Below, in pieces: positions 1 to 64,000 of a stretch of 64,000 nucleotides of DNA. Source of the stretch: an uncultured Gemmatimonadota bacterium. GTDB lineage: Bacteria; JAAXHH01. How positions within the stretch are numbered: position 1 is the first letter of the stretch; the number at the start of each line of letters is the position of its first letter. Both the position numbers and the translations under genes were made by a program. The DNA lies in contig OX638340.1 in the NCBI GenBank assembly GCA_951812955.1, positions 1,856,001 to 1,920,000 on the forward strand. Direction: 5' to 3'. The notes below the pieces were generated by a model. It was not told the DNA's origin. It did not search any database and worked only from the letters and a program-made list of their open reading frames with translations.

Positions 1-2142
1 CCCGAGATCGAGCTCGTTGTCCGGTTGAGAGGTACAGAATCCGCGTGGCTGGTCGATCTCGGCAACACAATCTACTATGAACGCAAAGTCATCTGGGCGG
101 GATCGGACCTGTTCAGGATGTTCAGTTTTCCACTGGTCGCGGGCGACCCGGGCACCGCGCTGGCAGAACCGTATTCGATGGTGATCACCGAGGAATTGGC
201 AGACAAGTATTTCGGCGCCGAAGAAGCCATTGGCAAAGCAGTCAATCTCGACAATCGCTGGGACTTCACGGTGACGGGCGTCATGAAGAACATTCCTACC
301 AATTCTCACATGCGTCCAGACATGTTCGTATCCTATAGCACAATGATTGCGATACAGGCCTCCTGGGACCTGGAAGACTGGGAGTACCACCGAAACCTGT
401 ACACCTACATCCGGCTCCGCGAGCATGTGTCACCGGATGATCTGGAAGCGAAATTGCCGGCATTTCTGGAACGTCACGCGGGTGACCAGTACCGGGAGGC
501 GGGCATCAGCCTGCGGCCGTCGCTCCAGCCCCTGGTGGACATCCACCTCTATTCTAACCGGGAGAGTGAGCACGAACCCAACGGCGATATCCGGTACGTG
601 GCCCTCTTCATGGCCATCGCGTTCCTGATCCTTATTATCGCATGCATCAATTTCATCAACCTGGCCACGGCCCGTTCCGAGATGCGCGCCAGGGAAGTCG
701 GTGTGAGAAAGGTACTGGGCGCGAATCGGATCCAGTTGATCCGCCAGTTCCTGGGAGAATCGGTCCTCATGGCAGGTCTCGCCGCGATCGTTGCGGTAAT
801 ACTGGTCCATCTCGCCTTGCCTGCCGTGAACGATATCGCGGGGAAACAACTCGCGCTGCCGCTTGCTGACTGGACCGTGCTGGCCGCGCTGGCCCTCGGT
901 ACGACCTTGATCGGATTAACCGCCGGCAGTTATCCCGCGGCATACCTGTCGGGATTTCTTCCCGCCGTAGTAATGAAAGGCAACCCGGAGACGGGAAAGA
1001 AAGGCCTGGGGATGCGGCAGGCACTGGTGGTGATACAGTTCTCCATGTCCATCTTCCTGCTGGTCAGTACGGCCATCATCCATGATCAGCTCGATTACAT
1101 CCAGACCAAGCGGCTGGGTTTCAACAAAGAGCACGTTATGGTCGTCCCCATAACAGGTTCCCCGCAACTGCCAAATACGCCTGTCCTGAAGCAGCGCCTG
1201 TCGGAATTGCCCGGTGTCGTGGGTATCGCAACGACCACCGGCGTGCCAGGCATGCGGGTTATGCCTATCCTGGAGGTACGTCCCGAAGGAATGCGGCCTG
1301 AGGATCACCTGATGATGGCCACGCTGCACGTGGACGAGCACTTCCTGGACGTCATGAACATCGATCTCGTCGCTGGCCGGAACTTTTCATCGGACTGGGG
1401 TACGGATACGACCAGGGGGATCCTGATGAACGAGACGGCCGTCCGGTACCTGGACTGGGGAGCGCCCGACGACGCCATCGGCAGGCAAATCGAGCGGCTC
1501 AACTACAACAGGACGAAAGGCCGTGTGATCGGCGTGGTTCGGGATTTCCACCTGCGGACCATACACGAAGAGATCGAACCCGCATTGATCATGACCAGCA
1601 CCTATCACATTTTCGTCCTGATTCGAATCCAGCCCGAGGGAATCTCTGACACCATTGCACACATCGAGGAAATATGGAGGGATGTGGATCCCAGGTTTCC
1701 GCTGGATTATACCTTCCTGGACGAGGATTTCGACGCGCTGTACCGGACCGACCAGCAGCTTGGCGAGATCTTCGCGGTCTTCGCGTTTCTCGCGATCTTC
1801 GTGGCCTGCCTTGGACTCCTGGGTCTGGCTTCCTTTTCCATCCAGCAACGCACCCGCGAGATCGGAATCCGCAAAGTAGTCGGTTCATCGGTTTCCAGTA
1901 TCGTGTTGCTCCTGTCGAAGGATTTTATGAAGTACGTGCTCCTGGCGAACCTGATCGCCTGGCCGCTGACCTACTTCGTCATGAACAACTGGCTGCAGAA
2001 CTACGCCTACGCCGCGGAACTTCGATTCGAGTGGTTTATGGCCGGCGGTGTTTTTGCCCTGGTCATTGCCTGGTTGACGATCGGTGCGCATGCCCTCGCT
2101 GCGTCGCGTAGGAATCCGGTGAACGCGTTGCGGCAGGGGTGA
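1..2142 (+). CDS. Duplicated-FtsX ABC-type permease (MacB/ADOP-like), 5' end cut by window edge
   Basis: Frame 1 is open from base 1. PEIELVVRLRGTES aligns with PEIELFARVRGTTS about 85 aa into the 801-aa paralog at 20017-22422, so the TTG at 25 is not the start. Two FtsX modules are present: ACINFINLATARSEMRAREVGVRKVLGA and FSIQQRTREIGIRKVVG. Confidence 0.9.
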   Translation, partial: PEIELVVRLRGTESAWLVDLGNTIYYERKVIWAGSDLFRMFSFPLVAGDPGTALAEPYSMVITEELADKYFGAEEAIGKAVNLDNRWDFTVTGVMKNIPTNSHMRPDMFVSYSTMIAIQASWDLEDWEYHRNLYTYIRLREHVSPDDLEAKLPAFLERHAGDQYREAGISLRPSLQPLVDIHLYSNRESEHEPNGDIRYVALFMAIAFLILIIACINFINLATARSEMRAREVGVRKVLGANRIQLIRQFLGESVLMAGLAAIVAVILVHLALPAVNDIAGKQLALPLADWTVLAALALGTTLIGLTAGSYPAAYLSGFLPAVVMKGNPETGKKGLGMRQALVVIQFSMSIFLLVSTAIIHDQLDYIQTKRLGFNKEHVMVVPITGSPQLPNTPVLKQRLSELPGVVGIATTTGVPGMRVMPILEVRPEGMRPEDHLMMATLHVDEHFLDVMNIDLVAGRNFSSDWGTDTTRGILMNETAVRYLDWGAPDDAIGRQIERLNYNRTKGRVIGVVRDFHLRTIHEEIEPALIMTSTYHIFVLIRIQPEGISDTIAHIEEIWRDVDPRFPLDYTFLDEDFDALYRTDQQLGEIFAVFAFLAIFVACLGLLGLASFSIQQRTREIGIRKVVGSSVSSIVLLLSKDFMKYVLLANLIAWPLTYFVMNNWLQNYAYAAELRFEWFMAGGVFALVIAWLTIGAHALAASRRNPVNALRQG

Positions 2143-2184
2143 TTTCGAGGTTGGAGGATTAAACGGCTGGAGATCGATTGGGAA

Positions 2185-2535
2185 ATGTCCGATTACCAGA
2201 ACGCGAAACTGATCGTCTTATCCATCCTGGAGATTTCAAAGGACGCGATCCACATTCATATAGGATTGATCGTGTTTTTTGCAGCGGTGGTCCTATGGAA
2301 AAAAGGCTCGGTTGAAGGTCGTTGTCTGATCCCGGTCGTAATTGTTGCATCCTTGATGGAAATGCTCGATCTACGAGATCTCTATATCCAATCTGGCTCT
2401 TTACACATCGCTGCCCTTACAGCAAGTGTACACGATTTACTCAATACATTATTCTGGCCGGTGGTCATCGTAGCACTTGCCTGGATGAGTAATCTGAATG
2501 ATCACCGTACAGGCAGGAAACGCTTTGGAGCATAG
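2185..2535 (+). CDS. Hypothetical small membrane protein
   Basis: 116-aa ORF with three hydrophobic stretches (IHIGLIVFFAAVVLW, LIPVVIVASLMEML, LFWPVVIVALAWM). No family recognised. Locally AT-richer than the flanks. Confidence 0.4.
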   Translation: MSDYQNAKLIVLSILEISKDAIHIHIGLIVFFAAVVLWKKGSVEGRCLIPVVIVASLMEMLDLRDLYIQSGSLHIAALTASVHDLLNTLFWPVVIVALAWMSNLNDHRTGRKRFGA

Positions 2536-2700
2536 TTGTGGATTGGGTACGTGATTTCTATTCCAGGCAACACATCGCGCTTGCTCATGCGTAGTTCGTC
2601 TCAAAAAGGGCACGCAATCCAGTCATTGAGCATGTAGTGCATCCGCTCAGTATCCAAAGTAAGTCCTTCCCACCACGATTACCCCCAATCAAAGGCGCAA

Positions 2701-5106
2701 ATGGTTTTCCATTACCTCAGAATCGCCCTACGTAACATGATCCGGCAGCCTGGCTACGCCGGCATCAACATCCTCGGACTGGCGATCGGCATCACCTGCT
2801 GTATGCTGATTTTGCTGTATATCCGGAACGAACTGAGCTACGACCGTTTCCATGATCATGCCGATCGGATCTACCGTGTAGTAAACGGCAATTCCGCCCG
2901 CACGCCACCCGCAGTGGGACCGGCGTTCAAAGAACTGTTCCTGGAGGTAGAGGAATATGCCCGGATGCGGGGCACAGCCAATATCTGGATGATGGCCTAT
3001 GGGGACAATGCCTTCTTTGAAAGCGATGTCTTCAGGGCAAGCAGAGGCGTTTTCAAGGTCTTTTCTTTTCCGCTTGTACGGGGAAATCCACAAACCGCAC
3101 TGGACGACTATGCGCATCCGGAACAAACTGTCGTCATCAGCGAAACTATGGCGACTAAACTCTTCGGTGACGAAAATCCCATGGGCAAGCTGATCCGCGC
3201 GGACGATGAGGAAGACCTTCGTGTGACCGGTGTGATGAAAGCTGTGCCGTCCAATTCCCACTTCGCCGTCGAATATCTGGTTTGTGAGCGTCTCGATGTT
3301 GGAAATCTCAGCGAGCGTTACGCAACGAACTGGTTTGCTGCGGTGCATTTCACCTACGTTCTGCTGTCAGAGGGAACAGACCCCAGTGAATTGGAGAATA
3401 AAATCGCCAGATGGGCAGATACCTTTGAACCGCTGATGCGGCTCAAGGCGCGAGGCCTGCCCTTCACTCCCCGGCTACAGCCAATGACCGACATCCATCT
3501 GCGGTCGCACCTGGAAGAGGATATGGCAAGCAACAGCGATATCAGCTACATCTACATCTTTTCGGTCGTAGCGTTTTTTGTCGTTCTGATCGCCTGTATC
3601 AACTTCATGAATCTGGCCACGGCGCGGGCTACCATCCGGGCTAGAGAAGTGGCCATTCGGAAAACAACAGGCGCTTCGCGGACCGAGTTGATCATACAAT
3701 ACATGGGCGAGTCCATGATGTCGGCCGGGTTGGCCTTTGTAGTTGCCATGGCCCTCTTTATCGCCATCCTGCCCTGGTTCAATACGCTGGTGGGAAAGGC
3801 GTTTCAGATCAGTTACCTTGACAGTCCGGAGATGTTGCTCTGGATGATGGGCATAACGTTGTTTGTGGGACTGTTGTCCGGCAGTTATCCTGCGCTGTTT
3901 ATATCCAGGATTCATCCGGCAGGGATTTTCAGGGGTGAATTGACAAGCGGAACCACGGGTTCCACACTGCGCAAGAGCCTTGTGGTGGCGCAGTTCACGC
4001 TATCGATTCTGCTGATTATCAGTACGGCTATTGTGTATCAACAGCTGGATCACATGCAAAGTAAACAACTGGGATTCGATAAGGACCAGGTCGTGGTAAT
4101 CCCACTTATCGGAGGTGTGGAGCGGGATTTCAATGCCTTCAAGGCCCGGCTTTCCCAGAGTCCACATATTCAGCGTGTTACTCGATCTGTATTGATGCCG
4201 GGACGTATGGCCAGTTCCGTTCAAATGCCCGCCTTTGCAACACGTCTGGCAGATCAGCCTGAAGAGAAAATGGTCAGGATTCCCGCCCTGTTTGTTTCTG
4301 CCGATTTCGAAGAAACCCTTGGTCTCAGATTGCTTTCCGGACGTCCATTTTCCAGCGAACTGAACGATGATTCGAACAACGCGGTGATCCTTAACCGGGC
4401 CGCGGTTGAACGATTGGGGCTGACCACACCGGAGGAAGTCGCAGGACTTCATATACGTTACATAGGGAGCTCTCCAATCAGGATCATAGGCGTCGTAGAG
4501 GATTTCCATATGCAGAGCGTTCATAGTGCGGCAGGGCCGGTACAGCTGAGGTTCATGAACCGCGGTGGCGGCGGCCAGGCGGCGATACGATTACAGGCGC
4601 AGAATATACCGGATGGGATTGATGCGATTGAAGACACATGGGCTTCGATATTCCCCGACTACCCGTTAGCGTATTCGTTTCTGGATGAAGATTTCGAGCG
4701 ATTGTACGTGTCGGAACGACAGACCGGCAATCTGCTCGGGGCATTCAGCTTTCTAGCCATCTTCATTGCGTGTCTGGGCCTGTTCGGCCTTGCTGCGTTC
4801 ACCACCCGTCAGCAAACCAAAGAGGTCGGTATTCACAAAGTAATGGGGGCTTCGGTGACTCGTATCGTCTTTATGCTTTCAAAGGATTTTCTCAAGCTGG
4901 TAGCGATTGCCGTACCGGTCGCCTGGGTCCTGGCTTACTGGGCCATGAGCAACTGGCTGCAGAACTTCGCGTATCGGGTCGATATCGGCCCCGCGTGGTT
5001 CCTGATCGCCGCTTTCCTGGCACTGGCCATCGCACTGGCTACAGTCAGTTTCAAGGCGGTAACGACTGCGTTGACGAACCCGGTGGAGAGCCTGCGGTCA
5101 GAATAG
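2701..5106 (+). CDS. Duplicated-FtsX ABC-type permease (MacB/ADOP-like)
   Basis: 801 aa. N-terminal TM (INILGLAIGITCCMLILLYI), two periplasmic domains and two FtsX modules (ACINFMNLATARATIRAREVAIRKTTGA; FTTRQQTKEVGIHKVMGA). Same architecture as 1-2142 and 20017-22422 but more divergent. Confidence 0.9.
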   Translation: MVFHYLRIALRNMIRQPGYAGINILGLAIGITCCMLILLYIRNELSYDRFHDHADRIYRVVNGNSARTPPAVGPAFKELFLEVEEYARMRGTANIWMMAYGDNAFFESDVFRASRGVFKVFSFPLVRGNPQTALDDYAHPEQTVVISETMATKLFGDENPMGKLIRADDEEDLRVTGVMKAVPSNSHFAVEYLVCERLDVGNLSERYATNWFAAVHFTYVLLSEGTDPSELENKIARWADTFEPLMRLKARGLPFTPRLQPMTDIHLRSHLEEDMASNSDISYIYIFSVVAFFVVLIACINFMNLATARATIRAREVAIRKTTGASRTELIIQYMGESMMSAGLAFVVAMALFIAILPWFNTLVGKAFQISYLDSPEMLLWMMGITLFVGLLSGSYPALFISRIHPAGIFRGELTSGTTGSTLRKSLVVAQFTLSILLIISTAIVYQQLDHMQSKQLGFDKDQVVVIPLIGGVERDFNAFKARLSQSPHIQRVTRSVLMPGRMASSVQMPAFATRLADQPEEKMVRIPALFVSADFEETLGLRLLSGRPFSSELNDDSNNAVILNRAAVERLGLTTPEEVAGLHIRYIGSSPIRIIGVVEDFHMQSVHSAAGPVQLRFMNRGGGGQAAIRLQAQNIPDGIDAIEDTWASIFPDYPLAYSFLDEDFERLYVSERQTGNLLGAFSFLAIFIACLGLFGLAAFTTRQQTKEVGIHKVMGASVTRIVFMLSKDFLKLVAIAVPVAWVLAYWAMSNWLQNFAYRVDIGPAWFLIAAFLALAIALATVSFKAVTTALTNPVESLRSE

Positions 5107-5136
5107 GGAAGGTAGTCTGACAAGGCGGCCTGATAG

Positions 5137-6003
5137 ATGAACATTACTTTTCTCGGAACAGCGGCCGCGCCATCGATGCCGATCCCTTTCTGCGTCTGCG
5201 AGGTCTGTTCGGAAGCCAGAAGGGTTGGCGGCAAGAACCTCCGCCGGAGATCGTCGTTGGTAATCAACGATGATCTGCTGGTGGACATCGGTCCGGACAT
5301 CGCGGCCGCGTCATTCCAACAACAAATCTCGCTCGCCGGCATCGGCATATGCCTTCAAACGCACCCGCACGCGGACCATCTGGATATAGGATTTCTCCTC
5401 TCTAGACATACCGAATACGGGACGGAAGTCTCCGGCGACCTGTTGCTTGCTGGCTCAGATGAAACACTGCGCGTGATCGATGATTTTGTGAGTAAACAAA
5501 GTGCGTACGGGAGCATTTTCGATTCGGAAACACAGTCTGCGTTGAAGTTGAAACTTCTATCCCTTACGCCTTTTGAAGCATACAGTATAGATGGATACCA
5601 CATTACCGGATTTCCCGCCAGTCACGGCAACGATCAGGGGTTTCTACTATATTCAATTGTGCAGGGAGACCACGCCGTGTTCTATGGCACCGACACGTCG
5701 GTGCTGTCCGAAGAGGTCTGGGAACACCTTCAGCAGGAACGCACCATGTTTGACGTGGTCATACTCGATCACACCTACGGAATCGGTTTTGAATCCAGGC
5801 CGGCGGACCATCTGGCGTCGAAGGATGTTGCCGCCCACACGGATCGATTCCGCGAATGCGGATTGCTTAAGGACAACGGCTTGGTGTACGCGACTCACCT
5901 GTCTCATGAAGGGAACCTGGTGCACGATGAGTTGGATGAATACGCCAGGAATTTCGGCTATCGAGTGGCCTATGACGGGTTAAGTTTGAAGCTGGATGAC
6001 TGA
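5137..6003 (+). CDS. MBL-fold metallo-hydrolase, PhnP/PqqB-like
   Basis: HxHxDH motif (THPHADHLD). N-terminal CxCxxC (PFCVCEVCSEARR) resembles the PhnP-type structural Zn site. Lies 30 nt after the upstream permease. Confidence 0.8.
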   Translation: MNITFLGTAAAPSMPIPFCVCEVCSEARRVGGKNLRRRSSLVINDDLLVDIGPDIAAASFQQQISLAGIGICLQTHPHADHLDIGFLLSRHTEYGTEVSGDLLLAGSDETLRVIDDFVSKQSAYGSIFDSETQSALKLKLLSLTPFEAYSIDGYHITGFPASHGNDQGFLLYSIVQGDHAVFYGTDTSVLSEEVWEHLQQERTMFDVVILDHTYGIGFESRPADHLASKDVAAHTDRFRECGLLKDNGLVYATHLSHEGNLVHDELDEYARNFGYRVAYDGLSLKLDD

Positions 6004-6078
6004 GTATCGCGCATCTGCGTTGTTCGCGTAACAACCCGGATAACAAATCGTTACTACCTATGGAAAAGACGATTTGAC

Positions 6079-7086
6079 GTGGAATTGGATATGGTATTCG
6101 AGTTGCCGAACCCCGAGTGGCTAAACCGCCAGTATGGTATCTGCTGGGACGGGCAGTACTGCGACATGAGCGGCAACTTTGCCCGTGTAGCCCGGATCGA
6201 GTCGAAGGATGACGGCAAATCGCTCGTCCTACGGATCTCCGACCCCGGTCGCATATCAAAAGAACGGCTGAAACGGGTACACTTGTACCAGACCCACGTG
6301 AATACGCAGGGTGTACGGACGGTCCTTCCGCTGAAGACCCTGGAAGGTGACACCGTTTCCACGACGGTACAGGGAATGACTATGGAGGTCTTTCCATTCA
6401 TCAAGGGGAGATCGCCCCAAAGAGGCAATTCCACGGACATTCGTCGGGTCGGTTGCGAATTAGGCAGACTGCACAGTGCCGGAACCGATTTCTCGCAACT
6501 GTACGACGAGGAAAGTCTGTTTCAAAACCATCTCGCAGTCAACCAGTTGATGGAAGAAGTCCGGGAGAAACGAGAGTCAACCAAGGATAAGATTTTTCAT
6601 GAACAGTTCATCGAGTACGTTGAGGAGACGGAACGCTGGATTGAAGCGATCGAAAGCCGGCGCAGCGGACTGGTTGAAACGGGTCTTCATATGGACACCG
6701 GCCCACAGAACATGATCATCGACAGTGAAGATGAACTCTGGTTTATTGACTGTGCCCATATGGTTAGAGGAAGGCGTGTGTTCGAGATATGCGTTACCCT
6801 GTACTACCTCGACCCCAGTTCTGGTAAACAGTTAGGTGAACCGGCCAGGTATCAACTCGCTGTTGAAAGCGTGGAAGCCGCCTTTCTGGATGGATACACG
6901 GATAACTGCGAACCTCCGTGGAGCGACCAGGAATCGGTGGCACTTGGGATCGAACGCATGCTTATGTTCATCCACGGAGTTACCTACTGGACGGAACGGT
7001 GGGATGAAGATACGGTCCTGAAAGAGTATGGCCGATGGAAAGAGTACCATACCGCCATGAGAGCAGAACTCAATCACATCGTGTAA
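6079..7086 (+). CDS. Phosphotransferase-family kinase (APH/choline-kinase fold)
   Basis: Brenner-type catalytic loop HMDTGPQNMII followed by a metal-binding FIDCAHM segment. About 330 aa, typical of APH/ChoK enzymes. The start could be the ATG at 6091. Confidence 0.7.
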   Translation: MELDMVFELPNPEWLNRQYGICWDGQYCDMSGNFARVARIESKDDGKSLVLRISDPGRISKERLKRVHLYQTHVNTQGVRTVLPLKTLEGDTVSTTVQGMTMEVFPFIKGRSPQRGNSTDIRRVGCELGRLHSAGTDFSQLYDEESLFQNHLAVNQLMEEVREKRESTKDKIFHEQFIEYVEETERWIEAIESRRSGLVETGLHMDTGPQNMIIDSEDELWFIDCAHMVRGRRVFEICVTLYYLDPSSGKQLGEPARYQLAVESVEAAFLDGYTDNCEPPWSDQESVALGIERMLMFIHGVTYWTERWDEDTVLKEYGRWKEYHTAMRAELNHIV

Positions 7087-7148
7087 TACGATTGGAAGAT
7101 CGATACGATGCAGGCAGGATTCACGCCGTGCGATAGAGAAACAACATT

Positions 7149-8054
7149 ATGACACCCATCAATCCAGACTACGTCCGACTGGTGACATCCGATATCGGCA
7201 ACTTCTGGCGGGCATACGACCTGTCGGAAGGCAAAACTACAGAAGAAAAGATCGAAATCTACAATACGGAATACCTGGCTAGAGGTAGCATTGGTCTCCG
7301 GGATTTTGTAGATGCCAGAATCAAGAGCGCCGAAGAGTTGGTCAAGGCTGTTGAGACTATGCCGAAGTTCTATGCTTCTATCAGAGAAAGTTCGAATCGG
7401 GTTCTGGAGATGACAGATCGAATTCGAAGCTATATGCACAACTTCAAGGCCCTTTATGACGATGCGATATTCCCGGACGTGTACTTTCTGATTGGTAGAA
7501 TGAACAGTGGCGGAACAACCTCGCAGAACGGTCTGCTCATAGGGACTGAGATACTATGTCGAACAGACGATACACCCGAAGACGAACTTCCACAGGTGTA
7601 TCGGAAACTTATCAAACCAATAAACTACCTGCCCTATGTGGTTATTCACGAACTCATACATCCCCAGCAGAAGTACAATTTCGAAGGCAACAAGCTCCTG
7701 GGGGGTTCCATAATGGAAGGAGCGGCCGATTTTCTCGGAGAACTTGCCAGCGGAGGACTATTGAACGAGCATCAGCACGAATATGGACGAGTTCACGAAA
7801 CCGAGCTATGGGAAGCGTTTTCTGAAGATATGCTTCAGGATGATTGGAGAAAATGGTTCTATAACTACTCTGATAATACAGGCGATAGGCCTCCCGATAT
7901 GGGATATTACATAGGCTACAAAATATGTGAATCATACTACGAGAAGATGGACGACAAACGGCAGGCCATACGAGACATCCTGGCTGTCAAGGATGCAACA
8001 GACGCACTTCGATTCCTGACAGAAAGTGGATACGGTAAATCGGGCCATCCATGA
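7149..8054 (+). CDS. Putative Zn-dependent protease (DUF2268-like)
   Basis: HExxH motif (VVIHELIHPQQ). About 300 aa and the overall pattern resembles DUF2268 predicted metalloproteases. Confidence 0.6.
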   Translation: MTPINPDYVRLVTSDIGNFWRAYDLSEGKTTEEKIEIYNTEYLARGSIGLRDFVDARIKSAEELVKAVETMPKFYASIRESSNRVLEMTDRIRSYMHNFKALYDDAIFPDVYFLIGRMNSGGTTSQNGLLIGTEILCRTDDTPEDELPQVYRKLIKPINYLPYVVIHELIHPQQKYNFEGNKLLGGSIMEGAADFLGELASGGLLNEHQHEYGRVHETELWEAFSEDMLQDDWRKWFYNYSDNTGDRPPDMGYYIGYKICESYYEKMDDKRQAIRDILAVKDATDALRFLTESGYGKSGHP

Positions 8055-8072
8055 CTTCGACTTGCTCCTTGT

Positions 8073-9215
8073 TTGGCAATGAACGTGCTGCGGAATTGGA
8101 AAGGCAACATGAAATTAAAGTCCAATGAGTCTCTCGATCACCTGGTTCTGCAGCTGGAAGAACAGATCCCTCAGATTATGAGGGAAGCCAACGTTCCTGG
8201 TCTCTCGATCGCGTTGATACAGAATGTGGAAGCGGTTTGGACACATGGCTTCGGCGTAATGAACACGGAAACGCGTCAACCCGTGAAACCGGAAACCATA
8301 TTCGAAGGCTGTTCATTGAGCAAACCGATTTTCGCATATGCCGTGCTTAACCTCTGCGAGACGGGGATTCTGGACTTGGACAAGCCATTGTCCCATTACA
8401 GTCCTGATCCTTATGCGGCCGATGACCCCAGAGTTCAGATGATTACCATGCGACAAGCTCTTGCCCATACTTCCGGTTTACCAAACTGGCGCCCTGACTG
8501 CTGGGATTCAGAAGGATGGAATCCTGAAGGCAAACCTTTGCAAACCTATTTTGAACCCGGCGAACGTTTCAGCTATTCCGGTGAAGGATACATGTACGTG
8601 CAGCATGTGGTTGAGCATATTGCGGGTCAATCCGGCGAGTCTTATATGCAAAACGAGTTGTTCAATCCGGCGGGAATGGAGTTCAGCACGTATCTATGTA
8701 CATCGGATCAAGCCCCTGGTATGGCAACCGGGCATGATGAACACGGGCAACCGGTTAAAAAACAGATGTACAGGTCCATGTGTTCGGCCGCTAGCCTCCA
8801 TTCGACACCTTCGGACGTAGCTAAGATCTTGTGCGCCTGTATGCGACCCCGAACTGGTGCTTCCTGGCACATCAATGCCGAATTGGCGAAGGAAATGGCC
8901 ACCGCCCAGGTCCCGGTAAACGATTCTGCTTCGTGGCATGACAATTGGCCGGATGTCCCGGTAAAGGATGATCCCTTTGTTTCGTGGGGACTCGGTTGGG
9001 CTACTCAATACCATAATGGGCTAAAAGCTATCTGGCATTGGGGAGACAACGGTCCCTTCAAGGCATTTGCATTAGGGTATCCTGAAGAGGGAACAGGTTT
9101 AGTGGCCATGGCCAACGGATCAAATGGTTACAAGCTCTGGTCCGCGTTGTGCAGCATGGCATTGGGCGGAGAGTATCCCTGTATCGACTGGTTGGACCGG
9201 GTGGTGTATAGCTGA
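8073..9215 (+). CDS. Serine hydrolase, beta-lactamase/transpeptidase fold (class C-like/esterase)
   Basis: SxxK nucleophile motif (CSLSKPIF), YSG(E) second motif and WHWGDNG third motif. 380 aa. Start uncertain (alternatives at 8079 and 8109). Confidence 0.8.
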   Translation: MAMNVLRNWKGNMKLKSNESLDHLVLQLEEQIPQIMREANVPGLSIALIQNVEAVWTHGFGVMNTETRQPVKPETIFEGCSLSKPIFAYAVLNLCETGILDLDKPLSHYSPDPYAADDPRVQMITMRQALAHTSGLPNWRPDCWDSEGWNPEGKPLQTYFEPGERFSYSGEGYMYVQHVVEHIAGQSGESYMQNELFNPAGMEFSTYLCTSDQAPGMATGHDEHGQPVKKQMYRSMCSAASLHSTPSDVAKILCACMRPRTGASWHINAELAKEMATAQVPVNDSASWHDNWPDVPVKDDPFVSWGLGWATQYHNGLKAIWHWGDNGPFKAFALGYPEEGTGLVAMANGSNGYKLWSALCSMALGGEYPCIDWLDRVVYS

Positions 9216-9322
9216 TTGCGGGATACTAGTTCGAGACATTGAAGCCTCCGTTTTTGAGCGTAGTGAATTATGCCGTGCTGTAAAGTGGTCTCCAAATACT
9301 GCCTAAATTCAAAGTTGAAACA

Positions 9323-10087
9323 ATGGAAGAATCCCCTGATCGTCCAGTCGCGCTGGTTACAGGCGTGAGCCGAAAAATAGGCATCGGTGCAGCAATCTCT
9401 CTGGCCTTAGCCAAAACAGGTTGGGACGTGGCCACTTCTTACTGGCAACCGTACGATGCTTCCATGCCATGGGGTAGCGACGATACCGAAGCCGGAAAAA
9501 TCACTGATCAGATCCGTGGCTTCTCCGCAAGGACGGTTTCCATTGAAGCCGACCTTTCAGACACCGCGTCACCGAAGCGTATTTTTGATCGTATCGAAAG
9601 TTCACTTGGATCAGTAACCGCTCTAGTTATGGCTCATTGTCATTCGGTAGACAGCAGCATTAAGTCCACCACAATCGAGAGTTTCGATTTGCATTTTACT
9701 GTAAACGCTCGAGCTACATGGCTGCTGATCCGGGAGTTCGGGAGACGTTACCGAAATGAATATGGGCGGGGCCGTGTTATCTCGATAACCAGCGATCATA
9801 CTACGCACAACTTGCCTTACGGGGCCAGCAAAGGAGCCATGGATCGGATCGTCCTCGCGGCAGCGCAGGAATTCAGGGAACTGGGAGTCACGGCAAATGT
9901 TATCAATCCGGGTGGAACAGACACGGGTTGGATGTCGGATGATCTGAAGGAACGCGTACAAAGTGAGACACCGTTGGGCCGAATCGGCTTGCCTGCAGAC
10001 TGTGCCTGTCTTGTCAGTTTCCTCTGTTCCGAAGAGGGTGAATGGATCAACGGCCAGTTAATTTACAGCAATGGCGGTGTTCGGTAA
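9323..10087 (+). CDS. SDR-family oxidoreductase
   Basis: Rossmann motif TGVSRKIGIGAAI and catalytic YGASKGA (YxxxK). 254 aa. Confidence 0.85.
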   Translation: MEESPDRPVALVTGVSRKIGIGAAISLALAKTGWDVATSYWQPYDASMPWGSDDTEAGKITDQIRGFSARTVSIEADLSDTASPKRIFDRIESSLGSVTALVMAHCHSVDSSIKSTTIESFDLHFTVNARATWLLIREFGRRYRNEYGRGRVISITSDHTTHNLPYGASKGAMDRIVLAAAQEFRELGVTANVINPGGTDTGWMSDDLKERVQSETPLGRIGLPADCACLVSFLCSEEGEWINGQLIYSNGGVR

Positions 10088-10216
10088 GGATATGGTCGTT
10101 GAAACAAGCGGCACATGCATTCCGCTTAACAGAAGGGTTTGCGTGGCGGAGATTCACTCTGGGCTCGCAATGCACGAGTTTCCGTAAGAATAAGATCAGT
10201 CCGAGAGGCCCAATGT

Positions 10217-10744
10217 ATGAAATGGGACTATTACCGTCCTCATATAGACCGAAGAGTCCCGGGAAACAAAGTTGACCTGACTCCCTTGTGTAACGAATCC
10301 GAAGTTCGCAGGAACCTGATCCTGGATCTCGCCCGTCCCTTCCGCAACGTCGATCTGGACAAGGTAGCGAGTCCGGAATCGTTGGGATTCATCCTGGGCA
10401 GTGCGGTAGCCCAAAAGCTGAACAGGGGCTTCATTCCATTTCGTAAAGGGGGAGAACTACCCATCCATCGTCAGCACAGGTCGAGGGTCTCTTTTGTAGA
10501 CTATACCAGTGAGCGGAAATCCCTGGAGGTAAACAAAGACCTTATTCAACCTGAGGAACGCATTCTGATCGTGGATGATGTGATAGATACAGGTGCCCAG
10601 GTAACGGCCATGATTAAGTTGATCGAACGTCTACGTGGCGAAGTCGTTGGTGCTTCGGTACTTGTCGCCGACAGGAGCCCGAGAACAGCTCGTCTCATAG
10701 ACAAGTACAACGTACATGCTATCTATATGCCCATCATCGATTAA
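10217..10744 (+). CDS. Type I phosphoribosyltransferase (adenine PRTase-like)
   Basis: PRPP-binding loop ILIVDDVIDTGAQV and APRT-like GFIPFRKGGELP. The ORF opens at 10139, but the ATG at 10217 (MKWDYY) gives a typical length. Confidence 0.75.
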   Translation: MKWDYYRPHIDRRVPGNKVDLTPLCNESEVRRNLILDLARPFRNVDLDKVASPESLGFILGSAVAQKLNRGFIPFRKGGELPIHRQHRSRVSFVDYTSERKSLEVNKDLIQPEERILIVDDVIDTGAQVTAMIKLIERLRGEVVGASVLVADRSPRTARLIDKYNVHAIYMPIID

Positions 10745-10917
10745 ATGGGCACTGCGGAGACGGAGACAAGCCCTTCCGGAAAACCATCTGGTCAAAGGCT
10801 CGGATGAGATTCAGATTGTTAACGTCGTTTCACTTGCATCAACGCAGAGCAGCATCGAAGGCGTAAAACGGATGTCGCAGGCATCTTTAAACAAAAACAT
10901 TCCGCAGGTATCTGAAA

Positions 10918-11367
10918 ATGTCCACCGAATCTGATAAACAGCGCGTATACAACGGTGCGTATGGTTTGTGTCGTGACCCATCAGACCGCTTGCTCCTGGT
11001 TCGTGTAACAAGCGGATTGGCGGATGCCGGACTATGGACATTGCCTGGCGGTGGTATCGAATGGGGAGAGCACCCGGAAGACGCTTTACTTCGGGAATTG
11101 GAAGAAGAGACAGGCATTGTGGATATTGAAAGGTATCGGTTGGCTGCGGTTTATTCCCAGGTGTATGATAATCCGGCATATCGGGCGGACGACTCGGTAC
11201 ATCACATTGGATTGGTCTACGATGTTACGCTCGTAGCGTTCAGCCTCAGGGACGAAAAAGACGGTTCGACTGATCACTGCGAGTGGTTTACCGAAAGTCA
11301 GGCTCGACTATTGCCGCTTGGGCAACTGGGTGAATTTGGCGTCGAACTGGCTTGGCCAAAATCATGA
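10918..11367 (+). CDS. NUDIX hydrolase
   Basis: Canonical Nudix box GGGIEWGEHPEDALLRELEEETG. Confidence 0.85.
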   Translation: MSTESDKQRVYNGAYGLCRDPSDRLLLVRVTSGLADAGLWTLPGGGIEWGEHPEDALLRELEEETGIVDIERYRLAAVYSQVYDNPAYRADDSVHHIGLVYDVTLVAFSLRDEKDGSTDHCEWFTESQARLLPLGQLGEFGVELAWPKS

Positions 11368-11390
11368 TACGCTCACAAAACTAGAATGGC

Positions 11391-11765
11391 GTGAAACAAA
11401 CAGGTGCGCTAATGACACGAGCTCCGATTAAAGAACCCATCGCATTCGAAGACTTCGAAAAACTCGACATTCGGGCCGGTACGATCACTTCGGTCCGGGA
11501 AGTGGCCAATTCGAACAAGCTCATGAAGCTGGTTGTCGACTTCGGTGATCACACCCGTTCAATTCTGGCCGGAATAAAGAAGGAACGTGCAAACCCTCAG
11601 GAAATCGAAGGTAAGCAAGCACTCTTTTTGCTGAACCTGGCCGACAGGAAAATGGCAGGCGAGATTTCGCAGGGAATGCTCTTCGATATCGGCTATGCGG
11701 ACGGACTTACCCCGTGCCTCCTGGTACCCGAAATGCCTGTGCCAGATGGCGCGCGGGCTGGATGA
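11391..11765 (+). CDS. tRNA-binding domain protein (CsaA/EMAP-like)
   Basis: About 120 aa. FEKLDIRAGTITSVREV...KLMKLVVDFGD...ILAGIKK...GEISQGMLF matches the OB-fold tRNA-binding domain pattern. Alternative ATG at 11412. Confidence 0.75.
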   Translation: MKQTGALMTRAPIKEPIAFEDFEKLDIRAGTITSVREVANSNKLMKLVVDFGDHTRSILAGIKKERANPQEIEGKQALFLLNLADRKMAGEISQGMLFDIGYADGLTPCLLVPEMPVPDGARAG

Positions 11766-11846
11766 AAAGTGCCTTCTTGGGATGGTAGGTAGTAAAGATT
11801 GAGATTAGGGTTGTGCCAGTCTGGTCTGGCACCAAGGACGGGCATC

Positions 11847-12650
11847 ATGAATCAACCATTCGATGAAGCGGTAGAGGCCATTATAACCGGGGACGCAGCC
11901 ACCCTGACGAAGCTGTTGGTGGCACATCCCGATCTCATCAAGGCCCGGTCCCGGTCCGATCACAAGGCGACCCTGCTGCACTATGTGGCTGCCAATGGCG
12001 TCAAGGACGAGCTGCAAAAATCGCCGGAGAATGCCGCGGAAATCGCCCGGATACTGCTCGAGGCCGGGGCGGAGGTCGACACCCTCGCCGAAACATACGG
12101 TGGGGGCACGAACCAGACGACGCTATGCCTGCTGGTTTCCAGTATACATCCGGCGGCAGCGGGTGTGCAGCCGGCGCTGGTGCAGGTTTTATGTGATGCG
12201 GGCGCGGCTGTTAACGGAGTCGCTGATGACGGGGCGCCACTGGGAACCGCGTTGCTGTTCAGCTATAGGAAGTCGGTCGATATGCTGGCGAGGTGCGGCG
12301 CGCGCATCGATAATCTGCTTTTCGCCGCCGGCGTGGGCGACCTCGCGAGGGTGAAGTCCTTTCTCCACACAGACGGCCGGCTAAGACCCGAGGGGATGTA
12401 CCATGGGTCCCATCTCCCATCCCCTGCCGATGAGAAGTCACAGGTCGACCTGGCATTCGGCCTGGCCTGCTATCACTTGAGGATCGAAGTGATCCGGTTC
12501 CTCCTTGAAATGGGCGTGGATGTCAATGTTCGTTCGAACATTTTCGGTAGCATGCAAACCGGTCTATACTGGGCAACCCACGGTTTCCATACGGAGGAAG
12601 AGGAGCGCCCTGTCGTTGCGTTTCTGCAGTCACAGGGTGCTACCTCGTAA
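11847..12650 (+). CDS. Ankyrin-repeat protein
   Basis: Repeated ankyrin-like units (ATLLHYVAANGV...IARILLEAGAEVD; ...LVQVLCDAGAAVN; ...VIRFLLEMGVDVN). ATG at 11847 preferred over the TTG at 11799. Confidence 0.65.
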   Translation: MNQPFDEAVEAIITGDAATLTKLLVAHPDLIKARSRSDHKATLLHYVAANGVKDELQKSPENAAEIARILLEAGAEVDTLAETYGGGTNQTTLCLLVSSIHPAAAGVQPALVQVLCDAGAAVNGVADDGAPLGTALLFSYRKSVDMLARCGARIDNLLFAAGVGDLARVKSFLHTDGRLRPEGMYHGSHLPSPADEKSQVDLAFGLACYHLRIEVIRFLLEMGVDVNVRSNIFGSMQTGLYWATHGFHTEEEERPVVAFLQSQGATS

Positions 12651-12748
12651 CTCGGTGGAGTGCTATATCGCAGCACGGCGAAGCAATGTTTTTAGCATGG
12701 CGAGGCTGGTCGATATAAAAACAGCGATTCAGCTTGAATGGAGGCTGT

Positions 12749-14017
12749 ATGACATCCGATACCGTTACCGGCCGCCGCCAGCGTGAGCATGCGCGCTTCG
12801 GGGCCGCAACCCGGCTGGAATCCGATGGCCCGCTGCCACAGCCCTTTCCCCGGGAGATCGGTCCGCGGGCCATGGAGTACCTGGCCGAAGTCGTCGATTC
12901 CGGACTTACCTGCGACATGGTGGGCCGGTTCGAGCGCGCATTTGCCGATGCCAACGGCGTAGCGCACTGCATCGCAACGCCAGGCTGCACGCCGGCCCTG
13001 GCCGTGCTGGCCGCCGCTTTCGACTTTGAGCCGGGTGACGAGATCATTGTCAGCTCGGTCAGCGACTTCGGTACCGTGCAGGGCCTGATCAGCGCCGGTT
13101 TCATTCCCGTGTTCGCCGATACCGCTCCGGGCACGATCAACGTCAGCGCCGAAACGATCGAGTCATGCATTTCCGACCGCACACGCGCGATCCTTGTCGT
13201 ACACCTGAGTGGACTGATCTGCGACATGGACGCCATCAATGAAGTCGCCGCACGCCACGGCCTGGTCGTCTACGAGGACGCCTGCCAGGCAGTATTCGGT
13301 CGGTACAAGGGCCGCTTGGCCGGTACCCTGGCGACGGCTGGAGGCTTTTCTTTTGACGCCGAGAAGACCATGGGTTCCGACGTGGGCGGTTGCATCCTCA
13401 CCGACGACGACGCGTTGGCCGAGCGGGCGCGCTTCATCGGCCATGCCCGCGCCGGTGAGATGGTAGAGCACTTCGGGCGCGTTCACACGGCCAACGGCTT
13501 CGCTCATCGCATGACCCAGTCGACCGCGGCGATCAGCCTGGCCCAGCTTGAAATCATCCAGCCGCAGGTGAAGAAGCGCGATCGCATGATCCGCCTGCTG
13601 AGCTCCCTACTCGACGAGATCCCAGGCGTGTCGGCGTTGCCTATTCCGCAGGAGACCGAGGTGTACTCTTGCTGGATGGCGGGATTCACCATCGACCCGG
13701 AACAGTTCCGATGCGACGTGGAAGAGTTCGGCGCCCAGGTAGCAGCCGGAGGCATCCCCGGAGCCAGCCCGATGCGCTACTATTTGCTGCCCGTAGCCCT
13801 TCCCTTCCTAAACGAAGCAGCCGAGCAGCAGCGCTTCCCCTACTCGCAACCTCCGGCGTCACGCACCTACCGCTACGACGCGGAAAGCTGTCCGAACGCC
13901 CACGGGATACTTGAGCGTTTCATCCGCTGGAGTTCGTTCTGCGACAAGTACGAGCCCCACCACTGCGAGCAGGCAGCCGCCATAGTGCGCCGCGTAGCCG
14001 ACGAGAACCGCAGATGA
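12749..14017 (+). CDS. DegT/DnrJ/EryC1/StrS-family PLP aminotransferase
   Basis: Family pattern includes the PLP-lysine region GGFSFDAEKTMGS. GGAGG lies 4 nt (12745-12748) upstream of the ATG at 12749; the ORF opens at 12734. Confidence 0.8.
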   Translation: MTSDTVTGRRQREHARFGAATRLESDGPLPQPFPREIGPRAMEYLAEVVDSGLTCDMVGRFERAFADANGVAHCIATPGCTPALAVLAAAFDFEPGDEIIVSSVSDFGTVQGLISAGFIPVFADTAPGTINVSAETIESCISDRTRAILVVHLSGLICDMDAINEVAARHGLVVYEDACQAVFGRYKGRLAGTLATAGGFSFDAEKTMGSDVGGCILTDDDALAERARFIGHARAGEMVEHFGRVHTANGFAHRMTQSTAAISLAQLEIIQPQVKKRDRMIRLLSSLLDEIPGVSALPIPQETEVYSCWMAGFTIDPEQFRCDVEEFGAQVAAGGIPGASPMRYYLLPVALPFLNEAAEQQRFPYSQPPASRTYRYDAESCPNAHGILERFIRWSSFCDKYEPHHCEQAAAIVRRVADENRR

Positions 14018-14808
14018 CCAAGAACAGTGGAGAACATTCGGTGGAGAAAGCGCTACAACTGCCCGCCCGCTACTACAGGGCCCTGCCGACTGATCGACCA
14101 GGATTCGAAGAGGTCATTCTTTCGCTCCCATTGAAGAAAACGGCCCTGGTAGGCATGCACTGCTGGAACATCGGCTGCCCGGACGGCCCGTCCGTGGACA
14201 CCGATTTCTGCGTCGGCATGGGCTGGCCCCAGGCATCCCAGGAGGCCGCCCGAATCATGGCCGAGGTCATCCGCCCTGCCATGGACCTTGCCCGTTCGAT
14301 AGGTATGCCCGTCTGCCACGTAGAGACGGATTGGATGGACCGACAGTATCCCCACGTCGAGTCCCGGCGCTCTCGCGACTCGGCACCGATACACCCCAGG
14401 CAGCGCGAGATGCTCGAACGGGCTCACGGCAAAGACTACATGGAGCGTTCCCCACTGGCACAGATGCGGCGGGCCGAAATCGTTTCACCGGTCGGAGACG
14501 AGCCCCTCATGTTCTACTCCGATGTGCTGGACGAGTATCTGAGCGAACGCGGCGTGGATACGCTCATCTATATGGGGTTCGCGGCCGATATGTGCCTGCT
14601 CGGCGCCGAGGGAGGCGCCCGTCCCATGTTGGCTCGCGGATATCGCTGCATCGTGATACGCGACGCGACCGTTGGCGTGGAGTCGCCGGACACCTTCCCG
14701 CAGCGGTTGGCAACCAACTATGGTCTCCACATCTTCGAGTGGACGCTGGGATACGGCTGTACTTTCGCCCAGTTTCAGCACGCTGTCGACGTAATGAGAG
14801 GTGCATAG
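14014..14808 (+). CDS. Isochorismatase-family cysteine hydrolase
   Basis: ATGA start/stop overlap with the upstream aminotransferase. Has ALVGMHCWN and the catalytic-Cys region LIYMGFAADMCLLG typical of isochorismatase-like hydrolases. Confidence 0.7.
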   Translation: MTKNSGEHSVEKALQLPARYYRALPTDRPGFEEVILSLPLKKTALVGMHCWNIGCPDGPSVDTDFCVGMGWPQASQEAARIMAEVIRPAMDLARSIGMPVCHVETDWMDRQYPHVESRRSRDSAPIHPRQREMLERAHGKDYMERSPLAQMRRAEIVSPVGDEPLMFYSDVLDEYLSERGVDTLIYMGFAADMCLLGAEGGARPMLARGYRCIVIRDATVGVESPDTFPQRLATNYGLHIFEWTLGYGCTFAQFQHAVDVMRGA

Positions 14809-14905
14809 CGTCGAGCAGTAAGGCCGAAACATCGAGGTGAAATGTAATCGGTGATGAGATGAACAGCAACGAACCGACGGGCGAAATGGCAAGAGGCGAT
14901 CACCC

Positions 14906-15970
14906 ATGAGTCTGAGCATATGCCCCTGGAAGTACGGCAAGCGCTGGGTTTACTCGATCACCTACGACGAGGCCCTCGCTGACCTGCACCGATTCGCCAT
15001 CCCGATGCACAAGGAATACAGGATTCCTGGCCACGTCGAAGTCGTCGTCGGCCAGTTGGGCGAGATCCGCAAGATCGGAAACTCCAGCTTCAACGGCTTC
15101 CGCCACATGAACGCGGACGAGTTGCGCGACCTGCTCGCTAGAGGCTGGGGCGTGGGCAACCACTCATGGAGCCACGAGATCATCACGCCGGAGACGGTGG
15201 ACCGGGAGATCGGCCAAGCCAAGATGGTGCTGGAAGAAGCACTCGGAGAAGCAATCATCCTGTACTGCTCGCCTGGCGACAACACGAACATGGCGGACCA
15301 TGTCCTCGAGGCCTGCCGCCGCTACGGTTACCTGGGCGCCATGAGCCTGACGGATGCGCTGAATCTGCCTGTGGACGAGCTATTTTGGATCAACCGCACG
15401 GCCCTGCACGACCACTACTACCCACCCTTCTACAGCGCCTTTGACCCGTACCGGAACATCCGCCAGGCCCAGGAGCTGCAGGGCTGGCTCATCGATTACT
15501 GTCACTGCCCTTTGGAGAGGGCCATCCATCCCAACAAGGACTGCTCCGAAGCCCAGCTACGGCAGCGACTGGAGACTGTACTTACCGAGGGGGGTGACGC
15601 GGTCTGGTGCGCGATGCCCGAAGAAGCGCTCAGTTATCACCTGATGCGGCGACATGCCAGGATCGAGATAGTGGCTCTGGGTAATGGAAAAGTGGGTGAT
15701 GATAATGACGAAATGGAAAGTGGCGCGTCTGGAGATGACGACGATGATGCGCGGCGCTATCGCATCGCCCTACCTGAATTGCCCGTGCAGGTACCCTACC
15801 GAAGCCTGACGCTGGAAGTCGGCGTGCCTGCCGCCTGGTGTCGCGACCCCCGTGTGACGGTGGATGGACAGGAACAATCGGCGGAAGCCCTGCGGCCGGG
15901 TGTGCTTCGGGTGACTACGCTCGTGAAGGACGGGACCGAAGTCGAGGTTCGGGAATCTCCACGTCCTTGA
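14906..15970 (+). CDS. Polysaccharide deacetylase (NodB/CE4 family)
   Basis: NodB motifs SITYDEA (TFDD-like) and GNHSWSHE (HSxxH). Contains an acidic low-complexity insert, GDDNDEMESGASGDDDDD. Confidence 0.7.
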   Translation: MSLSICPWKYGKRWVYSITYDEALADLHRFAIPMHKEYRIPGHVEVVVGQLGEIRKIGNSSFNGFRHMNADELRDLLARGWGVGNHSWSHEIITPETVDREIGQAKMVLEEALGEAIILYCSPGDNTNMADHVLEACRRYGYLGAMSLTDALNLPVDELFWINRTALHDHYYPPFYSAFDPYRNIRQAQELQGWLIDYCHCPLERAIHPNKDCSEAQLRQRLETVLTEGGDAVWCAMPEEALSYHLMRRHARIEIVALGNGKVGDDNDEMESGASGDDDDDARRYRIALPELPVQVPYRSLTLEVGVPAAWCRDPRVTVDGQEQSAEALRPGVLRVTTLVKDGTEVEVRESPRP

Positions 15971-16080
15971 CCCTTTAATCCCCAATCCGCAGTTTGGCTC
16001 CTGGCGACGGAACCCGACCCGAGTGGGTCGCATGAATATCTGGCGTTCACACATGAAATCGACCGATATGGGAGGGAAAG

Positions 16081-16470
16081 TTGTCGCGTACGTCATTGGG
16101 TAAAATCTCACCGTTTTGGGTCGTGGACAAATTAGCCCCTTCGGTCGCTTTTTACATAAAATTGGGATTCGAAGTCCGCCACCAGTCACCAGAAGAAGAC
16201 CCGTTCTTTGCAATTGTTGGTCGAGACGACACGCAGATTCTCCTGAAGGAAATCACCGAAGACATCAATCCGCAGCCGAACAGGACACGTCACCCCTGGG
16301 CACGATGGGATGCATTTATCAGCGTCGAGAATCCCGATGCACTGGCGGCGGAGTTTGCCGAGGCCAATGTAAGGTTTGCCAGGGAGCTCGAGGATACCGA
16401 GGAAGGGTTAAGAGGTTTTGAGTTGCGCGACAACGATGGATACATCCTTTTCTTTGGTCGGCCGCGGTAA
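16081..16470 (+). CDS. VOC/glyoxalase/bleomycin-resistance-fold protein
   Basis: 129 aa. C-terminal GFELRDNDGYILFFG is typical of the VOC fold. The TTG start is preceded by GGGAGGG. Confidence 0.75.
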   Translation: MSRTSLGKISPFWVVDKLAPSVAFYIKLGFEVRHQSPEEDPFFAIVGRDDTQILLKEITEDINPQPNRTRHPWARWDAFISVENPDALAAEFAEANVRFARELEDTEEGLRGFELRDNDGYILFFGRPR

Positions 16471-16554
16471 TTTGCCATGACCAACACTGATACTGGTTTT
16501 TCAATAAGGCTATTAGTACTTTCACAAATTCCACTTCCATAGACGAGGATACCA

Positions 16555-17292
16555 ATGGCAATTATGAGGAGTCTCTGCCTGTCGGTCGTGATGTGCTGCC
16601 TACTGTGGAACGTCCAACCATGCGATGCCCAGTCCGCTGAGCGACAGGTCGCACAACGTCTGTTGCTTGAGAACGGAGAGCTAACCGAGATGAAATACCT
16701 GAAATACCTCCCGCCTTCATATGACAGTAACGAAGAGGAATGGCCGCTGCTTTTGTTCCTCCACGGCGCAGGTGAACGTGGAGACGACCTGGAGATGGTT
16801 AAGGTCCACGGTCCGCCGAAAATGATCGCCCAGGGGAGGGATTTCCCTTACGTCGTCATTTCGCCGCAATGCCCGGAGGATGTCTGGTGGTCCATAGAAA
16901 CGCTGCATGCGCTGGTAAACGAAGTCCTCGAGACCCATCGCATCGATAAGTCCAGGATCTATGTGACCGGTCTGAGCATGGGTGGATACGGTTCGTGGGA
17001 GCTGGCGTATACCTATCCTGAAATGTTTACCGCGGTCGCGCCCATTTGCGGGATGGGGGATCCGGAAAAAGCGCATTTGATGAAGGGCATACCGACCTGG
17101 GTCTTCCACGGCGCGAAAGATGAGATCGTGCCACTGGTGCGATCCCAGGAGATGGTTGATGCGCTCGAGGAGGTCGGAGGCAATGTTCGCTTTACAGTTT
17201 ATCCGGAAGCAGGCCATGTTGGGGCCTGGGAAAATGCGTACGACGATCCTGAGTTTTGGGAGTGGCTTTCGGCGCAGAGGCGTGCGGAGTAA
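16555..17292 (+). CDS. Secreted alpha/beta-hydrolase (phospholipase/carboxylesterase family)
   Basis: Signal peptide MAIMRSLCLSVVMCCLLWNVQPCDAQS, nucleophile elbow GLSMGG, FLHGAGERG oxyanion region and a C-terminal His (EAGH). Confidence 0.8.
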   Translation: MAIMRSLCLSVVMCCLLWNVQPCDAQSAERQVAQRLLLENGELTEMKYLKYLPPSYDSNEEEWPLLLFLHGAGERGDDLEMVKVHGPPKMIAQGRDFPYVVISPQCPEDVWWSIETLHALVNEVLETHRIDKSRIYVTGLSMGGYGSWELAYTYPEMFTAVAPICGMGDPEKAHLMKGIPTWVFHGAKDEIVPLVRSQEMVDALEEVGGNVRFTVYPEAGHVGAWENAYDDPEFWEWLSAQRRAE

Positions 17293-17325
17293 CAATAACC
17301 AGGTGTTGAATAGTTCGATTAGCTC

Positions 17326-19845
17326 TCAGCACGACCTCAGAATCGCACCACCCCTCCGCAAAACATCAAATGAATGTTCCCGGCCGCCCACTCTCAACCT
17401 GAACCCACCGTCCTCCCGGCCAACCCGACCCTTCGCAGAACCGCTGCAAAATGCAAGGACCATGACGTCGTCGTCCGTACCCGCCACCAGCCTTGTCGAG
17501 GCCTCGGTTGCATCCGGTAGGAAGCTGACGAGGCTGCCGGCGGCGAGCCCGGAGGGTGCGTAGGGCACCTCCTCTGTCCGCCACTGAAGCCCTTTTCCAA
17601 GCACCGAAATAACCTCCACCAGACTTGATCCCGAGCCTAACCGGGCGCGGTCTCCCTCCAAGCCGCGCAGGTCCACGGGGTTCAGCTTGTAGGACAACTC
17701 GCCACTGCCCGTTTCCGGTCCCAATCCATCTGCCGGATCCACGATGAGCCGGCGTCGGCCCGGGCAGCGGAGGTTGATCAGCGCGATATCGCAGTCCGCG
17801 GAGACTCCGGGCGTCTGGATTGAACCGCCGAAGGCCAATGCGGTATTGGGCTTGACGTAGAACGTGCGCGGTTCTTCCCGAGAAGCGAGTCCCTGCGTGT
17901 CCCGGCCCATCTCGCCGAAGATAACCGGGTCGTCCAGACGACTCGACCTGTCATCAAGAACAATCTCCATCCATGGCTTGCCGCCGCGCCGGTTGAAGCC
18001 GCCCCAAGCGATTTGCACGTCGTGCCACGTGCCTACTTCCACAGTACCCGGCGCTTGTACGGAAACCAGGTTGTTGTTCTGGCTCTGCACATTGAATTGC
18101 AGTTTGCCGTCCGTATCAGCAACCAGGGCGAATGTGTTGACCCCAGTCCCAAGATGCCCGCCGACCCCGTTCCCGGCGTTGAACAGCACCCTGAGGCCGC
18201 TCGCGTGTCCCCGCAACCGGAAACGAAGACGCAGGCGTCCGTCGTTGGCGTTAAACCATGGTTTGGCGTCGTATTGCAGGGCGTCGCCGCCACTTACCCG
18301 AATAAGCGGACTAACGTCCTTTACTACCCTAACGCCGCGTGGGCGACGCCGCAGGGCCACGAGCAGGATAGGATCGTCCCCGCGTGACAGCCAGTATTCG
18401 TGCTCGGTTCGCCGGGAGGAGACGCACAGCCGCTGCCAGTGCTTCATGCGTTTCAGGCCGCCCGGCAAGGCGACGGTCTCGTTCTGGCCGCCCACGCAGG
18501 GCAGGCTGCCGCAAGTCACCGGCTGGGCCTCGAAGGCACTTATGGTACGCAGCAGCGGACTGCCCGCCCACTGAACGTGCAGGCTCATGAAGTTGGCGGC
18601 CAGGCCGCCGGCGTATCCGCTGACGCTTAAAATCGCCGCGTTGGGTTCGTGACCGCTGCGCATCACGACGAATCGGCCCGTGTACATGTCGTAACTACCC
18701 GCCAGCGAAGTCACTTGCCGCGACCTGGTCGAGCGGAAAGCGGGATCGTAATAGCAGTAGGCGTACGGTCCGTAGGAAATCATGCACTCCGCGGTCGAAC
18801 CCTTGACGCCCATTCCGAATCGATACAGCCGACCCAGGCGCGGATCGGAAAGGGCGACATCGCGCAGCCTACCGTCTCCGGCCTCCTGGGCCAGCCTCAG
18901 GAGCACCGGCGAACAATTATCCAGCTGACCGCCTAGTACGACGTTGGAATTGATGGGATAGTACAGCTCGTCGGGGATTTCCCGAGGCGCCGTCCAGTGA
19001 GCGCGGAACCACGCAAGCGGACGACGAAACCGGTCAGGAACCTCGCTCATCAGATCGATACCGGTAACATTGCGCAGCGCATCGGCGAAATGCAGGAGCC
19101 ACAGGTTTTCAAAACCCCAGAAGGTGGGTCCGTCTACGGGCTCGCCACCGGGACCGCAGCCGTGGGGCAGGACGCCGATCCGAAAGCGATCGATAACCGC
19201 CTGCACCCATGCTTCCGCGCGGGGATGCTCACCCAGCAGATGAACCGCGGCTACCCCGAAGTGCCCATAGTCGACGACGGTGTGGTGCCCGCCTGCCTTG
19301 AAGTGCCGTCGTTCGTCCACATACAACCACCAGCGATCCATCAACTCCACGAGACTGTCACGGACCTGACGCTTTTCGGCCTCGAGCAATACTTCGTCCA
19401 TCAGGTCGAGGGCAAGCGCGAAAGCGTGCATGTAGCGGTTGGCAGTGTAGAAGTGCTCCTCCACGTGATCGCCGTGGTCCCAGCCCGCCGCGGCCCGCAG
19501 CCAGGCGCGGGCCCGTCCAAGCCAGCGCGGGTCGTCCGTGAGTCGCCAGGCGAAGGCGTAATTTTCGATCAGGGCCGTGGCCTGCATGGCGGTGTAAAAG
19601 GTAAGGTAGAGTTGGTGATTTGGGTGGGGGCTGTGCATTCGGCGCGGGACCCGTCGCCAAGGCCGCTGACCTGCATACAGCTCGCAGTCGTCCAGAAGTC
19701 TGGAGAGGATGCGGCGGCGAACCGGATCGGCCGGTGGCTTGAACTCGAAACCGGGATCGTCGACTGGCCTGAACAACCGGGGTCTTTCGTGGCGGATAAC
19801 CGAGACACGAGAATGATCCGGCGAGTTGGATTGTATGGCGGTCAT
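17326..19845 (-). CDS. Heparinase II/III-like (polysaccharide lyase-like) protein with C-terminal LamG/concanavalin-like domain
   Basis: 839 aa. The N-terminal alpha/alpha-toroid-like region (YLTFYTAMQATALIENYAFAWRLTDDPRWLGRARAWL...EEHFYTANRYMHAFALALD) resembles DUF4962/heparinase II/III. The C-terminal segment (LRVLFNAGNG...FALVADTDGKLQFNV...GTWHDVQIAWGG) resembles a LamG jelly-roll. Confidence 0.6.
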   Translation of the reverse strand: MTAIQSNSPDHSRVSVIRHERPRLFRPVDDPGFEFKPPADPVRRRILSRLLDDCELYAGQRPWRRVPRRMHSPHPNHQLYLTFYTAMQATALIENYAFAWRLTDDPRWLGRARAWLRAAAGWDHGDHVEEHFYTANRYMHAFALALDLMDEVLLEAEKRQVRDSLVELMDRWWLYVDERRHFKAGGHHTVVDYGHFGVAAVHLLGEHPRAEAWVQAVIDRFRIGVLPHGCGPGGEPVDGPTFWGFENLWLLHFADALRNVTGIDLMSEVPDRFRRPLAWFRAHWTAPREIPDELYYPINSNVVLGGQLDNCSPVLLRLAQEAGDGRLRDVALSDPRLGRLYRFGMGVKGSTAECMISYGPYAYCYYDPAFRSTRSRQVTSLAGSYDMYTGRFVVMRSGHEPNAAILSVSGYAGGLAANFMSLHVQWAGSPLLRTISAFEAQPVTCGSLPCVGGQNETVALPGGLKRMKHWQRLCVSSRRTEHEYWLSRGDDPILLVALRRRPRGVRVVKDVSPLIRVSGGDALQYDAKPWFNANDGRLRLRFRLRGHASGLRVLFNAGNGVGGHLGTGVNTFALVADTDGKLQFNVQSQNNNLVSVQAPGTVEVGTWHDVQIAWGGFNRRGGKPWMEIVLDDRSSRLDDPVIFGEMGRDTQGLASREEPRTFYVKPNTALAFGGSIQTPGVSADCDIALINLRCPGRRRLIVDPADGLGPETGSGELSYKLNPVDLRGLEGDRARLGSGSSLVEVISVLGKGLQWRTEEVPYAPSGLAAGSLVSFLPDATEASTRLVAGTDDDVMVLAFCSGSAKGRVGREDGGFRLRVGGREHSFDVLRRGGAILRSC

Positions 19846-20016
19846 CAGTAGAGATCACGCTCCCGGGGATAGACTTCGTGTACCTGCATTCGAGTTTGTA
19901 ACATGCATTGTGTAACCGTCGACGGCGTGTATCTTGCTTATTATGTACTGCATTCTCCACGACTGAGCAACACCAGCGTGAGATATACGGACGGAACCCT
20001 GTCTGCTTGATGTATC

Positions 20017-22422
20017 ATGCTCCAAAACTACCTCACCATAGCCATTCGCAACCTGCTCAGGTATCCCGCCTACACGCTCATCAACATCGTGGGGCTCGCG
20101 ATCGGCCTGGCGGCCTGCATGCTGATCCTGCGCTACGTCTGGGACGAGATGAGCTACGATCGGTATCATCCACACGCAGATCGGGTTTACCGGGTAGTCG
20201 ATGACATAGAAAGCGCGGGGCAGACAGTCCAGACGGCGGGATCTCCTTTGGGGTGGGGGCCCGCTCTGAAGCGTGATTTTCCCGAAATCGAGCTTTTCGC
20301 CCGGGTGCGGGGCACGACATCCGTCTGGTTTATCATGCATGAAGAGAAACGTTACTATGAGAAAAAGGTCATCTGGGCGGATGCGGCTCTGCTCGACATG
20401 TTTTCCATCCCCTTTGTCGCCGGCAATCCCCGTACCGCGCTGACCGAACCGTATTCGATCGTGATCTCGGAGGATATGGCCTTCAAGTATTTCGGTGGCG
20501 AGGACCCCATGGGGAAAGTCCTCAGGGGGGACAATGTCTGGGATTTCACGGTGACCGGCGTCATGCGCAACATACCGGCCAATTCCCATCTGCGTCCTGA
20601 TATGATCATGTCCCTTGTGACACGGAATGCCATTTTTGCAAATGACCTCGATGAATGGGAGATGCACGAGAATCGTTATACTTACATCAGGCTGCATGAA
20701 AACGCCTCTCCGGATGCCCTGGAAGCTCAGCTGCCCGCCTTCGTGGAACGAAATAAAACCGGGCGGTTCCGTGATTCGAGCAAAGTGTTGAGACCGTCTC
20801 TGCAGCCCCTGGTGGACATTCACCTCCATTCGCACAGGGACAGCGAGCTCGAGCCCAACGGAGACATCCGCTACGTAACGCTCTTCATGATTATCGCCTT
20901 CCTGATTCCTATCATCGCCTGCATCAACTTCGTGAACCTGGCCACGGCACGATCGGCCATGCGCGCCAGGGAGGTGGGCGTACGCAAGGTTATGGGGGCC
21001 AATCGCCCGCAGCTACTGGGGCAGTTCCTGGGCGAAGCCGTCGTCATGGCGGGACTTGCCATGATCGTCGCGGTCGCGCTTGTACATCTAGCCCTGCCCG
21101 GCGTAAACGTGCTGGCCGGCAAGCAACTGGATTTTGCTCTTTCGGACGGCTGGGTGTTGGGAGCGCTGATCGCTGGAACCATCGTTATCGCAATGGCTGC
21201 CGGTAGCTATCCCGCAACCTACCTATCTGGTTTCCTGCCCACCGATGTACTGAAAGGGAATCTGAAGTCAGGAACGCAAGGCATGGGATTGCGGCGGACC
21301 CTGGTGGTGATCCAGTTCGTCATGTCCATCTTTCTGCTGGTCAGCACCGCCGTCATCTACGACCAGCTCGAGTACATCCAGGACATGAGGCTCGGTTTCA
21401 ATAAAGAGCATGTAATGGTGATCCCGATTACCGGCCAGGCTCAGCGCGAAAACACCCCGGTGCTGAGACAACGCGTCGCGCAGTTGCCCGGCGTGGTAGG
21501 GATAGCGACGACCGATGGCGTCCCGGGCGAACTCTCACCGCGGATTATGGCCGTCCGTTCCGATGAGATGAGCCCCGAGGACAACCTGATTGTGTCTGTG
21601 TTCTCCTCAGATGATCAGTTCCTGGAGGTCATGGAAATCGGCCTGGTGGCAGGCCGGAACTTTCAGGCCGAGTGGGGCAGGGATACAACCATGGTAGTCC
21701 TGCTGAACGAGACCGCTGCCCGTAAGCTGGGTTGGGATGCGCCGCCCGACGCAATAGGTATGCTTGTGGAATGGATCGAGTACCGCGGTACGAAGGGACG
21801 CGTCCGGGGTGTTGTGGAGGATTTTCATCTGCAATCGATTCATGAGGAAATCGAACCGATCGTATACATACACTATCCCATCGACTTCAGCGACATACTC
21901 ATCCGAATCAGGCCGGAAAACGTACCGGATACCATCACACGGATCCAGGAAGTGTGGCGGGAAGTCGAACCCCTGTATCCTCTGGCATATACGTTTCTCG
22001 ACGAAGATTTCGACAGCCTCTACCGTGCCGAACGCCAACTGGGTACGGTATTCGCGGTCTTCGCCTTTCTCGCGATCTTCGTGGCGTGCCTGGGCCTGCT
22101 TGGACTGGCTTCCTTCTCCATCCAGCAGCGGACCAGGGAGATTGGAATCCGCAAGGTACTCGGCGCTACCGTTTCGGACATCGTCCTGCTGCTCTCAAAG
22201 GATTTCATGAAGTATGTACTACTGGCCAATGTGATCGCCTGGCCCCTGGCATACCTTGCCATGGCACAATGGCTGCAGAACTATGCCTATGCGGCGGAAA
22301 TCAACTTTGCGTGGTTTATCGCGGGAGGCCTCGTTGCGGTCGCCATCGCCTGGCTTACGATCGGGGCGCACGCGCTGGCCGCCGCGGGCAGAAACCCGGT
22401 TAACGCACTAAGGCAGGGGTGA
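20017..22422 (+). CDS. Duplicated-FtsX ABC-type permease (MacB/ADOP-like), close paralog of 1-2142
   Basis: 801 aa with two FtsX modules (ACINFVNLATARSAMRAREVGVRKVMGA; FSIQQRTREIGIRKVLGA). The C-terminus AWLTIGAHALAAAGRNPVNALRQG is nearly identical to that of 1-2142. Confidence 0.9.
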   Translation: MLQNYLTIAIRNLLRYPAYTLINIVGLAIGLAACMLILRYVWDEMSYDRYHPHADRVYRVVDDIESAGQTVQTAGSPLGWGPALKRDFPEIELFARVRGTTSVWFIMHEEKRYYEKKVIWADAALLDMFSIPFVAGNPRTALTEPYSIVISEDMAFKYFGGEDPMGKVLRGDNVWDFTVTGVMRNIPANSHLRPDMIMSLVTRNAIFANDLDEWEMHENRYTYIRLHENASPDALEAQLPAFVERNKTGRFRDSSKVLRPSLQPLVDIHLHSHRDSELEPNGDIRYVTLFMIIAFLIPIIACINFVNLATARSAMRAREVGVRKVMGANRPQLLGQFLGEAVVMAGLAMIVAVALVHLALPGVNVLAGKQLDFALSDGWVLGALIAGTIVIAMAAGSYPATYLSGFLPTDVLKGNLKSGTQGMGLRRTLVVIQFVMSIFLLVSTAVIYDQLEYIQDMRLGFNKEHVMVIPITGQAQRENTPVLRQRVAQLPGVVGIATTDGVPGELSPRIMAVRSDEMSPEDNLIVSVFSSDDQFLEVMEIGLVAGRNFQAEWGRDTTMVVLLNETAARKLGWDAPPDAIGMLVEWIEYRGTKGRVRGVVEDFHLQSIHEEIEPIVYIHYPIDFSDILIRIRPENVPDTITRIQEVWREVEPLYPLAYTFLDEDFDSLYRAERQLGTVFAVFAFLAIFVACLGLLGLASFSIQQRTREIGIRKVLGATVSDIVLLLSKDFMKYVLLANVIAWPLAYLAMAQWLQNYAYAAEINFAWFIAGGLVAVAIAWLTIGAHALAAAGRNPVNALRQG

Positions 22423-22433
22423 TTTCGCGGAAA

Positions 22434-23024
22434 TTACACGACGTTCCGAGACTGGGTATCCGAGGCGTTCCAGCAAGTCTCGATCACATTAAAATCAGGT
22501 CGGGACAGGACAACGTAGGAAGGGAGTCCCAACTGTTTCCACATCGCGAATGGGTCCTGGCGAGTAATGCGGCTCACATACAGGCTCAGAACGGTCCCAT
22601 GGGTAATGAGCGCCAGGTCTTCTTGCGGAAATCGTTCTAACAGTCCGTCGACGGACTTTGAGAATCTTCTGTACGCTGTATCCGCGGTCTCCTCGCCAAA
22701 AACCAGCTCCGCAGGTTGAGCGTAGAAACGGCTGATCGACTGCTCAAAGCACTCCTTCTCCAGGAAACCGACACTCCTACGCTCATGTTCCTGCAATCCC
22801 TCGATGACTTCTACCGGAACATTCAGTCTGTGCGCTGAAATATTGGCTGTTTCTATGGCTTTAGGTTCGTTGCTACTGAATATCATATCCAGATTATACG
22901 GTCCCAGTTTCTCAGCCAAGATCCGGGAGCGGACTTGACCTTCTTCAGACAAACGCCATTCCCTGGAAGGAACCGCAGGATCGATCTCAGGCAACGAATG
23001 CTTCACCAGAACCAGTACCGGCAT
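22434..23024 (-). CDS. Histidine phosphatase-family protein (PGAM/SixA-like)
   Basis: N-terminal LVLVKHSLPE (RHG-like with the catalytic His kept), SSNEPKAIETA and a distal LITHGTV. AAGGAGG lies 10 nt upstream of the ATG. Confidence 0.65.
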   Translation of the reverse strand: MPVLVLVKHSLPEIDPAVPSREWRLSEEGQVRSRILAEKLGPYNLDMIFSSNEPKAIETANISAHRLNVPVEVIEGLQEHERRSVGFLEKECFEQSISRFYAQPAELVFGEETADTAYRRFSKSVDGLLERFPQEDLALITHGTVLSLYVSRITRQDPFAMWKQLGLPSYVVLSRPDFNVIETCWNASDTQSRNVV

Positions 23025-23046
23025 CCTTTCGGTACCTCCTTCTATA

Positions 23047-24153
23047 CTACGGCGTATTCACCGGAAAGTGCTTGATCATTCTGATGATCTTCAACTCTGT
23101 TCCCGACGGCATCTCCGAACTACCATGGTGCAGTTGTCGAAAGCCGTTTTTCTCGTAGAACTCCACGGCTGCAAGCGAAGAATTGAGTACGATACGCTCC
23201 GCGCCTGCGCGCATGGCCTGGCATTCCGCTGTTCTGTAAAGTGCCGAACCGACTCCTTTTTTACTCGCCCTGCCGGAAACGAAAACCGCGGCATTGTACT
23301 CAGTACCCTTTGCCCGATGCACCTCGGAGAATCCCAGTAATCCCGTGGCATCTTCGGCCACATAGATTGTCGCTCCCTGCGCAACGGCACCAAGGTACTT
23401 CTCTCGAGATATCGGAGCGATCCACTCCTCGAGAACCTCCATGGCGTAGTAAGGTCCGCAATGGGATCTTATCGATTCTTCGTGTATGATTGCTAGTTCG
23501 TCAAAGTCGGCCTCAGTCGCGCGGCGGACACAGTAGGAGCGTTTAGCCATTTCGACCATCTGCGTGAGTGCGCGGGGATGCTGGTGGTTTTCGAGCGCTT
23601 TTAAAACCCGTGCGGAAGCGTCCTCCGGTGCTTCGGCGGAAGTATCCACCTCGACGTCATAGACCGCGTACCTGTGCACCTGTTCGTACTGGTTTCTCGC
23701 CAGGCCTATAGTCCGATCTCCCCTCGCGACTTCCCTTCGTTCCAATTCATCGAGCGGACAGAAAACCTTCACAAACAGCACATCGAAAGGGCTGAGAATT
23801 TTCACACGATGACGTAACAGATCCAGGACATCGAACTCTTGCCCTGCCGGCAGATGCTGAGGTGGAGCGATAACATCGTCGACGATCACATTGTTACCGC
23901 TGCGGGCCAAGGCCGCGATGCACTCCGCAAACCCCATCTCGAAGTAACGGATGTCGGGGACCAACCCGCGCTTGATCTGTTTGCGCGAAGGAATCTCGTC
24001 GAACAGGTTGATGGAAAAATAGAGGAACGGTTCCTGCAGCACGTCGAGCAACGCCTCAGCCAGCGTCGTCTTCCCAGCGCTCGACGATCCATTGAGATAA
24101 ATCACACTGCCGCTGCGACTAGGGGTTTTCAAGTGCTCAACGTGGGATTTCAT
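23047..24153 (-). CDS. Fusion protein: chloramphenicol-phosphotransferase-like P-loop kinase + GNAT acetyltransferase
   Basis: The N-terminal half matches the CPT family (IYLNGSSSAGKTTLAEAL...VIVDDV...). The C-terminal ~160 aa is GNAT (AAVFVSGRASKKGVGSALY...FYEKNGF). The ORF opens at 24177 (TTG), but the ATG at 24153 forms an ATGA overlap with the upstream stop. Confidence 0.75.
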   Translation of the reverse strand: MKSHVEHLKTPSRSGSVIYLNGSSSAGKTTLAEALLDVLQEPFLYFSINLFDEIPSRKQIKRGLVPDIRYFEMGFAECIAALARSGNNVIVDDVIAPPQHLPAGQEFDVLDLLRHRVKILSPFDVLFVKVFCPLDELERREVARGDRTIGLARNQYEQVHRYAVYDVEVDTSAEAPEDASARVLKALENHQHPRALTQMVEMAKRSYCVRRATEADFDELAIIHEESIRSHCGPYYAMEVLEEWIAPISREKYLGAVAQGATIYVAEDATGLLGFSEVHRAKGTEYNAAVFVSGRASKKGVGSALYRTAECQAMRAGAERIVLNSSLAAVEFYEKNGFRQLHHGSSEMPSGTELKIIRMIKHFPVNTP

Positions 24154-24761
24154 TCTGAAGTCCATTCGCTGGGCCAACTTCCGAGTCGTCGTTCAAAGTA
24201 CAGTTCTAAACCGTCCTCTTCATCAATATGTGAGCCGATTTCCCGAAATCCCATCGACCGAGCCATGCCCAGGGATGGGATGTTACCTGGGTTGATAGAC
24301 AGGACGAAACAACGTTGACCATGTTCTTCATACGCCCATTTCATCAACGCAAGCGCCGCTTCGTTGGCGATGCCCCGTCTGCGGAAGGGTTCTCCAATTT
24401 CGTAGCCGAGTTCTACCCCATCTGCCGCTACATTTCGCAGATCCTCGGGACCGGGCTCGGAGTGGAAGCCGATCCGACCACACATAGTCTGTGACTGTTG
24501 AATGACTATGGCCCGCAACAACCAGGGCTGTACCTCTGGACTGGCATTGAGTTGTCTTAGCCGATTTCGTAAAGTACGGGTGTTGAGAACAAGGTCTATC
24601 GGAATCTTAAAGCCGGCGATCTTCTCTGCCAGCAGTTGATTCCGGGCTATCAACGCTTCCAGCAGTCGCGGGGCCATCGGAACCAATTCCAGCCGACGTG
24701 AGGTAATGATGTGGATTATTGGCTGTTCTCCGTTCGTCACCAGTGTTACAGAGAGGAACAA
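24150..24761 (-). CDS. GNAT N-acetyltransferase (RimJ/RimL-like)
   Basis: ITSRRLELVPMAP N-terminus typical of the RimL-like subfamily, plus GYEIGEPFRRRGIANEAALALMKWAYE. The exact start is uncertain (TTG at 24761). Confidence 0.75.
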   Translation of the reverse strand: MFLSVTLVTNGEQPIIHIITSRRLELVPMAPRLLEALIARNQLLAEKIAGFKIPIDLVLNTRTLRNRLRQLNASPEVQPWLLRAIVIQQSQTMCGRIGFHSEPGPEDLRNVAADGVELGYEIGEPFRRRGIANEAALALMKWAYEEHGQRCFVLSINPGNIPSLGMARSMGFREIGSHIDEEDGLELYFERRLGSWPSEWTSE

Positions 24762-24826
24762 TTAGACCGATGCCGTAAGTATAATGGCAGCACGCGTCCG
24801 TTACCAACCATTCCCTGCCGATCCGC

Positions 24827-26245
24827 CTACTCCCTGATTCCACACGCCTCGTCCGTCAGCACGTCGTAGTGATGTATGTACTTGACGCCGTCGATCACGA
24901 GCCGATCGGTTTGTGGTAGATCCTCCTCCCACGTCATTTCGACTCCCTGCAAATGGGGTGGCTTCTCCCGCTTGCCCCAGTGATTGCCGTTGTAGCGCCG
25001 GAACAGCAGCGTGCGGCCAGCGCGGGTGACGTACGCCATGACCAACACCGCTCGTTCGGACGTATCTTCGTCGATATCGAAAACCCGCATGCATTCGAAT
25101 GTCCGATCGCCGATGCACACCGTGTAGAGGCCCTGTGAAAACACCAGCGGCGCATCCGATTTCTTAATGAACGTTCCATCCGGTTGTTCCGTCAGGTAAT
25201 CCCGGTCTTCGACCAGACGGGGCGTCATCCCGAAATCCCATCCAAAGTCCTCGTCCAGGCAGGTCAGAAGTTCCCTGGTTCCATCGGATTTCATGCTCTC
25301 GACGGCCAGCCAATGCACCTCCGTCTCTTCCAGGCGGCCCCAGACCCGGGTATGGCGATCCCTCGTTTCCGGATCATGGTTGAGCGTTAGGAGACCCTCC
25401 CGGTCTGGACGGCGTTGTTCATCCATCTCGATCTCTACGCATGGTCTTCCGTGTATGATGGCGCGCCGCGTTGCAACCATGTCCTTGACCTCGGTTAACT
25501 TCCAGGCCGAACCATCCCGCGTAGGCTCGTAATCCGCCCATCGGACCTGATCACCGATTTCGGGTACGATGAACCACCAGGACAGCTCCCGAAGATCTAT
25601 GGAAAATGGAGTTGCCGTACTTATCTCGATGGATATATCGGGCCGGTAATTGGGAAAGGGTACAGTCGTAGCTTTTGTGTCGTCGCTCATGGCCATGCTC
25701 CTTCTATTGGTGGTTACACCCAGTTCGATTCGAACCATGTCCCGTCCGTGAGACAGCCGCCGCTCGATGGTTCCCGGTGGGCAGCGATGACGGGCCGCAA
25801 TTTCCGCTATGCTCAATCCATCCAGGTAGAACGACCTCAGGGCCGCTTGTTCCTTATCGGGCACGTGATCGAAGGCTTCGACCACATCCTTCGCTGCCCG
25901 CCGTTGACGGGCCGTCGGCACACCGAATCGATTAATCATCGTTGCCAGTTCCTCGGAATCGACGAAGCGCTCTCGCCGTTGTGTAGAGCGCATGAAGTCG
26001 ACGCAGCGGTTGCGCGCAACCTGGTACAGCCAGGCGCGCACGTTTCTCGGTGATCGAACACGCAACCCCAACCAGGCATGAACGAGCGTCTCCTGTAGCA
26101 CGTCCTCTACCGCCTCCACCGACCCGATACGATCCCGGATCAATGCGGCCAGAGATCGCTCGTAGCGCCGGATCAGGGCCACGAAGGCCCGTTCGTCGCC
26201 GGTCCGGATCTGTTGAACAAGTACCTGGTCACTGAGGAACCCCAT
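24827..26245 (-). CDS. ECF-type sigma-70 factor with ~280-aa C-terminal extension of unknown function
   Basis: Region 2 (FVALIRRYERSL...DVLQETLVHAWL...WLYQVARNRCVDFMR) and region 4 (FYLDGLSIAEIAARHRCPPGTIERRLSHGR) lie within the first ~185 aa. The remaining ~285 aa are soluble with no TM segment and no family I recognise. Confidence 0.8.
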   Translation of the reverse strand: MGFLSDQVLVQQIRTGDERAFVALIRRYERSLAALIRDRIGSVEAVEDVLQETLVHAWLGLRVRSPRNVRAWLYQVARNRCVDFMRSTQRRERFVDSEELATMINRFGVPTARQRRAAKDVVEAFDHVPDKEQAALRSFYLDGLSIAEIAARHRCPPGTIERRLSHGRDMVRIELGVTTNRRSMAMSDDTKATTVPFPNYRPDISIEISTATPFSIDLRELSWWFIVPEIGDQVRWADYEPTRDGSAWKLTEVKDMVATRRAIIHGRPCVEIEMDEQRRPDREGLLTLNHDPETRDRHTRVWGRLEETEVHWLAVESMKSDGTRELLTCLDEDFGWDFGMTPRLVEDRDYLTEQPDGTFIKKSDAPLVFSQGLYTVCIGDRTFECMRVFDIDEDTSERAVLVMAYVTRAGRTLLFRRYNGNHWGKREKPPHLQGVEMTWEEDLPQTDRLVIDGVKYIHHYDVLTDEACGIRE

Positions 26246-26425
26246 TAGATCGTTCTCCCTTCATCTAACAGGGCGATGTTGGCGGGGGAAAGGTTCACGG
26301 AGTTTGGAAAAGGTGACTACGTGGAGTATTGGAATGAAGCCATGAGGTACGGTCAGTTTGGCTTCTTCTGACTGAGGTGGAATAGGCTTCGTATCAGCTT
26401 ACCCCAGGATGAAAGACCAGCGAAC

Positions 26426-26785
26426 TCACCCAGATCCTGCTACAGGCCAATCAGCACCAGCCCCTGGTCCGATAACATGCCAATGCATGTGTGGCGTAAC
26501 TCCTGGCGCCGCCGCATTGGCACGCACATAGAATCCCCTGCCATCCAGCAGACCGGTGGACTTTGCAGTCTGCTGGACAGCACGCACCATGGAAGAGAGC
26601 AGATCCCCATCCAGGGCGGCCTCATCCATAAGCCCAGCAACGTGGGTTTTAGGTACCACTACCACATGGACCTGGGCTACGGGTCGCGGGTGGCGGAACG
26701 CCAATACCAGATTGTCCTCATAAATCCGTTTCACGTCGAGCTTTCCTGAGAATACATCCTCGCAATACCAATCTCGTCGCGCCAT
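26426..26785 (-). CDS. HIT-family protein
   Basis: Histidine-triad motif HMHWHVI. 119 aa. Confidence 0.85.
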   Translation of the reverse strand: MARRDWYCEDVFSGKLDVKRIYEDNLVLAFRHPRPVAQVHVVVVPKTHVAGLMDEAALDGDLLSSMVRAVQQTAKSTGLLDGRGFYVRANAAAPGVTPHMHWHVIGPGAGADWPVAGSG

Positions 26786-26832
26786 ATACTTCCCACTTTC
26801 CCGAACCTAAGGTGCAGACACTTGGATCGCCT

Positions 26833-26871
26833 TAATCATAATCATTAGATGTAACACTGATTAGATGTTAA
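26833..26871. promoter_or_regulatory. AT-rich repeat cluster in the HIT/GNAT divergent intergenic region
   Basis: (TAATCA)x2 at 26833-26844, then ATTAGATGT exact at 26844-26852 and 26860-26868 (16-nt period). Confidence 0.3.
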
Positions 26872-26947
26872 TTTACATTAAAACCAGGAATCCCGTTTAA
26901 GGTTTTATATAGCAATATTCCAGACTAGCCATATTGGATTCAACACC

Positions 26948-27427
26948 ATGCGGAACAAACAGGAATTGATTCGAATCGAACCCCTTGAGACGAAACATCA
27001 TTGCGGGATCCTCGAAATCGTAGAGCGTCTCCCCGAGTGGTTTGACGAAACCGCACGAACAAAGTCTGTCCCCACCGACTTGCGGCATCAGCTCGGTTAT
27101 GTAGCCGTCTCAAATCATAGGGTGGTCGGATTTGTCACCCTATACGTTACAGAGGGTCGGTTGCATATCGGCTGGCTTGGGGTCGAAAAGGAGTTACAGC
27201 GGCAGGGACTGGGCAGTCGGCTTTTGGGAGCGGCGGAATCGAAAGCTCTACAGATGGATATAGACCAACTCGCAACATATACGCTGGGTGACAGCGTCAC
27301 GTACCAACCCTACGAGGTGACGCGGAATTTCTACTGGAAGCACGGATTCAAGGTCTACAAGCGATCCAGGACAGACAACCCCGGATGCCCTGAAGAAATC
27401 TGGATCTCGAAGCAGGTCAAACCATGA
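26948..27427 (+). CDS. GNAT N-acetyltransferase
   Basis: Acetyl-CoA-binding motif VEKELQRQGLGSRLL and C-terminal FYWKHGF. 159 aa. Confidence 0.75.
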   Translation: MRNKQELIRIEPLETKHHCGILEIVERLPEWFDETARTKSVPTDLRHQLGYVAVSNHRVVGFVTLYVTEGRLHIGWLGVEKELQRQGLGSRLLGAAESKALQMDIDQLATYTLGDSVTYQPYEVTRNFYWKHGFKVYKRSRTDNPGCPEEIWISKQVKP

Positions 27428-27539
27428 AATGCATCCACCAAAGCGTTCATTGGTAGAAACGAAAAGACGAAACTCGGCATTTCGGAAGCCTGCGTCTCGC
27501 GAAGAATGTAATTGAACAGGTGTTTTCCCGGAGTTCAGC

Positions 27540-28346
27540 GTGGACCGTGACGTAATCCAATACTACGAAGAGCTTGAGAACGAATCCGATCGCCTGGATA
27601 GGGGTACCGCCCGGTTGGAAAGCGAAAAGACCAGGGAGATCCTTCGGGAATACCTCCCCGCACCGCCGGGTCGCATCCTCGACGTGGGCGGCGGTCCGGG
27701 CGCTTACGCCTTCTGGCTGGCAGAGCAGTCCTATGAAGTCCATTTGGTGGACATTGTCCCGCTCCACATCGAGCAGGCAAAGGAACGCGATAAAGACGGA
27801 ATCTTGAAAAGCGCGGAAATCGGCGATGCCAGAAACCTGGACTTCGAGACTGATTCCATGGACGCGGTCCTTCTATTGGGACCGCTGTACCACCTTCCCG
27901 AGCGGCCGGACAGGCTCGCGGCGCTTGAGGAATCCCTTCGCGTGCTGAAACCGGAGGGAGTCCTTTTCTGTGTAGCCATTTCCAGGTTCGCTTCGCTCCT
28001 GGACGGTATGAGAAAGGGATACCTGTTCGATCCGGTGTTTTCCAGGATAGTCCTGAAAGACCTGGTCGAAGGGCGCCACGAAAACCCGGACATGGATCCA
28101 CGCTACTTCACCACGGCCTGCTTCCATCGGCCTGAAGAACTCGAAGAAGAGATCACGGACGCGGGGTTCGAACTGTTAAAGACGTCAGGCCTGGAAGGGC
28201 CGGCGTGGCTTCTCGGCGATTTCGACGACCTGTGGGCAGACGAGACCAAGCGCAAGGAATTGCTCACTTTCCTGAAGCTGGTCGAGACGGAAACCTCGCT
28301 CATCGGCGTGAGCGCGCACATCCTTTCAGTAGCGAAAGCGCCTTGA
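27540..28346 (+). CDS. Class I SAM-dependent methyltransferase
   Basis: Motif I ILDVGGGPGAYA, followed by VDIVP and LKPEGVL motifs. Confidence 0.8.
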   Translation: MDRDVIQYYEELENESDRLDRGTARLESEKTREILREYLPAPPGRILDVGGGPGAYAFWLAEQSYEVHLVDIVPLHIEQAKERDKDGILKSAEIGDARNLDFETDSMDAVLLLGPLYHLPERPDRLAALEESLRVLKPEGVLFCVAISRFASLLDGMRKGYLFDPVFSRIVLKDLVEGRHENPDMDPRYFTTACFHRPEELEEEITDAGFELLKTSGLEGPAWLLGDFDDLWADETKRKELLTFLKLVETETSLIGVSAHILSVAKAP

Positions 28347-28415
28347 ATGTGCTGGCATCCCGTGAAGTGTTCTAAACTACCTTAACGTGCCGTCCGTTTC
28401 TTAGAGACCAAAACC

Positions 28416-29108
28416 TTGTCCATCTCAGCAATCTCATTCGATGGCGACATGACACTTTGGGACTTTCAGAAGGTCATGCGCCATTCATTAAAAAAAGCTC
28501 TGGCAGCACTTCGCGGGCTGGTTCCGACCCAACGCGCTGTGGACCTTTCCGTGGAGGAAATGATTGCGATTCGCGGTGAGGTCGAAGAAGAAGTGAAGGG
28601 CAGGATCTGGAACCACGAGGAAATCAGGCGGCTCTCCTTCGAGCGGACACTCGAAATCATCGGCCGCCCGGATCGTGAAATCGCTGCCTATCTCAATAAG
28701 GTATACCTGAAACACCGTTTCGAAGACATCGAATTGTATCCCGACGTCATCCCTACTTTCGATGAACTGGCACCTCATTACAAGCTGGGTCTGCTGTCAA
28801 ACGGAAACAGTTATCCGGAACGCTGTGGGTTGGAGGCACGTTTTGCCTTTGTCATCTTCTCGCAGGATGTACAAATTAGGAAACCAGACCGGAGAATCTT
28901 CGAGATAACCGCGCAGAAAGCGGGCTGCCCATTGGAGGAGCTGTTGCACGTAGGGGATTCTCTGAAAAACGACGTCGCTGGGGCGAATGCAGCAGGCGCA
29001 CGATCGGTCTGGTTGAATCGCGACAGTCAGGCAAGTCACTCTGGGTTCGCGGCGGAATTTGAAATCGCTACATTGGCCGACCTTCCAGCAGTTCTGGAAA
29101 ATGACTGA
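28416..29108 (+). CDS. HAD-superfamily hydrolase
   Basis: DxD motif FDGDMTLWD, a LLSNG motif and C-terminal GDSLKNDV. Confidence 0.8.
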   Translation: MSISAISFDGDMTLWDFQKVMRHSLKKALAALRGLVPTQRAVDLSVEEMIAIRGEVEEEVKGRIWNHEEIRRLSFERTLEIIGRPDREIAAYLNKVYLKHRFEDIELYPDVIPTFDELAPHYKLGLLSNGNSYPERCGLEARFAFVIFSQDVQIRKPDRRIFEITAQKAGCPLEELLHVGDSLKNDVAGANAAGARSVWLNRDSQASHSGFAAEFEIATLADLPAVLEND

Positions 29109-29180
29109 TTTGGGGCAGATTGTTCAAATCACGCTTGGAAGTACAGATATGCACAATTGGGTATCGGAAAGGAGCTTCAT

Positions 29181-29972
29181 ATGATCATCCACAAACTGGT
29201 CGCAGCCACTTGCATGATCGGTCTGGGAATGTACGGCTGTTCCTCTTCAGAGATTCCTGAGGACCCGCCGGTCCAGACCGAGCAGGTCGCATGGGGATAC
29301 GGTGACGAGAACGGACCGGACGTCTGGGGCCAGTTAAGCCCGGATTTCGCCTTATGTGCCGAGGGATCGCTGCAATCTCCGATCGACCTTGCGAATGCCA
29401 CGTCGTCGGAACTTCCCGAAATCGTCTTCAACTATAGTCCGTCGGCGGTGAATATCCACCATAACGGCCACACGATTGAAGTGGCGCCCACCGGGGAAAA
29501 CTCGATTGAGATCGATGGTGTACGTTACGCGCTTCTGCAGTTCCATTTCCACGCTCCGAGCGAGCACTCGGTGGACGGCCGGTTATTCGACATGGAAATG
29601 CACCTCGTGCACCGGAACGAAGAAGGCACCCTGGCAGTTATCGGAGTTCTGATCGAGCAGGGCGCCGACAATGCGACGTTCGGTCCCCTGTGGACGAATA
29701 TGCCGGACACGCCCGGCGTAACGAACAGCGTAGAGAACGCCACCGTTGATGCCGGCGACTTGCTGCCGGGCGACAGGCAGACCTATCGCTATGACGGCTC
29801 GTTGACTACACCGCCGTGTTCAGAAGGTGTCAAATGGAACGTGCTGACAACGCCCATTGAACTGTCCGAACCGCAGATCGCCGCTTTCAAAGCAGTTGTC
29901 CATGACAACAATCGGCCGGTACAGCCGCTGAATGAGCGTGAACTGCTTTCGGATGGTGCTGGAGAAGGCTAG
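29181..29972 (+). CDS. Alpha-class carbonic anhydrase, probable lipoprotein
   Basis: QSPIDL, zinc ligands in QFHFHAPSEH and EMHLVH, and GSLTTPPCSEGV. Lipobox-like LGMYGC. AAGGAG lies 6 nt upstream of the ATG at 29181; the ORF opens at 29157. Confidence 0.9.
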   Translation: MIIHKLVAATCMIGLGMYGCSSSEIPEDPPVQTEQVAWGYGDENGPDVWGQLSPDFALCAEGSLQSPIDLANATSSELPEIVFNYSPSAVNIHHNGHTIEVAPTGENSIEIDGVRYALLQFHFHAPSEHSVDGRLFDMEMHLVHRNEEGTLAVIGVLIEQGADNATFGPLWTNMPDTPGVTNSVENATVDAGDLLPGDRQTYRYDGSLTTPPCSEGVKWNVLTTPIELSEPQIAAFKAVVHDNNRPVQPLNERELLSDGAGEG

Positions 29973-30077
29973 GCCAGCAAGAATATCAGTCGAGGGGGAG
30001 AAACACTTTCTTTGGTTTGGAACGGGCCGAGGAAAACGGCTGTTGTCGTCGGCCCGCTTCTCCTTCAGCGTACCTTC

Positions 30078-30155
30078 TCAGCCCCGCCCCGTTGCAGCGC
30101 GGTCTCGAAATCAGCCCCGCCCCGCCAGCGGAATCCCGTACCGCTGCAGCGTGGT
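30078..30155. repeat. Degenerate echo of the MFS gene 3' end
   Basis: TCAGCCCCGCCCCG is exact at 30078-30091 and at 30111-30124, the latter containing the real stop. The flanking TTGCAGCGCGGT (30092-30103) resembles CTGCAGCGTGGT (30144-30155). Confidence 0.6.
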
Positions 30156-31415
30156 AATGAGCGTCGGGCGACCGAGGCGGATCCGGCCGTCGTTCAGCAG
30201 GTAGGAAAACAGATAGCCCGCACCGAGCATGATAATCCCTATGAGGAAACAGTACATGACTGCGCGATCGGGATAGACGTCTTTCAGGTACCCCACGTAC
30301 AGCGGACCGAAGATCCCCGCGGCGGCCCACGCGGTCAGCACCGCGCCGTAGATGGTGGACATCTTCTTCGTGCCGAACACGTCGAGGACGAAGGAAGGCA
30401 TGGTGGCGAAACCGCCGCCGAAGCAGAGCAGCACGTAGCAGACCAGCGCGGAGAAGACCCAGGGGTTCGTCTCGGTCATGAGTATGCCGAAGACTACCAT
30501 CTGGCTGCCGAGCAACACCCTGAAAACCGTAACCCTTCCGAACCGGTCGGACAGCAGTCCCCAGAACAGCCGCCCCAGTCCGTTGCAGATCGAGCTGACC
30601 GCGATGAGGGTAGCCCCGTACTCGGCCAGCATGGTGGGTTCGATTGAATCATCCGCCAGGCCCCAGATCTCCTGCAGAATTTCCGACTGGAAGCTGACGA
30701 CAGATATCCCGGCCGCAATGTTGAAGAAAAATACGATCCACATGAAGACGAACTGCGTCGTACCCAGGTAGGCGCGGGCGTACTTCGGTTCGTCGGCCTC
30801 ATCGGGATCGGTCGCGGTAGTCGACGGACCCGTGGGATCCGGCGGCGGGTCGGTCAGCGCCAGGCTGCAGGGGATGAGAATCAGGGCAAAGATGATACCG
30901 AGCCAGAAGAAGACTTCTGGCAATGCGCCCGCGGTCCGGACGATGAGGAAGGGCGCAAGGCCCTTGCTAAGCAGGAACGCCCCCACGCCGAATCCCATGA
31001 CGACGATCCCGGTAGCCAGGCCCTTGCGATCCGGAAACCACTTGGCCACGGTGGCGACCGGCGTGACGTACCCCAGCCCGATGCCCGCGCCGCCAATCAC
31101 TCCGTAGCCGAGATAGAACAACGGGATACTGTTCATCTCAAGTGCCAGGCCCGAGACCAGGTAACCGCACGCGAACAGGAAGCTGCCTATAAGGGCGAGT
31201 TTGCGCGGTCCCATCTTCGGCAGCATATTCCCGGCCCAGGCTGCCGATACGCCGAGGGTAAAGATGGCGATGCTGAAGGCCCAGGCCGTCTCGGTGTGGG
31301 TCCAACCGATCTGGCGCACCAGTATCGTCTGGAAGAAACTCCAGGCGTATACCGTGCCGAAGCAGACCTGCAGCGCCGTGCAGAAGAGCGCGATGGCGCT
31401 TCGGGGAATGCGCAT
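30111..31415 (-). CDS. MFS transporter, oxalate/formate antiporter (OFA)-like
   Basis: N-terminus ALFCTALQVCFGTVYAWSFFQ is typical of the OFA subfamily, with about 12 hydrophobic segments. AGGAGG lies 9 nt upstream of the ATG at 31415 and overlaps the upstream stop; the ORF opens at 31463. Confidence 0.8.
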   Translation of the reverse strand: MRIPRSAIALFCTALQVCFGTVYAWSFFQTILVRQIGWTHTETAWAFSIAIFTLGVSAAWAGNMLPKMGPRKLALIGSFLFACGYLVSGLALEMNSIPLFYLGYGVIGGAGIGLGYVTPVATVAKWFPDRKGLATGIVVMGFGVGAFLLSKGLAPFLIVRTAGALPEVFFWLGIIFALILIPCSLALTDPPPDPTGPSTTATDPDEADEPKYARAYLGTTQFVFMWIVFFFNIAAGISVVSFQSEILQEIWGLADDSIEPTMLAEYGATLIAVSSICNGLGRLFWGLLSDRFGRVTVFRVLLGSQMVVFGILMTETNPWVFSALVCYVLLCFGGGFATMPSFVLDVFGTKKMSTIYGAVLTAWAAAGIFGPLYVGYLKDVYPDRAVMYCFLIGIIMLGAGYLFSYLLNDGRIRLGRPTLITTLQRYGIPLAGRG

Positions 31416-31428
31416 CGCTTTTATCCTC

Positions 31429-32169
31429 CTACCGTGCCTTCTCCGGCGGCGCGCCGGGCGCACTGGAGTCGGGCGACTGATCGGAGATGTGGCGGAAGAG
31501 ACGGGCCAGATCGCCTACTTCGTCGTCCCGTCCAAGGAGATCGTCCGCCGAGGCTTCCGTTTCCTTGTTGCCCGCGATATTGACGGCGTAGGCGAGTAGC
31601 TCCGCGAGGGGTTTTGCTGCGAGATTGACGAGCCAGATCGAAGCAAGAACGCCCACGACGAGGAATATGCAAATGAGGATTACCTGCTGGCCGATGGCGC
31701 GCTGGATCTTGAGGGCGACCTCATCCTGGTCCATGCCTACGTGCACCGTGCCCGCCACGCCCGCCAGGATGGGACTGCCGACCTCCAGGAAATCACCCAG
31801 GCCGGGGATGCTTCGCTCCACGGGCTCGAGATTCGAATGATCGCTCGCGAGAATCTGCTCGGGTATGCCGGGCACGAAGGTATGGGCGAGATACTCGCCG
31901 TCCTCACTGGTGATGTAGATGTACCGGATACCCTGAATTTCTACGAACTGATCGATCATCGATTGCAGCGTCGCCAGGTTTCGGTTGAGCAGGATGTCGA
32001 CGCTGGCGTCAGCAACGCTCTTGGCGATGTTCTGACTGTTAGACTCGTATTCCGCCGTCAGTTGTGTATCTACGGTGTATATGCACAGGGCCGAGGTGGA
32101 GAGGACGATGACGCCGAAGAGCAGAAAGATCCCGAAACGGGTGCGCTGGAACAGTTTTTGTATTTTCAT
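31429..32169 (-). CDS. Membrane sensor-like protein: extracytoplasmic domain + TM + HAMP, no output domain
   Basis: TM1 (FGIFLLFGVIVLSTSALCIY), a ~140-aa periplasmic domain (IRYIYITSEDGEYLAHTF), TM2 and a HAMP-like segment (AAKPLAELLAYAVNIAGN...GRDDEVGDLARLFRHI). The protein ends about 20 aa later. Confidence 0.7.
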   Translation of the reverse strand: MKIQKLFQRTRFGIFLLFGVIVLSTSALCIYTVDTQLTAEYESNSQNIAKSVADASVDILLNRNLATLQSMIDQFVEIQGIRYIYITSEDGEYLAHTFVPGIPEQILASDHSNLEPVERSIPGLGDFLEVGSPILAGVAGTVHVGMDQDEVALKIQRAIGQQVILICIFLVVGVLASIWLVNLAAKPLAELLAYAVNIAGNKETEASADDLLGRDDEVGDLARLFRHISDQSPDSSAPGAPPEKAR

Positions 32170-32170
32170 G

Positions 32171-33550
32171 TCAGGAAAGCCAGCTTTGCCAGTCGTCCAG
32201 AGTAACGAACCGGCCCTCTTCTACGACGGTATAGTAGACGGTTTGCAGCCCCTGCCGGCGGTCAGGACCGAAGGAGACCCGCTCGCTGATCCCGAGATCG
32301 TAGTTTTCGACCGAGAACACCGCATCCTCCAACCCGTCCCTTTCTGGATTTCCTCCCAGGCGCCGCAGGATCTCGGTCATCAGCTTGGCGTCCAGAAAAC
32401 CCTCGAGACTGACGAAACTCTGCGGAAACGGGCTGTATGCCTCCTTGACGAGTTCCTCGGGAACTGCGGGATCATAGCGTTCCATCAGTTCGCGATATTC
32501 CTGCACTGCGGGAATGGACGTGTCCTCGTAGCTCGGGACCACCTGGGAGTTGACGAGATAACGTGAGTAGGTCTCCACGTCCTCTCCCAGATCGCCGAGC
32601 AATTGGAGCATGTTCTCGCTTCCCACGAATGAAAGGTTGGCGATGGGAACCCGCAGGTCGCGGTCGACGGCGTCGCGTGCGAAGGCCGCGCAGGCCGCGT
32701 ACGACCCGATGCAGATGACGGCGTCCGGAGAATTCGCCTTGAGGATTTCCACCTGTTCCCGCATGCTGCCCGTGAATCGCTGGCCCCTGCGGTAGGTCGC
32801 TTCGCCCGCGAGTCGTTCGCCGTGCCTGTCGAGTGCCGCCCGTACCCCGGCCCAGCCGCTTCTGCCGTAGGCATCCGCCTGGTAGAATACGCCGATTTTC
32901 CTTTTGCCCGCGGCGAGGAAATTGTTCACGAGTCCGGCTGTCTCCTGCCGGTAGGAAGCCCGGAGGTTGAAGGCGAAATCACCATACGGCGGTTCCCGCT
33001 GGGGCTGGGCGCCGGTGAAAGGGAAGAAAAGGTAGACCTGCTCATCCTGGAACTTCTTCAGAAGAGGAAGCACGCGCGTTACGGTCGGCGTGCCCACGTA
33101 CCCGAAGAGCAGGAACACGTTGTCCTCGAGCATGAGATTCATGGTGTTCCGTACACAGGGATCCGGCTGGTACCCGTCGTCGTATAGCTTCAGGGTGATC
33201 TTGCGACCCGCTACACCTCCGTTGTCGTTGACGTAGTTGAAATACGCCATCGCCCCGCGGTACAACTCGCTTCCAAGGCCCCTGGAAGGACCCGAAAAGG
33301 CGGCCGACATGCCCAGGACGATTTCATCGTCCGTGGCGCCTTCAAAGCCGGTTTCGATTTCCTGTGCTGAGACCATGTTCGCTCCTCCCAGTACGGTATC
33401 GGCGCCCCTCCAGCCCGCGCCGGAAACCGCCAACAATCCCGCGAGGCCTCGGCGCAGCATGGTCCTTCGCGTTAACAACGGCAAAGGAGACTCGGGTTTT
33501 TTCCCGGATTGACCGTTACCGTCACGCACATTCATACGTTTCCTCGTCAT
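32171..33550 (-). CDS. Type I periplasmic binding protein (Leu/Ile/Val-binding family), Tat-type signal
   Basis: Twin-arginine region LTRRTMLRRGLAGLLAVSGAG. The mature part has a Peripla_BP_6-like pattern (IVLGMSAAFSGPSRGLG...YDDGYQP...). Its stop lies 1 nt from the next start. Confidence 0.8.
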   Translation of the reverse strand: MTRKRMNVRDGNGQSGKKPESPLPLLTRRTMLRRGLAGLLAVSGAGWRGADTVLGGANMVSAQEIETGFEGATDDEIVLGMSAAFSGPSRGLGSELYRGAMAYFNYVNDNGGVAGRKITLKLYDDGYQPDPCVRNTMNLMLEDNVFLLFGYVGTPTVTRVLPLLKKFQDEQVYLFFPFTGAQPQREPPYGDFAFNLRASYRQETAGLVNNFLAAGKRKIGVFYQADAYGRSGWAGVRAALDRHGERLAGEATYRRGQRFTGSMREQVEILKANSPDAVICIGSYAACAAFARDAVDRDLRVPIANLSFVGSENMLQLLGDLGEDVETYSRYLVNSQVVPSYEDTSIPAVQEYRELMERYDPAVPEELVKEAYSPFPQSFVSLEGFLDAKLMTEILRRLGGNPERDGLEDAVFSVENYDLGISERVSFGPDRRQGLQTVYYTVVEEGRFVTLDDWQSWLS

Positions 33551-33566
33551 CTCATGAGCCGCAAAT

Positions 33567-33598
33567 AGTCTGCCAACCGTAAATTACGGCAGTCTGTC
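33567..33598 (-). promoter_or_regulatory. Palindrome CCGTAAATTACGG flanked by AGTCTG direct repeats upstream of the PBP gene
   Basis: Perfect 6+1+6 palindrome at 33577-33589, which is 27-39 nt upstream of the start codon at 33550. AGTCTG occurs at 33567 and 33591. Confidence 0.3.
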
Positions 33599-33732
33599 AG
33601 CCACGACCTGGCTGAAATGTTGACTAAACCGGAAACCGCTGAATTGAAGTCTGATATTCGAAATGTAGTGATTGTTACCGCGTCAGATGCAGTTGTGTTG
33701 AATCAAAATGATAAAACCGGAACAACTTCGTT

Positions 33733-33778
33733 GCAAGGTATTTTTGTGTCCTTGCTCAAGGTCCCGCGGGACTTTGAG
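33733..33778 (-). terminator. Two adjacent hairpins downstream of the aminotransferase gene
   Basis: Inverted repeat CTCAAGGTCCCG/CGGGACTTTGAG (33755-33778, one mismatch) and GCAAGG/CCTTGC (33733-33738 / 33750-33755). No clear U-tract on the minus strand. Confidence 0.3.
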
Positions 33779-33834
33779 CCGCTTCAATATCGAATAGGAT
33801 ACGCAATATCTTCTTTGAAATTCAACCGGCGAAA

Positions 33835-35289
33835 TCAATCCTCTGCAGGGCCGTATCCGCTGTAAGGTTCCGGAAGACCCTTACTCGCCACATCTTCCAT
33901 CACATCGCAGAAGTAATCCAGCTCGGGCAACGTAGTGTACAGATTCGACGAGATACGGACCCACCGCCGGCTGGAGTCCGTCCTGTCGTAACGGCCCCGG
34001 GACGTCTGGATCTGATGTTCATCCCATAGATAGTCTCGCATCCCGGTCGGATCAACCCCATCAATCCCGACCCCGGCAATACAGCAACTCATTTCAGGGG
34101 CCGTCGGCGTGTATACTTGAATCCTCGGATGCGTCTGAAGCCGTTCCGCCCAGTGGTTCTTCAGATACCGGAGCCGTTCTTCCTTGCGTTTCGATCCAAT
34201 GGCGTTGTGGAAGGCGAGGGCTTCGCCGATGGCAAGAAACGGCGCATGGGACAGGGTTCCGACGGACTCGTATTTCAGCATGCTTGTTCTGGGGTTGTAA
34301 CGGCGGCTCCTGGCCGGACCGTACAACGGCTCTATCTTCTCAACGTGATCGCGTTTCATGTAAAGCATCCCGGTCCCTTTCGGCGCGCTGAGCCACTTGT
34401 GCAGACTCGTACCGTAATAATCGCAACCCAGTTCCGAGACCTTGAAGTCTAGTTGGCCGACCGCATGGGCGCCGTCCACGACGACTTCGATACCGTACCG
34501 GTGCGCCAGGTCGCAGATACGCCGGACCGGGAACACCTGTCCGGTGGTATAGGTGATGTGGGACACGAGGATCAATCGCGTCTTCGGTGTGATGGCGCGC
34601 TCGAAGATCCCCACCAGGTCGTCCAGCGACTGTGCGGGCAGCGGCACCGGCGCCTGAACCAGCTTGATCCCCTCCTGCTTTTCCCGGTTCCTCAAGGCGC
34701 TCACCATGGAAGAGTAATCATGCGTCGTGGTAAGTACCTCGTCTCCCGGGTTCAGGGGAATGCCGTACAGGACCGTCTTGAGCGCCTCGGTCGTATTGCG
34801 TACGAGGGCGATTTCATCGGGACTGCTCCCGAAGAGGCGCGCCAGGGACCTCTTCACGGTACTCTCCTGGTCTCTGGCCTTTTGAACGTACAGGCCGTAC
34901 GGTCCCTGTTCCTGTTCCCATATGTACCGCACAACCGCTTCCGTGACGACGCGGGGCGACGGGCAGGTATAGCCGTTGTCCAGGTTGATCAGGCTTCGGT
35001 TCACGGTAAAGGCCTGCTTGACTTCGCTCCAGAGCCCTTCGTCACGGGCGGCCTGCTGCGGCGTCAGGTCCGAGATTTCGCTTACCGCCGCCTCGACTCC
35101 CCGGAACGAAGCGGGACCGAGGAACGTTGCCAGCCCTGCGGTCATGCCGGCGGTTTTCAGGAAGTGACGCCGTTCCATGGCATTCGGGCGTTCCACGGGA
35201 CGGTCGTTTTCTTCGAGACGGTCGTTTTCTTCGTTTTGCGGTCTCATCGTGCTTCTCCTTTTCCGGGCCGTTTCTGCCATCCCGGTCAT
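33835..35289 (-). CDS. Class V aminotransferase/cysteine-desulfurase-like PLP enzyme with Tat signal
   Basis: Tat motif ERRHFLKTAGMTAGLATFLG. PLP-lysine region YGTSLHKWLSAPKGTG and DGAHAVG. Start ambiguous (M1, M15 or M38). Confidence 0.8.
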   Translation of the reverse strand: MTGMAETARKRRSTMRPQNEENDRLEENDRPVERPNAMERRHFLKTAGMTAGLATFLGPASFRGVEAAVSEISDLTPQQAARDEGLWSEVKQAFTVNRSLINLDNGYTCPSPRVVTEAVVRYIWEQEQGPYGLYVQKARDQESTVKRSLARLFGSSPDEIALVRNTTEALKTVLYGIPLNPGDEVLTTTHDYSSMVSALRNREKQEGIKLVQAPVPLPAQSLDDLVGIFERAITPKTRLILVSHITYTTGQVFPVRRICDLAHRYGIEVVVDGAHAVGQLDFKVSELGCDYYGTSLHKWLSAPKGTGMLYMKRDHVEKIEPLYGPARSRRYNPRTSMLKYESVGTLSHAPFLAIGEALAFHNAIGSKRKEERLRYLKNHWAERLQTHPRIQVYTPTAPEMSCCIAGVGIDGVDPTGMRDYLWDEHQIQTSRGRYDRTDSSRRWVRISSNLYTTLPELDYFCDVMEDVASKGLPEPYSGYGPAED

Positions 35290-35340
35290 CCAATGAGGTA
35301 TTCAGCGAAATGAGTGCTACTGACTCAATGAAAAGTGTCC

Positions 35341-35368
35341 TTGACTCGCATCCTACTGTTTTTAAACT
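35341..35368 (+). promoter_or_regulatory. Candidate sigma-70-type promoter TTGACT-N16-TAAACT
   Basis: Hexamers at 35341-35346 and 35363-35368, about 200 nt upstream of the methyltransferase gene at 35571. Confidence 0.3.
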
Positions 35369-35570
35369 GATGACATCGGACCCGCTCGACGGATAGAAGA
35401 ACCGGGAAACCCGCTTCCCCTTACCTTTTTACACCGTGACCCCATATAAACTTGTGAAAAACATGGCTTCAAGCGCAGCATCCCGTCAGGTCAACGTTTA
35501 CACCGATTTCATTAACGACGAATCGAAGTGATCTGCCCGTCCAGATGTTAACCAGGAAAGAGAATCATCC

Positions 35571-36254
35571 ATGAACCCAAGCCTGCGACAGAGCATGAAC
35601 GAGTATTACGATGAACGAGCGGCCGAGTTCGACGAGATCTACACACTGGGCAAGCCGCCTGGTACGGTCACAGATCCGGAGCTATACAAAAAAGAGGCCC
35701 GGTCGCTGGCGCATCTCGTCCGGGTACACTGTCGCGGCAGCATCCTCGATATTCCCTGCGGAACGGGCTACTGGCTTCAGTTCTACGCCGCAAACTGTTC
35801 GGCGATCACGCTCGTGGACCAGTCGGAGAACATGCTGCGGGAAGGAAGAGAAAAAGCGCGCAAGCATGGCGTCGAGCCAATCACCACGTTCGTGGAGGCC
35901 GATGCCCTTGAAGTGCCGTTGGAAGACCGGTCATTCGATACCGTCCTGGTGGGCTTCTTCCTCAGTCACGTCACGGATAGCCAGATTGCGCTGTTTTTCA
36001 ATACACTGCGAAACCTGCTGAAACCGGACGGCCGCATGCTCATCCTGGACTCCAACTGGACCCGCTACCGCGGATCACGGCCCAAGGAAGGGACCACGTT
36101 GCGTACGCTCAATGACGGACGTAAATTCGAGATCTACAAGCGGTACTTTGAAGGGACCGATTTCGACCGGATGTCGGAGACCTGCGGAATGGATTTCACC
36201 GTGCGGCACGACGGCAAGCTTTACCTCGGCGTCACAGGCACGCTGCGTGATTGA
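35571..36254 (+). CDS. Class I SAM-dependent methyltransferase
   Basis: Motif I ILDIPCGTGYW, followed by LVDQSENML and LKPDGRMLILD. Confidence 0.8.
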   Translation: MNPSLRQSMNEYYDERAAEFDEIYTLGKPPGTVTDPELYKKEARSLAHLVRVHCRGSILDIPCGTGYWLQFYAANCSAITLVDQSENMLREGREKARKHGVEPITTFVEADALEVPLEDRSFDTVLVGFFLSHVTDSQIALFFNTLRNLLKPDGRMLILDSNWTRYRGSRPKEGTTLRTLNDGRKFEIYKRYFEGTDFDRMSETCGMDFTVRHDGKLYLGVTGTLRD

Positions 36255-36262
36255 ATCAGATT

Positions 36263-36973
36263 ATGCGAATCAAGCCAGTACCTGAAAAGCTGAAACCGGA
36301 GAACCTGAATCGGGCAACCATCGCCTATTACAACCTGCGGCAGGTTCATGGCGACATGCCTCACAGGATCCCAAGGGGGCCCTCGCCTGATCTGCCTGAC
36401 GAACAAGCCAGGATGATCCGGGAATCTCGGGAGGCCATGCGGGGCCGAAGGGTACTCGAGGTAGCGAGCGGTACGGGATCGGCGTCCAGGGAAATCGCGG
36501 TGACCGCAGTGTCTGTCACGGGCGTGGAGATCGCTTCCAATATGTTGAGCATCGCTAAAGAAAGCGATAACCCGTCCAACGTAAGTTACCTGGCTGGCGA
36601 CGCATTCGACCTTGAATCCATAGCGTCAGGTGAGCGCTTCGACGGTGGATTCGCATCTGGGTTTATGCACACCTGTCCTTCCTCGAGGTATTTGGAATTC
36701 CTGGATGGTTTTCACGGGCGGCTCGAGAAGGGCTCTACCGTATTCATGCGGTCGTCCAGACCGACAAGTCCTGATGCGGTAAGCAGGCTTTTCCGGGTTG
36801 AAGGTCACGCGGACCAGTTCATGACACGGCAGTTGTCCGATGGCTCCGAATATGTCATGGTCGAGAACGATCCGACCGAAGACGAACTCAGGCGCATATT
36901 CGAACCCCTGTCGAAGAACCTCATGGTGCATATCGGAAACTACTGGTGGTGGATCAGGTACGAACTGCCCTGA
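36263..36973 (+). CDS. Class I SAM-dependent methyltransferase
   Basis: Motif I VLEVASGTGSAS, followed by GVEIASNML. The ORF opens at a TTG at 36251 that overlaps the upstream stop; the ATG at 36263 is preferred. Confidence 0.7.
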   Translation: MRIKPVPEKLKPENLNRATIAYYNLRQVHGDMPHRIPRGPSPDLPDEQARMIRESREAMRGRRVLEVASGTGSASREIAVTAVSVTGVEIASNMLSIAKESDNPSNVSYLAGDAFDLESIASGERFDGGFASGFMHTCPSSRYLEFLDGFHGRLEKGSTVFMRSSRPTSPDAVSRLFRVEGHADQFMTRQLSDGSEYVMVENDPTEDELRRIFEPLSKNLMVHIGNYWWWIRYELP

Positions 36974-36982
36974 GGCGGCTTC

Positions 36983-37864
36983 ATGCATGAGATCGTGCAA
37001 CATGATCACGCGCAAGATCTCCTCACGCTTTCCGGACCCTGCCTGGAATCACGCGAGAGCGAGAACAACCTGCCTCTGGGCCTTGCGCATACGCTGGCCA
37101 GGGATCCCCGGTACTTCGGCGATGATCCACCACTGCTCCTGAGCATACTGGAAAACGGCATTCCCGTCGGCGTAGCGGTCAGGACGCCGCCGCGTAAAAT
37201 CGTCCTGAGCCGATTCGATGCCGAAATCGAAGCGGCCGTGAACCGGCTAGTCAAACACCTGCGCAGCAATCCAATGATGGTTCCCGGCATCGTCGGACCG
37301 GAACGGGAATCACAGTGTTTCGCGGACCGCTGGTCGGAAGCCATTCCCGGACTTGCCGCAACGATTTCCACTCGGTTGCGGGTATTCGAGGCGCGCAGAA
37401 TTGTCGACGTGCCTCTTGCGCCGGGCTGCCTGCGCCGGGCCGGGATGGAGGACCTTCCGTTAATGTCCGAGTGGATCGAGGGCTTCGCCCGGGAAGCGTT
37501 AGGAGAAAAATCCGATCCCGGCAAGGCGCTGGACAAAGCGGAGAAATACATTGAAGAAAGGAATCTGTTCGTCTGGGACCATGGGGGACCGGTATCGATT
37601 GCCAGGGAATCCCGGCCCATGAAGCACGGCACGGTGATCTCGCTGGTGTACACGCCACCGGAACGCCGCGATCGGGGCTACGCGACTTCGTGCGTATACC
37701 GGTTGACGAAGAAACTGCTTGCGGGACGGTATCAGTTCTGTAGCCTGTTTACCGATCTGGCGAATCCGACCTCCAACCACATCTATCCGAGGGTCGGTTA
37801 CGTACCCTTAGGCGATACTTTGGAATTCGATTTTGATCACGCGGCAGGACCTACCGAACGCTGA
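36983..37864 (+). CDS. GNAT-family acetyltransferase (two-lobed, COG3393-like)
   Basis: C-terminal GNAT core (LVYTPPERRDRGYATSCVYRLTKKLL...IYPRVGY) preceded by a ~150-aa N-terminal lobe. Confidence 0.6.
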   Translation: MHEIVQHDHAQDLLTLSGPCLESRESENNLPLGLAHTLARDPRYFGDDPPLLLSILENGIPVGVAVRTPPRKIVLSRFDAEIEAAVNRLVKHLRSNPMMVPGIVGPERESQCFADRWSEAIPGLAATISTRLRVFEARRIVDVPLAPGCLRRAGMEDLPLMSEWIEGFAREALGEKSDPGKALDKAEKYIEERNLFVWDHGGPVSIARESRPMKHGTVISLVYTPPERRDRGYATSCVYRLTKKLLAGRYQFCSLFTDLANPTSNHIYPRVGYVPLGDTLEFDFDHAAGPTER

Positions 37865-37950
37865 CCCTGTGCCTGCATCGCGCCATTTAGCGCCACAAAA
37901 CGAGCGTCTACCGCACGGCGAAGATCACTGAGTTCATAGGAGTACTGGTT

Positions 37951-38787
37951 ATGGGATATCAACTAAATGAGCAGCAACTCGCTTTCTTTGACACCTTCGG
38001 ATACCTGGGGTTTCCAGGTCTGCTTGATGATCGTATCGACGAGATCATCAACGACTTCGAGGAGGTCTGGGCAAGTCGCGGGGGCGGCCATCACGGGCGG
38101 CCCCATGACGGTAAGGAGCGCTCCTGTATTGTACCGTTCATTGACCAGCAAGAACGGCTTTCCAGCCTGCTGGACGACGACCGGATCAGGGGCATCGCGA
38201 CCAGTCTGTTGGGCGATGACTTCAACTATATGGGCAGCGATGGCAACTACTACGCTGGAGATACCCGGTGGCACTCCGATGGATGGCACCCTGAAACACT
38301 GCACATAAAGATCGCCTTTTACCTGGACGAATTAACACGGGACACCGGCTGTCTGCGGGTCATTCCCGGCAGCCACAAGCGGGATGACGCCTATGCGGAT
38401 TCACTGCAGCAGCATGTCGGAGAGAGTTCGTCCGTGTGGGATACGGACCCGCGGGATGTGCCTGCGATGGCGCTGGAGACCCGTCCGGGCGACATCGTCT
38501 GTTTCAATCACAATACCAAGCACGCCTCATTCGGCGGCGGCGGGCACCGGCGCATGTTTACCATGAACCTGTGTCAGCGCTATCCCGAGCATCGCCTCCA
38601 GGAACTGCGCGATTACATCAGCGGCGGAGCCCGTTTCTGGTTGGACGAAGCATACGGTGAGGCGATGATCCGCACCGCTACTCCGGATCGCAAGCGTCAC
38701 CTGGAGCAGGTCATGGCCAACGACGATCACTTGCCGGAGTTGAGCCGCCAGGCCAGGGAAAGCATGAGCGAACCGTCAAGGGGCTGA
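37951..38787 (+). CDS. Phytanoyl-CoA dioxygenase (PhyH)-family Fe(II)/2-oxoglutarate oxygenase
   Basis: HxD facial-triad motif (RWHSDGW), a distal His (NHNTKHAS) and LRVIPGSHK. Confidence 0.75.
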   Translation: MGYQLNEQQLAFFDTFGYLGFPGLLDDRIDEIINDFEEVWASRGGGHHGRPHDGKERSCIVPFIDQQERLSSLLDDDRIRGIATSLLGDDFNYMGSDGNYYAGDTRWHSDGWHPETLHIKIAFYLDELTRDTGCLRVIPGSHKRDDAYADSLQQHVGESSSVWDTDPRDVPAMALETRPGDIVCFNHNTKHASFGGGGHRRMFTMNLCQRYPEHRLQELRDYISGGARFWLDEAYGEAMIRTATPDRKRHLEQVMANDDHLPELSRQARESMSEPSRG

Positions 38788-38877
38788 TCTCGCAGCTCGT
38801 TCGTCGACTAACCAGTTAGAATGAACGGCCAGTATACGTGGCGGTACACTGGGTATTCGTTGCGCGCACGCCTCAGT

Positions 38878-39732
38878 TCAGGTCATCTTCCATTTCGTGT
38901 CGGGAATATCGCCGTGCTGGACGCGCCGCTCCAGTATGGGCGTCTGACGCAACTCGCGAATCAGTTCGATCAGGCCGTTGATGGCGGCCTCCAGGAACTT
39001 TTCTCCCTTCTCTTTCGTCGCTTTGGTGGCATCCCCCATGACCCCGCTGGGCGATATCGAACTCCAGTAGGGCACCATGCGGGCGTCGGATCCCTCGGGA
39101 TGCCCGCTGGCCAGGAGATCGGTCTTAAAACTGTTTGGCAGGGGACTCCTGTTGTCCACAGCCTTGTCCATTTCAACCAGATCGGGCTTGAGGGCAAGGT
39201 ATAGAGACGTCTCGTATTCCCCTCCATGAGACGTGCCGCCATAGTCCGAGTCGCGTAACGCCTTGCCCACCTCCCTTGCCTGCCTCAGTCCCCAGTGGTT
39301 GGCGCTGGCGCACAGTATCTTCCCTTCGAAATCGATGACGGTAAGGCGGGCGGCCAGGTCGAGGGGCGAGGTGTTGCTTCCGTGGCCGTTGATGATCAGG
39401 ATGCGCTTGAAGCCGTGATAGGCCAAACTGCTGCACACGTCCCGGACGTAGTTGATGAAGGTGTCCCACCGAATGGTGATCGTCCCGTGGAAATCCATGT
39501 GATGGGGACTGTAACCGTGGGTCACCGGAGGGGCGAGCACGACCTCCTCCGGTATGCGTGCCGCGGCCCGCCGGCAGATCTCCGTCGCCAGGACCACGTC
39601 CACGTCCACGGGCAGATGGGGACCGTGGTCCTCGTAGGTCGCCACCGGGAGGAGTGCGACCCGGTCCTGGGCGGCCGCGTCCCTTATCTCGTTCCAGATC
39701 ATCTCCGAGTAGTCGTACTTGACCGACGCCAT
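38878..39732 (-). CDS. Creatininase-fold amidohydrolase
   Basis: Motifs YEDHGPHLPVDVD, ILIINGHGSN and SHGGEYETS. AGGAGG lies 5 nt upstream of the ATG at 39732. Confidence 0.8.
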   Translation of the reverse strand: MASVKYDYSEMIWNEIRDAAAQDRVALLPVATYEDHGPHLPVDVDVVLATEICRRAAARIPEEVVLAPPVTHGYSPHHMDFHGTITIRWDTFINYVRDVCSSLAYHGFKRILIINGHGSNTSPLDLAARLTVIDFEGKILCASANHWGLRQAREVGKALRDSDYGGTSHGGEYETSLYLALKPDLVEMDKAVDNRSPLPNSFKTDLLASGHPEGSDARMVPYWSSISPSGVMGDATKATKEKGEKFLEAAINGLIELIRELRQTPILERRVQHGDIPDTKWKMT

Positions 39733-39815
39733 CAAGGCCTCCTTTTCACTGGTTCTTTCACCTTTACGGGTTCAGGTTATACTACCGTTACGCTTGCTTG
39801 TACATGCTTTTCATA

Positions 39816-41063
39816 TCAGATCAACTCCATGTATTTCAGCGACTTGCGGTATAGATCCAACGTCTCGTCGTATTGGGCGTGACGACCCTCGGCAACGATC
39901 TGTTTTCCCGCGACCGAGACGGATCTCACCGCCCGCGGCGTGGCGCCGAAGAGGATGGCGTCAGGAGCGTGATCGGGATCCATGGCAGCAATGGATGGAT
40001 CGTCGGGATCCAGGTGGACATGATCATCCCGCCAGGATTCATCCAGACCGCAGGCCGCGTATCCCAGTCTCGTAGCCGCGTCAAGCAGCACCTGCGCCTC
40101 AGCCACTGTATGCCGCTTCTCCAGCCGTGACCGCTCGTCCAGCTCCACGGCCCGGATTTCCTCGAAGGCGTTCTCGCATGAGTGGCTGTCCACGCCCACG
40201 CAGAGGTGGGTTCCGGCCCTGAGCAGCTCGGCCGCGGGCGGGAGCCCATCGCCGAGATCTCTTTCCGTGGTACGACAGATGCACACCATGCACTTGTAGT
40301 CTCCCAGCGCTTCGATTTCACCTTCATCGAGATGCGTGGCGTGCACGGCCACGAACCGCGGGGACAAGACACCTTCATTGGTAAGTAACGCGACGGGCGT
40401 GGTCCCGTATTCAGACCTGCATGCTGCAAGCTCGGCCCGTTGTTCGCAGACGTGCATGTGGTATGGAAGTTCATGTTCTTCGGCGTAGGCCGACAGAATG
40501 CGGATATCGGGGAGGGGCACGGCCCGAATGCTGTGGGCGGCCACGGCCACGGAGACGTCGGAATCATCCGCGTAGCGCGATCTCAGCACATCGAGATCCC
40601 TTAACACGTCATCGATCGACGGGTCGATGAACCGTTTCTGCGCCGGTACCGCGGACCGCCGGTAACCTGCTCTCAGGTAGGCGGTACGGATCAGGCAGAT
40701 ACGCAGGCCGACATCCCTGGCAGCACGCACGACTGCATCCGCCAGTTCGGTGCGGTCTGCATAGGGACGCCCCCCGGGACCATGATGCACGTAATGGAAC
40801 TCACCGACGGCCGTAACCCCGGACATCGCAAGTTCGGTATAGGCGAACCGCGCGATCGCGTACAGGTCATCCGGTCGGAGCCTTTCGACCAACCGGTACA
40901 TCTCGTCCCGCCAGCCCCAGAACGTGCCCGCGCGGGTCGCGCGGCGCTGGGTCCGCCCACGAAGCGCACGCTGGAAAGCGTGGGAATGGGCCGTAGCGAG
41001 ACCGGGCATGACCCAGTGGCCTTCTTCGTATTGAACGGAAGGCAGGTTATTCCCGGAATTCAT
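39816..41063 (-). CDS. hutF: Formimidoylglutamate deiminase
   Basis: HutF-specific blocks: HSHAFQRALRG, FWGWRDEMYR, GEFHYVHH, AAHSIRAV, HMHVCEQ, AVHATH, ERDLGDG and GVDSH. ATGA overlap with hutI. The N-terminus looks about 30-40 aa shorter than the Pseudomonas HutF I recall. Confidence 0.8.
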   Translation of the reverse strand: MNSGNNLPSVQYEEGHWVMPGLATAHSHAFQRALRGRTQRRATRAGTFWGWRDEMYRLVERLRPDDLYAIARFAYTELAMSGVTAVGEFHYVHHGPGGRPYADRTELADAVVRAARDVGLRICLIRTAYLRAGYRRSAVPAQKRFIDPSIDDVLRDLDVLRSRYADDSDVSVAVAAHSIRAVPLPDIRILSAYAEEHELPYHMHVCEQRAELAACRSEYGTTPVALLTNEGVLSPRFVAVHATHLDEGEIEALGDYKCMVCICRTTERDLGDGLPPAAELLRAGTHLCVGVDSHSCENAFEEIRAVELDERSRLEKRHTVAEAQVLLDAATRLGYAACGLDESWRDDHVHLDPDDPSIAAMDPDHAPDAILFGATPRAVRSVSVAGKQIVAEGRHAQYDETLDLYRKSLKYMELI

Positions 41064-42343
41064 GGGTTCAACACCTGCCCGTTCTTGATCACGGTATGCA
41101 CCGGGTTTCCGCCAAAGAAATAGGGTATGTGGCGGTAATCGGCCTCGTTCAGAATCAGTATATCGGCCCGCTTGCCGACTTCAATGGAACCGGTCCGGTC
41201 CCCCTGGCCGATGGCGAAAGCCGCGTTGATGGTGGATGCGTTCAGCGCTTCCGCGGGGGTGAACCGCTGGTACCTGCAGGCTATGGCCATGACCGTGGGC
41301 ATGGATGGACAGGGTGCCGAACCGGGATTGAGGTCGGTGGCGAGGGCTACGACGGCGCCGGCTTCCATCATTGCCCGCCCATCGGCGTAATCTGCCATAC
41401 CTAGGTTGAAGTTCACCGCCGGTAGCAGGACGGCGATCGTGTCCGAGCGGGCCAGCGATTCGATCGCCTCCCGGCCCGTCACATCGAGGTGGTCCACCGA
41501 GGCGGCGCCGAGTTCCATGGCCATGGCGACTCCGCCGAAATCGTTGAACTGGTCCACGTGCATCTTCGCTTTCAAACCGGCATCAATCCCGGCCTCCAGC
41601 ACCCGCCGGGACTGGGCGAGATCGAATGCGTGGTCTTCGCAGAACACGTCGACGTGCAAGGGAACTTCGCGATCCGAGAAGCGCGAGGACTGGTACCAGG
41701 CCGCCGCTTCCGGCAGGATCTTCTCGATCACGCACCGTGTATACGCTTCGGAATCTCCCTCGAATTCCGGTGGCACCGCGTGAGCGCCCAAAAAAGTGGG
41801 CACGATGTCGCAGGGATGGTCCCGGTCTAGCTGTTCGATGACACGCAGCATCTTCAGTTCGTCGGGAGCGCTCAGACCGTAACCGGTCTTGATCTCCACG
41901 GTCGTTGTGCCCAGTGCGAGCATCTCGTCGAGACGGGTGGAAGCGGACGATACGAGTTCGTCCACGGTTGCGGCCCGCGTGTACCGGACCGTATTCACAA
42001 TTCCCCCGCCTGCAGCCATGATCTCCAGGTAGGAAGCCCCCTTGATCCGCATCTCGAATTCCGCGGCGCGGGCTCCGCCGAAGACCGTGTGGGTGTGGGC
42101 GTCTACGAAACCGGGACAGAGGGATCTCCCACGGCAATCTATCGTGCGCTTGCCCGCGTACCTGCCATCCAGGTCCTCGGCCGGTCCGACCGCCGCGATC
42201 ACCCCGGCCTCTACCGCCACCGACCCGTGCTCGATCATGTGCACCGAGGCCATGTCCGAACCGCGCCGAGGTGTCCCGGGCGACCGTGGCGTGCAGGTCA
42301 CGACCTGATCCGCGTTGTGGAGGTAAAGATCGACGGGTTTCAT
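41060..42343 (-). CDS. hutI: Imidazolonepropionase
   Basis: PGFVDAHTHTVFGG and GGGI motifs, and the overall amidohydrolase pattern of HutI. Sits in hut context. Confidence 0.9.
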   Translation of the reverse strand: MKPVDLYLHNADQVVTCTPRSPGTPRRGSDMASVHMIEHGSVAVEAGVIAAVGPAEDLDGRYAGKRTIDCRGRSLCPGFVDAHTHTVFGGARAAEFEMRIKGASYLEIMAAGGGIVNTVRYTRAATVDELVSSASTRLDEMLALGTTTVEIKTGYGLSAPDELKMLRVIEQLDRDHPCDIVPTFLGAHAVPPEFEGDSEAYTRCVIEKILPEAAAWYQSSRFSDREVPLHVDVFCEDHAFDLAQSRRVLEAGIDAGLKAKMHVDQFNDFGGVAMAMELGAASVDHLDVTGREAIESLARSDTIAVLLPAVNFNLGMADYADGRAMMEAGAVVALATDLNPGSAPCPSMPTVMAIACRYQRFTPAEALNASTINAAFAIGQGDRTGSIEVGKRADILILNEADYRHIPYFFGGNPVHTVIKNGQVLNP

Positions 42344-42408
42344 ATGCCCGCTCGATGAAAGATGGGTGGTCTTGTCGGTCTCGGAGGTTTCATTGCGGCG
42401 CCGGCGTT

Positions 42409-42444
42409 AAAATGTCAAAAGAAAGGGCCCGAAGCTCGTTGCCC
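42409..42444 (-). terminator. Hairpin plus U-rich tract between hutH and hutI (possible attenuator or partial terminator)
   Basis: Minus strand reads GGGCAACGAGCUUCGGGCCC, with GGGC/GCCC and CGA/UCG pairings, followed by UUUCUUUUGACAUUUU. Starts 15 nt after the hutH stop. Confidence 0.3.
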
Positions 42445-42459
42445 AACTTGCGGTACGTC

Positions 42460-44049
42460 TCAGTCCAGCGTCGGACCCGGAATCTCCAACTTCTCCCCGA
42501 CCGCACCGACCACGTCCCCCCGTGCGACCAGACCACGCATGATTTCGATCAGCGGCGCAAGCGGTACGTCGCGGTCCAGGAAGGGCACGTGCCGGCGGAT
42601 CATTCGGTACGCCGCGCCGGTCCCCCGTCCCATTCCATCCGGCGTGACGCCCGGTTCCCGGCACCTGAAATCGATGGCCTGTGCCGCGTCAATCAGTTCT
42701 ATGGCAACGATGGTCTCTACGTTTTCCAGGACCTGTTGCGTATGATGCACCGACGCCGCACCCATGCTCACGTGATCTTCCGTATTCGCGCCGCTCGGTA
42801 TCGAGTCCGCGCTGGCCGGGTGGGCCAGCACCTTGTTCTCCGACGCAAGGGCCGCCGCCGTGTACTGGGTGAGCATCAACCCGCTTTCCAGTCCGCCATG
42901 GTCCGTGAGGAACATGGGCAGGATGCCGCCGTTGGAGTCGGCGTCTACGAGCCGGGCCGTACGCCGCTCGCTCATGTTGCCCATGTCTACGATCGACAGC
43001 TTCATGCTGTCCATCGCCACGGCGATGGGTTCGCCGTGGAAGTTGCCCGCGCTGATGATCTCCGTGTCTTCGGGATCATCCCCGGCGAAGACCAGGGGAT
43101 TGTCGTTCGCGGAGTTCAGCTCGATGTTGATCATCCAGCGGGCGTAATCGATCGTGTCCCGGACCGCTCCGTGCACCTGGGGGACGCAGCGCAACGTGTA
43201 GGGATCCTGTACGTTGCCGGGATCGTCGGAACGGAGCAAACGGCTGCCGTGCAGCATGTCCCTCAGGAAGGCCGCGCAGGCGACCTGCCTGGGATGGGGA
43301 CGGATGGCGTGCACGCGGGCGTCGTACGCACGGTCGGTGCCGATCAGCGCTTCCAGGGTCATGGCGGCCGCGATGTCCGCCGTAAGCGCGAGATTTGTGG
43401 CCCGGTGTACCAGCAGGGCGCCGAGTCCCGCCATGAGGGTCGTGCCGTTTGTGAGGGCCAACCCCTCCTTCGCCCCCAGGATAACCGGTTCAAGCCCCGC
43501 CTTCCGGAGGGCCGTTGCGCCGTCGAGACGGCGGGAACGGTACATGGCCTCACCTTCTCCGATCAGCACCAGGGACATGTGCGCCAGGGTCGCCAGGTCT
43601 CCACTTGCGCCAAGGGAACCCCGGCCGGGGATGCAGGGGTGCACGCCCTCGTTGAGCATGTCCACCATCAGCTGGACGACTTCGGGCCGGATGCCCGAAT
43701 AGCCCATGGCGAGCGTATTGGCCCGGACGATCAGCATGGCGCGTACGGTCTCCTCGTCCAGTTCGGGCCCTGCACCGGCCGCGTGGCTTCTTATCAGATT
43801 GAGTTGCAATTCGGCGACCTGTTCGGAAGAGATCAGCTTGTCCTTGAATCGGCCGAAACCGGTGGTGATCCCGTAGGCGATCCGGCCCTCCGAGACCAAT
43901 CGATCCACCACTTCCCGGGAGCGTTTCATGCCGGGGAGGGCATCGGGGTGTATTGCGACGGGGCGGCCCTTCGAGACGGCGACCACCTCGTCGATGGTGA
44001 GATTGTAACCCGTGAGAGGCAGGACATCCTGGGAACGATCCATATCCAA
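42460..44049 (-). CDS. hutH: Histidine ammonia-lyase
   Basis: MIO-forming GSLGASGDLA motif, about 530 aa, hut context. Confidence 0.95.
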   Translation of the reverse strand: MDMDRSQDVLPLTGYNLTIDEVVAVSKGRPVAIHPDALPGMKRSREVVDRLVSEGRIAYGITTGFGRFKDKLISSEQVAELQLNLIRSHAAGAGPELDEETVRAMLIVRANTLAMGYSGIRPEVVQLMVDMLNEGVHPCIPGRGSLGASGDLATLAHMSLVLIGEGEAMYRSRRLDGATALRKAGLEPVILGAKEGLALTNGTTLMAGLGALLVHRATNLALTADIAAAMTLEALIGTDRAYDARVHAIRPHPRQVACAAFLRDMLHGSRLLRSDDPGNVQDPYTLRCVPQVHGAVRDTIDYARWMINIELNSANDNPLVFAGDDPEDTEIISAGNFHGEPIAVAMDSMKLSIVDMGNMSERRTARLVDADSNGGILPMFLTDHGGLESGLMLTQYTAAALASENKVLAHPASADSIPSGANTEDHVSMGAASVHHTQQVLENVETIVAIELIDAAQAIDFRCREPGVTPDGMGRGTGAAYRMIRRHVPFLDRDVPLAPLIEIMRGLVARGDVVGAVGEKLEIPGPTLD

Positions 44050-44065
44050 CCGATTCCTTCCGGGT

Positions 44066-45715
44066 TCAGTCCATCATGGGGATCTTCACGCCACGGGCTT
44101 TCGCAACTGCCTCGGCCTCTTCGTAACCGGCGTCGACGTGCCGGGCCACGCCCATGCCCGGATCGTTGGTGAGCACACGCTCCAGGCGCGCGGCCGCCTC
44201 CGGTGTGCCGTCGGCGACGATGACCTGTCCGGCGTGCAGGCTGTATCCGATGCCCACGCCGCCGCCGTGATGGTAACTCACCCAGGTGGCTCCGCTGGCC
44301 GTATTGATGAGCGCGTTCAGCACGGGCCAGTCCGCGATGGCGTCCGACCCGTCTTTCATGGCCTCGGTTTCGCGGTTCGGGCTGGCGACGGACCCGCTGT
44401 CCAGGTGATCCCGGCCGATGACGATGGGCACACTGATCTCGCCCGAGGCAACCAGTTCGTTGAATTTGAGCCCGGCCCTGGCCCGCTCCCCGTAACCCAG
44501 CCAGCAGATTCGGGCCGGCAGCCCCTGGAATTCCACGTGCCGCCGGGCCATCGTGATCCAGCGGAACAGGTGGTCGTCCTCGGGAAACAGTTCGAGGACG
44601 GCCTGGTCCGTCCGGTAGATATCCTCGGGATCCCCCGAGAGGGCGACCCAGCGAAAGGGCCCCCTGCCTTCGCAGAACAGGGGCCGGATGTAGGCCGGCA
44701 CGAAACCGGGATAGTCGAAGGCCTCTTTCAGCCCGTTGTCGTATGCGCGTTGCCGGAGGTTGTTGCCGTAGTCGAAAACCACGGCCCCTCGCTTCTGCCA
44801 TTCGAGCAGGGTCCGTACGTGCACAGTCATGGATGCGATCGAGCGTTCCTGGTATGCGTCCGGATCGCGGTCGCGCAGCATTGCCGCCTCGTCAGGCGAC
44901 AGACCTGCGGGTATATAACCGTATAGCGGATCGTGGGCCGCGGTCTGATCGGTAACTACGTCGGGCGCCAATCCCCGGTCCAGCAGTTCGGGAAGTACCT
45001 CCGCGGCGTTACCGATCAGGGCGATCGACCGGGCTTCACCCGCGCTGAGTGCCTCGTTCACCCAGGTCAGCGCCAGGTCGAGGTTTTCCGCCACGGTATC
45101 CACCTGGCGCAGTTCGAGGCGCCGCCGCGCCCGCCGGGGATCCACCTCCACCAGCAGGCCCACGCCGCCGTTCATGGTGATGGCCAGCGCCTGGGCGCCG
45201 CCCATCTCTCCCAGGCCGGCCGTGACTACGAGCTTTCCCGCCAGGCTGCCCCATCCTTGCTTGCGGGCCAGCGCGCCGAAGGTCTCGTAGGTGCCCTGCA
45301 GGATGCCCTGCGTTCCGATGTATATCCAGCTTCCGGCCGTCATCTGGCCGTACATGATCAGGCCTTCGCGCTCCCAGGTATCGAAGTGCTCCTGTGTGGC
45401 CCAGGCCGGTACCATGTTGGAGTTTGCGATCAGAACGCGCGGCGCGTCTGCATGGGTGCGAAAAACCGCCACGGGTTTGCCCGACTGCACCATGAGGGTT
45501 TCGTCGGGTTCCAGGTCGCGCAGGGCGCGCAGTATGGCGTCGAAGGCTTCCCAGTTCCGGGCGGCCTTTCCCCTGCCGCCATACACGACAAGGTTGTCAG
45601 GATCGAAAGCGACCAGGGGGTCCAGGTTGTTCTGGATCATGCGGTAGGCCGCTTCGATGAGCCAGTTCTTACAACTCAGCTTCGTCCCCGTGGGGGCTTT
45701 CACGTTTCGTTTCAC
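44066..45715 (-). CDS. hutU: Urocanate hydratase
   Basis: Near-full-length match to HutU as I recall it: [66 protein letters not shown] start at 45715. Confidence 0.95.
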
Positions 45716-45808
45716 ACCTGAACTTACGCGTTCCTTTCACGGTTCTTCCACTCTTCGTGGGCTAAACCTGAACTTACGCGTTCCTTTCACGGTTCTTCCA
45801 CTCTTCGT
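45716..45808. repeat. Exact 43-bp direct duplication (45716-45758 and 45766-45808) separated by 7 nt
   Basis: The two copies are identical base for base when read from the sequence. The right copy holds the last 32 nt of coding sequence, the stop codon and 8 downstream nt of the RraA-like gene. The left copy abuts the hutU GTG start. Confidence 0.95.
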
Positions 45809-46448
45809 AGATGAAATCTGGGCTGGTGATCATGTCGAAATGGGACCGCTCCCAGGTCCTGATTTCCCCCGCCTTTCTCAGCGTGTCTGCCGCGATGTCG
45901 AGGGGGATCTTCACCACGCCGTCGACGTCGGCGAGCAACAGGTCGCCGGTCTGAACCAGCAACTGGCCGGCGACGAGGGGACGGCCGACTGCCCGCACGT
46001 TGAAGGGACCGTGGCCCGATACCGTGCCGATGCCCCATATGGGCAGTCCCGCCCCCCGGATTCCCTCGAGATCGCGCACGCAGCCTTCGACAACGGCGCC
46101 CACCACGCCGAGCTTTCGGTGGATATGCGCCATGCCGTCACCGAAAAGGGCGGCACGCTTTGGGCGGGTGTCGACGTCCTTCATCACCGCGATCTTGGGA
46201 CCCGGTGTCTCGTTGAGCACGTCGTAGTAGTCGGACCAGTTCATGTTGGGGGGAGTGGGGTCCAGCGGCGTGACCTCGGAAGTCACGGCATACCCGACCA
46301 CGGTGCCGAATTCGGGCGTCAGGTACTGTATCTCCGGTCCGGTGTAATCGTCATTGGAAACGCCCTGTACTTTTTCTACGGCGTTGTATACCGTGGCCGA
46401 GTCGAATTCGGCCAGTCCGGTCAATACGGCGTTGTCCACGCGGGTCAT
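45774..46448 (-). CDS. RraA-family protein (HMG/CHA aldolase / oxaloacetate decarboxylase-like)
   Basis: 224 aa. FDSATVYNAVEKV, GAVVEGCVRDLEGI and the VSGHGP region fit the longer class II aldolase-type RraA family. Confidence 0.8.
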   Translation of the reverse strand: MTRVDNAVLTGLAEFDSATVYNAVEKVQGVSNDDYTGPEIQYLTPEFGTVVGYAVTSEVTPLDPTPPNMNWSDYYDVLNETPGPKIAVMKDVDTRPKRAALFGDGMAHIHRKLGVVGAVVEGCVRDLEGIRGAGLPIWGIGTVSGHGPFNVRAVGRPLVAGQLLVQTGDLLLADVDGVVKIPLDIAADTLRKAGEIRTWERSHFDMITSPDFIYEEWKNRERNA

Positions 46449-46769
46449 TCAGGTAACTCCTTTAATTGAAGAAAGAACAGATATTTGACGTATATAAAAC
46501 CGTCGCTGAGGGGAAGGTGAGTCGAGCGCTGTGCCTCGTAGGCTATAATCGATACGGGATGATCAAAAATCAAGGGAATTACGGAACTTACACCGCGTAA
46601 TCCACGGCCACCCGCGTCAGCAATTTGACCTGGTCCTCTCACCAAGTCGAATGAATCAATCGTTCGACGTAAATGCGTTGACACAGGCACGTACTTGTGT
46701 CATTTTCTCCTGGCAAAGCCAACTTCAATGGCGTGTCAGAACAAGAACCGTATTCAGGAGGTTTTTTTT

Positions 46770-47330
46770 ATGCTTCGCATTACCCGTTTATTCAGTGTAC
46801 TGGCGCTTTCCGCGGCTTTCGTGGCCATGGGTAGCGGCGCCGTCGACGCTCAGACGACCATGCCTTCGGGCGAAGACAGTGCGGACATGGGCCGTGGCAT
46901 GGTGGAAGTATCGTTGATGGGCGGCAAGGTGTCCATCGACTACGGCCGTCCGGAAATGAAGGGCCGGGATATGCTGGCCATGGCGCCTGATGGATTCGTC
47001 TGGCGCTTCGGCAGCAACAAATCCACCACCTTCACTACGGAAGCCGATCTTATGTTCGGCGACCAGTCGCTGGCCAAGGGTTCCTACAGCGCGTGGATCA
47101 AGCACGTCGAAGGCGATTCCTGGACGCTCATTTTCAATAGCGAAGTGGGGATCTGGGGCGCACCCGGCGCCAGTCGGGAGAACGACGTGCTGGAAGTACC
47201 GCTGACCTACACCGTGGAAGATGAGATGGTCGAACGGCTCACCGTGAGACTCATGGTCATGGAAGACAAGGGTTTCGTGGGAGTCGGGTGGGGTACCCAC
47301 CGCCTGATTGTCAGTTTCTCGGCCAAGTAG
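46770..47330 (+). CDS. Secreted DUF2911-family protein
   Basis: AGGAGG lies 8 nt upstream of the ATG at 46770. Signal peptide LFSVLALSAAFVAMGSGAVDAQ. Has GGKVSIDYGRPEMKGRDM..VWRFGSNKSTTFT...GSYSAWIKHVEGDSWTLIFN. Confidence 0.75.
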   Translation: MLRITRLFSVLALSAAFVAMGSGAVDAQTTMPSGEDSADMGRGMVEVSLMGGKVSIDYGRPEMKGRDMLAMAPDGFVWRFGSNKSTTFTTEADLMFGDQSLAKGSYSAWIKHVEGDSWTLIFNSEVGIWGAPGASRENDVLEVPLTYTVEDEMVERLTVRLMVMEDKGFVGVGWGTHRLIVSFSAK

Positions 47331-47359
47331 CTGCCGCGGCAAACGCGCGATGTAATCGT

Positions 47360-47396
47360 AAAAGGGACAGGTGCAATTCGCCTGTCCCTTTTCTTT
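47360..47396. terminator. Bidirectional rho-independent terminator between convergent genes
   Basis: Perfect 8-bp stem GGGACAGG (47364-47371) / CCTGTCCC (47381-47388) with a 9-nt loop. Flanked by AAAA on the left and TTTTCTTT on the right. The T-tract overlaps the stop codon of the minus-strand gene. Confidence 0.75.
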
Positions 47397-48453
47397 ACCA
47401 GTTTTCAGGATTCAAGCCGACGCGGATTCCCGCTTCTTCGATCTGCCGCCAGGTGGTATCGTCGATGCTGATCCCTTCACGGCGCCGTTCCTCCGCCAGC
47501 CTGAATTCCGGTTCTCCCGGAACGAGAATCTCTTCGAATCCCGGCGCGGTCCGGCTGGATTTCACGTGCCGGATCAATCCCTCGATCTCCTGGTAGTACC
47601 AGTCCAGGTCCGAGAAGAACGAAATATCGAAGACGGTGAAGAGCACGCCGTTGCTTTCCACGATCTGTTCGCCCTGCGCGCAACCCTGTCCGCTCAGCGC
47701 ACCGCCCAGGACCTCCACCATCAAACCCAGGCTGTAACCCTTATGGGCGACGATTCCGCCCATGGGCAGGATGGCGCCGTTGGGGGGCGGTCCCTTGATG
47801 ACCGTGGGATCCGTGGTGGAGTTGCCTTCGTGGTCGATCAACCATCCTTCCGGAACCCGCACCCCCTTGTTCGCGGCGACCCGGACCTTCCCTTCGGCGA
47901 CGACGGAGGTAGTCAGGTCCACCATGATGGGATCGGCGTCTCGACGGGGCGCCGAAAAGGCGATTGGGTTGGTGCTGATTCGTCCGTCGATACCGCCAAA
48001 AGGCGGAATCTGGCGTCCGAAGCGGCCCGCGTTGACGAAGGCCAGCCCGATCAGACCTTCCCGGGCCGCCATGAGGGGATAGGCGCCTACGCGGCCCACG
48101 TGGCTCGTACGCCGGAGCGTAACCGTGGCCGTGCCGTGCTTACGTGCTTTCTTCATGGCGAGCCGCATGGCGATGGTGCCGCCAACCTGGCCGAGGGCGC
48201 CGCCGTTGTCCACCAGGGCCGTGCAGGGACTTTCTCTCACGATGCCCACGTCGGCCCGGGCCTTGAATCGTCCCTCGTCCATAATGGCCTTGACGTACTC
48301 CGGTATCCGAATGGCGCCGTGGGAATCATGGCCGAAGAGATTCGAGTCCACGAGGTGGTCCACGACGCTGCGGGCATCGTCCTCGGTACAGCCGGCCGCT
48401 TCCAGCACCTCGCAACCGATGCGATGGAGTTTATCGGGGGTAATTACGGGCAT
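47395..48453 (-). CDS. Ldh2-family (malate/L-lactate/sulfolactate dehydrogenase type 2) oxidoreductase
   Basis: FGHDSHGAIRIPEYV, ALGQVGG and RRTSHVGRVGAY are typical of the Ldh_2 family. Confidence 0.8.
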   Translation of the reverse strand: MPVITPDKLHRIGCEVLEAAGCTEDDARSVVDHLVDSNLFGHDSHGAIRIPEYVKAIMDEGRFKARADVGIVRESPCTALVDNGGALGQVGGTIAMRLAMKKARKHGTATVTLRRTSHVGRVGAYPLMAAREGLIGLAFVNAGRFGRQIPPFGGIDGRISTNPIAFSAPRRDADPIMVDLTTSVVAEGKVRVAANKGVRVPEGWLIDHEGNSTTDPTVIKGPPPNGAILPMGGIVAHKGYSLGLMVEVLGGALSGQGCAQGEQIVESNGVLFTVFDISFFSDLDWYYQEIEGLIRHVKSSRTAPGFEEILVPGEPEFRLAEERRREGISIDDTTWRQIEEAGIRVGLNPENW

Positions 48454-48535
48454 TGTCTTCCTTTCCAGGTCTTACGTGTGTACCGACTCTTCAAACGCGC
48501 GATCTGCAACCCGCGGGCGAATGAAACCGGTCGGG

Positions 48536-49570
48536 TCAGGTTCTGTATTTCTCCAGTTTCTTCTGTAATCCCGGCCGTTCGAGCACAGCCCTGTTCACCA
48601 CGTAGGGCGGCTCTTCGCCCCTGGAGACGGCCAGGGCCGCCTTGACGCAGTCGTGGCCGATATCACGAAACAGCTCATGGGTCCAGCACGACGCGTGGGG
48701 CGCCAGGATGACATTCGGGAGCGTGAGCAGCTCATCATCGGGATCGGGCGGCTCCCGTTCGAAGACATCGATGGCCGCGCCCTTGATCCAACCGTCCCGC
48801 AGGGCCCGGGTCAGCGCTTCCTGGTCGACGATCGCGCCACGGGCCGTGTTGACCAGGAAGGCGTCCTCCCTCATGAGGCGCAGTTCCCGCGCGCCGATCA
48901 GGTGCCGGGTGTGTTCGTTCAACGGGCAGTGGATGGTCACGAACGTGCTGCGCCGCAACAGGGTCTCACGGTCCACCAGTACAACGCCCAGTTGCGCGGC
49001 CTCTTCCGCGGACACCGCCGGATCGCTGATGAGGACTTCGGACGGCTCGAAGGGCGCCAGCATGCGCACCACCTCGCGGCCGATCATGCCCATGCCAATC
49101 AGGCCGACCACGCGGCCGCGGATCTCGCATCCCATGTGATCGAACCGGACACCCCAGTCGTCATTCCGTACGATGGCGTCCTTAATCGTCACCCGGTGGC
49201 AGAGTCCGAGCATCAGGGCCATCGTGGCGCTGGCCACGGGCCTCCGGGTGGCCTCCGGAGTGATGGTAATCATGACGTCCGCGTCTGTCGCCGCAGCGAG
49301 ATCGATCATGTCGTAGCCCACGCCGGTTCGCGCGATGAGCGCCAGGCGTTCGACGCCCGCGAAGCTTTCACGCGTGTAGGCCTGTCCCATGGATACGACC
49401 ACGTCGAAGTCTGAAAGCTGATCCGGGGTGACGGGACTCCGGTCTTCGGCAAGGTACGCGTGAGAGACTCCGGCCTTGTCCAGCAGGTCGACTCCGAAAT
49501 CGTCGAACACGACCCCGCCGTCTGGACCCAGCAGGTCGGCGACCAGGGCTACGCGGAATTCATCGGTCAT
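48536..49570 (-). CDS. D-isomer-specific 2-hydroxyacid dehydrogenase, NAD-binding
   Basis: GLIGMGMIGREV Rossmann motif and the catalytic triad context NTARG, DVFEREP, APHAS. Confidence 0.85.
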   Translation of the reverse strand: MTDEFRVALVADLLGPDGGVVFDDFGVDLLDKAGVSHAYLAEDRSPVTPDQLSDFDVVVSMGQAYTRESFAGVERLALIARTGVGYDMIDLAAATDADVMITITPEATRRPVASATMALMLGLCHRVTIKDAIVRNDDWGVRFDHMGCEIRGRVVGLIGMGMIGREVVRMLAPFEPSEVLISDPAVSAEEAAQLGVVLVDRETLLRRSTFVTIHCPLNEHTRHLIGARELRLMREDAFLVNTARGAIVDQEALTRALRDGWIKGAAIDVFEREPPDPDDELLTLPNVILAPHASCWTHELFRDIGHDCVKAALAVSRGEEPPYVVNRAVLERPGLQKKLEKYRT

Positions 49571-49598
49571 ATAATGTGTTCCAGGATTGCGGTGCGTG

Positions 49599-51656
49599 TC
49601 AGAACAGGATCTGGGACGTCGACTTGGCGATCAAGACCAGGGAGACGGCCGCCATGCCGATCAGCCCAAGGCCGCACCCGTACCCGGCGAGGATCACCGG
49701 CGCGTAGGCGCGCCATCGTTTCTCTCCGTAGCGCCGTCCGAAATAGAACCTTCCCAGCATGGCGCCGATGAACGTGGGCAGCGTGTAGTGAATCCACGCG
49801 CCCGTGCCCAGTCCGGCCACCAGGCCGTAGAAAAGCAGCGGCGGCGCTTTGAGCAGGCTCAGCACCCCGTACAGCGCGAACGTGAACCCCATTCCGGCGC
49901 CGATATACTCCCAGCGGATCAGTTGCCCGATCACGTCTGAGCCGCCCGGCAGGGTAGACTTGATCCAGATCGTCTCCATCGTGGCCTGCAGCGGCCACAT
50001 CTTCTCGACGAAAGGATAGGCCGCGGACGGTATGGGCGCCAGTTTCCAGATCAGGGCGTAGAACACGAAACTGAATACGATAAGCAGTATCAGGCTCAAT
50101 ATATAGAGTTTGACCAGGCTTGGAAATCGCGTTCGGGTGAGTTCCAGCTGCCGGAAAGTCGCCACGACGCCGCTGTGATCGAAGAGGGGAACCGGGGCGA
50201 ACCAGATCGCCACCCCCTTGTAGCCCGACAGGTAGAAGGACCCCTCTCTGGCGTAGGGGAAGGATGACCCGTAGGGAGAGCCCGTCAAACCTATCATGCG
50301 GGCGCCGATGTAGGAGAAAAAAGGCGTCCACAGAAACCCGAACACCACGGAGATCCACACGGGAAACGCCGGTTCAAGGTAGTAGACCAGGGCAATAAAG
50401 CACAGGGTCGAAACCACCCAGAGCGCGATGGGGATGGGCAGCCTGAAATCACCCCTTTCCGGCGGCGGTTTGCGGGGGCCCTGCCCGCCGGACGCCCCAT
50501 CCGGGTCTCTCCTCAACGCGCGGGCGAAGGCGACCAGGCCGATCAGGCCGATGACCAGCGAAGTGCCGATGGAAGAAAAACTCAGCCAGAAGTCGATGGT
50601 GTTGTTGATGGAGGTGGGTATGGTGCTCATCCCCGGCGTCCAACTGTGCAACAGGCCGAAGTGGTAGAGGAGCGGATTGGCAATAAAGGTGATGACGAAG
50701 GAACTGATGAAGGTGCCGACCACGATCCAGAAGGGCAGGACGAATCCCACCAGGAGGGTGGCCATGTCCGTTCCGATGCCGATGGGCGACGCGGGCAGCA
50801 CGTCCCGGAACCGCGGCGTGAAGTCCGCGAAGGGAATGGGGAAGACCTCCACACCCTTGGTCAGCACCACGCCGGAAATGGTGGGGACGACGACATATAA
50901 TATGCCCCAGCCCAGTCCGATCATGGCGCCGACGGTGAACATTCGCCATCGCCAGGTCTCTTCCCCCGCCGACGATTCGGCCAGGGCGGTAGCGCCGGCC
51001 GCCTGCACGGGCGCCAGGGGGAAGGGCAGGCGTTCGGTGTCGGCCGTAATCCGGAAGAGCACGTATCCCAGGGAGAGCGCGTTGACCAGGCCGAGGATGG
51101 ACACGAGGACGGCCAGGAGAATGGGCTCCAGCCACTCCATGGAGAAGAGGGTCCGGGTGATCAACGAATCGGCACCCCGGGGCGGGGAAACCCACTGTGG
51201 AAGAAGCTGGGCCAGGCCGTCCGCCTGGGGAGACTGGATCAGGTACTGGAACCAGATCATCTTGGCGAAGGGCGCGCCGTGCACCGACGACCCGGCCGCC
51301 ATACCGCTGGCGCCCAGTCCCGTGGCCGCAAGCCCGGCGGCAAGCCAGTAGAGGATGATGGCTTCCTGAGGCTTGAGCTTTATAAACAGGCGCTTGCCGA
51401 TCTCGATGAACATGATGATGGTGACCCATTCCGCGGCGCCCGCGAAACTCTTGCCCGTCACCAGTTCCAGGTAGATCGCGCCGGGGAGCATGACCAGCCC
51501 CACGAAGAAGGCGGCCCAGATGATGCGGCTGCTGAACCCGTCCTCGTAGGGCAGGTTGTCCGGAACGATCTGCCACCGGTCATCCTGTTCGGCTCCGGTG
51601 GGAATCGCTTCCCGATCCCGCTGTTCGTGCTGCTCGCGTCTGTTTTCGTCGCTCAT
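49599..51656 (-). CDS. Polytopic membrane protein of unknown function (putative transporter, possibly OPT-superfamily-like)
   Basis: 685 aa with at least 14 hydrophobic segments and an acidic N-terminal tail. The LPFPLAPVQAAGATA segment loosely recalls the OPT LxFPSGxAxA motif. Architecture is similar to 57513-59507. Confidence 0.75.
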   Translation of the reverse strand: MSDENRREQHEQRDREAIPTGAEQDDRWQIVPDNLPYEDGFSSRIIWAAFFVGLVMLPGAIYLELVTGKSFAGAAEWVTIIMFIEIGKRLFIKLKPQEAIILYWLAAGLAATGLGASGMAAGSSVHGAPFAKMIWFQYLIQSPQADGLAQLLPQWVSPPRGADSLITRTLFSMEWLEPILLAVLVSILGLVNALSLGYVLFRITADTERLPFPLAPVQAAGATALAESSAGEETWRWRMFTVGAMIGLGWGILYVVVPTISGVVLTKGVEVFPIPFADFTPRFRDVLPASPIGIGTDMATLLVGFVLPFWIVVGTFISSFVITFIANPLLYHFGLLHSWTPGMSTIPTSINNTIDFWLSFSSIGTSLVIGLIGLVAFARALRRDPDGASGGQGPRKPPPERGDFRLPIPIALWVVSTLCFIALVYYLEPAFPVWISVVFGFLWTPFFSYIGARMIGLTGSPYGSSFPYAREGSFYLSGYKGVAIWFAPVPLFDHSGVVATFRQLELTRTRFPSLVKLYILSLILLIVFSFVFYALIWKLAPIPSAAYPFVEKMWPLQATMETIWIKSTLPGGSDVIGQLIRWEYIGAGMGFTFALYGVLSLLKAPPLLFYGLVAGLGTGAWIHYTLPTFIGAMLGRFYFGRRYGEKRWRAYAPVILAGYGCGLGLIGMAAVSLVLIAKSTSQILF

Positions 51657-51756
51657 GGATTACACTCGGCCCCGGCCCGGTACCTACCTATTCGCTCTTC
51701 CAATCTTCACTCCCCGATCACTGCTTATAATGCGCCATACGCGCCCATTCTCCCGC

Positions 51757-52914
51757 CTACTCCGCCCTGATATAGTTGCCCGCCTTGTCCCAGTCCGGCC
51801 GCGTCAGGCCGTTCAGGTCCCATACCACCTGTCCGGCGCGCACGGTCAGCAGGCATCGCAGCCGCCGGTCGCCGCGCATGCGGGCGAGGCCCGAATCGAC
51901 GAAGCCGAATTCCCCGTATTCCAGTTCCAGCACGGCGACGTCCGCCTCCGCGCCGATGCTCAGGGTACCCAGTTCCGGCCGCCGTATGGTCCGGGCGGGA
52001 TTGCGCGTGGAGCGCATGACCACGTCCTCCAGGGTCATCCCCATGTTCAGGCATTTCGACATGGTCGTGATCATGCTCGCGTTCGGCATAAGGGCACTGT
52101 ACTTGTGGAAATCCGTGCTGACCGTATCCGGCAGGAAGCCCTGCTCGATGGCCGGCACGGCGATGCGGAACCAGAAGCTGCCGCCGCCGTGGCCCAGATC
52201 GAACAGGATGCCCTTGTCCCGCGCCTCCCGGACGTAGTCGTTCACCCTGCCGCGATGGTCCAGCAAGGGGATGTGCTGTGCGTACAGGTGGGTGTGTATG
52301 TCGCCCGGACTCAGTTTCTTCAGCAGCAGGTCCCGGTAGCTGCGGTTCGGCTTCGGTGCGAAATCGATCATGGCAATGGCGCCGCTCCGCCGGGCCGCCT
52401 CGACGGCGCCGTCGACCGCCTCCCACCCCGGTCCGTTGAAATGGGCGGTCTTGGATCCCACGACGTGTTCCGGATACCTGCTGATCATGTCCGCGCAGGG
52501 CACGGGGTCCATCTCCGACACGTCCTGTTCCACGGCGCCTTCCATACCGGCGCCCACGATGTTGATCAGGGCCAGCACCCGGGTTATGGACTCGGCGATG
52601 ACCGTGTCCTTGAAGTCTTCGAATTTCTTCCACCCGGCGCCCCCTGTATCGAGCACCGTGGTCACGCCGTTGGGGAGCACGTGGGCATCGGGGAACACCC
52701 ATCCCCGGTAGCCGCCATAGGCGTGCATGTGGATGTCGATCAGGCCAGGCGTGACGTAATGGCCGTGGACGCGGGCGACCTGTCTCCCGTGCTCCGCCGG
52801 GATGTCGTGTCCAACCGCCGCAATCAGTCCGTCGTTGACGGCGACGTCCCGGCTATCGTTGATGCCGTTTTGGGGATCGATGACCTGTCCGCCCTTGATT
52901 ATGAGATCGTACAT
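51757..52914 (-). CDS. Amidohydrolase-superfamily metallohydrolase (dihydroorotase-like, COG3964/PRK09237-like)
   Basis: PGLIDIHMHAY metal motif, DLGHGGGSFWF, VSTDFH and MSKCLNMGMTLEDVV blocks. AGGAG lies between the upstream stop and the ATG. Confidence 0.8.
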   Translation of the reverse strand: MYDLIIKGGQVIDPQNGINDSRDVAVNDGLIAAVGHDIPAEHGRQVARVHGHYVTPGLIDIHMHAYGGYRGWVFPDAHVLPNGVTTVLDTGGAGWKKFEDFKDTVIAESITRVLALINIVGAGMEGAVEQDVSEMDPVPCADMISRYPEHVVGSKTAHFNGPGWEAVDGAVEAARRSGAIAMIDFAPKPNRSYRDLLLKKLSPGDIHTHLYAQHIPLLDHRGRVNDYVREARDKGILFDLGHGGGSFWFRIAVPAIEQGFLPDTVSTDFHKYSALMPNASMITTMSKCLNMGMTLEDVVMRSTRNPARTIRRPELGTLSIGAEADVAVLELEYGEFGFVDSGLARMRGDRRLRCLLTVRAGQVVWDLNGLTRPDWDKAGNYIRAE

Positions 52915-52924
52915 CGCTGCTCCT

Positions 52925-55900
52925 TCAGGTCAATTGCGGCGCTTCCGCGGGCGCTCGTTCCTCGACTTTCCGGTACTGGTCCTTGATGGACTCGGAAAGG
53001 GTACGCCACACGAGGAAACGTTTCCGCAGCACGGTGAAGAACCGGCGGTTGATGGTCTGCCACTGCGCAAGGTCCCCGCTGCGCCGGCGGATTGCGATCA
53101 TGATCCGGTACAGGCTTTCACCCGGTACGGGCTCCAGTTCCAGCGCCACGTCCTGGCTGATGGCGAGATCGTAGGGCGCGAGCCATACCGTCGCAGATAC
53201 ACGGTAGCCTTCTATAGGCCGGGCCGGTACCACGTCATGCGCCGTTCCCTCCGCGACGAAATCCTCGGCCGAACTGTCCTCGTGGGTCTGGAAAATGTGT
53301 GCCAGGTATCCCGCCAGCGGATAGGCCTCCGGGATGGTGACGGTAAAGGGAAACTCGAAGCGCCAGTCGTCGCCGTCGGGCGTTGGTGGCGCCCAGCGCC
53401 GGGTCACGTCCTCCACCGTCATGTCCGCGGCCTTTTTGGCCGGGTAGAGGGTGGACAGGAACACGACGACCATGACGACCACCGTCGCGTATACGGTCGA
53501 CAACGAGGAATAGTTCAGCGACAGGCCGCCCAGCAGGTCCCACTGCGACAGGCCCATGGTGATGATCTGGCCGGTGAGGTACCCGAACACAGCGCCTAGG
53601 GTGGCGAATACGGCCGCTTCGGCGATGAACAGCGCGGCAACGTGGTTCGGCGCCAGGCCCACGGCGCTGTATACGCCGATCTCCCGGAACCGTTCGAACA
53701 CGGCGCCCATCATGGTGTTCAGAACCAGGAACGCCGCGATGAGCACCGGGATGATCAGGTTGGCCAGGCCCGAGACCGAAGTGGCGCCAAGGGAGCTGTA
53801 GACCTTCACCTCGTCTTCCGTTCCGACAAACACGGCCAGGAGGACCCGTGACATGAAGGCCTCCACGGAATCGCGGAGTTGATCGCCATCCGCGAACCCC
53901 GTGATCGCCACGGACCGCGTGGATCCGTTCAGGTCGAGGGTCTGGCGGTAGGGCAGGACCAGCACGTTGCGGGATGGCAGGTGTTCGGAGGCCTGGATCG
54001 TTGACATGAATACCTCCACGTCCATTTCGGTCAACGAACGGGTCATGGAAAAACTGGCGGGCATGATGCTTTCGTCGTCCATGTCCCGGTAGGCGTCCAG
54101 GCCATCGGATTCGAGCAGTCCGATCACGGTATAGCGGCCGCCCAGGATCTCCACGACCGCCGTACCTACGTCCTCGGGCTCCACGTCCAGCCTTTCGGCC
54201 AGTTCCGTGGGCAGCAGACACACCGCCCTTTCGTCAGGACCGAACCATCGCCCGCCCGGTACCAGGTAGCGGTCCAGCCCGGAAATGGCCGGTTCGTCGG
54301 CGTGAAGTCCGAGCAGGGACTGTACCGTGGTGGAGGTTCCCCGGCCCGGCGCCCGCAGGTCTATGTAGGGGCTGGTGAGATCCTCGGGCTCGTACCACGA
54401 CCTGGGCACGACCTCGGCCTGCGCTTTGAAGGCGTTTTCCACGTAGGGCAGGAAAGAAGAGGGCAGCGAGTGCCACGACAGGTTGCGCATGAGGACGCCG
54501 TCGTACGGGGGGGCGTTCTCGCGGTCCAGCGTATAGAACTGGATGCCGGTCCTGAAGGAGGTGAAGGAAAGCACGGTAAAGGTCAGCAGGGTCAGCGTCA
54601 CCGCCGTCAGAGCCGTGCGCAGCTTCCGCTTGCGAAGGTTCGAAATCCCGAGCGATATGGCCACCGCCGTGGCGCTCAGCCGGCCGATGTCCGCCTCGTG
54701 AAGGCCGGCCGCCGACCGGGTCAGGTTCTTCATCTCCGTGTCGAACCGCGTGACGATCATGGTAATGATAATCAGCGCCATGGCCAGGATGATGAAGGCG
54801 AGGAAAACCATGTAGGGCGTCAGGCTGAGTTGAAAGGCCGGATGCACGTTCTGCAGCAACAAAAAGACCGCCGCGAAGATCACGCCCACCGCGAGCAGCC
54901 GCTTGCGAATGTCCGGGAACCCGAAGAACAGTCGCTCGAGGAAGAAGCAGAAGGGTACCAGCAGCATGAAGTAGAAAACGATGCCGTCCACCGTGTCGTC
55001 CGCGGCGTACCGTACATCGGGATAGGCGCGGGCCTCGTAGCCCCACGCTTCCCTCGACCGGGCCACGAAGGCATCGTAGCGGCGGTCTTCCAGGGCTTCC
55101 CGCGCCGCCCGAAGCGCCTGCGTGCTTTCTTCATGCAACTCGGCTGCCCGGGCGTTCGTCACGCCGTGGTCCTCCAGTTTCATCAGCCGCGCCCTGTTGA
55201 GCGACCACAGGTCCAGGGCGCTCTGGTAGAAGGGATAGAGAATCGGCCCCCGGTCCGCCGTGAAGCCTTGTCCCTGTGCCAGGGCCATGACGTCGTCGGA
55301 GATGCTTTCCGGCGGATCGTCGAGCCAGGACTCCGGCGTATTGGTCAGCAGGTACTTGACGCCCCGGGGACCCGCGCTCATGAACATCTTGACGCGGTCC
55401 TCGGGCTTTGCGAAGACCACCGCGGCGTTGGTCATCCAGTTGCCGAAGAAACTCTGGTCTTCCACGAAGGCCGCCCCGTACTTTCGCAGTGGGCTGTTGT
55501 CCCGTCCGAGCACGGTCAGGTTGTCGAGAGCGACGAAGACGCCGGGATCGACGATATCGAAGAGGTTGATCTCCTCGCACGGAAAGAGGACCTGTATGGT
55601 ATTGTTCACCTTGGACGAATTCGGCACCGCGAGAGGGAAGGTGGCGTCGCCCTCCTCCCCCAGGTCCGGCGCGTACACGACCCTGCCTGTGTCGTCCAGG
55701 CCATAGCTGCGAACCTCGGTCGGGCCCTTGGAGTCGCGGACCATGGAAAAACGGAAGTAACCCATCGAATCCGCGTGGGTGACCATGAACCCCCGCACGC
55801 CGCTGTGGCTCTGGTAGCCCGGCTCGTAGACGACCAGGGCATCGGATACCGGGGTGTTGGGCTTGAAGAAATCCACGGTGCGGTCGAACTCGAGGACCCG

Positions 55901-57511
55901 GCCCTCGATGTCGCGGCCGTCGTCTTTCAGCCGAATGGACTCGTCCACGTCGAAGGCCTCGGGGTCCGACAGCATGGCCGGCAGCAAGGTGCCGATGGTC
56001 CTGATCTGCCGGACCAGGTTGGGGAAATCGACGTGCTCGACCCGGTCGACAGGCGTATCGATCAGCAGCCTGTTGTCGTTCACCGTGGAGAAGGTCATGC
56101 CATGCAGCCCCGCGAGCGTGACCATCTCATGATCGAAGGCTGGACCCGCGGGCATGTAGCTTTCCTGGGACCTGAGCGAAGGCGTCAGCGTATTGAGGTA
56201 GGCCGTCCGGCTGTCCTCCCGATCGTACACGCCGGCCTTGCGTGCGTAATTCATGTACCGGTCCGCATAGGGTTCGTACAGTATATCCAGATTCGAGGCG
56301 AAGAAGATGTAATCGCCGTAGCTGAACAGCCCGACCTGGTCCATCCGGCTGGTCAGGTCCAGACCCAGGAAAAGCGTGAAGGGGATCCGGTCCGCCTCAG
56401 GTATGCGTTCCAGGAAAAAATCGTCCGTCCGATAGTGGCGGTCCAAGAAGTCGTTTATGCCCTGCATGCCGTGGAAATGGGCGGACGTGGCCAGAAACAG
56501 CACGGTGTATCCGGGAGGATGGGCGCGGAACACGTCCAGCAGTTCCAGCATCGCCGCGATGCCGCCCGCGCTCTCGGCGCCCGGGGCCTGTCCGGGTACG
56601 ACCGACATGGCGTCATAGAATGCCGACAACACGACGACGCGGTCCTTCCACTTTTCTGTCCCGTCGCCGCCGGGAATCGGTTCGTCCCGACCCTGTATCC
56701 ACCCCATGACGTTCCAGGTTTCAGCCCGTTCCCACGACATGCGACCCCGGATCGTCACGTCGATGTTGCCGGGTCCTTCGGACCGGGCGGCCTGCAGCAC
56801 CTTCGCCGCGTGGGGATCGGGAATCCAGAACCGCGGGACGTCTGCGGGCACGTCCAGGATCTTGCGCTGGGCCTGGTTGTTGGTCACCGCGCCCGGACCG
56901 CTGTCGTAGAACAGGATAGCCTGCGCGCCCAGCATCCGCGCGTTGAGATACTGGTCTCGCCCGTCGAAATCGATCAGGACGATGCTTCCCTCGATCTCTT
57001 TCCCGTTGAAGGCCTGGAATTCGCCCCGGCGTCCATAGTGCAGTGGGCCTTTGATGCCGTTGGGAAAGGAATTCAGCCGGACCAGATTGGGCCAGAACTG
57101 GTACACCGGGATTTCGGTTTCAACTGAATCGTGCAGGGTAAGCGTGAACCCGTGGTCGACCGGCGAGGAAACGGTGAAGGTATCGATGGTTACTTCGGAC
57201 AGTCCCCCTGCATGGAACGCGTCGACCACGTACTCCATGGCCGCGCGGTTCCCCGGGTAGCCCACGACGCGCGACGGATGTGCGCTCATCGACCGGACGT
57301 GGGCCTCGACGCCCTCCACGGTCACGATTTCGGAGACTTCTTCCCAGGTCACTGGAGCTTCTTCGAGGGGCCTGGGAGTCACGTCATCGGGAAGCGAGAC
57401 GAACCTCAGGATCACGTGCTCCGTGACCCAGGCCGGACCGGCCACGGCCACGGCGAGGAAGAGCAGGACGCCCACGACAAGAAAGAAAGTTCCGAAAATC
57501 CGAGAATACAC
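52925..57511 (-). CDS. Giant membrane protein: N-terminal TM + PA/M28-peptidase-like ectodomain (degenerate active site) + beta-sandwich region + 3 TM + FtsX/MacB-type permease module + C-terminal cytoplasmic domain
   Basis: 1528 aa with a GTG start 1 nt after the upstream stop. PA-like segment GKEIEGSIVLIDFDGR..ARMLGAQAILFY. M28-like blocks VVVLSAFYDAM, PGAESAGGIAAMLEL and VLFLATSAHFHGMQG. FtsX TM RKRKLRTALTAVTLTLLTF and FtsX core NTMMGAVFERFREIGVYSAVGLAPNHVAALFIAEA. Confidence 0.8.
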   Translation of the reverse strand: MYSRIFGTFFLVVGVLLFLAVAVAGPAWVTEHVILRFVSLPDDVTPRPLEEAPVTWEEVSEIVTVEGVEAHVRSMSAHPSRVVGYPGNRAAMEYVVDAFHAGGLSEVTIDTFTVSSPVDHGFTLTLHDSVETEIPVYQFWPNLVRLNSFPNGIKGPLHYGRRGEFQAFNGKEIEGSIVLIDFDGRDQYLNARMLGAQAILFYDSGPGAVTNNQAQRKILDVPADVPRFWIPDPHAAKVLQAARSEGPGNIDVTIRGRMSWERAETWNVMGWIQGRDEPIPGGDGTEKWKDRVVVLSAFYDAMSVVPGQAPGAESAGGIAAMLELLDVFRAHPPGYTVLFLATSAHFHGMQGINDFLDRHYRTDDFFLERIPEADRIPFTLFLGLDLTSRMDQVGLFSYGDYIFFASNLDILYEPYADRYMNYARKAGVYDREDSRTAYLNTLTPSLRSQESYMPAGPAFDHEMVTLAGLHGMTFSTVNDNRLLIDTPVDRVEHVDFPNLVRQIRTIGTLLPAMLSDPEAFDVDESIRLKDDGRDIEGRVLEFDRTVDFFKPNTPVSDALVVYEPGYQSHSGVRGFMVTHADSMGYFRFSMVRDSKGPTEVRSYGLDDTGRVVYAPDLGEEGDATFPLAVPNSSKVNNTIQVLFPCEEINLFDIVDPGVFVALDNLTVLGRDNSPLRKYGAAFVEDQSFFGNWMTNAAVVFAKPEDRVKMFMSAGPRGVKYLLTNTPESWLDDPPESISDDVMALAQGQGFTADRGPILYPFYQSALDLWSLNRARLMKLEDHGVTNARAAELHEESTQALRAAREALEDRRYDAFVARSREAWGYEARAYPDVRYAADDTVDGIVFYFMLLVPFCFFLERLFFGFPDIRKRLLAVGVIFAAVFLLLQNVHPAFQLSLTPYMVFLAFIILAMALIIITMIVTRFDTEMKNLTRSAAGLHEADIGRLSATAVAISLGISNLRKRKLRTALTAVTLTLLTFTVLSFTSFRTGIQFYTLDRENAPPYDGVLMRNLSWHSLPSSFLPYVENAFKAQAEVVPRSWYEPEDLTSPYIDLRAPGRGTSTTVQSLLGLHADEPAISGLDRYLVPGGRWFGPDERAVCLLPTELAERLDVEPEDVGTAVVEILGGRYTVIGLLESDGLDAYRDMDDESIMPASFSMTRSLTEMDVEVFMSTIQASEHLPSRNVLVLPYRQTLDLNGSTRSVAITGFADGDQLRDSVEAFMSRVLLAVFVGTEDEVKVYSSLGATSVSGLANLIIPVLIAAFLVLNTMMGAVFERFREIGVYSAVGLAPNHVAALFIAEAAVFATLGAVFGYLTGQIITMGLSQWDLLGGLSLNYSSLSTVYATVVVMVVVFLSTLYPAKKAADMTVEDVTRRWAPPTPDGDDWRFEFPFTVTIPEAYPLAGYLAHIFQTHEDSSAEDFVAEGTAHDVVPARPIEGYRVSATVWLAPYDLAISQDVALELEPVPGESLYRIMIAIRRRSGDLAQWQTINRRFFTVLRKRFLVWRTLSESIKDQYRKVEERAPAEAPQLT

Positions 57512-57512
57512 G

Positions 57513-59507
57513 TCAGTCTATCCCGTAGATATGATGCCCCGCGTGGGGGAACCATATGTAATCAACGAACATGGAGATGACCACGCCGGTAGCCACACCG
57601 AAGATAAGGCCCAGGAAGAAGGGCTGACCCTTTCGGTACAGCTCGATACCGCCGACCCACATCATGATGCTCTTGATGACCCAGCAAACGAACATGGACG
57701 ACACGATAGCGCGTGCGGGCCACGAGTAGGAAAGGAAGAAACCGAGGGGATGCAGCGGCCAGCCGGGCAGCCGGGCCCTCAGGGTCATGAGCAGGAACAT
57801 GAGCCAGCCGCCCACCATGAAGAACATGAGGCGGGCCGTGTCCGGTCCGAAGGGATCCCGCATCTTGGTGAGCGTTTCGTTGTAGGGGATGGTCGATCCG
57901 ATCCTTCCGAACCACCATCCGTTGGTGAACTGCCGCGTGCCCTGGTCGAATCCCAGGTAGATCGTCCAGATCAGCGCGATCACCACGCCGATCACCGCGG
58001 CGGACAGGACTGTCCAGCCCAGTCCACGGTGCCAGCGCGCACCGATCTCTGAAAGCTTGGCCACCTGCATGAAGGCGGGCATGAAGGTCGATTTGATCTC
58101 GCTGACGGGTCCATAGGTCTGGGCCATCGCCGTCATGGTGGACATGGACAGGTTCGCCGACCCGACCGAGTAGAATACGAGCACCTGGGCGATCATGGGC
58201 GAACGCACGTAGGGCAGCCCGGCTTCGGCGATGATGCGGGAGACGCCGATATAGATGACGAAGACGCCCGCGAGGAGGAACACGGCAATGGGCACGCTCA
58301 TGCCCAGCTGGTTCAGCCACACGATCCCGTAGACGAACCCGCCGAGAAAGCCGAAGACGGCGACCCGGTAGGGCAGCATCTCATCGGAGTCGTCCAGGTC
58401 CGATCTGCGGCCGAACGCATGGGAGAACACCGCGCGGATGTGAAACCTGGCCCGCCACAGCCCCCAGGCTACGAACACGATGAAGGCGCCCATGTTCTGC
58501 CAGTCCAGCATGGGGTGGATTGACGTGTAGTTGTCCCTGCCAGGTATGTCGTAACCGATCCGTTGTGCGATGCCTACCTGGATGATCCCGATCATGTAGA
58601 ACACCCAGAACCCGGCCAGCACGTCCAGGTTGACGAAGTAGGAAATACCGAGGATGGCTGGCCGGAAGTTGATCTCCAGCGGAGGGAATCCTTCGCCGAA
58701 GACAATGGGCGGCGCCGACCCGAAATAGGGAAACTGGGGCACGACCGGTGTGAAGTATCCGATAATGTTGTACATCATCACGCAGAAAGGGATGGAAAAG
58801 CCGATCCAGAAACGTTTCTCGGTCATAAATTCCGGGATGCGTCCCGACGATTCCATGCCTCGCGTCAAGGCGAGGGGGATCTGCATCATGGGGAATACCA
58901 GTTTCTCGTGTTCGACCCACTGTCTTCTGAGGATCACCACGAGACACAGCCCCATGAAGATGATCGGTACGATGAAGGTCAGCCACCAGAACAGGGGAAT
59001 GCCCCACACGCTCCAGGGTATGGACTCACCGGGCGGGATACCGTCGACGAACCAGGTCAGCGCATTGCCCTGGTTGGTGACGTTCGCCCAGGGTTTCAAA
59101 TAGGGATAAAAGTATTCTGCCCACTGGTTCTCGGGCGTCGCCAGGAGATTCGGCGCCATGAGCGTGGAGATAAACGGGGCGCCCATGCCGTTGGTCGACA
59201 GCCCGGAAGCCGCCATGCCCATGGCCAGGGGGATGACGAACTCGTGGGACGTCAGGGCCCAGTCTTTCTTCCACCGGGCCAGTATCACGTTGAACAGGAT
59301 GAGATACGCAAAGGCCAGGAACAACGCACCGATGTGAAGATGGTCCGCGCCGAGTTGAGACGAGGCCATGGTGTACTGAAAATAGGGGACGATCAGGGAA
59401 ATCAGGACGACGCTCGTCAGGCCCAGGAGGATGGATCTCGGCGTAATGATCCGGGTCGCGGTCGTCGGGCCGGCGGAAGAGGATACACTTTGCTGGGCTG
59501 AGGCCAT
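57513..59507 (-). CDS. Polytopic membrane protein of unknown function (putative transporter)
   Basis: About 664 aa from the ATG at 59507; the ORF opens at a TTG at 59615 inside the likely promoter. At least 14 hydrophobic segments. The C-terminal WPLHPLGFFLSYSW...GGIELYRKGQPFFLGLIFG parallels the C-terminus of 49599-51656. Confidence 0.75.
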   Translation of the reverse strand: MASAQQSVSSSAGPTTATRIITPRSILLGLTSVVLISLIVPYFQYTMASSQLGADHLHIGALFLAFAYLILFNVILARWKKDWALTSHEFVIPLAMGMAASGLSTNGMGAPFISTLMAPNLLATPENQWAEYFYPYLKPWANVTNQGNALTWFVDGIPPGESIPWSVWGIPLFWWLTFIVPIIFMGLCLVVILRRQWVEHEKLVFPMMQIPLALTRGMESSGRIPEFMTEKRFWIGFSIPFCVMMYNIIGYFTPVVPQFPYFGSAPPIVFGEGFPPLEINFRPAILGISYFVNLDVLAGFWVFYMIGIIQVGIAQRIGYDIPGRDNYTSIHPMLDWQNMGAFIVFVAWGLWRARFHIRAVFSHAFGRRSDLDDSDEMLPYRVAVFGFLGGFVYGIVWLNQLGMSVPIAVFLLAGVFVIYIGVSRIIAEAGLPYVRSPMIAQVLVFYSVGSANLSMSTMTAMAQTYGPVSEIKSTFMPAFMQVAKLSEIGARWHRGLGWTVLSAAVIGVVIALIWTIYLGFDQGTRQFTNGWWFGRIGSTIPYNETLTKMRDPFGPDTARLMFFMVGGWLMFLLMTLRARLPGWPLHPLGFFLSYSWPARAIVSSMFVCWVIKSIMMWVGGIELYRKGQPFFLGLIFGVATGVVISMFVDYIWFPHAGHHIYGID

Positions 59508-59576
59508 GGAAAGGGCCGGATTGTGATACTTGCGGTGACTGAAATACGGTAATGAATCTAGTCTGCGGGTCCAGAA

Positions 59577-59605
59577 TATGTAAAATGGCAGACGGTATAA
59601 GTCAA
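59577..59605 (-). promoter_or_regulatory. Candidate promoter TTGACT-N17-TACATA for the large minus-strand operon
   Basis: Read on the minus strand: -35 at 59605-59600 and -10-like at 59582-59577, about 70 nt upstream of the ATG at 59507. Back to back with the plus-strand promoter. Confidence 0.25.
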
Positions 59606-59660
59606 AGAAAAACAAAGTTCCATGAGGTCCTGAGCCACCATCGGCCAGACCTTTTCGTTG

Positions 59661-59689
59661 TTGACACGATTCCGGTTTGCGGGGATATT
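59661..59689 (+). promoter_or_regulatory. Candidate sigma-70-type promoter TTGACA-N17-GATATT for the RND exporter gene
   Basis: Perfect -35 hexamer at 59661-59666 and -10-like GATATT at 59684-59689, about 40 nt upstream of the GTG at 59730. Confidence 0.4.
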
Positions 59690-59729
59690 TCCATACCTTG
59701 ATGTACCCGTTTCATACGAGGGATTTACA

Positions 59730-62270
59730 GTGAAGGCCGAAACGAGAGCCGCCATAGACCGCTTGCTGAACAGGTACATCGCCTTCATCTGCCGCCATCC
59801 GGCGAAGATCCTCCTGGGTGCGCTGCTGACCGCATTGCTCTCCGCGCATTTCGCATCCAGGCTTCAGCTTAAAACCGACTTCGTGGAACTGCTCCCGGAA
59901 GGCTACCGGAGCGTCGACGACATTCACCGGATCACGGAGCGCGTCGGCGGCATCGGCAACCTGACCGTCGTCATTGAAACGGAAGACCTGACTTCGGCAC
60001 AGCGGTTCGCCGACGACCTCGCCGGCAGGATCCATTCCGATCTTCCCGAGGGGTATATCCGGTATATCGAGTACCGGGTGGACGAGGAGAAGCGCTTCTA
60101 CGAAGACCACAAATATCTGTATGCGGATCTGGAGGACCTGGAAGAGATCCAGAACCGCCTGAGCCGACAGATCCTGAAGACGAAACTGGAGCAGAACCCC
60201 CTCTTCGTTTCCGAGGAAGACCTCGGGCTGGAAACGGAAGACGAACCGTTTACCTTGAGCGATCTGGAAGAGAAGTACGAAAAGAAAGCGGGGGAGAAGC
60301 TGGACAAGTGGGTCGACGGCTATTTCACGGGGCACGACGAGCAGGGGCAGTTTCTCGTCATGGTCCTGAAACCCTTCGGTTCGTCGACCGGCGTTTCCTT
60401 TTCGCGGGACCTGTGCGAACGGGTACTCGCCATCGTAGAAGGGCTTGACCCCCCGTCATACCATCCATCGCTGAAAGTGGGCCTCACCGGCAAGTACCGC
60501 CTGATCCTGGACCAGTACTCTTCCGTCCAGCGGGAGATCTTCTCGTCCGCCGCCTTCACACTGACCCTGGTGGCCCTGGTCATCTTCCTCTACTTCCGCA
60601 CCATCGTCCCGGTCATCAACATCACGCTGGTCGTGGTCGTCGGCATACTCTGGACGTTCTGCCTGACCTATTTCCGCATTGGCTACCTCAACATGCAGAC
60701 CGCCTTCCTGGGCGCCATCATCATTGGGAACGGCATCAACTACGGCCTGATCCTCATGGCCAGGTACAAGGAAGAAAGGCTGCAGGGAGCGGACGCCCTT
60801 GAAGGCGTGCAGATCGCCTTTCGGAATACGATTACCGCGACGGTCACAAGCGCGGCGTCCACGGGCCTCGCATACGGCACGCTCATGATCACTGATTTTC
60901 GCGGCTTCAATCACTTCGGGTTCATCGGCGGCCTCGGCATGCTGCTGTGTTGGATTTCCACCTTTTCTATCATGCCGGCGCTGCTGATGCTGTGGGACCG
61001 CACCCGTTTCGGGCGGAAGACCTGGACGCGGAAGGTCTCGCGGGGCGGGTCGCTGACCCATCTCGCCAACCTGGTGCAAAAGGCGCCGCAGGCCGTGGTG
61101 GGCACGAGTATCTCCCTGGTCGTGCTGGGTACCGCCCTCCTGGTGTGGTGGCTTCCGAATTCCTTCGAATACGACTTCTCGAAACTGCGAAACGAACCGC
61201 GGGGCGATACTTACGAGCGGATCCTCAACCACCGCGTAAACGCCCTGTTCGGTATATCGCAGTCTCCCGCGGTTATCCTCGCGGACCGCCTGGACCAGGT
61301 CCCGGGCATCCGGCGCGCCGTGCTGGACAAGAAAGAAGCGGAGAAAGAGGGTCCCAAACCGACCATCGACCGGGTGCGAACCATCTTCGATCTGCTGCCG
61401 GAGGACCAGGAAGACAAGATCGACGTGCTCTGGGACATAGATTACATGCTGGACACCAATCCGCCCGACGAACTTGGCATACCGCCCGACCAGCTCGAAA
61501 GGATCAACGCGTTCCGAGAGAACCTGAGCCTGGATGAAATCACCGTTGATGACCTGCCCCAGGCGCTCACGCGTCCCTTCGAGGAGCGGGACGGGACAGT
61601 GGGCAGGCTCGTCTACGTCTACCCGAGGTCGGACGCCGGACTCTGGAACGGCAGGAACCTGATCCGGTTCGCGGAAGTCGTCCGTTCCAACCGCCTGCCA
61701 GACGATGAAGTCATCTATTCCTCCGGTGAGGCCGTGGTATTCGCCGACATGCTGAAGGCCGTGGACCGCGACGGCCCCATTGCCACGGTCGCCTGCTTCG
61801 TGGGCGTTATCGCGCTACTCTTACTGGCATTCCGCAGCGTCCACGCGTCGGTCGTGATCCTGGCTTCCCTGCTGGGCGGCATGCTGGTCATGGGCGGCGT
61901 CATCGCCGTCTTCGACATCAAGGTGAATTTCTTCAACTTCATCGTCATACCCACTACGCTGGGGATCGGCGTGGACTACAGCGTGAACCTGTATCAACGC
62001 TACCGCCTTGACGGACGCGGTTCCATACGTAATATGGTACAGCATACAGGCGCGGCCCTGGTCATGTGTTCGTCCACGACGCTGATCGGTTACACTTCTC
62101 TCATGCTCACGTCCAACCGGGGCCTGCATTCCTTCGGCATCATGGCCAACGTGGGAGAGATCGCCACGCTGGCAACGGCCCTGGTCGCGCTGCCCGCCTA
62201 TCTGCTTATTATGGAAAAGCGGATGAGGAACAAGGCGCCTGGAACGCGGAGTCCGGTTCACGCCGCTTGA
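59730..62270 (+). CDS. RND-superfamily exporter, MMPL/COG1033-type (HpnN-like architecture)
   Basis: Two 6-TM bundles, each preceded by a large loop, with SSD-like blocks (FLGAIIIGNGINYGLILMARYKEE; TTLGIGVDYSVNLYQRY). GTG at 59730 is preceded by GAGGGA and lies downstream of a TTGACA-N17-GATATT promoter. The ORF opens at 59658. Confidence 0.8.
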   Translation: MKAETRAAIDRLLNRYIAFICRHPAKILLGALLTALLSAHFASRLQLKTDFVELLPEGYRSVDDIHRITERVGGIGNLTVVIETEDLTSAQRFADDLAGRIHSDLPEGYIRYIEYRVDEEKRFYEDHKYLYADLEDLEEIQNRLSRQILKTKLEQNPLFVSEEDLGLETEDEPFTLSDLEEKYEKKAGEKLDKWVDGYFTGHDEQGQFLVMVLKPFGSSTGVSFSRDLCERVLAIVEGLDPPSYHPSLKVGLTGKYRLILDQYSSVQREIFSSAAFTLTLVALVIFLYFRTIVPVINITLVVVVGILWTFCLTYFRIGYLNMQTAFLGAIIIGNGINYGLILMARYKEERLQGADALEGVQIAFRNTITATVTSAASTGLAYGTLMITDFRGFNHFGFIGGLGMLLCWISTFSIMPALLMLWDRTRFGRKTWTRKVSRGGSLTHLANLVQKAPQAVVGTSISLVVLGTALLVWWLPNSFEYDFSKLRNEPRGDTYERILNHRVNALFGISQSPAVILADRLDQVPGIRRAVLDKKEAEKEGPKPTIDRVRTIFDLLPEDQEDKIDVLWDIDYMLDTNPPDELGIPPDQLERINAFRENLSLDEITVDDLPQALTRPFEERDGTVGRLVYVYPRSDAGLWNGRNLIRFAEVVRSNRLPDDEVIYSSGEAVVFADMLKAVDRDGPIATVACFVGVIALLLLAFRSVHASVVILASLLGGMLVMGGVIAVFDIKVNFFNFIVIPTTLGIGVDYSVNLYQRYRLDGRGSIRNMVQHTGAALVMCSSTTLIGYTSLMLTSNRGLHSFGIMANVGEIATLATALVALPAYLLIMEKRMRNKAPGTRSPVHAA

Positions 62271-62323
62271 GACCGACTTCTACAGCCCTGCCGTTCGGAA
62301 ATGAGTCGAACAAGGCCGGTTAC

Positions 62324-63958
62324 ATGAACCTTCATGCAGTGGACTACCGCCAGGTGTTGCCGGATCACCTGCTGCATACCTTTCTCGACGATTTCGAGTC
62401 ACTGCGGCACTTCTATACTTACGATCCCCGCGACCCGGACGTCTGGCCGCGCGCGATCGATGCAGTAAGATCCCGGTCAAATCCCCCACCGAGAAAGGCC
62501 GTATCCCGGACGCTCGAGGCGCAGAACGGCCGCTACGGGGCGGACGAAAGCGTCCTCGAAAACGCCCGTGCCCTTGGCGGCGAGGATACCTTCGTGATCT
62601 CCACGGGTCAGCAGACCGGACTATTCACCGGTCCGCTCTATACGATTTACAAGGCCATCACGGCCGTCAAGCTGGCGAAGCGGGTATCGGAAGAAACGGG
62701 CGTGCGGGCCGTACCGGTTTTCTGGATGGCCTCCGACGACCACGACTACGCCGAGATCAACCATGTCCACGTCTGCCGAGCGGACGGGGACGCCTTGCGC
62801 TTTGAACTGAGTCCCGACGACCCCAATGACCGCCGTTCCGCGAGCGACCGCCTGCTTGGACCCGAAATCGCGGCGCTGCTCGAGCAGTTTGCCGATGCCC
62901 TGCCCGATTCGGAATACAGCTCCTCCGCCATCTGCGCGCTTCGGCAGCACTGTACCGCCGGAACTTCGCTTTCCGAAGCCTTTGCCCGGCTGATGACACT
63001 GCTATTTCAGGGACAGGGCCTGGTTCTCGTAGACCCCACCGACCCGGCACTGAAACCCCTTATGAGCCCCGTGTTCGAACAGGAAATCCGCGATCCGCTC
63101 GCATCCACGCGCTCGGTCCTGTCTACTTCAGAAAAACTGTCCGACGCCGGGTTCGATTCCCAGGTCTCCCGTCTCCCCGAGGCGGTAAACCTGTTTCTCT
63201 ACCAGGACGGACAGCGGAACGCCCTGAGCTACGGGAATGGACGGTTCAGCAACCGGGACGGCAGCCTGTCCTTTACGGAACGGGACCTGCTGCGCGTGCT
63301 CGAGGATTCGCCCGAGCGATTCACCCACAACGTCATCACGCGTCCCCTGGTGCAGGACAGCCTGTTTCCGACGCTGACCTATATCGGCGGTCCGGCGGAA
63401 ATCGCCTACTACGGTCAGCTTGGCGGAGTCTATCGCCAGTTCGGTCTGCCTTTCCCCGTGGTCTATCCCCGCGCTTCCCACACGCTGGTGGGCGCCAGGA
63501 CCGCCCGGATACTGGAGAAGCACGGCCTCACGATCTCCCATTTCGTCCAGGGGATAGAGTCCGTGGTCGACCGGAAACTGCGGGACGACATGCCGGTACA
63601 TATCACCGAGGGACTTCGTGCCGCCCGTGGCGACGCGGAAGCCCATTACCGGAACCTGAAGGGACACGTGACGGCGCTCGACCCCGGGTTGAGCCGGATC
63701 GTGGACGCTTCGGAAAGAAAGACCAACTTCGCCCTGGGCAAGCTGGAGGAAAAGACCCTCCGGGCCATGAAGAGAGCGGACGGAGTCATGCGCGGCCAGA
63801 TCATGCGGGCGGACCGCATGATCTATCCCAACGGTCATCTCCAGGAACGGGTGGCCAACATCTGGCAGTACGTCGCCCTCTACGGAGTCGATGTCATGAA
63901 GACACTCTTCGAAGCCACGGATGAAACGGACTTCAGGCACAGGATAACCCCGCTATGA
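62324..63958 (+). CDS. bshC: Bacillithiol biosynthesis cysteine-adding enzyme
   Basis: STGQQTGLFTGPLYTIYK and PVFWMASDDHDYAEINHVH closely match the B. subtilis BshC blocks I recall. The 630-aa ORF from 62066 overlaps the upstream gene, so the ATG at 62324 is preferred. Confidence 0.85.
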   Translation: MNLHAVDYRQVLPDHLLHTFLDDFESLRHFYTYDPRDPDVWPRAIDAVRSRSNPPPRKAVSRTLEAQNGRYGADESVLENARALGGEDTFVISTGQQTGLFTGPLYTIYKAITAVKLAKRVSEETGVRAVPVFWMASDDHDYAEINHVHVCRADGDALRFELSPDDPNDRRSASDRLLGPEIAALLEQFADALPDSEYSSSAICALRQHCTAGTSLSEAFARLMTLLFQGQGLVLVDPTDPALKPLMSPVFEQEIRDPLASTRSVLSTSEKLSDAGFDSQVSRLPEAVNLFLYQDGQRNALSYGNGRFSNRDGSLSFTERDLLRVLEDSPERFTHNVITRPLVQDSLFPTLTYIGGPAEIAYYGQLGGVYRQFGLPFPVVYPRASHTLVGARTARILEKHGLTISHFVQGIESVVDRKLRDDMPVHITEGLRAARGDAEAHYRNLKGHVTALDPGLSRIVDASERKTNFALGKLEEKTLRAMKRADGVMRGQIMRADRMIYPNGHLQERVANIWQYVALYGVDVMKTLFEATDETDFRHRITPL

Positions 63959-64000
63959 AACTCGACGTCCTGGCCGTATCCCCGCATCCGGATGACGTGG
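63955..64000 (+). CDS. bshB: PIG-L/LmbE-family deacetylase, 3' end beyond window (probable bacillithiol deacetylase)
   Basis: Only 15 codons are visible (MKLDVLAVSPHPDDV), and they carry the LmbE PHPDD motif. ATGA overlap with the bshC stop. Confidence 0.55.
   Translation, partial: MKLDVLAVSPHPDDV

What the first reader, a model, noticed from the sequence alone, without database searches (positions are those of the whole stretch)
22434..26245. ECF-sigma-led four-gene operon of acyl/phospho-transfer enzymes
The minus-strand order is ECF sigma with a C-terminal domain, 65 nt, GNAT, an ATGA overlap, CPT-kinase::GNAT fusion, 22 nt containing AAGGAGG, then histidine phosphatase. The spacing argues for one transcript. 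Together, a kinase, a phosphatase and two or three acetyltransferase domains under a dedicated self-contained sigma factor look like an inducible small-molecule (antibiotic-like) modification and response module. No anti-sigma factor gene is present.
Basis: partly seen in the sequence, partly recalled or inferred. Interest (0 to 1): 0.5.

Follow-up and report, generated by a model that had tools for sequence, protein, structure and literature searches.

The report
Self-regulating sigma factor with passenger enzymes
The four genes are real and tightly packed, but the three enzyme genes are dispensable passengers; the conserved unit is an ECF sigma factor with its own promoter, permanently fused to an uncharacterised partner domain that other bacteria encode as a separate gene right after the sigma gene.

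Summary
On the minus strand lie an ECF sigma with a ~285-aa C-terminal domain (CTD), a GNAT, a CPT-kinase::GNAT fusion (ATGA overlap) and a histidine phosphatase (22-nt gap with AAGGAGG). The GNAT start is uncertain, so the first gap is 65 to 149 nt.

- **An ECF-type promoter exists.** TGAACCTTT-N13-CGCCCTG (26269-26297) sits 51 nt before the sigma ATG and is kept in 74 of 78 related loci. It occurs once in the window. No terminator separates the genes, so read-through co-transcription is plausible but untested.
- **The enzymes are not co-conserved with the sigma.** Of 79 related genome loci, only 16 syntenic close relatives carry any of them, and those in patchwork. The two closest relatives have a clean ~1.7-kb deletion of GNAT plus CPT::GNAT, with remnants left at both edges. 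The other 63 loci have none.
- **The sigma's conserved partner is its own CTD.** The CTD has no Pfam or PDB sequence match and a confident all-beta model with weak LolA/RseB-like similarity. It also exists as a stand-alone ~260-280-aa protein. Seven such genes were looked up: four directly follow an unfused ECF sigma gene, and three of those four were seen to carry the same promoter motif.

The unit is most likely an autoregulated sigma fused to its regulator. This is moderately interesting.

The parts
26269..26297 (-). ECF-type promoter motif TGAACCTTTCCCCCGCCAACATCGCCCTG (-35 GAAC, 17-nt spacer, -10 CGCC). The GAAC core starts 51 nt before the sigma ATG.
   Evidence: This is the only match in the 64-kb window at up to 2 mismatches. 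The same motif sits at the same position in 74 of 78 related loci labelled as several different phyla. It is also upstream of split sigma/partner operons. Promoter activity was not tested.
25703..26245 (-). ECF sigma domain (aa 1-181: sigma2 plus sigma4) of the 472-aa protein.
   Evidence: Pfam gives Sigma70_r2 at 47 bits, Sigma70_r4_2 at 38 bits and Sigma70_ECF at 39 bits. NCBIfam TIGR02937 scores 74.9 bits against a cut-off of 42.9. C81 and C155 are invariant across 20 homologues.
24827..25693 (-). Fused C-terminal domain (aa 185-472 plus stop): an uncharacterised soluble all-beta domain, the sigma's conserved partner.
24762..24826 (-). Spacer between the sigma stop and the longest-ORF start of the GNAT. 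It has no terminator and contains a weak sigma70-like match, TTGGTA-18-TATACT (24807..24778).
   Evidence: The terminator scan finds nothing here, and the promoter-like hit count is at chance level. The RNA fold z-score is 0.16. The spacer is conserved in L001, L002 and L004.
24150..24761 (-). GNAT acetyltransferase (Acetyltransf_3). The start is uncertain: TTG 24761, GTG 24743 or ATG 24677.
   Evidence: Pfam scores 56 bits. It is present in 5 of the 17 syntenic loci counted with the window. The gene caller on L209 uses the ATG start. It has no NCBIfam or PDB sequence match.
23047..24153 (-). CPT-like P-loop kinase fused to a GNAT domain. Its ATG overlaps the upstream stop (ATGA).
   Evidence: Pfam gives CPT at 148 bits plus Acetyltransf_10/7/1. 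NCBIfam equivalog CPT scores 85 bits, below its cut-off of 250. The closest solved structure is chloramphenicol 3-O-phosphotransferase 1grq, E 8e-18, covering the kinase part only. The gene is deleted, leaving remnants, in L001, L002, L004 and L005.
22434..23024 (-). Histidine phosphatase (branch 1) with its own AAGGAGG ribosome-binding site. Its stop lies 11 nt from the convergent MacB-like permease gene, which ends at 22422.
   Evidence: Pfam His_Phos_1 scores 62.6 bits. The best solved relative is the uncharacterised Atu0299, 2qni. It is present in 6 of the 17 syntenic loci counted with the window.
26426..26785 (-). HIT-family gene upstream on the same strand. It is a neighbour, not part of the unit, because the ECF promoter lies between it and the sigma gene.
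   Evidence: Pfam HIT scores 56 bits. The adjacency is kept only in the close syntenic clade.

Best explanation
The conserved functional unit is a positively autoregulated ECF sigma factor whose cognate partner protein has become its C-terminal domain.

**What is shown**
- The sigma gene carries a family-wide ECF-type promoter (TGAACCTTT-N13-CGCCYTG) just upstream.
- Its ~285-aa C-terminal domain belongs to an unannotated, soluble, all-beta family.
- In other bacteria a stand-alone member of that family often lies next to an ECF sigma gene, in four of the seven cases examined directly after it.

**What is inferred**
- The CTD takes the place of an anti-sigma factor or sensor. It would hold the sigma2/sigma4 domains in an inactive or active conformation until a cytoplasmic signal, possibly a hydrophobic small molecule bound in a LolA/RseB-like open barrel, changes that contact. 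The sigma would then amplify its own expression from its own promoter.
- In this genome the GNAT, CPT::GNAT and histidine phosphatase genes lie downstream with no terminator, so they are probably carried on the same induced transcript.
- They are lineage-specific, individually dispensable accessory genes in a variable stretch between the sigma and the MacB-like permease. They are not the sigma's conserved regulon, which probably lies elsewhere in the genome.
For: **Sigma::CTD is a conserved full-length family**
- 248 proteins match at E<=0.001, and the 120 listed are 52-94% identical, mostly over 96-100% of the length.
- 202 stretches in the genome collection encode a relative; the best 80 were kept as 79 loci.

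**Promoter**
- The motif is present 37-64 nt before the ATG in 74 of 78 loci. Flanking positions that the search pattern did not force are also conserved.
- It occurs once in the window.
- The four loci lacking it have a stand-alone CTD paralogue gene immediately upstream of the sigma. In three of them the motif sits directly upstream of that gene; in the fourth a match lies about 600 nt upstream with no gene call next to it.

**Split versions of the system** (seven stand-alone CTD homologues looked up)
- Four lie directly after, or overlapping, an unfused ECF sigma gene of about 176-184 aa; one of these sigma calls is cut short by the contig end.
- One follows a sigma and zf-HC2 gene pair.
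- One follows a fused 459-aa sigma.
- The three split sigmas compared are 25-50% identical to the window's sigma domain and carry GAACCTTT-N12/13-CG(C/A)C upstream.

**Nature of the CTD**
- It is soluble, with no anti-sigma-domain helices and only a short linker (a few tens of residues or less) to sigma4.
- The model is confident.
- Its best fold neighbours are LolA-like half barrels, including the sigma-E regulators RseB and MucB, but the similarity is weak.

**Enzymes as passengers**
- Their presence is patchy within the syntenic clade, and none is near the sigma in the other 63 loci.
- L001 and L002 carry a deletion with remnants of the GNAT 5' end and the CPT::GNAT 3' end, and L004 carries a separate deletion.
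- No gene family other than the sigma is conserved across the loci.

**Read-through is plausible**
- No terminator or stable hairpin lies in the spacer.
- The ATGA overlap and the ribosome-binding site are visible in the sequence.
Against: - No transcript data exist, so co-transcription and autoregulation are inferred from sequence alone.
- Whether the CTD inhibits or activates the sigma is unknown, and no contact with sigma2 or sigma4 was modelled. The full-length model had low confidence in the CTD.
- In one split locus a canonical zf-HC2 protein sits between the sigma and the CTD homologue. There the CTD homologue is not the primary anti-sigma and could be a co-regulator or a target.
- One stand-alone homologue has no sigma in its own operon.
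- The remnants show that the window's gene order is the older state in its immediate clade. The arrangement has therefore persisted for some time and may confer a benefit in this lineage.
Confidence: 0.62

Rival explanations
1. The four genes are one dedicated, inducible small-molecule (antibiotic-like) modification module. The sigma senses the compound through its C-terminal domain and switches on the kinase, phosphatase and acetyltransferases as its principal regulon.
For: - The genes are co-directional and tightly spaced, with an ATGA overlap and no terminator.
- An ECF promoter lies upstream of the first gene.
- The enzyme families resemble drug-modifying enzymes: the closest solved structure for the kinase part is chloramphenicol phosphotransferase.
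- The gene order is retained in near-identical contigs and was ancestral to the immediate clade.
Against: - Within the window and its 16 close syntenic relatives (17 loci), the enzymes are kept in only 3, 5 and 6 loci. All three together occur only in the window lineage.
- The two closest relatives have cleanly deleted two of the genes while keeping the sigma, its promoter and its CTD intact.
- The other 63 loci have different neighbours.
- The CTD and sigma pairing, split or fused, is found in quite different gene contexts.
- CPT scores below the NCBIfam equivalog cut-off (85 against 250), so chloramphenicol is not implied as substrate.
Confidence: 0.12
2. The enzyme genes are transcribed independently of the sigma, from a housekeeping-type promoter in the 65-149-nt interval after the sigma stop. 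The adjacency is an accident of a variable accessory-gene hotspot between the sigma and the MacB-like permease.
For: - A sigma70-like match, TTGGTA-18-TATACT, lies at 24807..24778.
- If the GNAT starts at the ATG at 24677, as called on L209, the gap is 146 nt.
- In relatives the same interval holds other cargo, such as a small membrane protein, a ~343-aa ORF family of unknown function, a ~135-aa ORF family of unknown function and a methyltransferase, often 380-900 nt from the sigma.
Against: - The number of promoter-like hits is at the chance level for the region: 3 found against 3.6 expected.
- No terminator follows the sigma gene, so read-through would occur in any case.
- The two explanations are not exclusive.
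Confidence: 0.2
3. The C-terminal domain is not a regulator but the effector: an enzyme or binding protein that the sigma co-expresses. The stand-alone versions downstream of sigma genes would then be first target genes rather than anti-sigma-like partners.
For: - In one locus a canonical zf-HC2 anti-sigma lies between the sigma and the CTD homologue.
- The family has nearly invariant His, Asp and Glu residues (H81, H274, D277, E36, D147 in CTD numbering) that could form a metal or catalytic site.
- It has no resemblance to known anti-sigma domains.
Against: - Fusions of a sigma factor to its regulator are a recognised and recurrent pattern: 19 ECF groups in the published classification have C-terminal extensions, typically without an anti-sigma factor (PMC7826278; PMC8999054). 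Fusion of a sigma to an unrelated effector has no established precedent (own knowledge).
- Four of the seven split cases examined have overlapping or near-abutting sigma and partner genes with no other candidate regulator.
- The fold neighbours are ligand-binding half barrels, not enzymes.
Confidence: 0.15

Closest known systems
ECF sigma factors with fused C-terminal regulatory extensions (for example ECF41 with a SnoaL-like extension and ECF42 with a TPR extension)
   Same: - Sigma2 plus sigma4 core followed by a conserved cytoplasmic extension longer than 50 aa.
- No separate anti-sigma gene.
- A conserved ECF-type promoter in front of its own gene.
- The extension clusters with one sigma clade.

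This matches how the published classification describes such groups (PMC7826278; PMC8999054).
   Different: - The extension is about 285 aa, all-beta, with no SnoaL, TPR, WD40, Cys-rich or transmembrane features and no Pfam match.
- It also occurs widely as a separate gene after the sigma gene.
- Assignment to a numbered ECF group could not be tested here.
Classical ECF sigma / anti-sigma operons (sigma gene followed by an overlapping partner gene)
   Same: In the split relatives, the partner gene overlaps or abuts the 3' end of an unfused ECF sigma gene of about 176-184 aa. Where checked, an ECF-type promoter lies upstream of the pair.
   Different: - The partner has no class I anti-sigma-domain helices, no zinc-binding HxxxCxxC motif and no membrane anchor.
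- In the window the partner is fused to the sigma.
- In one locus a zf-HC2 protein is present in addition to the partner.
RseB / MucB and the LolA/LolB open beta-barrel fold
   Different: - RseB, MucB and LolA are periplasmic, whereas this domain is cytoplasmic and attached to the sigma.
- No homology is claimed.
Bifunctional drug-modifying enzymes such as AAC(6')-Ie/APH(2'')-Ia, and Streptomyces chloramphenicol 3-O-phosphotransferase
   Same: CPT::GNAT joins a small-molecule kinase fold to an acetyltransferase. The kinase half matches the CPT family and its solved structure.
   Different: - The kinase is a P-loop CPT-type fold, not an APH-type fold (own knowledge).
- It scores well below the CPT equivalog cut-off, so the substrate is unknown.
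- The gene is being lost in close relatives.

Membership tests
ECF (group IV) sigma-70 factors | Only sigma2 and sigma4 domains are present, with no sigma3 or sigma1.1. | tested here: met
   Pfam Sigma70_r2, Sigma70_r4_2 and Sigma70_ECF all score above their cut-offs within aa 9-174. TIGR02937 scores 74.9 bits against 42.9.
ECF (group IV) sigma-70 factors | An ECF-type promoter (GAAC-like -35, CGT/CGC-like -10, spacer of about 16-17 nt) lies upstream of its own gene, implying autoregulation. | tested here: met
   GAAC-N17-CGCC lies 51 nt before the ATG and is conserved in 74 of 78 loci and in split relatives. Only the presence of the motif was tested, not its activity.
ECF (group IV) sigma-70 factors | A co-encoded canonical anti-sigma factor (anti-sigma domain, zf-HC2 or RskA type). 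| tested here: not met
   None is found among the main ORFs from about 17.3 to 30 kb of the window. No recurring candidate appears in 79 loci.
ECF sigma factors with a C-terminal regulatory extension | A conserved extension longer than 50 aa after sigma4, correlated with the absence of an anti-sigma factor. | tested here: met
   The extension is about 285 aa and conserved over its full length in the listed homologues. No anti-sigma factor is present.
ECF sigma factors with a C-terminal regulatory extension | The extension is of a described type (SnoaL-like, TPR, WD40-like, Cys-rich, DUF1835 or transmembrane). | tested here: not met
   The CTD and ten homologues have no Pfam hit in the CTD region. 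No transmembrane segment is present. The model is all-beta and LolA-like.
ECF sigma factors with a C-terminal regulatory extension | The extension contacts sigma2, sigma4 or the linker and modulates activity. | not testable with these tools
This needs complex modelling or experiment.
A numbered ECF group of the ECF classification 2.0 | A match to the group-specific HMM on the ECF Hub resource. | not testable with these tools
   The group HMMs and the supplement are not available here. The paper's main text lists no group with this type of extension.
Sigma-led operon or dedicated regulon of the four genes | The enzyme genes are co-conserved with the sigma across genomes. | tested here: not met
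   Counting the window and its 16 syntenic relatives (17 loci), the phosphatase is in 6, the GNAT in 5 and CPT::GNAT in 3. None of the other 63 loci has any of them. Deletions are seen in L001, L002 and L004.
Sigma-led operon or dedicated regulon of the four genes | An uninterrupted transcription unit with no terminator or internal promoter. | tested here: inconclusive
   No terminator is found. A chance-level sigma70-like match lies in the spacer. The GNAT start is uncertain. No RNA data are available.
Chloramphenicol phosphotransferase (CPT) | Family-level match with a P-loop. | tested here: met
   PF07931 scores 148 bits against a cut-off of 22. The Walker A motif GSSSAGKT is visible in the translation. 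The match to 1grq has E 8e-18.
Chloramphenicol phosphotransferase (CPT) | Equivalog-level identity to the resistance enzyme. | tested here: not met
   NF033114 scores 85 bits against a cut-off of 250.
RseB/MucB/LolA fold | Significant structural superposition over the whole domain. | tested here: inconclusive
   [not shown]

The most novel reading that the evidence does not exclude
The C-terminal domain and its stand-alone homologues could be a previously unrecognised class of soluble ECF sigma partner. It would be a non-helical, LolA/RseB-like beta half-barrel that senses a cytoplasmic, possibly hydrophobic, ligand and controls its sigma directly, either as a separate protein or fused to it. 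The fused form appears to have spread across MAGs labelled as several different phyla. Many of those MAGs carry isolate names that look like sponge-microbiome studies, which would point to a habitat-specific signalling system moved by horizontal transfer.
Probability: 0.3. Interest if true: 0.65.

Novelty: new variant of a known kind. Interest (0 to 1): 0.4.

Why it matters
[quoted passage not shown] The published classification itself notes that soluble anti-sigma variants without similarity to known ones probably remain undetected (PMC7826278). This locus points to a well-defined family that could be one of them: 375 representative clusters, with no Pfam or PDB sequence match. The family has three features that make it directly testable:
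- It occurs in both split and fused architectures.
- It has a sharply conserved cognate promoter, which could serve as a ready-made reporter.
- It has a confident structural model.

For genome annotation, the result is a caution. Tight spacing behind a sigma factor does not make a regulon. Here the downstream enzymes are accessory cargo that close relatives are losing.

Tried and rejected
1. **Metagenome scan with the promoter pattern to find regulon members.** Only 3 of the 80 fetched loci had a family sigma directly downstream of the motif, and the rest look like chance matches. It was of no use for defining the regulon.
2. **Full-length AlphaFold2 model from a 20-sequence alignment.** The sigma core was good but the CTD was poor (mean pLDDT 56.7). 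It was replaced by a CTD-only model built on a diverse alignment.
3. **afdb50 fold search.** The library was not available.
4. **ORF cluster 'c12'.** It first suggested a phosphatase downstream of the sigma in 9 loci. It turned out to be chained through a fused ORF in L003 and is really two unrelated proteins. The counts were corrected to the tblastn result.
5. **Exact look-ups of the GNAT with three alternative starts.** None found anything, so the start remains unresolved. The window's CPT::GNAT was not on record for a contig look-up, so a cluster mate was used instead.
6. **Literature search for the promoter core and the supplement of the ECF classification.** Both gave nothing, so assignment to a numbered ECF group is open.
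7. **A second copy of the ECF motif in front of the enzyme genes.** Rejected.
8. **A terminator or structured element in the sigma-GNAT spacer.** Rejected.

Full report
**1. Observation**

The minus strand of 22434-26245 carries four ORFs exactly as described. Pfam confirms each one.
- The first is a 472-aa protein whose first ~175 residues are an ECF sigma factor (Sigma70_r2, Sigma70_r4_2, Sigma70_ECF). Its last ~285 residues match nothing.
- The second is an Acetyltransf_3 GNAT.
- The third is a CPT-like P-loop kinase (148 bits) fused to a second GNAT domain.
- The fourth is a branch-1 histidine phosphatase.

The sequence shows the ATGA start/stop overlap at 24150-24153 and the 22-nt gap with AAGGAGG before the phosphatase.

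The one soft point is the '65 nt' gap, which assumes the most upstream TTG start of the GNAT. A gene caller on a near-identical contig starts the gene at the ATG equivalent to 24677, which gives a 146-nt gap. No candidate start has a ribosome-binding site. The Pfam match begins at residue 23 of the long ORF, so the true start is unresolved.

No terminator-like site lies between the genes, and the spacer folds no better than shuffled sequence (z = 0.16). The phosphatase stop is 11 nt from the stop of a convergent MacB/FtsX-type permease gene.

**2. Is the gene set co-conserved?**

The sigma with its C-terminal domain (CTD) is a well-populated full-length family. There are 248 proteins at E<=0.001, and the 120 listed are 52-94% identical, mostly over 96-100% of the length. 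A scan of one genome per species returned 79 loci. I searched all of them with the window's proteins by tblastn.

Only the 16 closest loci (L001-L016, 76-94% sigma identity) share synteny with the window, in the order HIT, sigma, a variable stretch, MacB-like permease, 839-aa protein. In that clade the stretch between the sigma and the permease is a patchwork.
- L001 and L002 have the phosphatase only.
- L004 and L005 have the GNAT, a remnant of CPT::GNAT and the phosphatase.
- L013 has the GNAT and CPT::GNAT but no phosphatase.
- L008 has CPT::GNAT only.
- L006 has the GNAT only.
- In L010, L014 and L016 the sigma directly abuts the permease gene.
- Other loci hold other cargo: a ~343-aa ORF family and a ~135-aa ORF family, both of unknown function, and a methyltransferase. 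In five loci a small membrane protein lies directly after the sigma.

Counting the window, the phosphatase is present in 6 of 17 loci, the GNAT in 5 of 17 and an intact CPT::GNAT downstream of the sigma in 3 of 17. All three occur together only in the window and in near-identical contigs. In the remaining 63 loci none of the three enzymes is within 6 kb of the sigma. All-against-all clustering of ORFs found no gene family, apart from the sigma itself, that accompanies it across clades.

A DNA alignment shows how the differences arose. L001 and L002 keep four pieces: the spacer after the sigma stop, the first ~25 nt of the GNAT ORF, the last ~50 nt of CPT::GNAT, and the AAGGAGG followed by the phosphatase gene. 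This is a clean ~1.7-kb deletion. L004 has separately lost most of CPT::GNAT.

The window's order is therefore the older state in its immediate clade, and it is being eroded while the sigma, its promoter and its CTD stay intact.

**3. The promoter**

Upstream regions of the sigma gene from loci labelled as different phyla share a striking motif, gtGAACCTTt-N13-CGCC(C/T)TGt. It lies 37-64 nt before the start codon in 74 of 78 loci. In the window it is at 26269-26297, with the GAAC core starting 51 nt before the ATG. The architecture, GAAC then 17 nt then CGCC, is that of ECF-type promoters (own knowledge of the family). The simplest reading is positive autoregulation.

The four loci without the motif (L047, L049, L057, L061) have a stand-alone paralogue of the CTD encoded immediately upstream of the sigma. 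In three of them the motif sits directly upstream of that gene. In L049 a match lies about 600 nt upstream, with no gene call next to it.

In the 64-kb window the motif occurs once at up to 2 mismatches. A relaxed core adds only one hit, which is at chance level. No enzyme gene has its own copy, so the enzymes can depend on this sigma only through read-through.

**4. The C-terminal domain**

The CTD has no Pfam match, either here or in ten homologues, and no sequence match in the PDB. An exhaustive profile search found 375 representative clusters at E<=0.001. They fall into two architectures: fused to a sigma (about 415-475 aa) and stand-alone (about 255-285 aa).

I looked up seven stand-alone members.
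- Four lie directly after, or overlapping, an unfused ECF sigma gene (176, 180 and 184 aa; the fourth call is cut short by the contig end).
- One is the third gene after a sigma and a 108-aa zf-HC2 protein.
- One follows a fused 459-aa sigma.
- One has only a convergent sigma/zf-HC2 pair nearby.

The three split sigmas I compared are 25-50% identical to the window's sigma domain and carry the same GAACCTTT-N12/13-CG(C/A)C motif upstream. The CTD is therefore the cognate partner of this sigma clade, encoded separately or fused to it.

The CTD is soluble: the maximum hydropathy over a 19-residue window is 0.75. It is joined to sigma4 by only a short linker, and the stand-alone proteins begin directly with the conserved FPxxRP motif. 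There is no room for a helical anti-sigma domain.

An AlphaFold2 model built on a 36-sequence alignment is confident (pLDDT 91.4, pTM 0.89) and all-beta. No solved structure matches well.
- Foldseek gives YmcC-like and LolA3 structures with TM-scores of 0.24-0.43.

These are ligand-binding open beta-barrels. The resemblance is a lead, not evidence of homology.

**5. Most likely mechanism**

*Shown:*
- a conserved sigma::CTD protein;
- a conserved ECF-type promoter in front of it;
- split homologues arranged like sigma/partner operons;
- enzyme genes that come and go.

*Inferred:*
- The CTD substitutes for an anti-sigma factor or sensor and modulates the sigma core in response to a cytoplasmic signal. 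This is how fused extensions are described for ECF41 and ECF42 (PMC8999054; PMC7826278).
- The active sigma then amplifies its own transcription.
- In this genome the transcript probably continues through the GNAT, CPT::GNAT and the phosphatase, because nothing stops it.

I put about 0.6 on this overall picture. The direction of CTD action, inhibitory or required, is open. The zf-HC2 case shows that in some lineages the partner works alongside a canonical anti-sigma factor rather than in place of one.

**6. The enzymes**

The kinase half of CPT::GNAT matches Streptomyces chloramphenicol 3-O-phosphotransferase structurally (E 8e-18) but scores far below the equivalog cut-off (85 against 250). 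The GNAT has no NCBIfam or PDB sequence match. The phosphatase's best solved relative is an uncharacterised Agrobacterium protein. Their substrates are unknown. 'Antibiotic-like modification' remains possible but is not indicated by anything beyond the family names.

**7. Comparison with known systems, and novelty**

The unit works like an ECF sigma with a fused regulatory extension. It meets the general criteria of that class but none of the described extension types. Assignment to a numbered ECF group could not be tested, because the group models and the supplement were not available. I rate it a new variant of a known kind.

The four-gene 'module' itself is ordinary: accessory enzymes parked behind a sigma gene in a variable region.

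**8. Verdict**

Its central claim, that the enzymes are the sigma's dedicated output, is not supported. Interest is 0.4, carried by the uncharacterised sigma-partner domain and its sharply conserved promoter rather than by the enzymes.

Noticed in passing
L001-L079: The sigma::CTD family comes almost only from MAGs. Their isolate names look like sponge-microbiome studies (APA_, IRC, COS, RHO, SB06xx bins) or are UUID-named complete 'MAG: bacterium' chromosomes. The labels span Gemmatimonadota, Latescibacterota, Spirochaetia, Gammaproteobacteria (Pseudomonadales, Azotimanducaceae) and Binatia, at 41-94% identity. This suggests habitat-linked horizontal spread, but the habitat was not verified.
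   Followed up: no
L047 5126-5947, L049 5138-5959, L057 5117-5944, L061 5108-5944: A stand-alone paralogue of the CTD (about 32% identical to the window's CTD) is encoded immediately upstream of the fused sigma gene. In three of the four loci the ECF motif lies directly upstream of that paralogue rather than of the sigma. The result is a two-copy arrangement of the partner domain.
   Followed up: partly
Contig of protein P0220 (no DNA available): An operon of an ECF sigma (177 aa), a zf-HC2 protein (108 aa) and a CTD-like protein (263 aa). Here the partner domain coexists with a canonical anti-sigma factor.
   Followed up: no
window 25782-25784 and 26004-26006 (C155 and C81 of the sigma protein): Two cysteines, one in sigma2 (RNRC) and one in sigma4 (RHRCP), are invariant across 20 homologues at 54-94% identity. 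They could form a redox or metal link between the two domains, as has been proposed for some other ECF groups.
   Followed up: no
L003 7522-~7880, L005 9309-9863, L006 7527-8063, L009 7525-8061, L013 7642-8076: A small predicted membrane protein (about 145-180 aa, with a charged C-terminal tail) lies directly downstream of the sigma in five close relatives. It is absent from the window, L001 and L002. Its role is unknown. It had been wrongly merged with the phosphatase in my ORF clustering.
   Followed up: partly
window 22434-29972 and the same region in L001-L016: The sigma sits in a stretch dense with small soluble enzymes on both strands: histidine phosphatase, CPT::GNAT, two further GNATs, HIT, a SAM methyltransferase, HAD and carbonic anhydrase. 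The content of this stretch varies between close relatives, which makes it a plasticity zone rather than a pathway.
   Followed up: partly
window 22422-22434: The phosphatase gene and the convergent MacB/FtsX-type permease gene end only 11 nt apart, leaving no room for terminators. Convergent transcripts would overlap.
   Followed up: no
L018 6001-7389 and 8737-10134; L018 and L046 come from the same contig: Some genomes carry two or three copies of the sigma::CTD gene, each with its own copy of the promoter motif.
   Followed up: no

Follow-up and report, generated by a model that had tools for sequence, protein, structure and literature searches.

The window analyzed here, a stretch of 64,000 nucleotides of Gemmatimonadota DNA, encodes a protein in which a P-loop domain related to chloramphenicol phosphotransferase (CPT) is joined in frame to a GNAT acetyltransferase domain, and in which the position of the presumed CPT catalytic aspartate is held by an asparagine throughout a single clade of CPT-like proteins. 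The fusion is an uncharacterized variant built from two known families and is not surprising as a system; the main point is the clade-specific replacement of a catalytic residue. The explanation that we favor, with a probability of roughly 0.55, is that two autonomous small-molecule-modifying modules were joined through their adjacency in a variable accessory island, in a combination restricted to the Gemmatimonadota.

The fusion gene lies on the minus strand, and its coding sequence and possible starts are as follows.

23047-24153, minus strand: coding sequence of the CPT-like::GNAT fusion, 368 aa, ATG start, stop codon TAG at 23047-23049
24177 (TTG), 24165 (ATG) and 24132 (TTG), minus strand: alternative in-frame starts of the fusion coding sequence

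In the list of open reading frames, the uninterrupted minus-strand frame spans 23047-24177 and yields 376 aa from the upstream TTG. Reading of the sequence places the ATG at 24153 in an ATGA that is shared with the stop codon (TGA) of the upstream gene, and the public gene calls hold an identical 368-aa product (P0290, NCBI and ENA, on a 3.8-Mb contig). The precise N-terminus of the protein is uncertain, because the starts of its orthologs (359-377 aa) differ slightly, and it is immaterial to the findings reported here. The sole name found for any ortholog is 'GNAT family N-acetyltransferase [Gemmatimonadota bacterium]', for MCY3713443.1 (NCBI).

The domains and motifs of the fusion protein are listed below, with the residues of individual features in the numbering of the 368-aa product; Pfam residue ranges in the text follow the 376-aa numbering.

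23593-24111, minus strand: CPT-like P-loop domain, residues 15-187 (Pfam PF07931, phmmer, Foldseek and dN/dS)
24067-24090, minus strand: Walker A motif (P-loop) GSSSAGKT, residues 22-29, aligned to CPT GGSSAGKS
24007-24009, minus strand: Asn49 (AAC) at the position of CPT Asp37 (HMMER alignment to CPT; codon read from the sequence)
23998-24000, minus strand: Asp52, three residues after Asn49
23872-23889, minus strand: VIVDDV, Walker-B-like DD motif, residues 89-94
23830-23868, minus strand: clade-specific insertion of about 12 residues, APPQHLPAGQEFD, after the DD motif (alignment A1 against other CPT-like proteins)
23713-23742, minus strand: lid segment ERREVARGDR with conserved arginines, residues 138-147, aligned to CPT EGRETARGDR
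23533-23592, minus strand: C-terminal tail of the CPT-like domain and inter-domain linker, residues 188-207
23068-23532, minus strand: GNAT acetyltransferase domain, residues 208-362 (Pfam, Foldseek and dN/dS)
23236-23265, minus strand: acetyl-CoA loop SKKGVGSALY, within the GNAT domain
23140-23160, minus strand: FYEKNGF, within the GNAT domain

The initial annotation of this gene had proposed a fusion of a CPT-like kinase with a GNAT acetyltransferase, and the fusion is real. A full-length match to the Pfam CPT model (PF07931, residues 23-195, E = 2.7e-43, 148.2 bits against a cut-off of 22, spanning profile positions 1-171 of 172) is followed in frame by matches to Acetyltransf_10, Acetyltransf_7 and Acetyltransf_1 (residues 245-349, E = 4e-12 to 1e-8), which score 46.6, 44.5 and 35.7 bits, all above the respective cut-offs of 23.6, 27 and 20.7. 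The two motifs on which the proposal had been based, NGSSSAGKTT and VIVDDV, are found in the sequence, and the PF07931 match settles the doubt, voiced at the time, as to whether the N-terminal half would match CPT models at all. The same domain also matches CPT in the PDB (1QHX/1GRQ; phmmer, E = 7.8e-18) and carries the features expected of a P-loop kinase, namely a Walker A motif of the form GxxxxGK[ST] (GSSSAGKT), the acidic VIVDDV and the lid arginines. In alignment A1, K28 of Walker A and D92 of the DD motif are invariant, and R140, E141, R144 and R147 of the lid are nearly so.

The C-terminal half is an Acetyltransf_10-type GNAT. Its acetyl-CoA loop reads S-K-K-G-V-G, in which the G-x-G is present and the first position is Ser, as against the pattern (Q/R)-x-x-G-x-(G/A); the orthologs mostly present S/T/N-R-K-G-V-G. 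The Tyr of FYEKNGF is kept in the window protein and in 12 of its 13 orthologs, hence in 13 of 14 fusion sequences, with Cys in its place in P0003. Both the loop and this Tyr would presumably take part in catalysis, the latter as the Tyr general acid expected in the beta5-alpha4 region. An AlphaFold2 model, computed from a 60-sequence alignment, predicts two folded domains (mean pLDDT 89.3, pTM 0.72) connected by the segment 188-207, for which pLDDT is lower (77-81) and which contains a helix at 195-203. As determined with Foldseek, the closest structure to the first domain is that of the S. venezuelae CPT (1QHS, target TM 0.79), and the closest to the second are GNAT structures (2FIW, target TM 0.86). 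The fold neighbors of the GNAT domain are generic, comprising uncharacterized GNATs, RimI-like proteins, phosphinothricin and methionine-sulfoximine acetyltransferases, PaiA and PA4794. Searches of the PDB with phmmer and Foldseek returned no solved chain spanning a CPT-like and a GNAT domain.

The same in-frame architecture was identified in 13 clusters (90% identity), with 73-92% identity to the window protein and from independent assemblies, the contigs including some of 3.5, 5.3 and 5.9 Mb, and the conserved fusion sits in four or more genomic contexts. Pairwise dN/dS (Nei-Gojobori), computed between the window and those loci for which DNA was fetched, ranged from 0.09 to 0.13 for the CPT half and from 0.14 to 0.22 for the GNAT half, and was about 0.46 for the 20-codon linker, with dS reaching 1.2-1.6. 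Due to these low ratios at such divergence, both halves encode functional protein under purifying selection, and the junction is old. That two neighboring genes had been fused by a sequencing or assembly frameshift or a lost stop codon, a caveat attached to the initial annotation, is excluded for practical purposes by the recurrence of the identical in-frame junction in the 13 clusters, across many assemblies and on multi-megabase contigs. No support for such an artifact was found; some relatives do have single-domain genes, but these are deletion derivatives that carry remnants of the lost half, as described below.

The description of the N-terminal half as a CPT-like kinase holds only in part. 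A CPT-like P-loop domain is present, but it is a member of the CPT-like family rather than a CPT ortholog, since it scores 85.2 bits on the NCBIfam CPT equivalog model (NF033114), below the cut-off of 250, and carries Asn at the Asp37 position. With the S. venezuelae CPT (1QHX/1QHS/1GRQ; PF07931) it has in common the P-loop kinase fold (TM 0.79), Walker A, the DD motif and the lid RExARGDR; it differs in overall sequence (about 30% identity to the solved CPT in Foldseek), in the Asn for Asp37, in the insertion of about 12 residues after the DD motif and in the GNAT domain at its C-terminus. The two also differ in their hosts, since nothing in the window marks its host as an antibiotic producer, and no biosynthetic cluster is found nearby. 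In CPT, Asp37 is said, after work by Izard and Ellis in 2000, to activate the acceptor hydroxyl as general base, and we take it to be the catalytic base at the end of strand 2, the position held here by Asn49. From the equivalog score and the Asn at this position it would therefore follow that "kinase" is an assumption for this domain and that chloramphenicol is an unlikely substrate. For the same two reasons, a true CPT conferring chloramphenicol resistance was ruled out as the default identity of the protein. An enzyme in which a true CPT and an acetyltransferase doubly inactivate chloramphenicol is, in our assessment, very improbable, even though the N-terminal domain matches CPT best in both Pfam and the PDB: besides the low equivalog score, the limited identity and the replaced Asp37, the 12-residue insertion adjoins the active site and, to our knowledge, chloramphenicol offers an N-acetyltransferase no free amine, and none of its known acetyltransferases is a GNAT.

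When 231 CPT-like proteins are aligned with MAFFT, the column aligned to Asp37 contains Asp in 210 proteins, Asn in 19 and Glu in 2, and all 19 Asn fall in one clade; besides the window protein and the free-standing P0121, it comprises the 13 fusion clusters and four relatives that have the CPT domain only. Among the sequences inspected by eye, this clade alone has an Asp at position +3 (NLFDE), where the nearest Asp-bearing outgroup (P0122, P0128 and P0132) has Glu and more distant members have unrelated residues. Because of the strong purifying selection on it, the N-terminal domain does not appear to be decaying, and we infer one of three states: the base may have shifted to Asp52; the acceptor, e.g. 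an anionic group, may need no base; or ATP may be bound or hydrolyzed without phosphate transfer. A clade-specific change from Asp to Asn at a catalytic base, kept under strong purifying selection, amounts to a natural experiment in how the chemistry of P-loop transferases changes.

It is quite unlikely that the N-terminal domain has ceased to be a kinase and instead binds or hydrolyzes ATP so as to gate or regulate the GNAT or supply it with substrate (an ATP-dependent acetyltransferase, loosely like TmcA/NAT10), or that it sequesters a ligand. Such a role would be consistent with the Asn being universal in a clade whose relatives overwhelmingly have Asp, with the retention of all nucleotide-binding motifs under strong purifying selection, and with the situation in the zeta/PezT toxins (PF06414), related P-loop phosphotransferases in which the catalytic Asp at the equivalent position (Asp67/Asp66) is required to deprotonate the substrate (PMC6362051). 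The free-standing Asn variant, however, is abundant (the P0121 cluster, with 32 members, and P0017) and older than the fusion; the function of the Asn variant would therefore be independent of the GNAT. In addition, CPT-only derivatives persist, and the clade-specific Asp at +3 could itself serve as the base. A further possibility, which we regard as unlikely, is that the entire Asn-for-Asp clade, free and fused, is a neofunctionalized branch of P-loop phosphotransferases, with an anionic carboxylate or phosph(on)ate acceptor or a base relocated to Asp52, and that in the fusion it cooperates with the GNAT in a two-step acetylation and phosphorylation, in either order, of one amino-acid-like or antibiotic substrate. 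If this were true, the Asn-for-Asp fusion would either parallel N-acetylglutamate synthase/kinase with a P-loop kinase domain or represent a new resistance enzyme of the dual-modification type.

The order of these events was examined in a neighbor-joining tree built on CPT domains. P0017 groups with the free-standing P0121 lineage, whose members are found in genomes of 5.8-7.1 Mb, outside the fusion clade, and both carry Asn. Since this Asn-bearing lineage branches outside the fusion clade, the change from Asp to Asn is older than the fusion. The CPT-only proteins P0014, P0015 and P0016 nest within the fusion clade and, as each of them pairs with a different fusion protein, the tree indicates three independent losses of the GNAT domain. 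For P0014, at locus L003, the frame ends in ...RQATESE* and is followed directly by ATGATCAAGCACTTTGCGGTGAGTGACCCGTAG, encoding MIKHFAVSDP*, which is the C-terminal end of the fusion; because this remnant follows the new stop codon, P0014 arose by internal deletion of the GNAT domain. Conversely, the GNAT-only proteins P0264 (L004, at the same syntenic locus) and P0265 (L005, at another locus) share 75-78% identity with the GNAT half, and remnants of the CPT C-terminal tail (TRTLAQVIEM and HPRAVAQRVDM) lie upstream of them. In L006/L007, a frameshifted GNAT (88% identical) is found beside the same histidine phosphatase as in the window, without the CPT domain. Each half has been lost about three times, and the fusion is evolutionarily labile; the half that survives a loss is an intact gene under similar constraint, as judged by dN/dS. 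The fusion is best described as an accessory enzyme of soil Gemmatimonadota, with clear signs that either half is dispensable.

The immediate neighbors of the fusion gene, and the two genes that frame them, are the following.

24150-24761, minus strand: upstream neighbor, a separate GNAT (Acetyltransf_3), 203 aa, Pfam PF13302 (E = 8.7e-15), its stop codon overlapping the fusion ATG
22434-23024, minus strand: downstream neighbor, histidine-phosphatase-superfamily protein, 196 aa, Pfam His_Phos_1 (E = 5.3e-17)
24827-26245, minus strand: ECF sigma factor with a long C-terminal extension, in one same-strand run with the GNAT, fusion and His_Phos_1 genes
20017-22422: MacB-like permease, converging with the fusion run

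The His_Phos_1 gene lies 22 nt after the fusion stop codon and is preceded by GGAGG. The frame from the ECF sigma factor to the MacB-like permease is syntenic in L001, L003, L004 and L015-17, with variable cargo in between. In the loci closest to the window, L015-17, the same fusion and phosphatase are present, and in L001, L003 and L004 an unknown protein of 343/353 aa and a glyoxalase are found in place of the phosphatase; the upstream Acetyltransf_3 GNAT, intact in the window, is uncalled in L003 and truncated at its 5' end in L015-17. In L002 and L018 the fusion is located elsewhere, adjoining an APH gene in the former and lying amid methyltransferase, GrpB, HAD, GNAT and NUDIX genes in the latter. 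Every copy is surrounded by GNAT, methyltransferase, HAD, HIT, NUDIX, APH, GrpB and glyoxalase genes, which form variable islands, and this neighborhood of small-molecule-modifying enzymes is the sole constant of the genomic context. The window itself contains, as neighbors, genes for an MFS transporter, HAD, methyltransferase, GNAT and HIT proteins, the ECF sigma factor, the MacB-like permease, an esterase and a carbonic anhydrase, with no core biosynthetic gene or biosynthetic cluster among them.

A conserved kinase-GNAT-phosphatase operon was considered and rejected, as the histidine phosphatase accompanies the fusion only in L015-17, besides adjoining the GNAT remnant in L006/L007, and is absent in L001-L004 and L018. 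A defense system or toxin-antitoxin pair was likewise rejected: PADLOC gave no match for the fusion and three neighbors, the Zeta_toxin model is not among the Pfam matches of the fusion, and no antitoxin gene was found. A scan of genome contigs for close relatives returned distant GNAT matches only and no ortholog.

According to the explanation that we favor, the N-terminal domain has diverged within the CPT-like P-loop family but would still bind ATP and Mg, since Walker A, the DD motif and the lid arginines are all preserved under strong purifying selection. The chemistry at its acceptor site would have been altered before the fusion, when the catalytic Asp was replaced by Asn, with the clade-only Asp now present three residues on. 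The C-terminal GNAT would transfer an acetyl group from acetyl-CoA to the amine of a small molecule. Each domain would thus autonomously modify a xenobiotic, an antibiotic or a metabolite, and their genes, adjacent in an island dense with such genes, would have come to encode a single polypeptide. The autonomy of the two domains is supported by the CPT-only P0014-P0016, by the deletion in L003, by the GNAT-only genes of L004 and L005, and by the GNAT that accompanies the phosphatase without a CPT domain in L006/L007. The explanation is further favored by the islands of small-molecule-modifying genes around every copy and by the promiscuity of the GNAT module, a member of the same subfamily being joined to a methyltransferase in P0020.

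A HMMER scan of 1.84 billion representatives at 50% identity identified 3811 CPT-like relatives at E<=1e-3. Weak scores on the Zeta_toxin model were seen for several CPT-like relatives. Among the best 150 of the 3811, which were checked for their architecture, one cluster (P0002) presents the full-length fusion described here. Five further CPT/GNAT fusions, in both domain orders and with different GNAT subfamilies, were confirmed with Pfam.

P0127: Acetyltransf_10 followed by CPT, the reverse order
P0096: GNAT followed by CPT, with a dockerin cellulase gene on the same contig
P0111: Acetyltransf_3 followed by CPT
P0240: CPT followed by Acetyltransf_3
P0118: CPT followed by Acetyltransf_1

Because of the dockerin cellulase on the same contig, the host of P0096 is probably a Clostridia-like organism. 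All five retain the catalytic Asp, and all are singletons or belong to two-member clusters. Among the fusions seen, CPT-like domains are joined most often to a GNAT, in six independent cases, whereas UPF0158 and a peptidoglycan-binding domain account for one case each; this may point to an association that is functional, or genomic at the least, but none of the fusions has become widespread. The searchable literature yielded nothing relevant on CPT-like/GNAT fusions, on PF07931 or on the CPT catalytic base. The earlier impression that a CPT::GNAT arrangement had not been characterized is therefore sustained insofar as neither the PDB nor the searchable literature yielded a characterized precedent; the architecture is nonetheless not unique, given the five other fusions.

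The recurrence of such fusions bears on whether the two domains form a coupled bifunctional enzyme, in which phosphorylation by the P-loop domain and acetylation by the GNAT would target a single molecule, as the initial annotation had considered possible, or successive intermediates, as would be the case for dual-modification resistance to an amino-alcohol or amino-acid-like antibiotic, or for a two-step metabolic enzyme like N-acetylglutamate synthase/kinase. We consider coupling possible but doubtful. In its favor, there are at least six independent CPT-like/GNAT fusions, in both orders and with three or more GNAT subfamilies, distributed over at least two phyla (the Gemmatimonadota and the dockerin-encoding, Clostridia-like contig), and P0127 combines the same Acetyltransf_10-type GNAT with a CPT-like domain in reversed order. 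The free-standing relatives likewise sit among GNAT genes, and a pTM of 0.72 with a pLDDT of 89 may suggest some defined packing between the domains. Against this, close relatives at the same locus lose either domain alone and keep the remaining gene intact and similarly constrained, the other fusions are singletons and only one 50%-identity cluster was found among the best 150 of the 3811 relatives, and the high density of GNAT genes in the islands makes a chance fusion likelier.

The joining of autonomous modules through adjacency, which remains our preferred explanation, is compatible with fusion events that are sporadic and weakly selected, given that the other CPT/GNAT fusions occur singly or in very small clusters. 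Three considerations count against it. The six GNAT/CPT fusions exceed what would be expected from random fusion of neighbors, which functional coupling could explain; the fusion has persisted over a dS of about 1.2-1.6 and hence is not merely transient; and, with Asn at the base position, the N-terminal domain may be no transferase at all.

Enzymes that combine an acetyltransferase with an ATP-dependent activity are known in other folds. AAC(6')-Ie/APH(2'')-Ia carries a GNAT and an ATP-dependent phosphotransferase on one polypeptide, and bifunctional aminoglycoside-modifying enzymes of this kind are thought to have come from the fusion of adjacent resistance genes, with domains that are largely independent. 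In AAC/APH, however, the kinase has the APH fold (PF01636, eukaryotic-protein-kinase-like) and the GNAT comes first, whereas the P-loop domain comes first in the fusion described here, and the Pfam APH model gave no match to the window protein. N-acetylglutamate synthase/kinase combines an N-terminal kinase with a C-terminal GNAT for consecutive steps, and its anionic carboxylate acceptor needs no general base; its kinase has the amino-acid-kinase fold, as opposed to the P-loop fold of the fusion, and arginine-pathway models gave no match save a GNAT-level match of the neighboring gene. TmcA and NAT10 are ATP-dependent RNA acetyltransferases that join a P-loop NTPase, which is not a kinase, to a GNAT; their NTPase is a RecD-like helicase module accompanied by RNA-binding domains, and no such Pfam matches are present in the fusion. 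If its two domains do cooperate, the fusion would be the first dual-modifying enzyme made of a P-loop kinase and a GNAT, and it would provide a handle on the CPT-like family (3811 representatives at E<=1e-3), which is almost wholly uncharacterized, the S. venezuelae enzyme being the one member known to have been studied. The GNAT subfamily of the fusion also occurs free-standing at 44-56% identity (P0124, P0268-P0271 and P0129) and, in P0020, joined to a methyltransferase.

The gene encoding the fusion of a CPT-like P-loop domain with a GNAT domain (window 23047-24153, minus strand) is embedded in a variable island, one edge of which is formed by a MacB-like permease that is highly conserved among the compared loci (82-90% identity). 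The features of the window considered here are the following.

20017-22422, plus strand: MacB-like permease, 801 aa, with MacB_PCD and FtsX domains duplicated
22434-23024, minus strand: histidine-phosphatase-superfamily neighbour of the fusion, with counterparts in L006, L007 and L015-L017
24150-24761, minus strand: upstream Acetyltransf_3 GNAT, intact in the window, its stop overlapping the fusion start (ATGA)
24827-26245, minus strand: ECF-type sigma factor, 472 aa
29157-29972, plus strand: carbonic anhydrase of the eukaryotic type (alpha class), matched by Pfam at E=7.8e-43 and sharing the accessory region with the fusion

The ECF-type sigma factor is syntenic in L001, L003, L004 and the closest relatives, L015-17, with 78-80% identity. 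Sigma regions 2 and 4 make up its first ~175 residues, and no Pfam model matches the C-terminal extension of ~290 residues that follows them. This sigma factor could regulate the downstream GNAT, fusion and phosphatase genes. The upstream Acetyltransf_3 GNAT, judging from the sequences compared, appears to be decaying in relatives of the window: it is missing from L001, reduced to residues 55-202 in L015-17 (3594-3998), and represented in L003 (7447-8010) by a reading frame that lacks a gene call despite 83% identity.

The L006/L007 loci carry a GNAT and His-phosphatase cassette (4942-6024) in which the GNAT is 88% identical to the GNAT half of the fusion and presents a frameshift between residues 259 and 260. 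The cassette comes directly after a NUDIX gene, as would be expected if an L015-like arrangement had lost its ECF sigma/GNAT/CPT segment by deletion. Near the cassette there is also a Zeta_toxin/ParD-like pair.

In the phosphatase neighbour, KHS (LVLVKHSLP) replaces RHG, the signature catalytic motif of the family. The substitution is kept in all five relatives examined (L006, L007, L015-L017; 83% identity), and the protein may be a variant or altered-specificity phosphatase.

Elsewhere in the window, the segment at ~6000-12000 has a GC content of 0.50-0.52, versus 0.57-0.65 over most of the window, and a positive GC skew (0.06-0.08); on compositional grounds, this low-GC segment may have been horizontally acquired. 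Two genes of 196 aa each at L011 lack any Pfam match: one (4390-4980) lies immediately upstream of the free-standing Asn-type CPT-like gene (P0279), and the other (9527-10117) is followed by a NUDIX gene 4.5 kb away. Three GNAT genes occur within 10 kb.

What the first reader, a model, noticed from the sequence alone, without database searches (positions are those of the whole stretch)
24830..25678. ~280-aa soluble C-terminal extension on an ECF sigma factor, family unknown
After region 4 (ending about residue 185) the protein continues for ~285 residues with no TM segment and no motif I recognise (…WWFIVPEIGDQVRWADYEPTRDGSAWKL…GLYTVCIGDRTFECMRVFDIDED…). Several ECF groups are known to carry fused C-terminal regulatory domains in place of anti-sigma factors. 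This could be a further, undescribed type of cis-acting sensor domain.
Basis: partly seen in the sequence, partly recalled or inferred. Interest (0 to 1): 0.5.

Follow-up and report, generated by a model that had tools for sequence, protein, structure and literature searches.

The report
ECF sigma fused to its partner domain
This gene fuses an alternative sigma factor to an uncatalogued all-beta cytoplasmic domain that occurs almost only with such sigma factors, fused or as the next gene, and a conserved internal ribosome-binding site suggests the domain is also made on its own.

Summary
Window 24827..26245 (-) encodes a 472-aa protein with an intact ECF sigma core (residues 1-~175), a short linker, and a 287-aa soluble extension that has no Pfam, NCBIfam or PDB sequence match.

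It is not a fusion artefact. More than 100 clusters and 69 genome loci share the architecture. The extension defines a large family (443 clusters at 50% identity) that almost always accompanies an ECF sigma. Of 85 further loci, 60 are fused, 18 have it as the translationally coupled +1 gene (the anti-sigma position), 5 are cut by contig ends, and 2 lack an adjacent sigma.

AlphaFold gives a confident all-beta domain. Its only PDB neighbours are weak LolA/YmcC/RseB-like open barrels.

Two new features emerged:
- A conserved autoregulatory ECF promoter, TGAACCTTT-N13-CGCC.
- An internal Shine-Dalgarno plus ATG at the sigma4/extension junction. The linker Arg uses an AGR codon in 66/66 orthologues, against 15% overall.

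Best reading: an autoregulated sigma fused to its cognate cytoplasmic regulator, with the free regulator probably co-produced. The inhibitory role and a hydrophobic ligand are inferred. It is a new variant of "ECF sigma with regulatory extension". A published group (ECF262?) may already list relatives.

The parts
26272..26297 (-). Putative autoregulatory ECF-type promoter. The -35 element TGAACC(TTT) is at 26297-26292 and the -10 element (T)CGCC is at 26276-26272.
   Evidence: The block (C/G)TGAACCTTT-N13-CGCC(T/C)TG is conserved upstream of the sigma gene in otherwise unrelated upstream sequence. It occurs as a rule once per 12.8-kb locus, on the correct strand, 50-80 nt upstream of the start. 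A related TGAACCTTT-N13-CGTC is found upstream of sigma in 33/60 distant loci, against a background of 0.019.
26255..26261 (-). Shine-Dalgarno sequence (AAGGGAG) for the full-length start codon at 26245-26243.
   Evidence: Read from the upstream sequence printed. It is conserved in orthologues as GATGAAGGGAGAGCGATCTxATG.
24827..26245 (-). Full ORF of 472 aa plus stop codon: the sigma-domain fusion protein.
   Evidence: ORF listing. The best homologue is 95% identical over the extension, and the architecture is conserved.
25973..26176 (-). Sigma region 2 (residues 24-91). It includes the ARNRC81xD83xxR86 motif.
25742..25885 (-). Sigma region 4.2 (residues 121-168).
   Evidence: Pfam PF08281, E 1.2e-9, and PF04545.
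25691..25720 (-). Linker (residues 176-185). It is poorly conserved at the protein level and disordered in the model.
   Evidence: pLDDT is below 50 for residues 178-193. See also alignment A1.
25698..25703 (-). Internal Shine-Dalgarno-like AAGGAG, 7 nt upstream of the Met186 codon. It is encoded by rare AGA/AGG arginine codons.
   Evidence: Junction DNA. The Arg182 column uses AGR in 66/66 genes, against 14.9% for all Arg codons and 0-18% for 32 of the 33 other conserved Arg columns. An SD pentamer is present at 63/66 junctions, against 7.4% at 1104 other ATGs. Among distant fused genes, 37/42 junctions keep SD+ATG.
25688..25690 (-). Internal ATG (Met186), the putative internal translation start for a free 287-aa domain.
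   Evidence: Met186 is invariant in A1. ATG is present in 65/66 orthologues. It is homologous to the start codon of the separate +1 genes in split loci.
24830..25690 (-). C-terminal all-beta partner domain (residues 186-472).

Best explanation
The gene encodes an autoregulated ECF sigma factor fused in frame to its own dedicated cytoplasmic partner domain. In related organisms the same two modules are separate genes. A minimal sigma of about 180 aa is followed by the domain gene of about 260-280 aa, and the two are translationally coupled through an ATGA overlap or a gap of a few bases. That is the genomic position of an anti-sigma factor. In the fused version the stop codon is absent, but the partner's ribosome-binding site and ATG are kept under selection. 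The mRNA therefore most likely yields two products: the sigma-domain fusion (472 aa) and the free domain (287 aa, starting at Met186). The domain is an all-beta, LolA-like curved sheet or open barrel with no helical anti-sigma domain. I propose that it controls sigma activity, most probably by holding sigma2/sigma4 in an inactive state in cis (fused copy) and in trans (free copy). Inhibition would be relieved when the domain binds a signal, plausibly a hydrophobic small molecule. Release would turn on the sigma's own promoter (TGAACCTTT-N13-CGCC) and an as yet unknown regulon. What is shown: the architecture, the near-exclusive sigma association, the split/fused relationship, the internal SD+ATG conservation, the conserved promoter and the fold class. 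What is inferred: internal initiation actually occurs, the sign of regulation is inhibitory, there is direct sigma-domain contact, and the nature of the ligand.
For: The sigma core is intact. The fusion is conserved in more than 100 clusters and 69 genome loci across Latescibacterota/'Gemmatimonadetes', Spirochaetia, Gammaproteobacteria and Binatia MAGs, and also in Clostridia. The domain family has 443 clusters at 50% identity, including fused forms and free forms of 250-285 aa. Free forms lie directly downstream of a sigma gene of about 180 aa. Of 85 additional loci, 60 are fused, 18 are split-adjacent, 5 are at contig ends and 2 have no adjacent sigma. One of those two has an ECF sigma gene about 0.5 kb upstream, though without the partner-type motif. 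Split junctions show ATGA overlaps and an SD inside the sigma 3' end. The internal SD+ATG is conserved: AGR codon in 66/66 genes against 15% overall, SD pentamer in 63/66 against 7.4%, and 37/42 in distant fused forms. The autoregulatory promoter is conserved and essentially unique within each locus. In L049, L057, L061 and L069 the promoter sits upstream of an extra free paralogue, giving an operon of free domain followed by fusion. Partner sigmas share a signature Cys in region 2.4 in 60/74 cases, which indicates co-evolution. No other candidate regulator or anti-sigma is conserved next to the gene. The domain is cytoplasmic, with no TM segment or signal peptide. Its fold neighbours are hydrophobic-ligand carriers, and they include the sigmaE-pathway regulator MucB/RseB.
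Confidence: 0.55

Rival explanations
1. The extension is an obligatory positive module rather than an inhibitor. Sigma would be inactive without it, as reported for the TPR extension of ECF42. The free or fused domain would help RNAP binding or promoter opening, perhaps after binding a partner or ligand.
For: The review of extension-bearing ECFs states that the ECF42 extension is essential for activity, and that part of the ECF41 extension is needed for the active conformation. The strict co-occurrence and co-evolution of sigma and domain fit an activator as well as an inhibitor.
Against: An autoregulated sigma with only a positive partner would lack a brake. The +1, translationally coupled position is the hallmark of anti-sigma factors. 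Extra free copies, from the internal start or from upstream paralogues, are easier to rationalise as a stoichiometric excess of an inhibitor.
Confidence: 0.2
2. Only the fusion protein is made. On this view the internal SD+ATG is a retained relic of the ancestral two-gene arrangement, or it acts as a translational pause site that helps sigma4 fold before the beta domain emerges.
For: Split forms with the same SD+ATG exist and are the likely ancestors. SD-like pentamers also occur elsewhere in the genes where Glu-Glu is encoded.
Against: A relic should decay. Instead the linker Arg uses an AGR codon in 66/66 genes that are only 41-94% identical in protein to the window protein, against 15% AGR overall. 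An ATG is kept at 6-10 nt spacing in 65/66 genes. The same arrangement recurs in 37/42 junctions of a distant Clostridia-type clade with different linker residues, KGE..M. A pause site would not need the ATG.
Confidence: 0.25
3. The domain is not a regulator. It would be the main cargo or effector of the system, for example a cytoplasmic carrier of a hydrophobic molecule whose expression the sigma drives. The fusions would be incidental consequences of tight translational coupling.
For: The fold neighbours are carriers such as LolA, nitrobindin and a carotenoid-binding protein. The only promoter copy found per locus drives the sigma and domain genes themselves.
Against: Incidental fusions would be rare and short-lived. 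Here fused forms dominate (60 of 85 loci) and are ancient within clades. An effector tethered to RNA polymerase makes little sense. The domain is almost never found away from a sigma.
Confidence: 0.08
4. The long ORF is an assembly or sequencing artefact that joins two genes, as in the first reader's own refutation scenario.
For: Relatives do exist as two genes separated by a frame difference of one base at an ATGA overlap, so a single indel error could create an apparent fusion.
Against: The same in-frame fusion is present in 66 independently assembled orthologous genes, including complete long-read chromosomes, and in more than 100 protein clusters.
Confidence: 0.01

Closest known systems
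ECF41-type sigma factors (e.g. M. tuberculosis SigJ) and ECF56/205/294/295, with a fused SnoaL-like C-terminal domain
   Same: They are ECF sigmas without an anti-sigma gene. They carry a soluble cytoplasmic C-terminal domain of a ligand-binding fold type that is thought to regulate sigma2/sigma4 in cis.
Sigma/anti-sigma hybrid proteins such as IutY of Pseudomonas putida (ECF243), and ECF48/52/53
   Same: A sigma is fused in one polypeptide to what is, in relatives, the product of the neighbouring regulatory gene.
   Different: Those extensions contain an anti-sigma domain or zinc finger plus transmembrane helices, and they are activated by regulated proteolysis. This domain is soluble, has no TM segment and has no helical anti-sigma domain.
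Canonical translationally coupled sigma / anti-sigma operons with an autoregulated ECF promoter
   Same: The gene order, the ATGA coupling in split relatives and the self-promoter of the -35 'GAAC' / -10 'CG(T/C)C' type are the same. For a comparison with the promoter of a characterised ECF.
   Different: The partner is not a recognisable anti-sigma: it has no ASD, ZAS or TM segment. It is an uncatalogued all-beta domain.
RseB/MucB and the LolA/LolB/YmcC-like open beta-barrel superfamily
   Different: Those proteins are periplasmic. RseB binds the anti-sigma RseA and lipid-like ligands, not sigma itself (my own knowledge, not tested here). There is no sequence or HMM similarity. The aligned part covers only about half of this domain.
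ECF57 (planctomycetal ECFs with long WD40-like extensions and two conserved Cys in sigma2 and sigma4)
   Same: It has a beta-rich C-terminal extension. In the window's clade there is an invariant Cys in sigma2 (C81) and a near-invariant Cys in sigma4 (C155).
   Different: There is no WD40 or beta-propeller Pfam hit and no propeller among the fold matches. C155 is absent from the distant members inspected. The TIGR02989 planctomycete/verrucomicrobial sigma model scores 70.8 bits against a cut-off of 124.6.

Membership tests
ECF (group 4) sigma-70 family | Sigma region 2 and region 4 are present, with no regions 1.1 or 3. | tested here: met
   PF04542 covers residues 24-91 and PF08281 covers 121-168. 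There is no r3 hit. TIGR02937 scores 74.9 bits against a cut-off of 42.9. Structural matches are to sigmaE, SigW and SigK.
ECF (group 4) sigma-70 family | An autoregulated promoter with a -35 'AAC' motif and a -10 'CG(T/C)' motif. | tested here: met
   TGAACCTTT-N13-CGCC is conserved upstream of the gene in nearly all loci. Its activity has not been tested.
ECF41/56/205/294/295 (SnoaL-like extension) | A SnoaL_2 / NTF2-like C-terminal domain. | tested here: not met
   There is no Pfam hit on the extension at E<=1. The model is all-beta with about 16 strands.
ECF42 (TPR extension) | Tetratricopeptide repeats C-terminal to sigma4. | tested here: not met
   There is no TPR hit. The extension has only two 4-residue helices, at 334-337 and 439-442.
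ECF238 / CorE-like, ECF287, ECF288 (Cys-rich extension) | A short Cys-rich C-terminal tail (about 20-40 aa; CxC or CGxxGxGxCxC motifs). | tested here: not met
   The extension is 287 aa with three scattered conserved Cys (C269, C385, C468). None of these is invariant across the 42 diverse members.
ECF48/52/53, IutY-type (fused membrane anti-sigma) | A zinc-finger or anti-sigma domain plus at least one transmembrane helix. | tested here: not met
   The highest 19-residue hydropathy mean is 0.75. There is no zf-HC2 or RskA hit.
ECF57 | A WD40-like / beta-propeller extension. | tested here: not met
ECF57 | Assignment of the sigma core to the ECF57 group HMM. | not testable with these tools
   The ECF Hub group HMMs are not available here.
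ECF262 or another catalogued, uncharacterised extension-bearing ECF group | The sigma core clusters with the group's reference protein (e.g. SFB89493.1 of Ruminococcus albus). | not testable with these tools
   The group is named only in a review table. The supplement of the classification paper is not held. Relatives are abundant in Oscillospiraceae and Clostridia, so overlap is plausible.
Class I anti-sigma factors (ASD) | An N-terminal helical anti-sigma domain of 3-4 helices that binds sigma2/sigma4. | tested here: not met
   The extension starts directly with beta strands. It has no helix of 4 or more residues before residue 334. There is no anti-sigma Pfam or NCBIfam hit.
LolA/LolB/RseB/YmcC-like superfamily | An open antiparallel beta-barrel fold. 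| tested here: inconclusive
LolA/LolB/RseB/YmcC-like superfamily | A sequence or HMM match to a member family. | tested here: not met
   None at E<=1 for the window protein. None recurs among 42 members at E<=0.1. The PDB profile search was empty apart from one chance-level pilin hit.

The most novel reading that the evidence does not exclude
One open reading frame would encode both an ECF sigma-regulator fusion and, from a conserved internal ribosome-binding site, the free regulator. The all-beta LolA-like domain would define a widespread and so far undescribed class of cytoplasmic, non-helical ECF sigma regulators. These would work in cis and in trans and would sense a hydrophobic intracellular ligand. 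The class has thousands of members, from sponge symbionts to human-gut Clostridia.
Probability: 0.35. Interest if true: 0.75.

Novelty: new variant of a known kind. Interest (0 to 1): 0.6.

Why it matters
ECF sigma factors are the third major mode of bacterial signal transduction. How those without a recognisable anti-sigma are controlled is an open question, and by one review's count 15 of 26 extension-bearing groups are unstudied.

This locus gives three things:
- A well-delimited partner domain that is absent from Pfam, NCBIfam and the PDB.
- Natural split and fused versions that allow a direct test of cis against trans regulation.
- A defined cognate promoter for reporter assays.

The conserved internal start would be an unusual way to set the sigma-to-regulator ratio from a single ORF.

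The family is abundant in human-gut Clostridia and in sponge symbionts, so its signal and regulon could be ecologically relevant. The orthogonal sigma/promoter/regulator set could also be useful for synthetic circuits.

Tried and rejected
- **Extension-only AlphaFold model:** the model from 22 sequences was poor (pLDDT 62), so the full-length model was used for the fold searches.
- **AFDB Foldseek:** the library was unavailable.
- **Apparent stand-alone hit P0024:** it is a gene call truncated by a contig end, not a real free form.
- **Metal or redox site:** I considered a site built from the conserved His and Cys of the window clade (H265, C269, C385, H431, H458, C468). These residues are not invariant across 42 diverse members, so the idea was dropped as a family-wide mechanism.
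- **C81:** it is better read as a group signature, because it lies two residues before the DXXR -10-recognition motif.
- **Tt-TolB anti-sigma lead:** it is a membrane protein with a TolB propeller and is unrelated.
- **ECF57 lead:** no propeller was found.
- **Second promoter-like match in the window (62325+):** it lies in the first codons of a gene and is treated as chance.
- **Conserved-neighbour analysis:** no neighbour is shared across the family; synteny holds only within clades.
- **Profile A3:** it was too diverse for the locus scan, so the narrower A4 was used.
- **ECF classification supplement and Pinto 2019 review:** neither is held.
Full report
**1. The observation**

The window has a 472-aa ORF at 24827..26245 on the minus strand. 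Pfam finds Sigma70_r2 at residues 24-91 and Sigma70_r4_2 at 121-168, with no region 3. NCBIfam's generic ECF model TIGR02937 covers residues 20-172 above its cut-off, and no specific equivalog reaches its own cut-off. The extension on its own has no Pfam or NCBIfam hit at E<=1. It has no sequence relative in the PDB, either as a single sequence or as a profile. The most hydrophobic 19-residue window in the whole protein averages 0.75 on the Kyte-Doolittle scale, so there is no TM segment. The only adjustment is that region 4 ends near residue 175, and the conserved extension starts at Met186 after a variable linker of about 10 residues.

**2. Not an artefact, and not rare**

A search with the extension alone found 129 clusters at E<=1e-3. 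Nearly all of the 120 listed are 455-486 aa long and have the same sigma-plus-extension architecture. Their identity to the window extension runs from 95% down to 45%. A 65-sequence alignment (A1) is conserved along its whole length, with a mean column identity of 66%.

A scan of species-representative genomes returned 71 loci, and in nearly all of them one in-frame alignment runs from sigma through the extension. The exceptions are L071, which matches the extension only, and L032, L033 and L070, which give partial alignments. The loci are all MAGs labelled Latescibacterota, 'Gemmatimonadetes', Spirochaetia, Pseudomonadales/Azotimanducaceae or Binatia. Many bin names (APA_, IRC_, COS_, RHO_, SB06xx) look like marine-sponge microbiome projects. 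That is my reading of the names and was not tested.

**3. The extension is a sigma-dedicated module that also exists as a separate gene**

An exhaustive profile search with the extension only (A2) found 443 representative clusters at 50% identity. These include fused proteins of 415-470 aa, with the domain starting at residue 160-200, and free proteins of 250-285 aa that match end to end. The N-termini of distant fused forms are again ECF sigma cores, and the free forms have no Pfam match.

Two free forms with usable contigs lie directly downstream of an ECF sigma gene of about 180 aa, on the same strand (L074 and L076). One apparent free form, P0024, was merely cut by a contig end.

A metagenome scan with a profile of free forms (A4) found 397 relatives. 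I classified the 80 loci fetched from that scan, plus the five earlier ones, with my own HMMs for the sigma core and for the domain:

| Arrangement | Loci |
|---|---|
| Fused | 60 |
| Split, with sigma immediately upstream (gaps -4 to +95 nt from the sigma reading frame to the first domain residue matched) | 18 |
| Too close to a contig end to judge | 5 |
| No adjacent sigma | 2 |

One of the last two (L098) does have an ECF sigma gene about 0.5 kb upstream, though it lacks the signature motif of the partner sigmas.

In split loci the two genes overlap as ATGA, or are 2-12 nt apart, and the partner's SD lies inside the 3' end of the sigma gene. That is classic translational coupling in the position normally held by an anti-sigma factor. 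Free forms have no signal peptide or TM segment: the median of the per-protein maximum 19-residue hydropathy is 0.98. The domain is therefore cytoplasmic. None of 42 diverse members hits a recurrent Pfam or NCBIfam family.

Relatives are very abundant in gut and other Clostridia. There were 4299 hits at E<=1e-20 among the 8000 scored candidates, and the names given include Oscillospiraceae, Acutalibacteraceae and Eubacteriales.

**4. Fold**

With the 65-sequence alignment, AlphaFold2 models the extension as about 16 beta strands with pLDDT mostly 85-95. The linker (residues 178-193) is disordered. Sigma2 is confident, but sigma4 is not (pLDDT 46-69), and pTM is 0.59. The tool returns no PAE or coordinates, so packing of the domain on sigma2/sigma4 could not be assessed.

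Foldseek agrees: YmcC-like BF2203 at E 2.4e-4, then BDI_3050, LolA3, nitrobindin and LolA, with TM 0.36-0.43. This is resemblance at the level of fold class only. It suggests a cavity for a hydrophobic ligand but does not show one.

**5. A conserved internal translation-initiation signal**

Met186 is invariant in A1 although the surrounding linker is not. It aligns with the start codon of the free and split genes. At the DNA level the window reads AAT AGA AGG AGC ATG GCC ATG, so an AAGGAG lies 7 nt upstream of the Met186 codon.

- **Orthologues.** In 66 orthologous fused genes the junction has ATG in 65, an SD-like tetramer at -16 to -5 in 65, and a pentamer in 63. For 1104 other ATGs in the same genes the figures are 18% and 7.4%.
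- **Codon control.** This is the sharpest control. The linker Arg182 is encoded by AGA or AGG in 66/66 genes. AGR makes up 14.9% of all Arg codons in these genes and 0-18% at 32 of the 33 other conserved Arg columns; the remaining column is at 56%. The amino acids around the site vary (RRS, RRG, PRS, KRK), but the purine-rich hexamer does not.
- **Distant clade.** In the Clostridia-type fused genes the junction reads KGE..M, which is AAAGGAGAA-N6-9-ATG. SD+ATG is present in 37/42 distinct junctions.

Other SD-like pentamers in these genes arise from GAG-GAG (Glu-Glu) and are explained by protein constraint. I infer that the fused mRNA also yields the free 287-aa domain. This has not been shown.

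**6. Autoregulatory promoter and signature of the sigma core**

Upstream regions of orthologues are unrelated except for one block, (C/G)TGAACCTTT-N13-CGCC(T/C)TG, which is followed by the SD and the start codon. With the pattern TGAAC[CT]T[TC]-N13-15-CGCC, almost every 12.8-kb locus has exactly one match on either strand, and it lies 50-80 nt upstream of the sigma start. The window copy is at 26272-26297(-).

In L049, L057, L061 and L069 a free paralogue about 31-34% identical to the window extension lies immediately upstream of the fused gene. There the motif sits upstream of the paralogue instead, which implies an operon of free domain followed by fusion. L052 has the same gene pair, but its only motif copy lies about 590 nt upstream of the paralogue, so the operon inference is weaker there. 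L022 has two fused copies, each with its own motif.

Distant loci carry TGAACCTTT-N13-CGTC upstream of sigma in 33/60 distinct regions, against a background of 0.019 per equivalent length.

Sigma cores that partner with the domain carry Cys at the C81 position of ARNxCxD in 60/74 cases, and none of the 5 unrelated sigmas in the same loci matches that motif. This position lies two residues before the DXXR motif that reads the -10 element in a characterised ECF. I therefore treat the Cys as a signature of a co-evolving sigma group rather than as a redox switch.

The only other motif match in the window (62325+) lies in the first codons of a gene and is treated as chance.

**7. Neighbourhood**

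Around the gene the window encodes a HIT protein, three GNAT acetyltransferases, a chloramphenicol-phosphotransferase-like/GNAT fusion, a histidine phosphatase, a methyltransferase, a HAD hydrolase, an alpha-carbonic anhydrase and a MacB/FtsX-type permease. Parts of this order recur in the closest loci (L001-L017). No neighbour is shared across the family, and no anti-sigma-like gene is present.

**8. Mechanism proposed**

The gene is an autoregulated ECF sigma joined to its cognate cytoplasmic regulator. Four observations point to a regulator, most likely an inhibitor that acts in cis and in trans:
- the +1 coupled position in split relatives;
- the absence of any other regulator;
- the need for a brake on a self-activating sigma;
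- the extra free copies, from the internal start or from upstream paralogues.

The fold hints that the signal is a hydrophobic small molecule. The rival readings are an obligatory activator, as in ECF42; a relic or pause-site SD; an effector rather than a regulator; and an artefact. They are weighed in the structured fields.

**9. Comparison with what is known, and novelty**

The kind of system is well known. The classification paper counts 19 groups with C-terminal extensions, and a later review counts 26 groups with N- or C-terminal extensions. The defining features of the described classes were tested and not met: SnoaL-like, TPR, short Cys-rich tails, ZAS+TM and WD40-like.

Whether the published classification already lists this family as an uncharacterised group cannot be checked here. 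ECF262 is a candidate, because its reference protein is from Ruminococcus albus, a member of the Clostridia, the class in which relatives are abundant. The supplement is not held and no ECF-group HMMs are available.

I found no paper in the searchable library that describes an ECF partner of this fold or an internal start in a sigma-regulator fusion. The library lacks many subscription papers.

**Verdict**

This is a real and conserved feature. It is a new variant of a known kind. The near-exclusive sigma association, the split/fused duality, the internal SD+ATG and the defined promoter make it directly testable.

Noticed in passing
window 22434-24761 and 26426-29108: The sigma gene sits in a patchwork of small-molecule-modifying enzymes: a HIT protein, three GNATs, a chloramphenicol-phosphotransferase-like/GNAT fusion, a histidine phosphatase, a SAM methyltransferase and a HAD hydrolase. 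The order is partly syntenic in the closest loci L001-L017 but not across the family. None of these genes has the sigma's promoter motif upstream.
   Followed up: partly
L049, L052, L057, L061, L069 (about 4556-5350 in each): A free-standing paralogue of the extension (273-278 aa, 31-34% identical to the window extension) lies immediately upstream of the fused sigma gene on the same strand. In L049, L057, L061 and L069 the ECF promoter motif lies upstream of the paralogue rather than of the fusion. In L052 the only copy is about 590 nt upstream.
   Followed up: partly
L022 5428-6807 and 8170-9558: Two fused sigma-domain genes lie in tandem, about 1.3 kb apart. They are 66% and 53% identical to the window protein. 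Each is preceded by its own TGAACCTTT...CGCC motif.
   Followed up: partly
L001-L069 (record titles): Nearly all genome hits of the close family are MAGs from at least four phylum-level lineages: Latescibacterota/'Gemmatimonadetes', Spirochaetia, Gammaproteobacteria and Binatia. Many bin names are typical of marine-sponge microbiome studies. This suggests habitat-linked spread, possibly by horizontal transfer.
   Followed up: no
window 62325-62351 (+): A second match to the relaxed promoter pattern (TGAACCTTCATGCAGTGGACTACCGCC) lies within the first codons (ATGAACCTTCAT... = MNLH...) of a long ORF that runs to 63958. It was treated as chance.
   Followed up: yes
window 25274-25276 (Arg324 codon), alignment column 347 of the orthologue set: One conserved arginine inside the beta domain (R324) uses AGR codons in 56% of orthologues, against 0-18% at the other conserved Arg columns. 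The reason is unexplained.
   Followed up: no
window 29157-29972 (+): An ORF matches the eukaryotic-type (alpha) carbonic anhydrase family PF00194 with E 7.8e-43.
   Followed up: no
window 6001-12000 versus 40001-56000: GC content is markedly heterogeneous: 0.50-0.52 at 6-12 kb and 0.62-0.65 at 40-56 kb.
   Followed up: no
L072 1300-2124: The free-form gene P0122 has a short in-frame stretch upstream of its start that still matches the end of the sigma HMM (segment residues 58-80). This may be a decayed sigma or an alternative arrangement.
   Followed up: no
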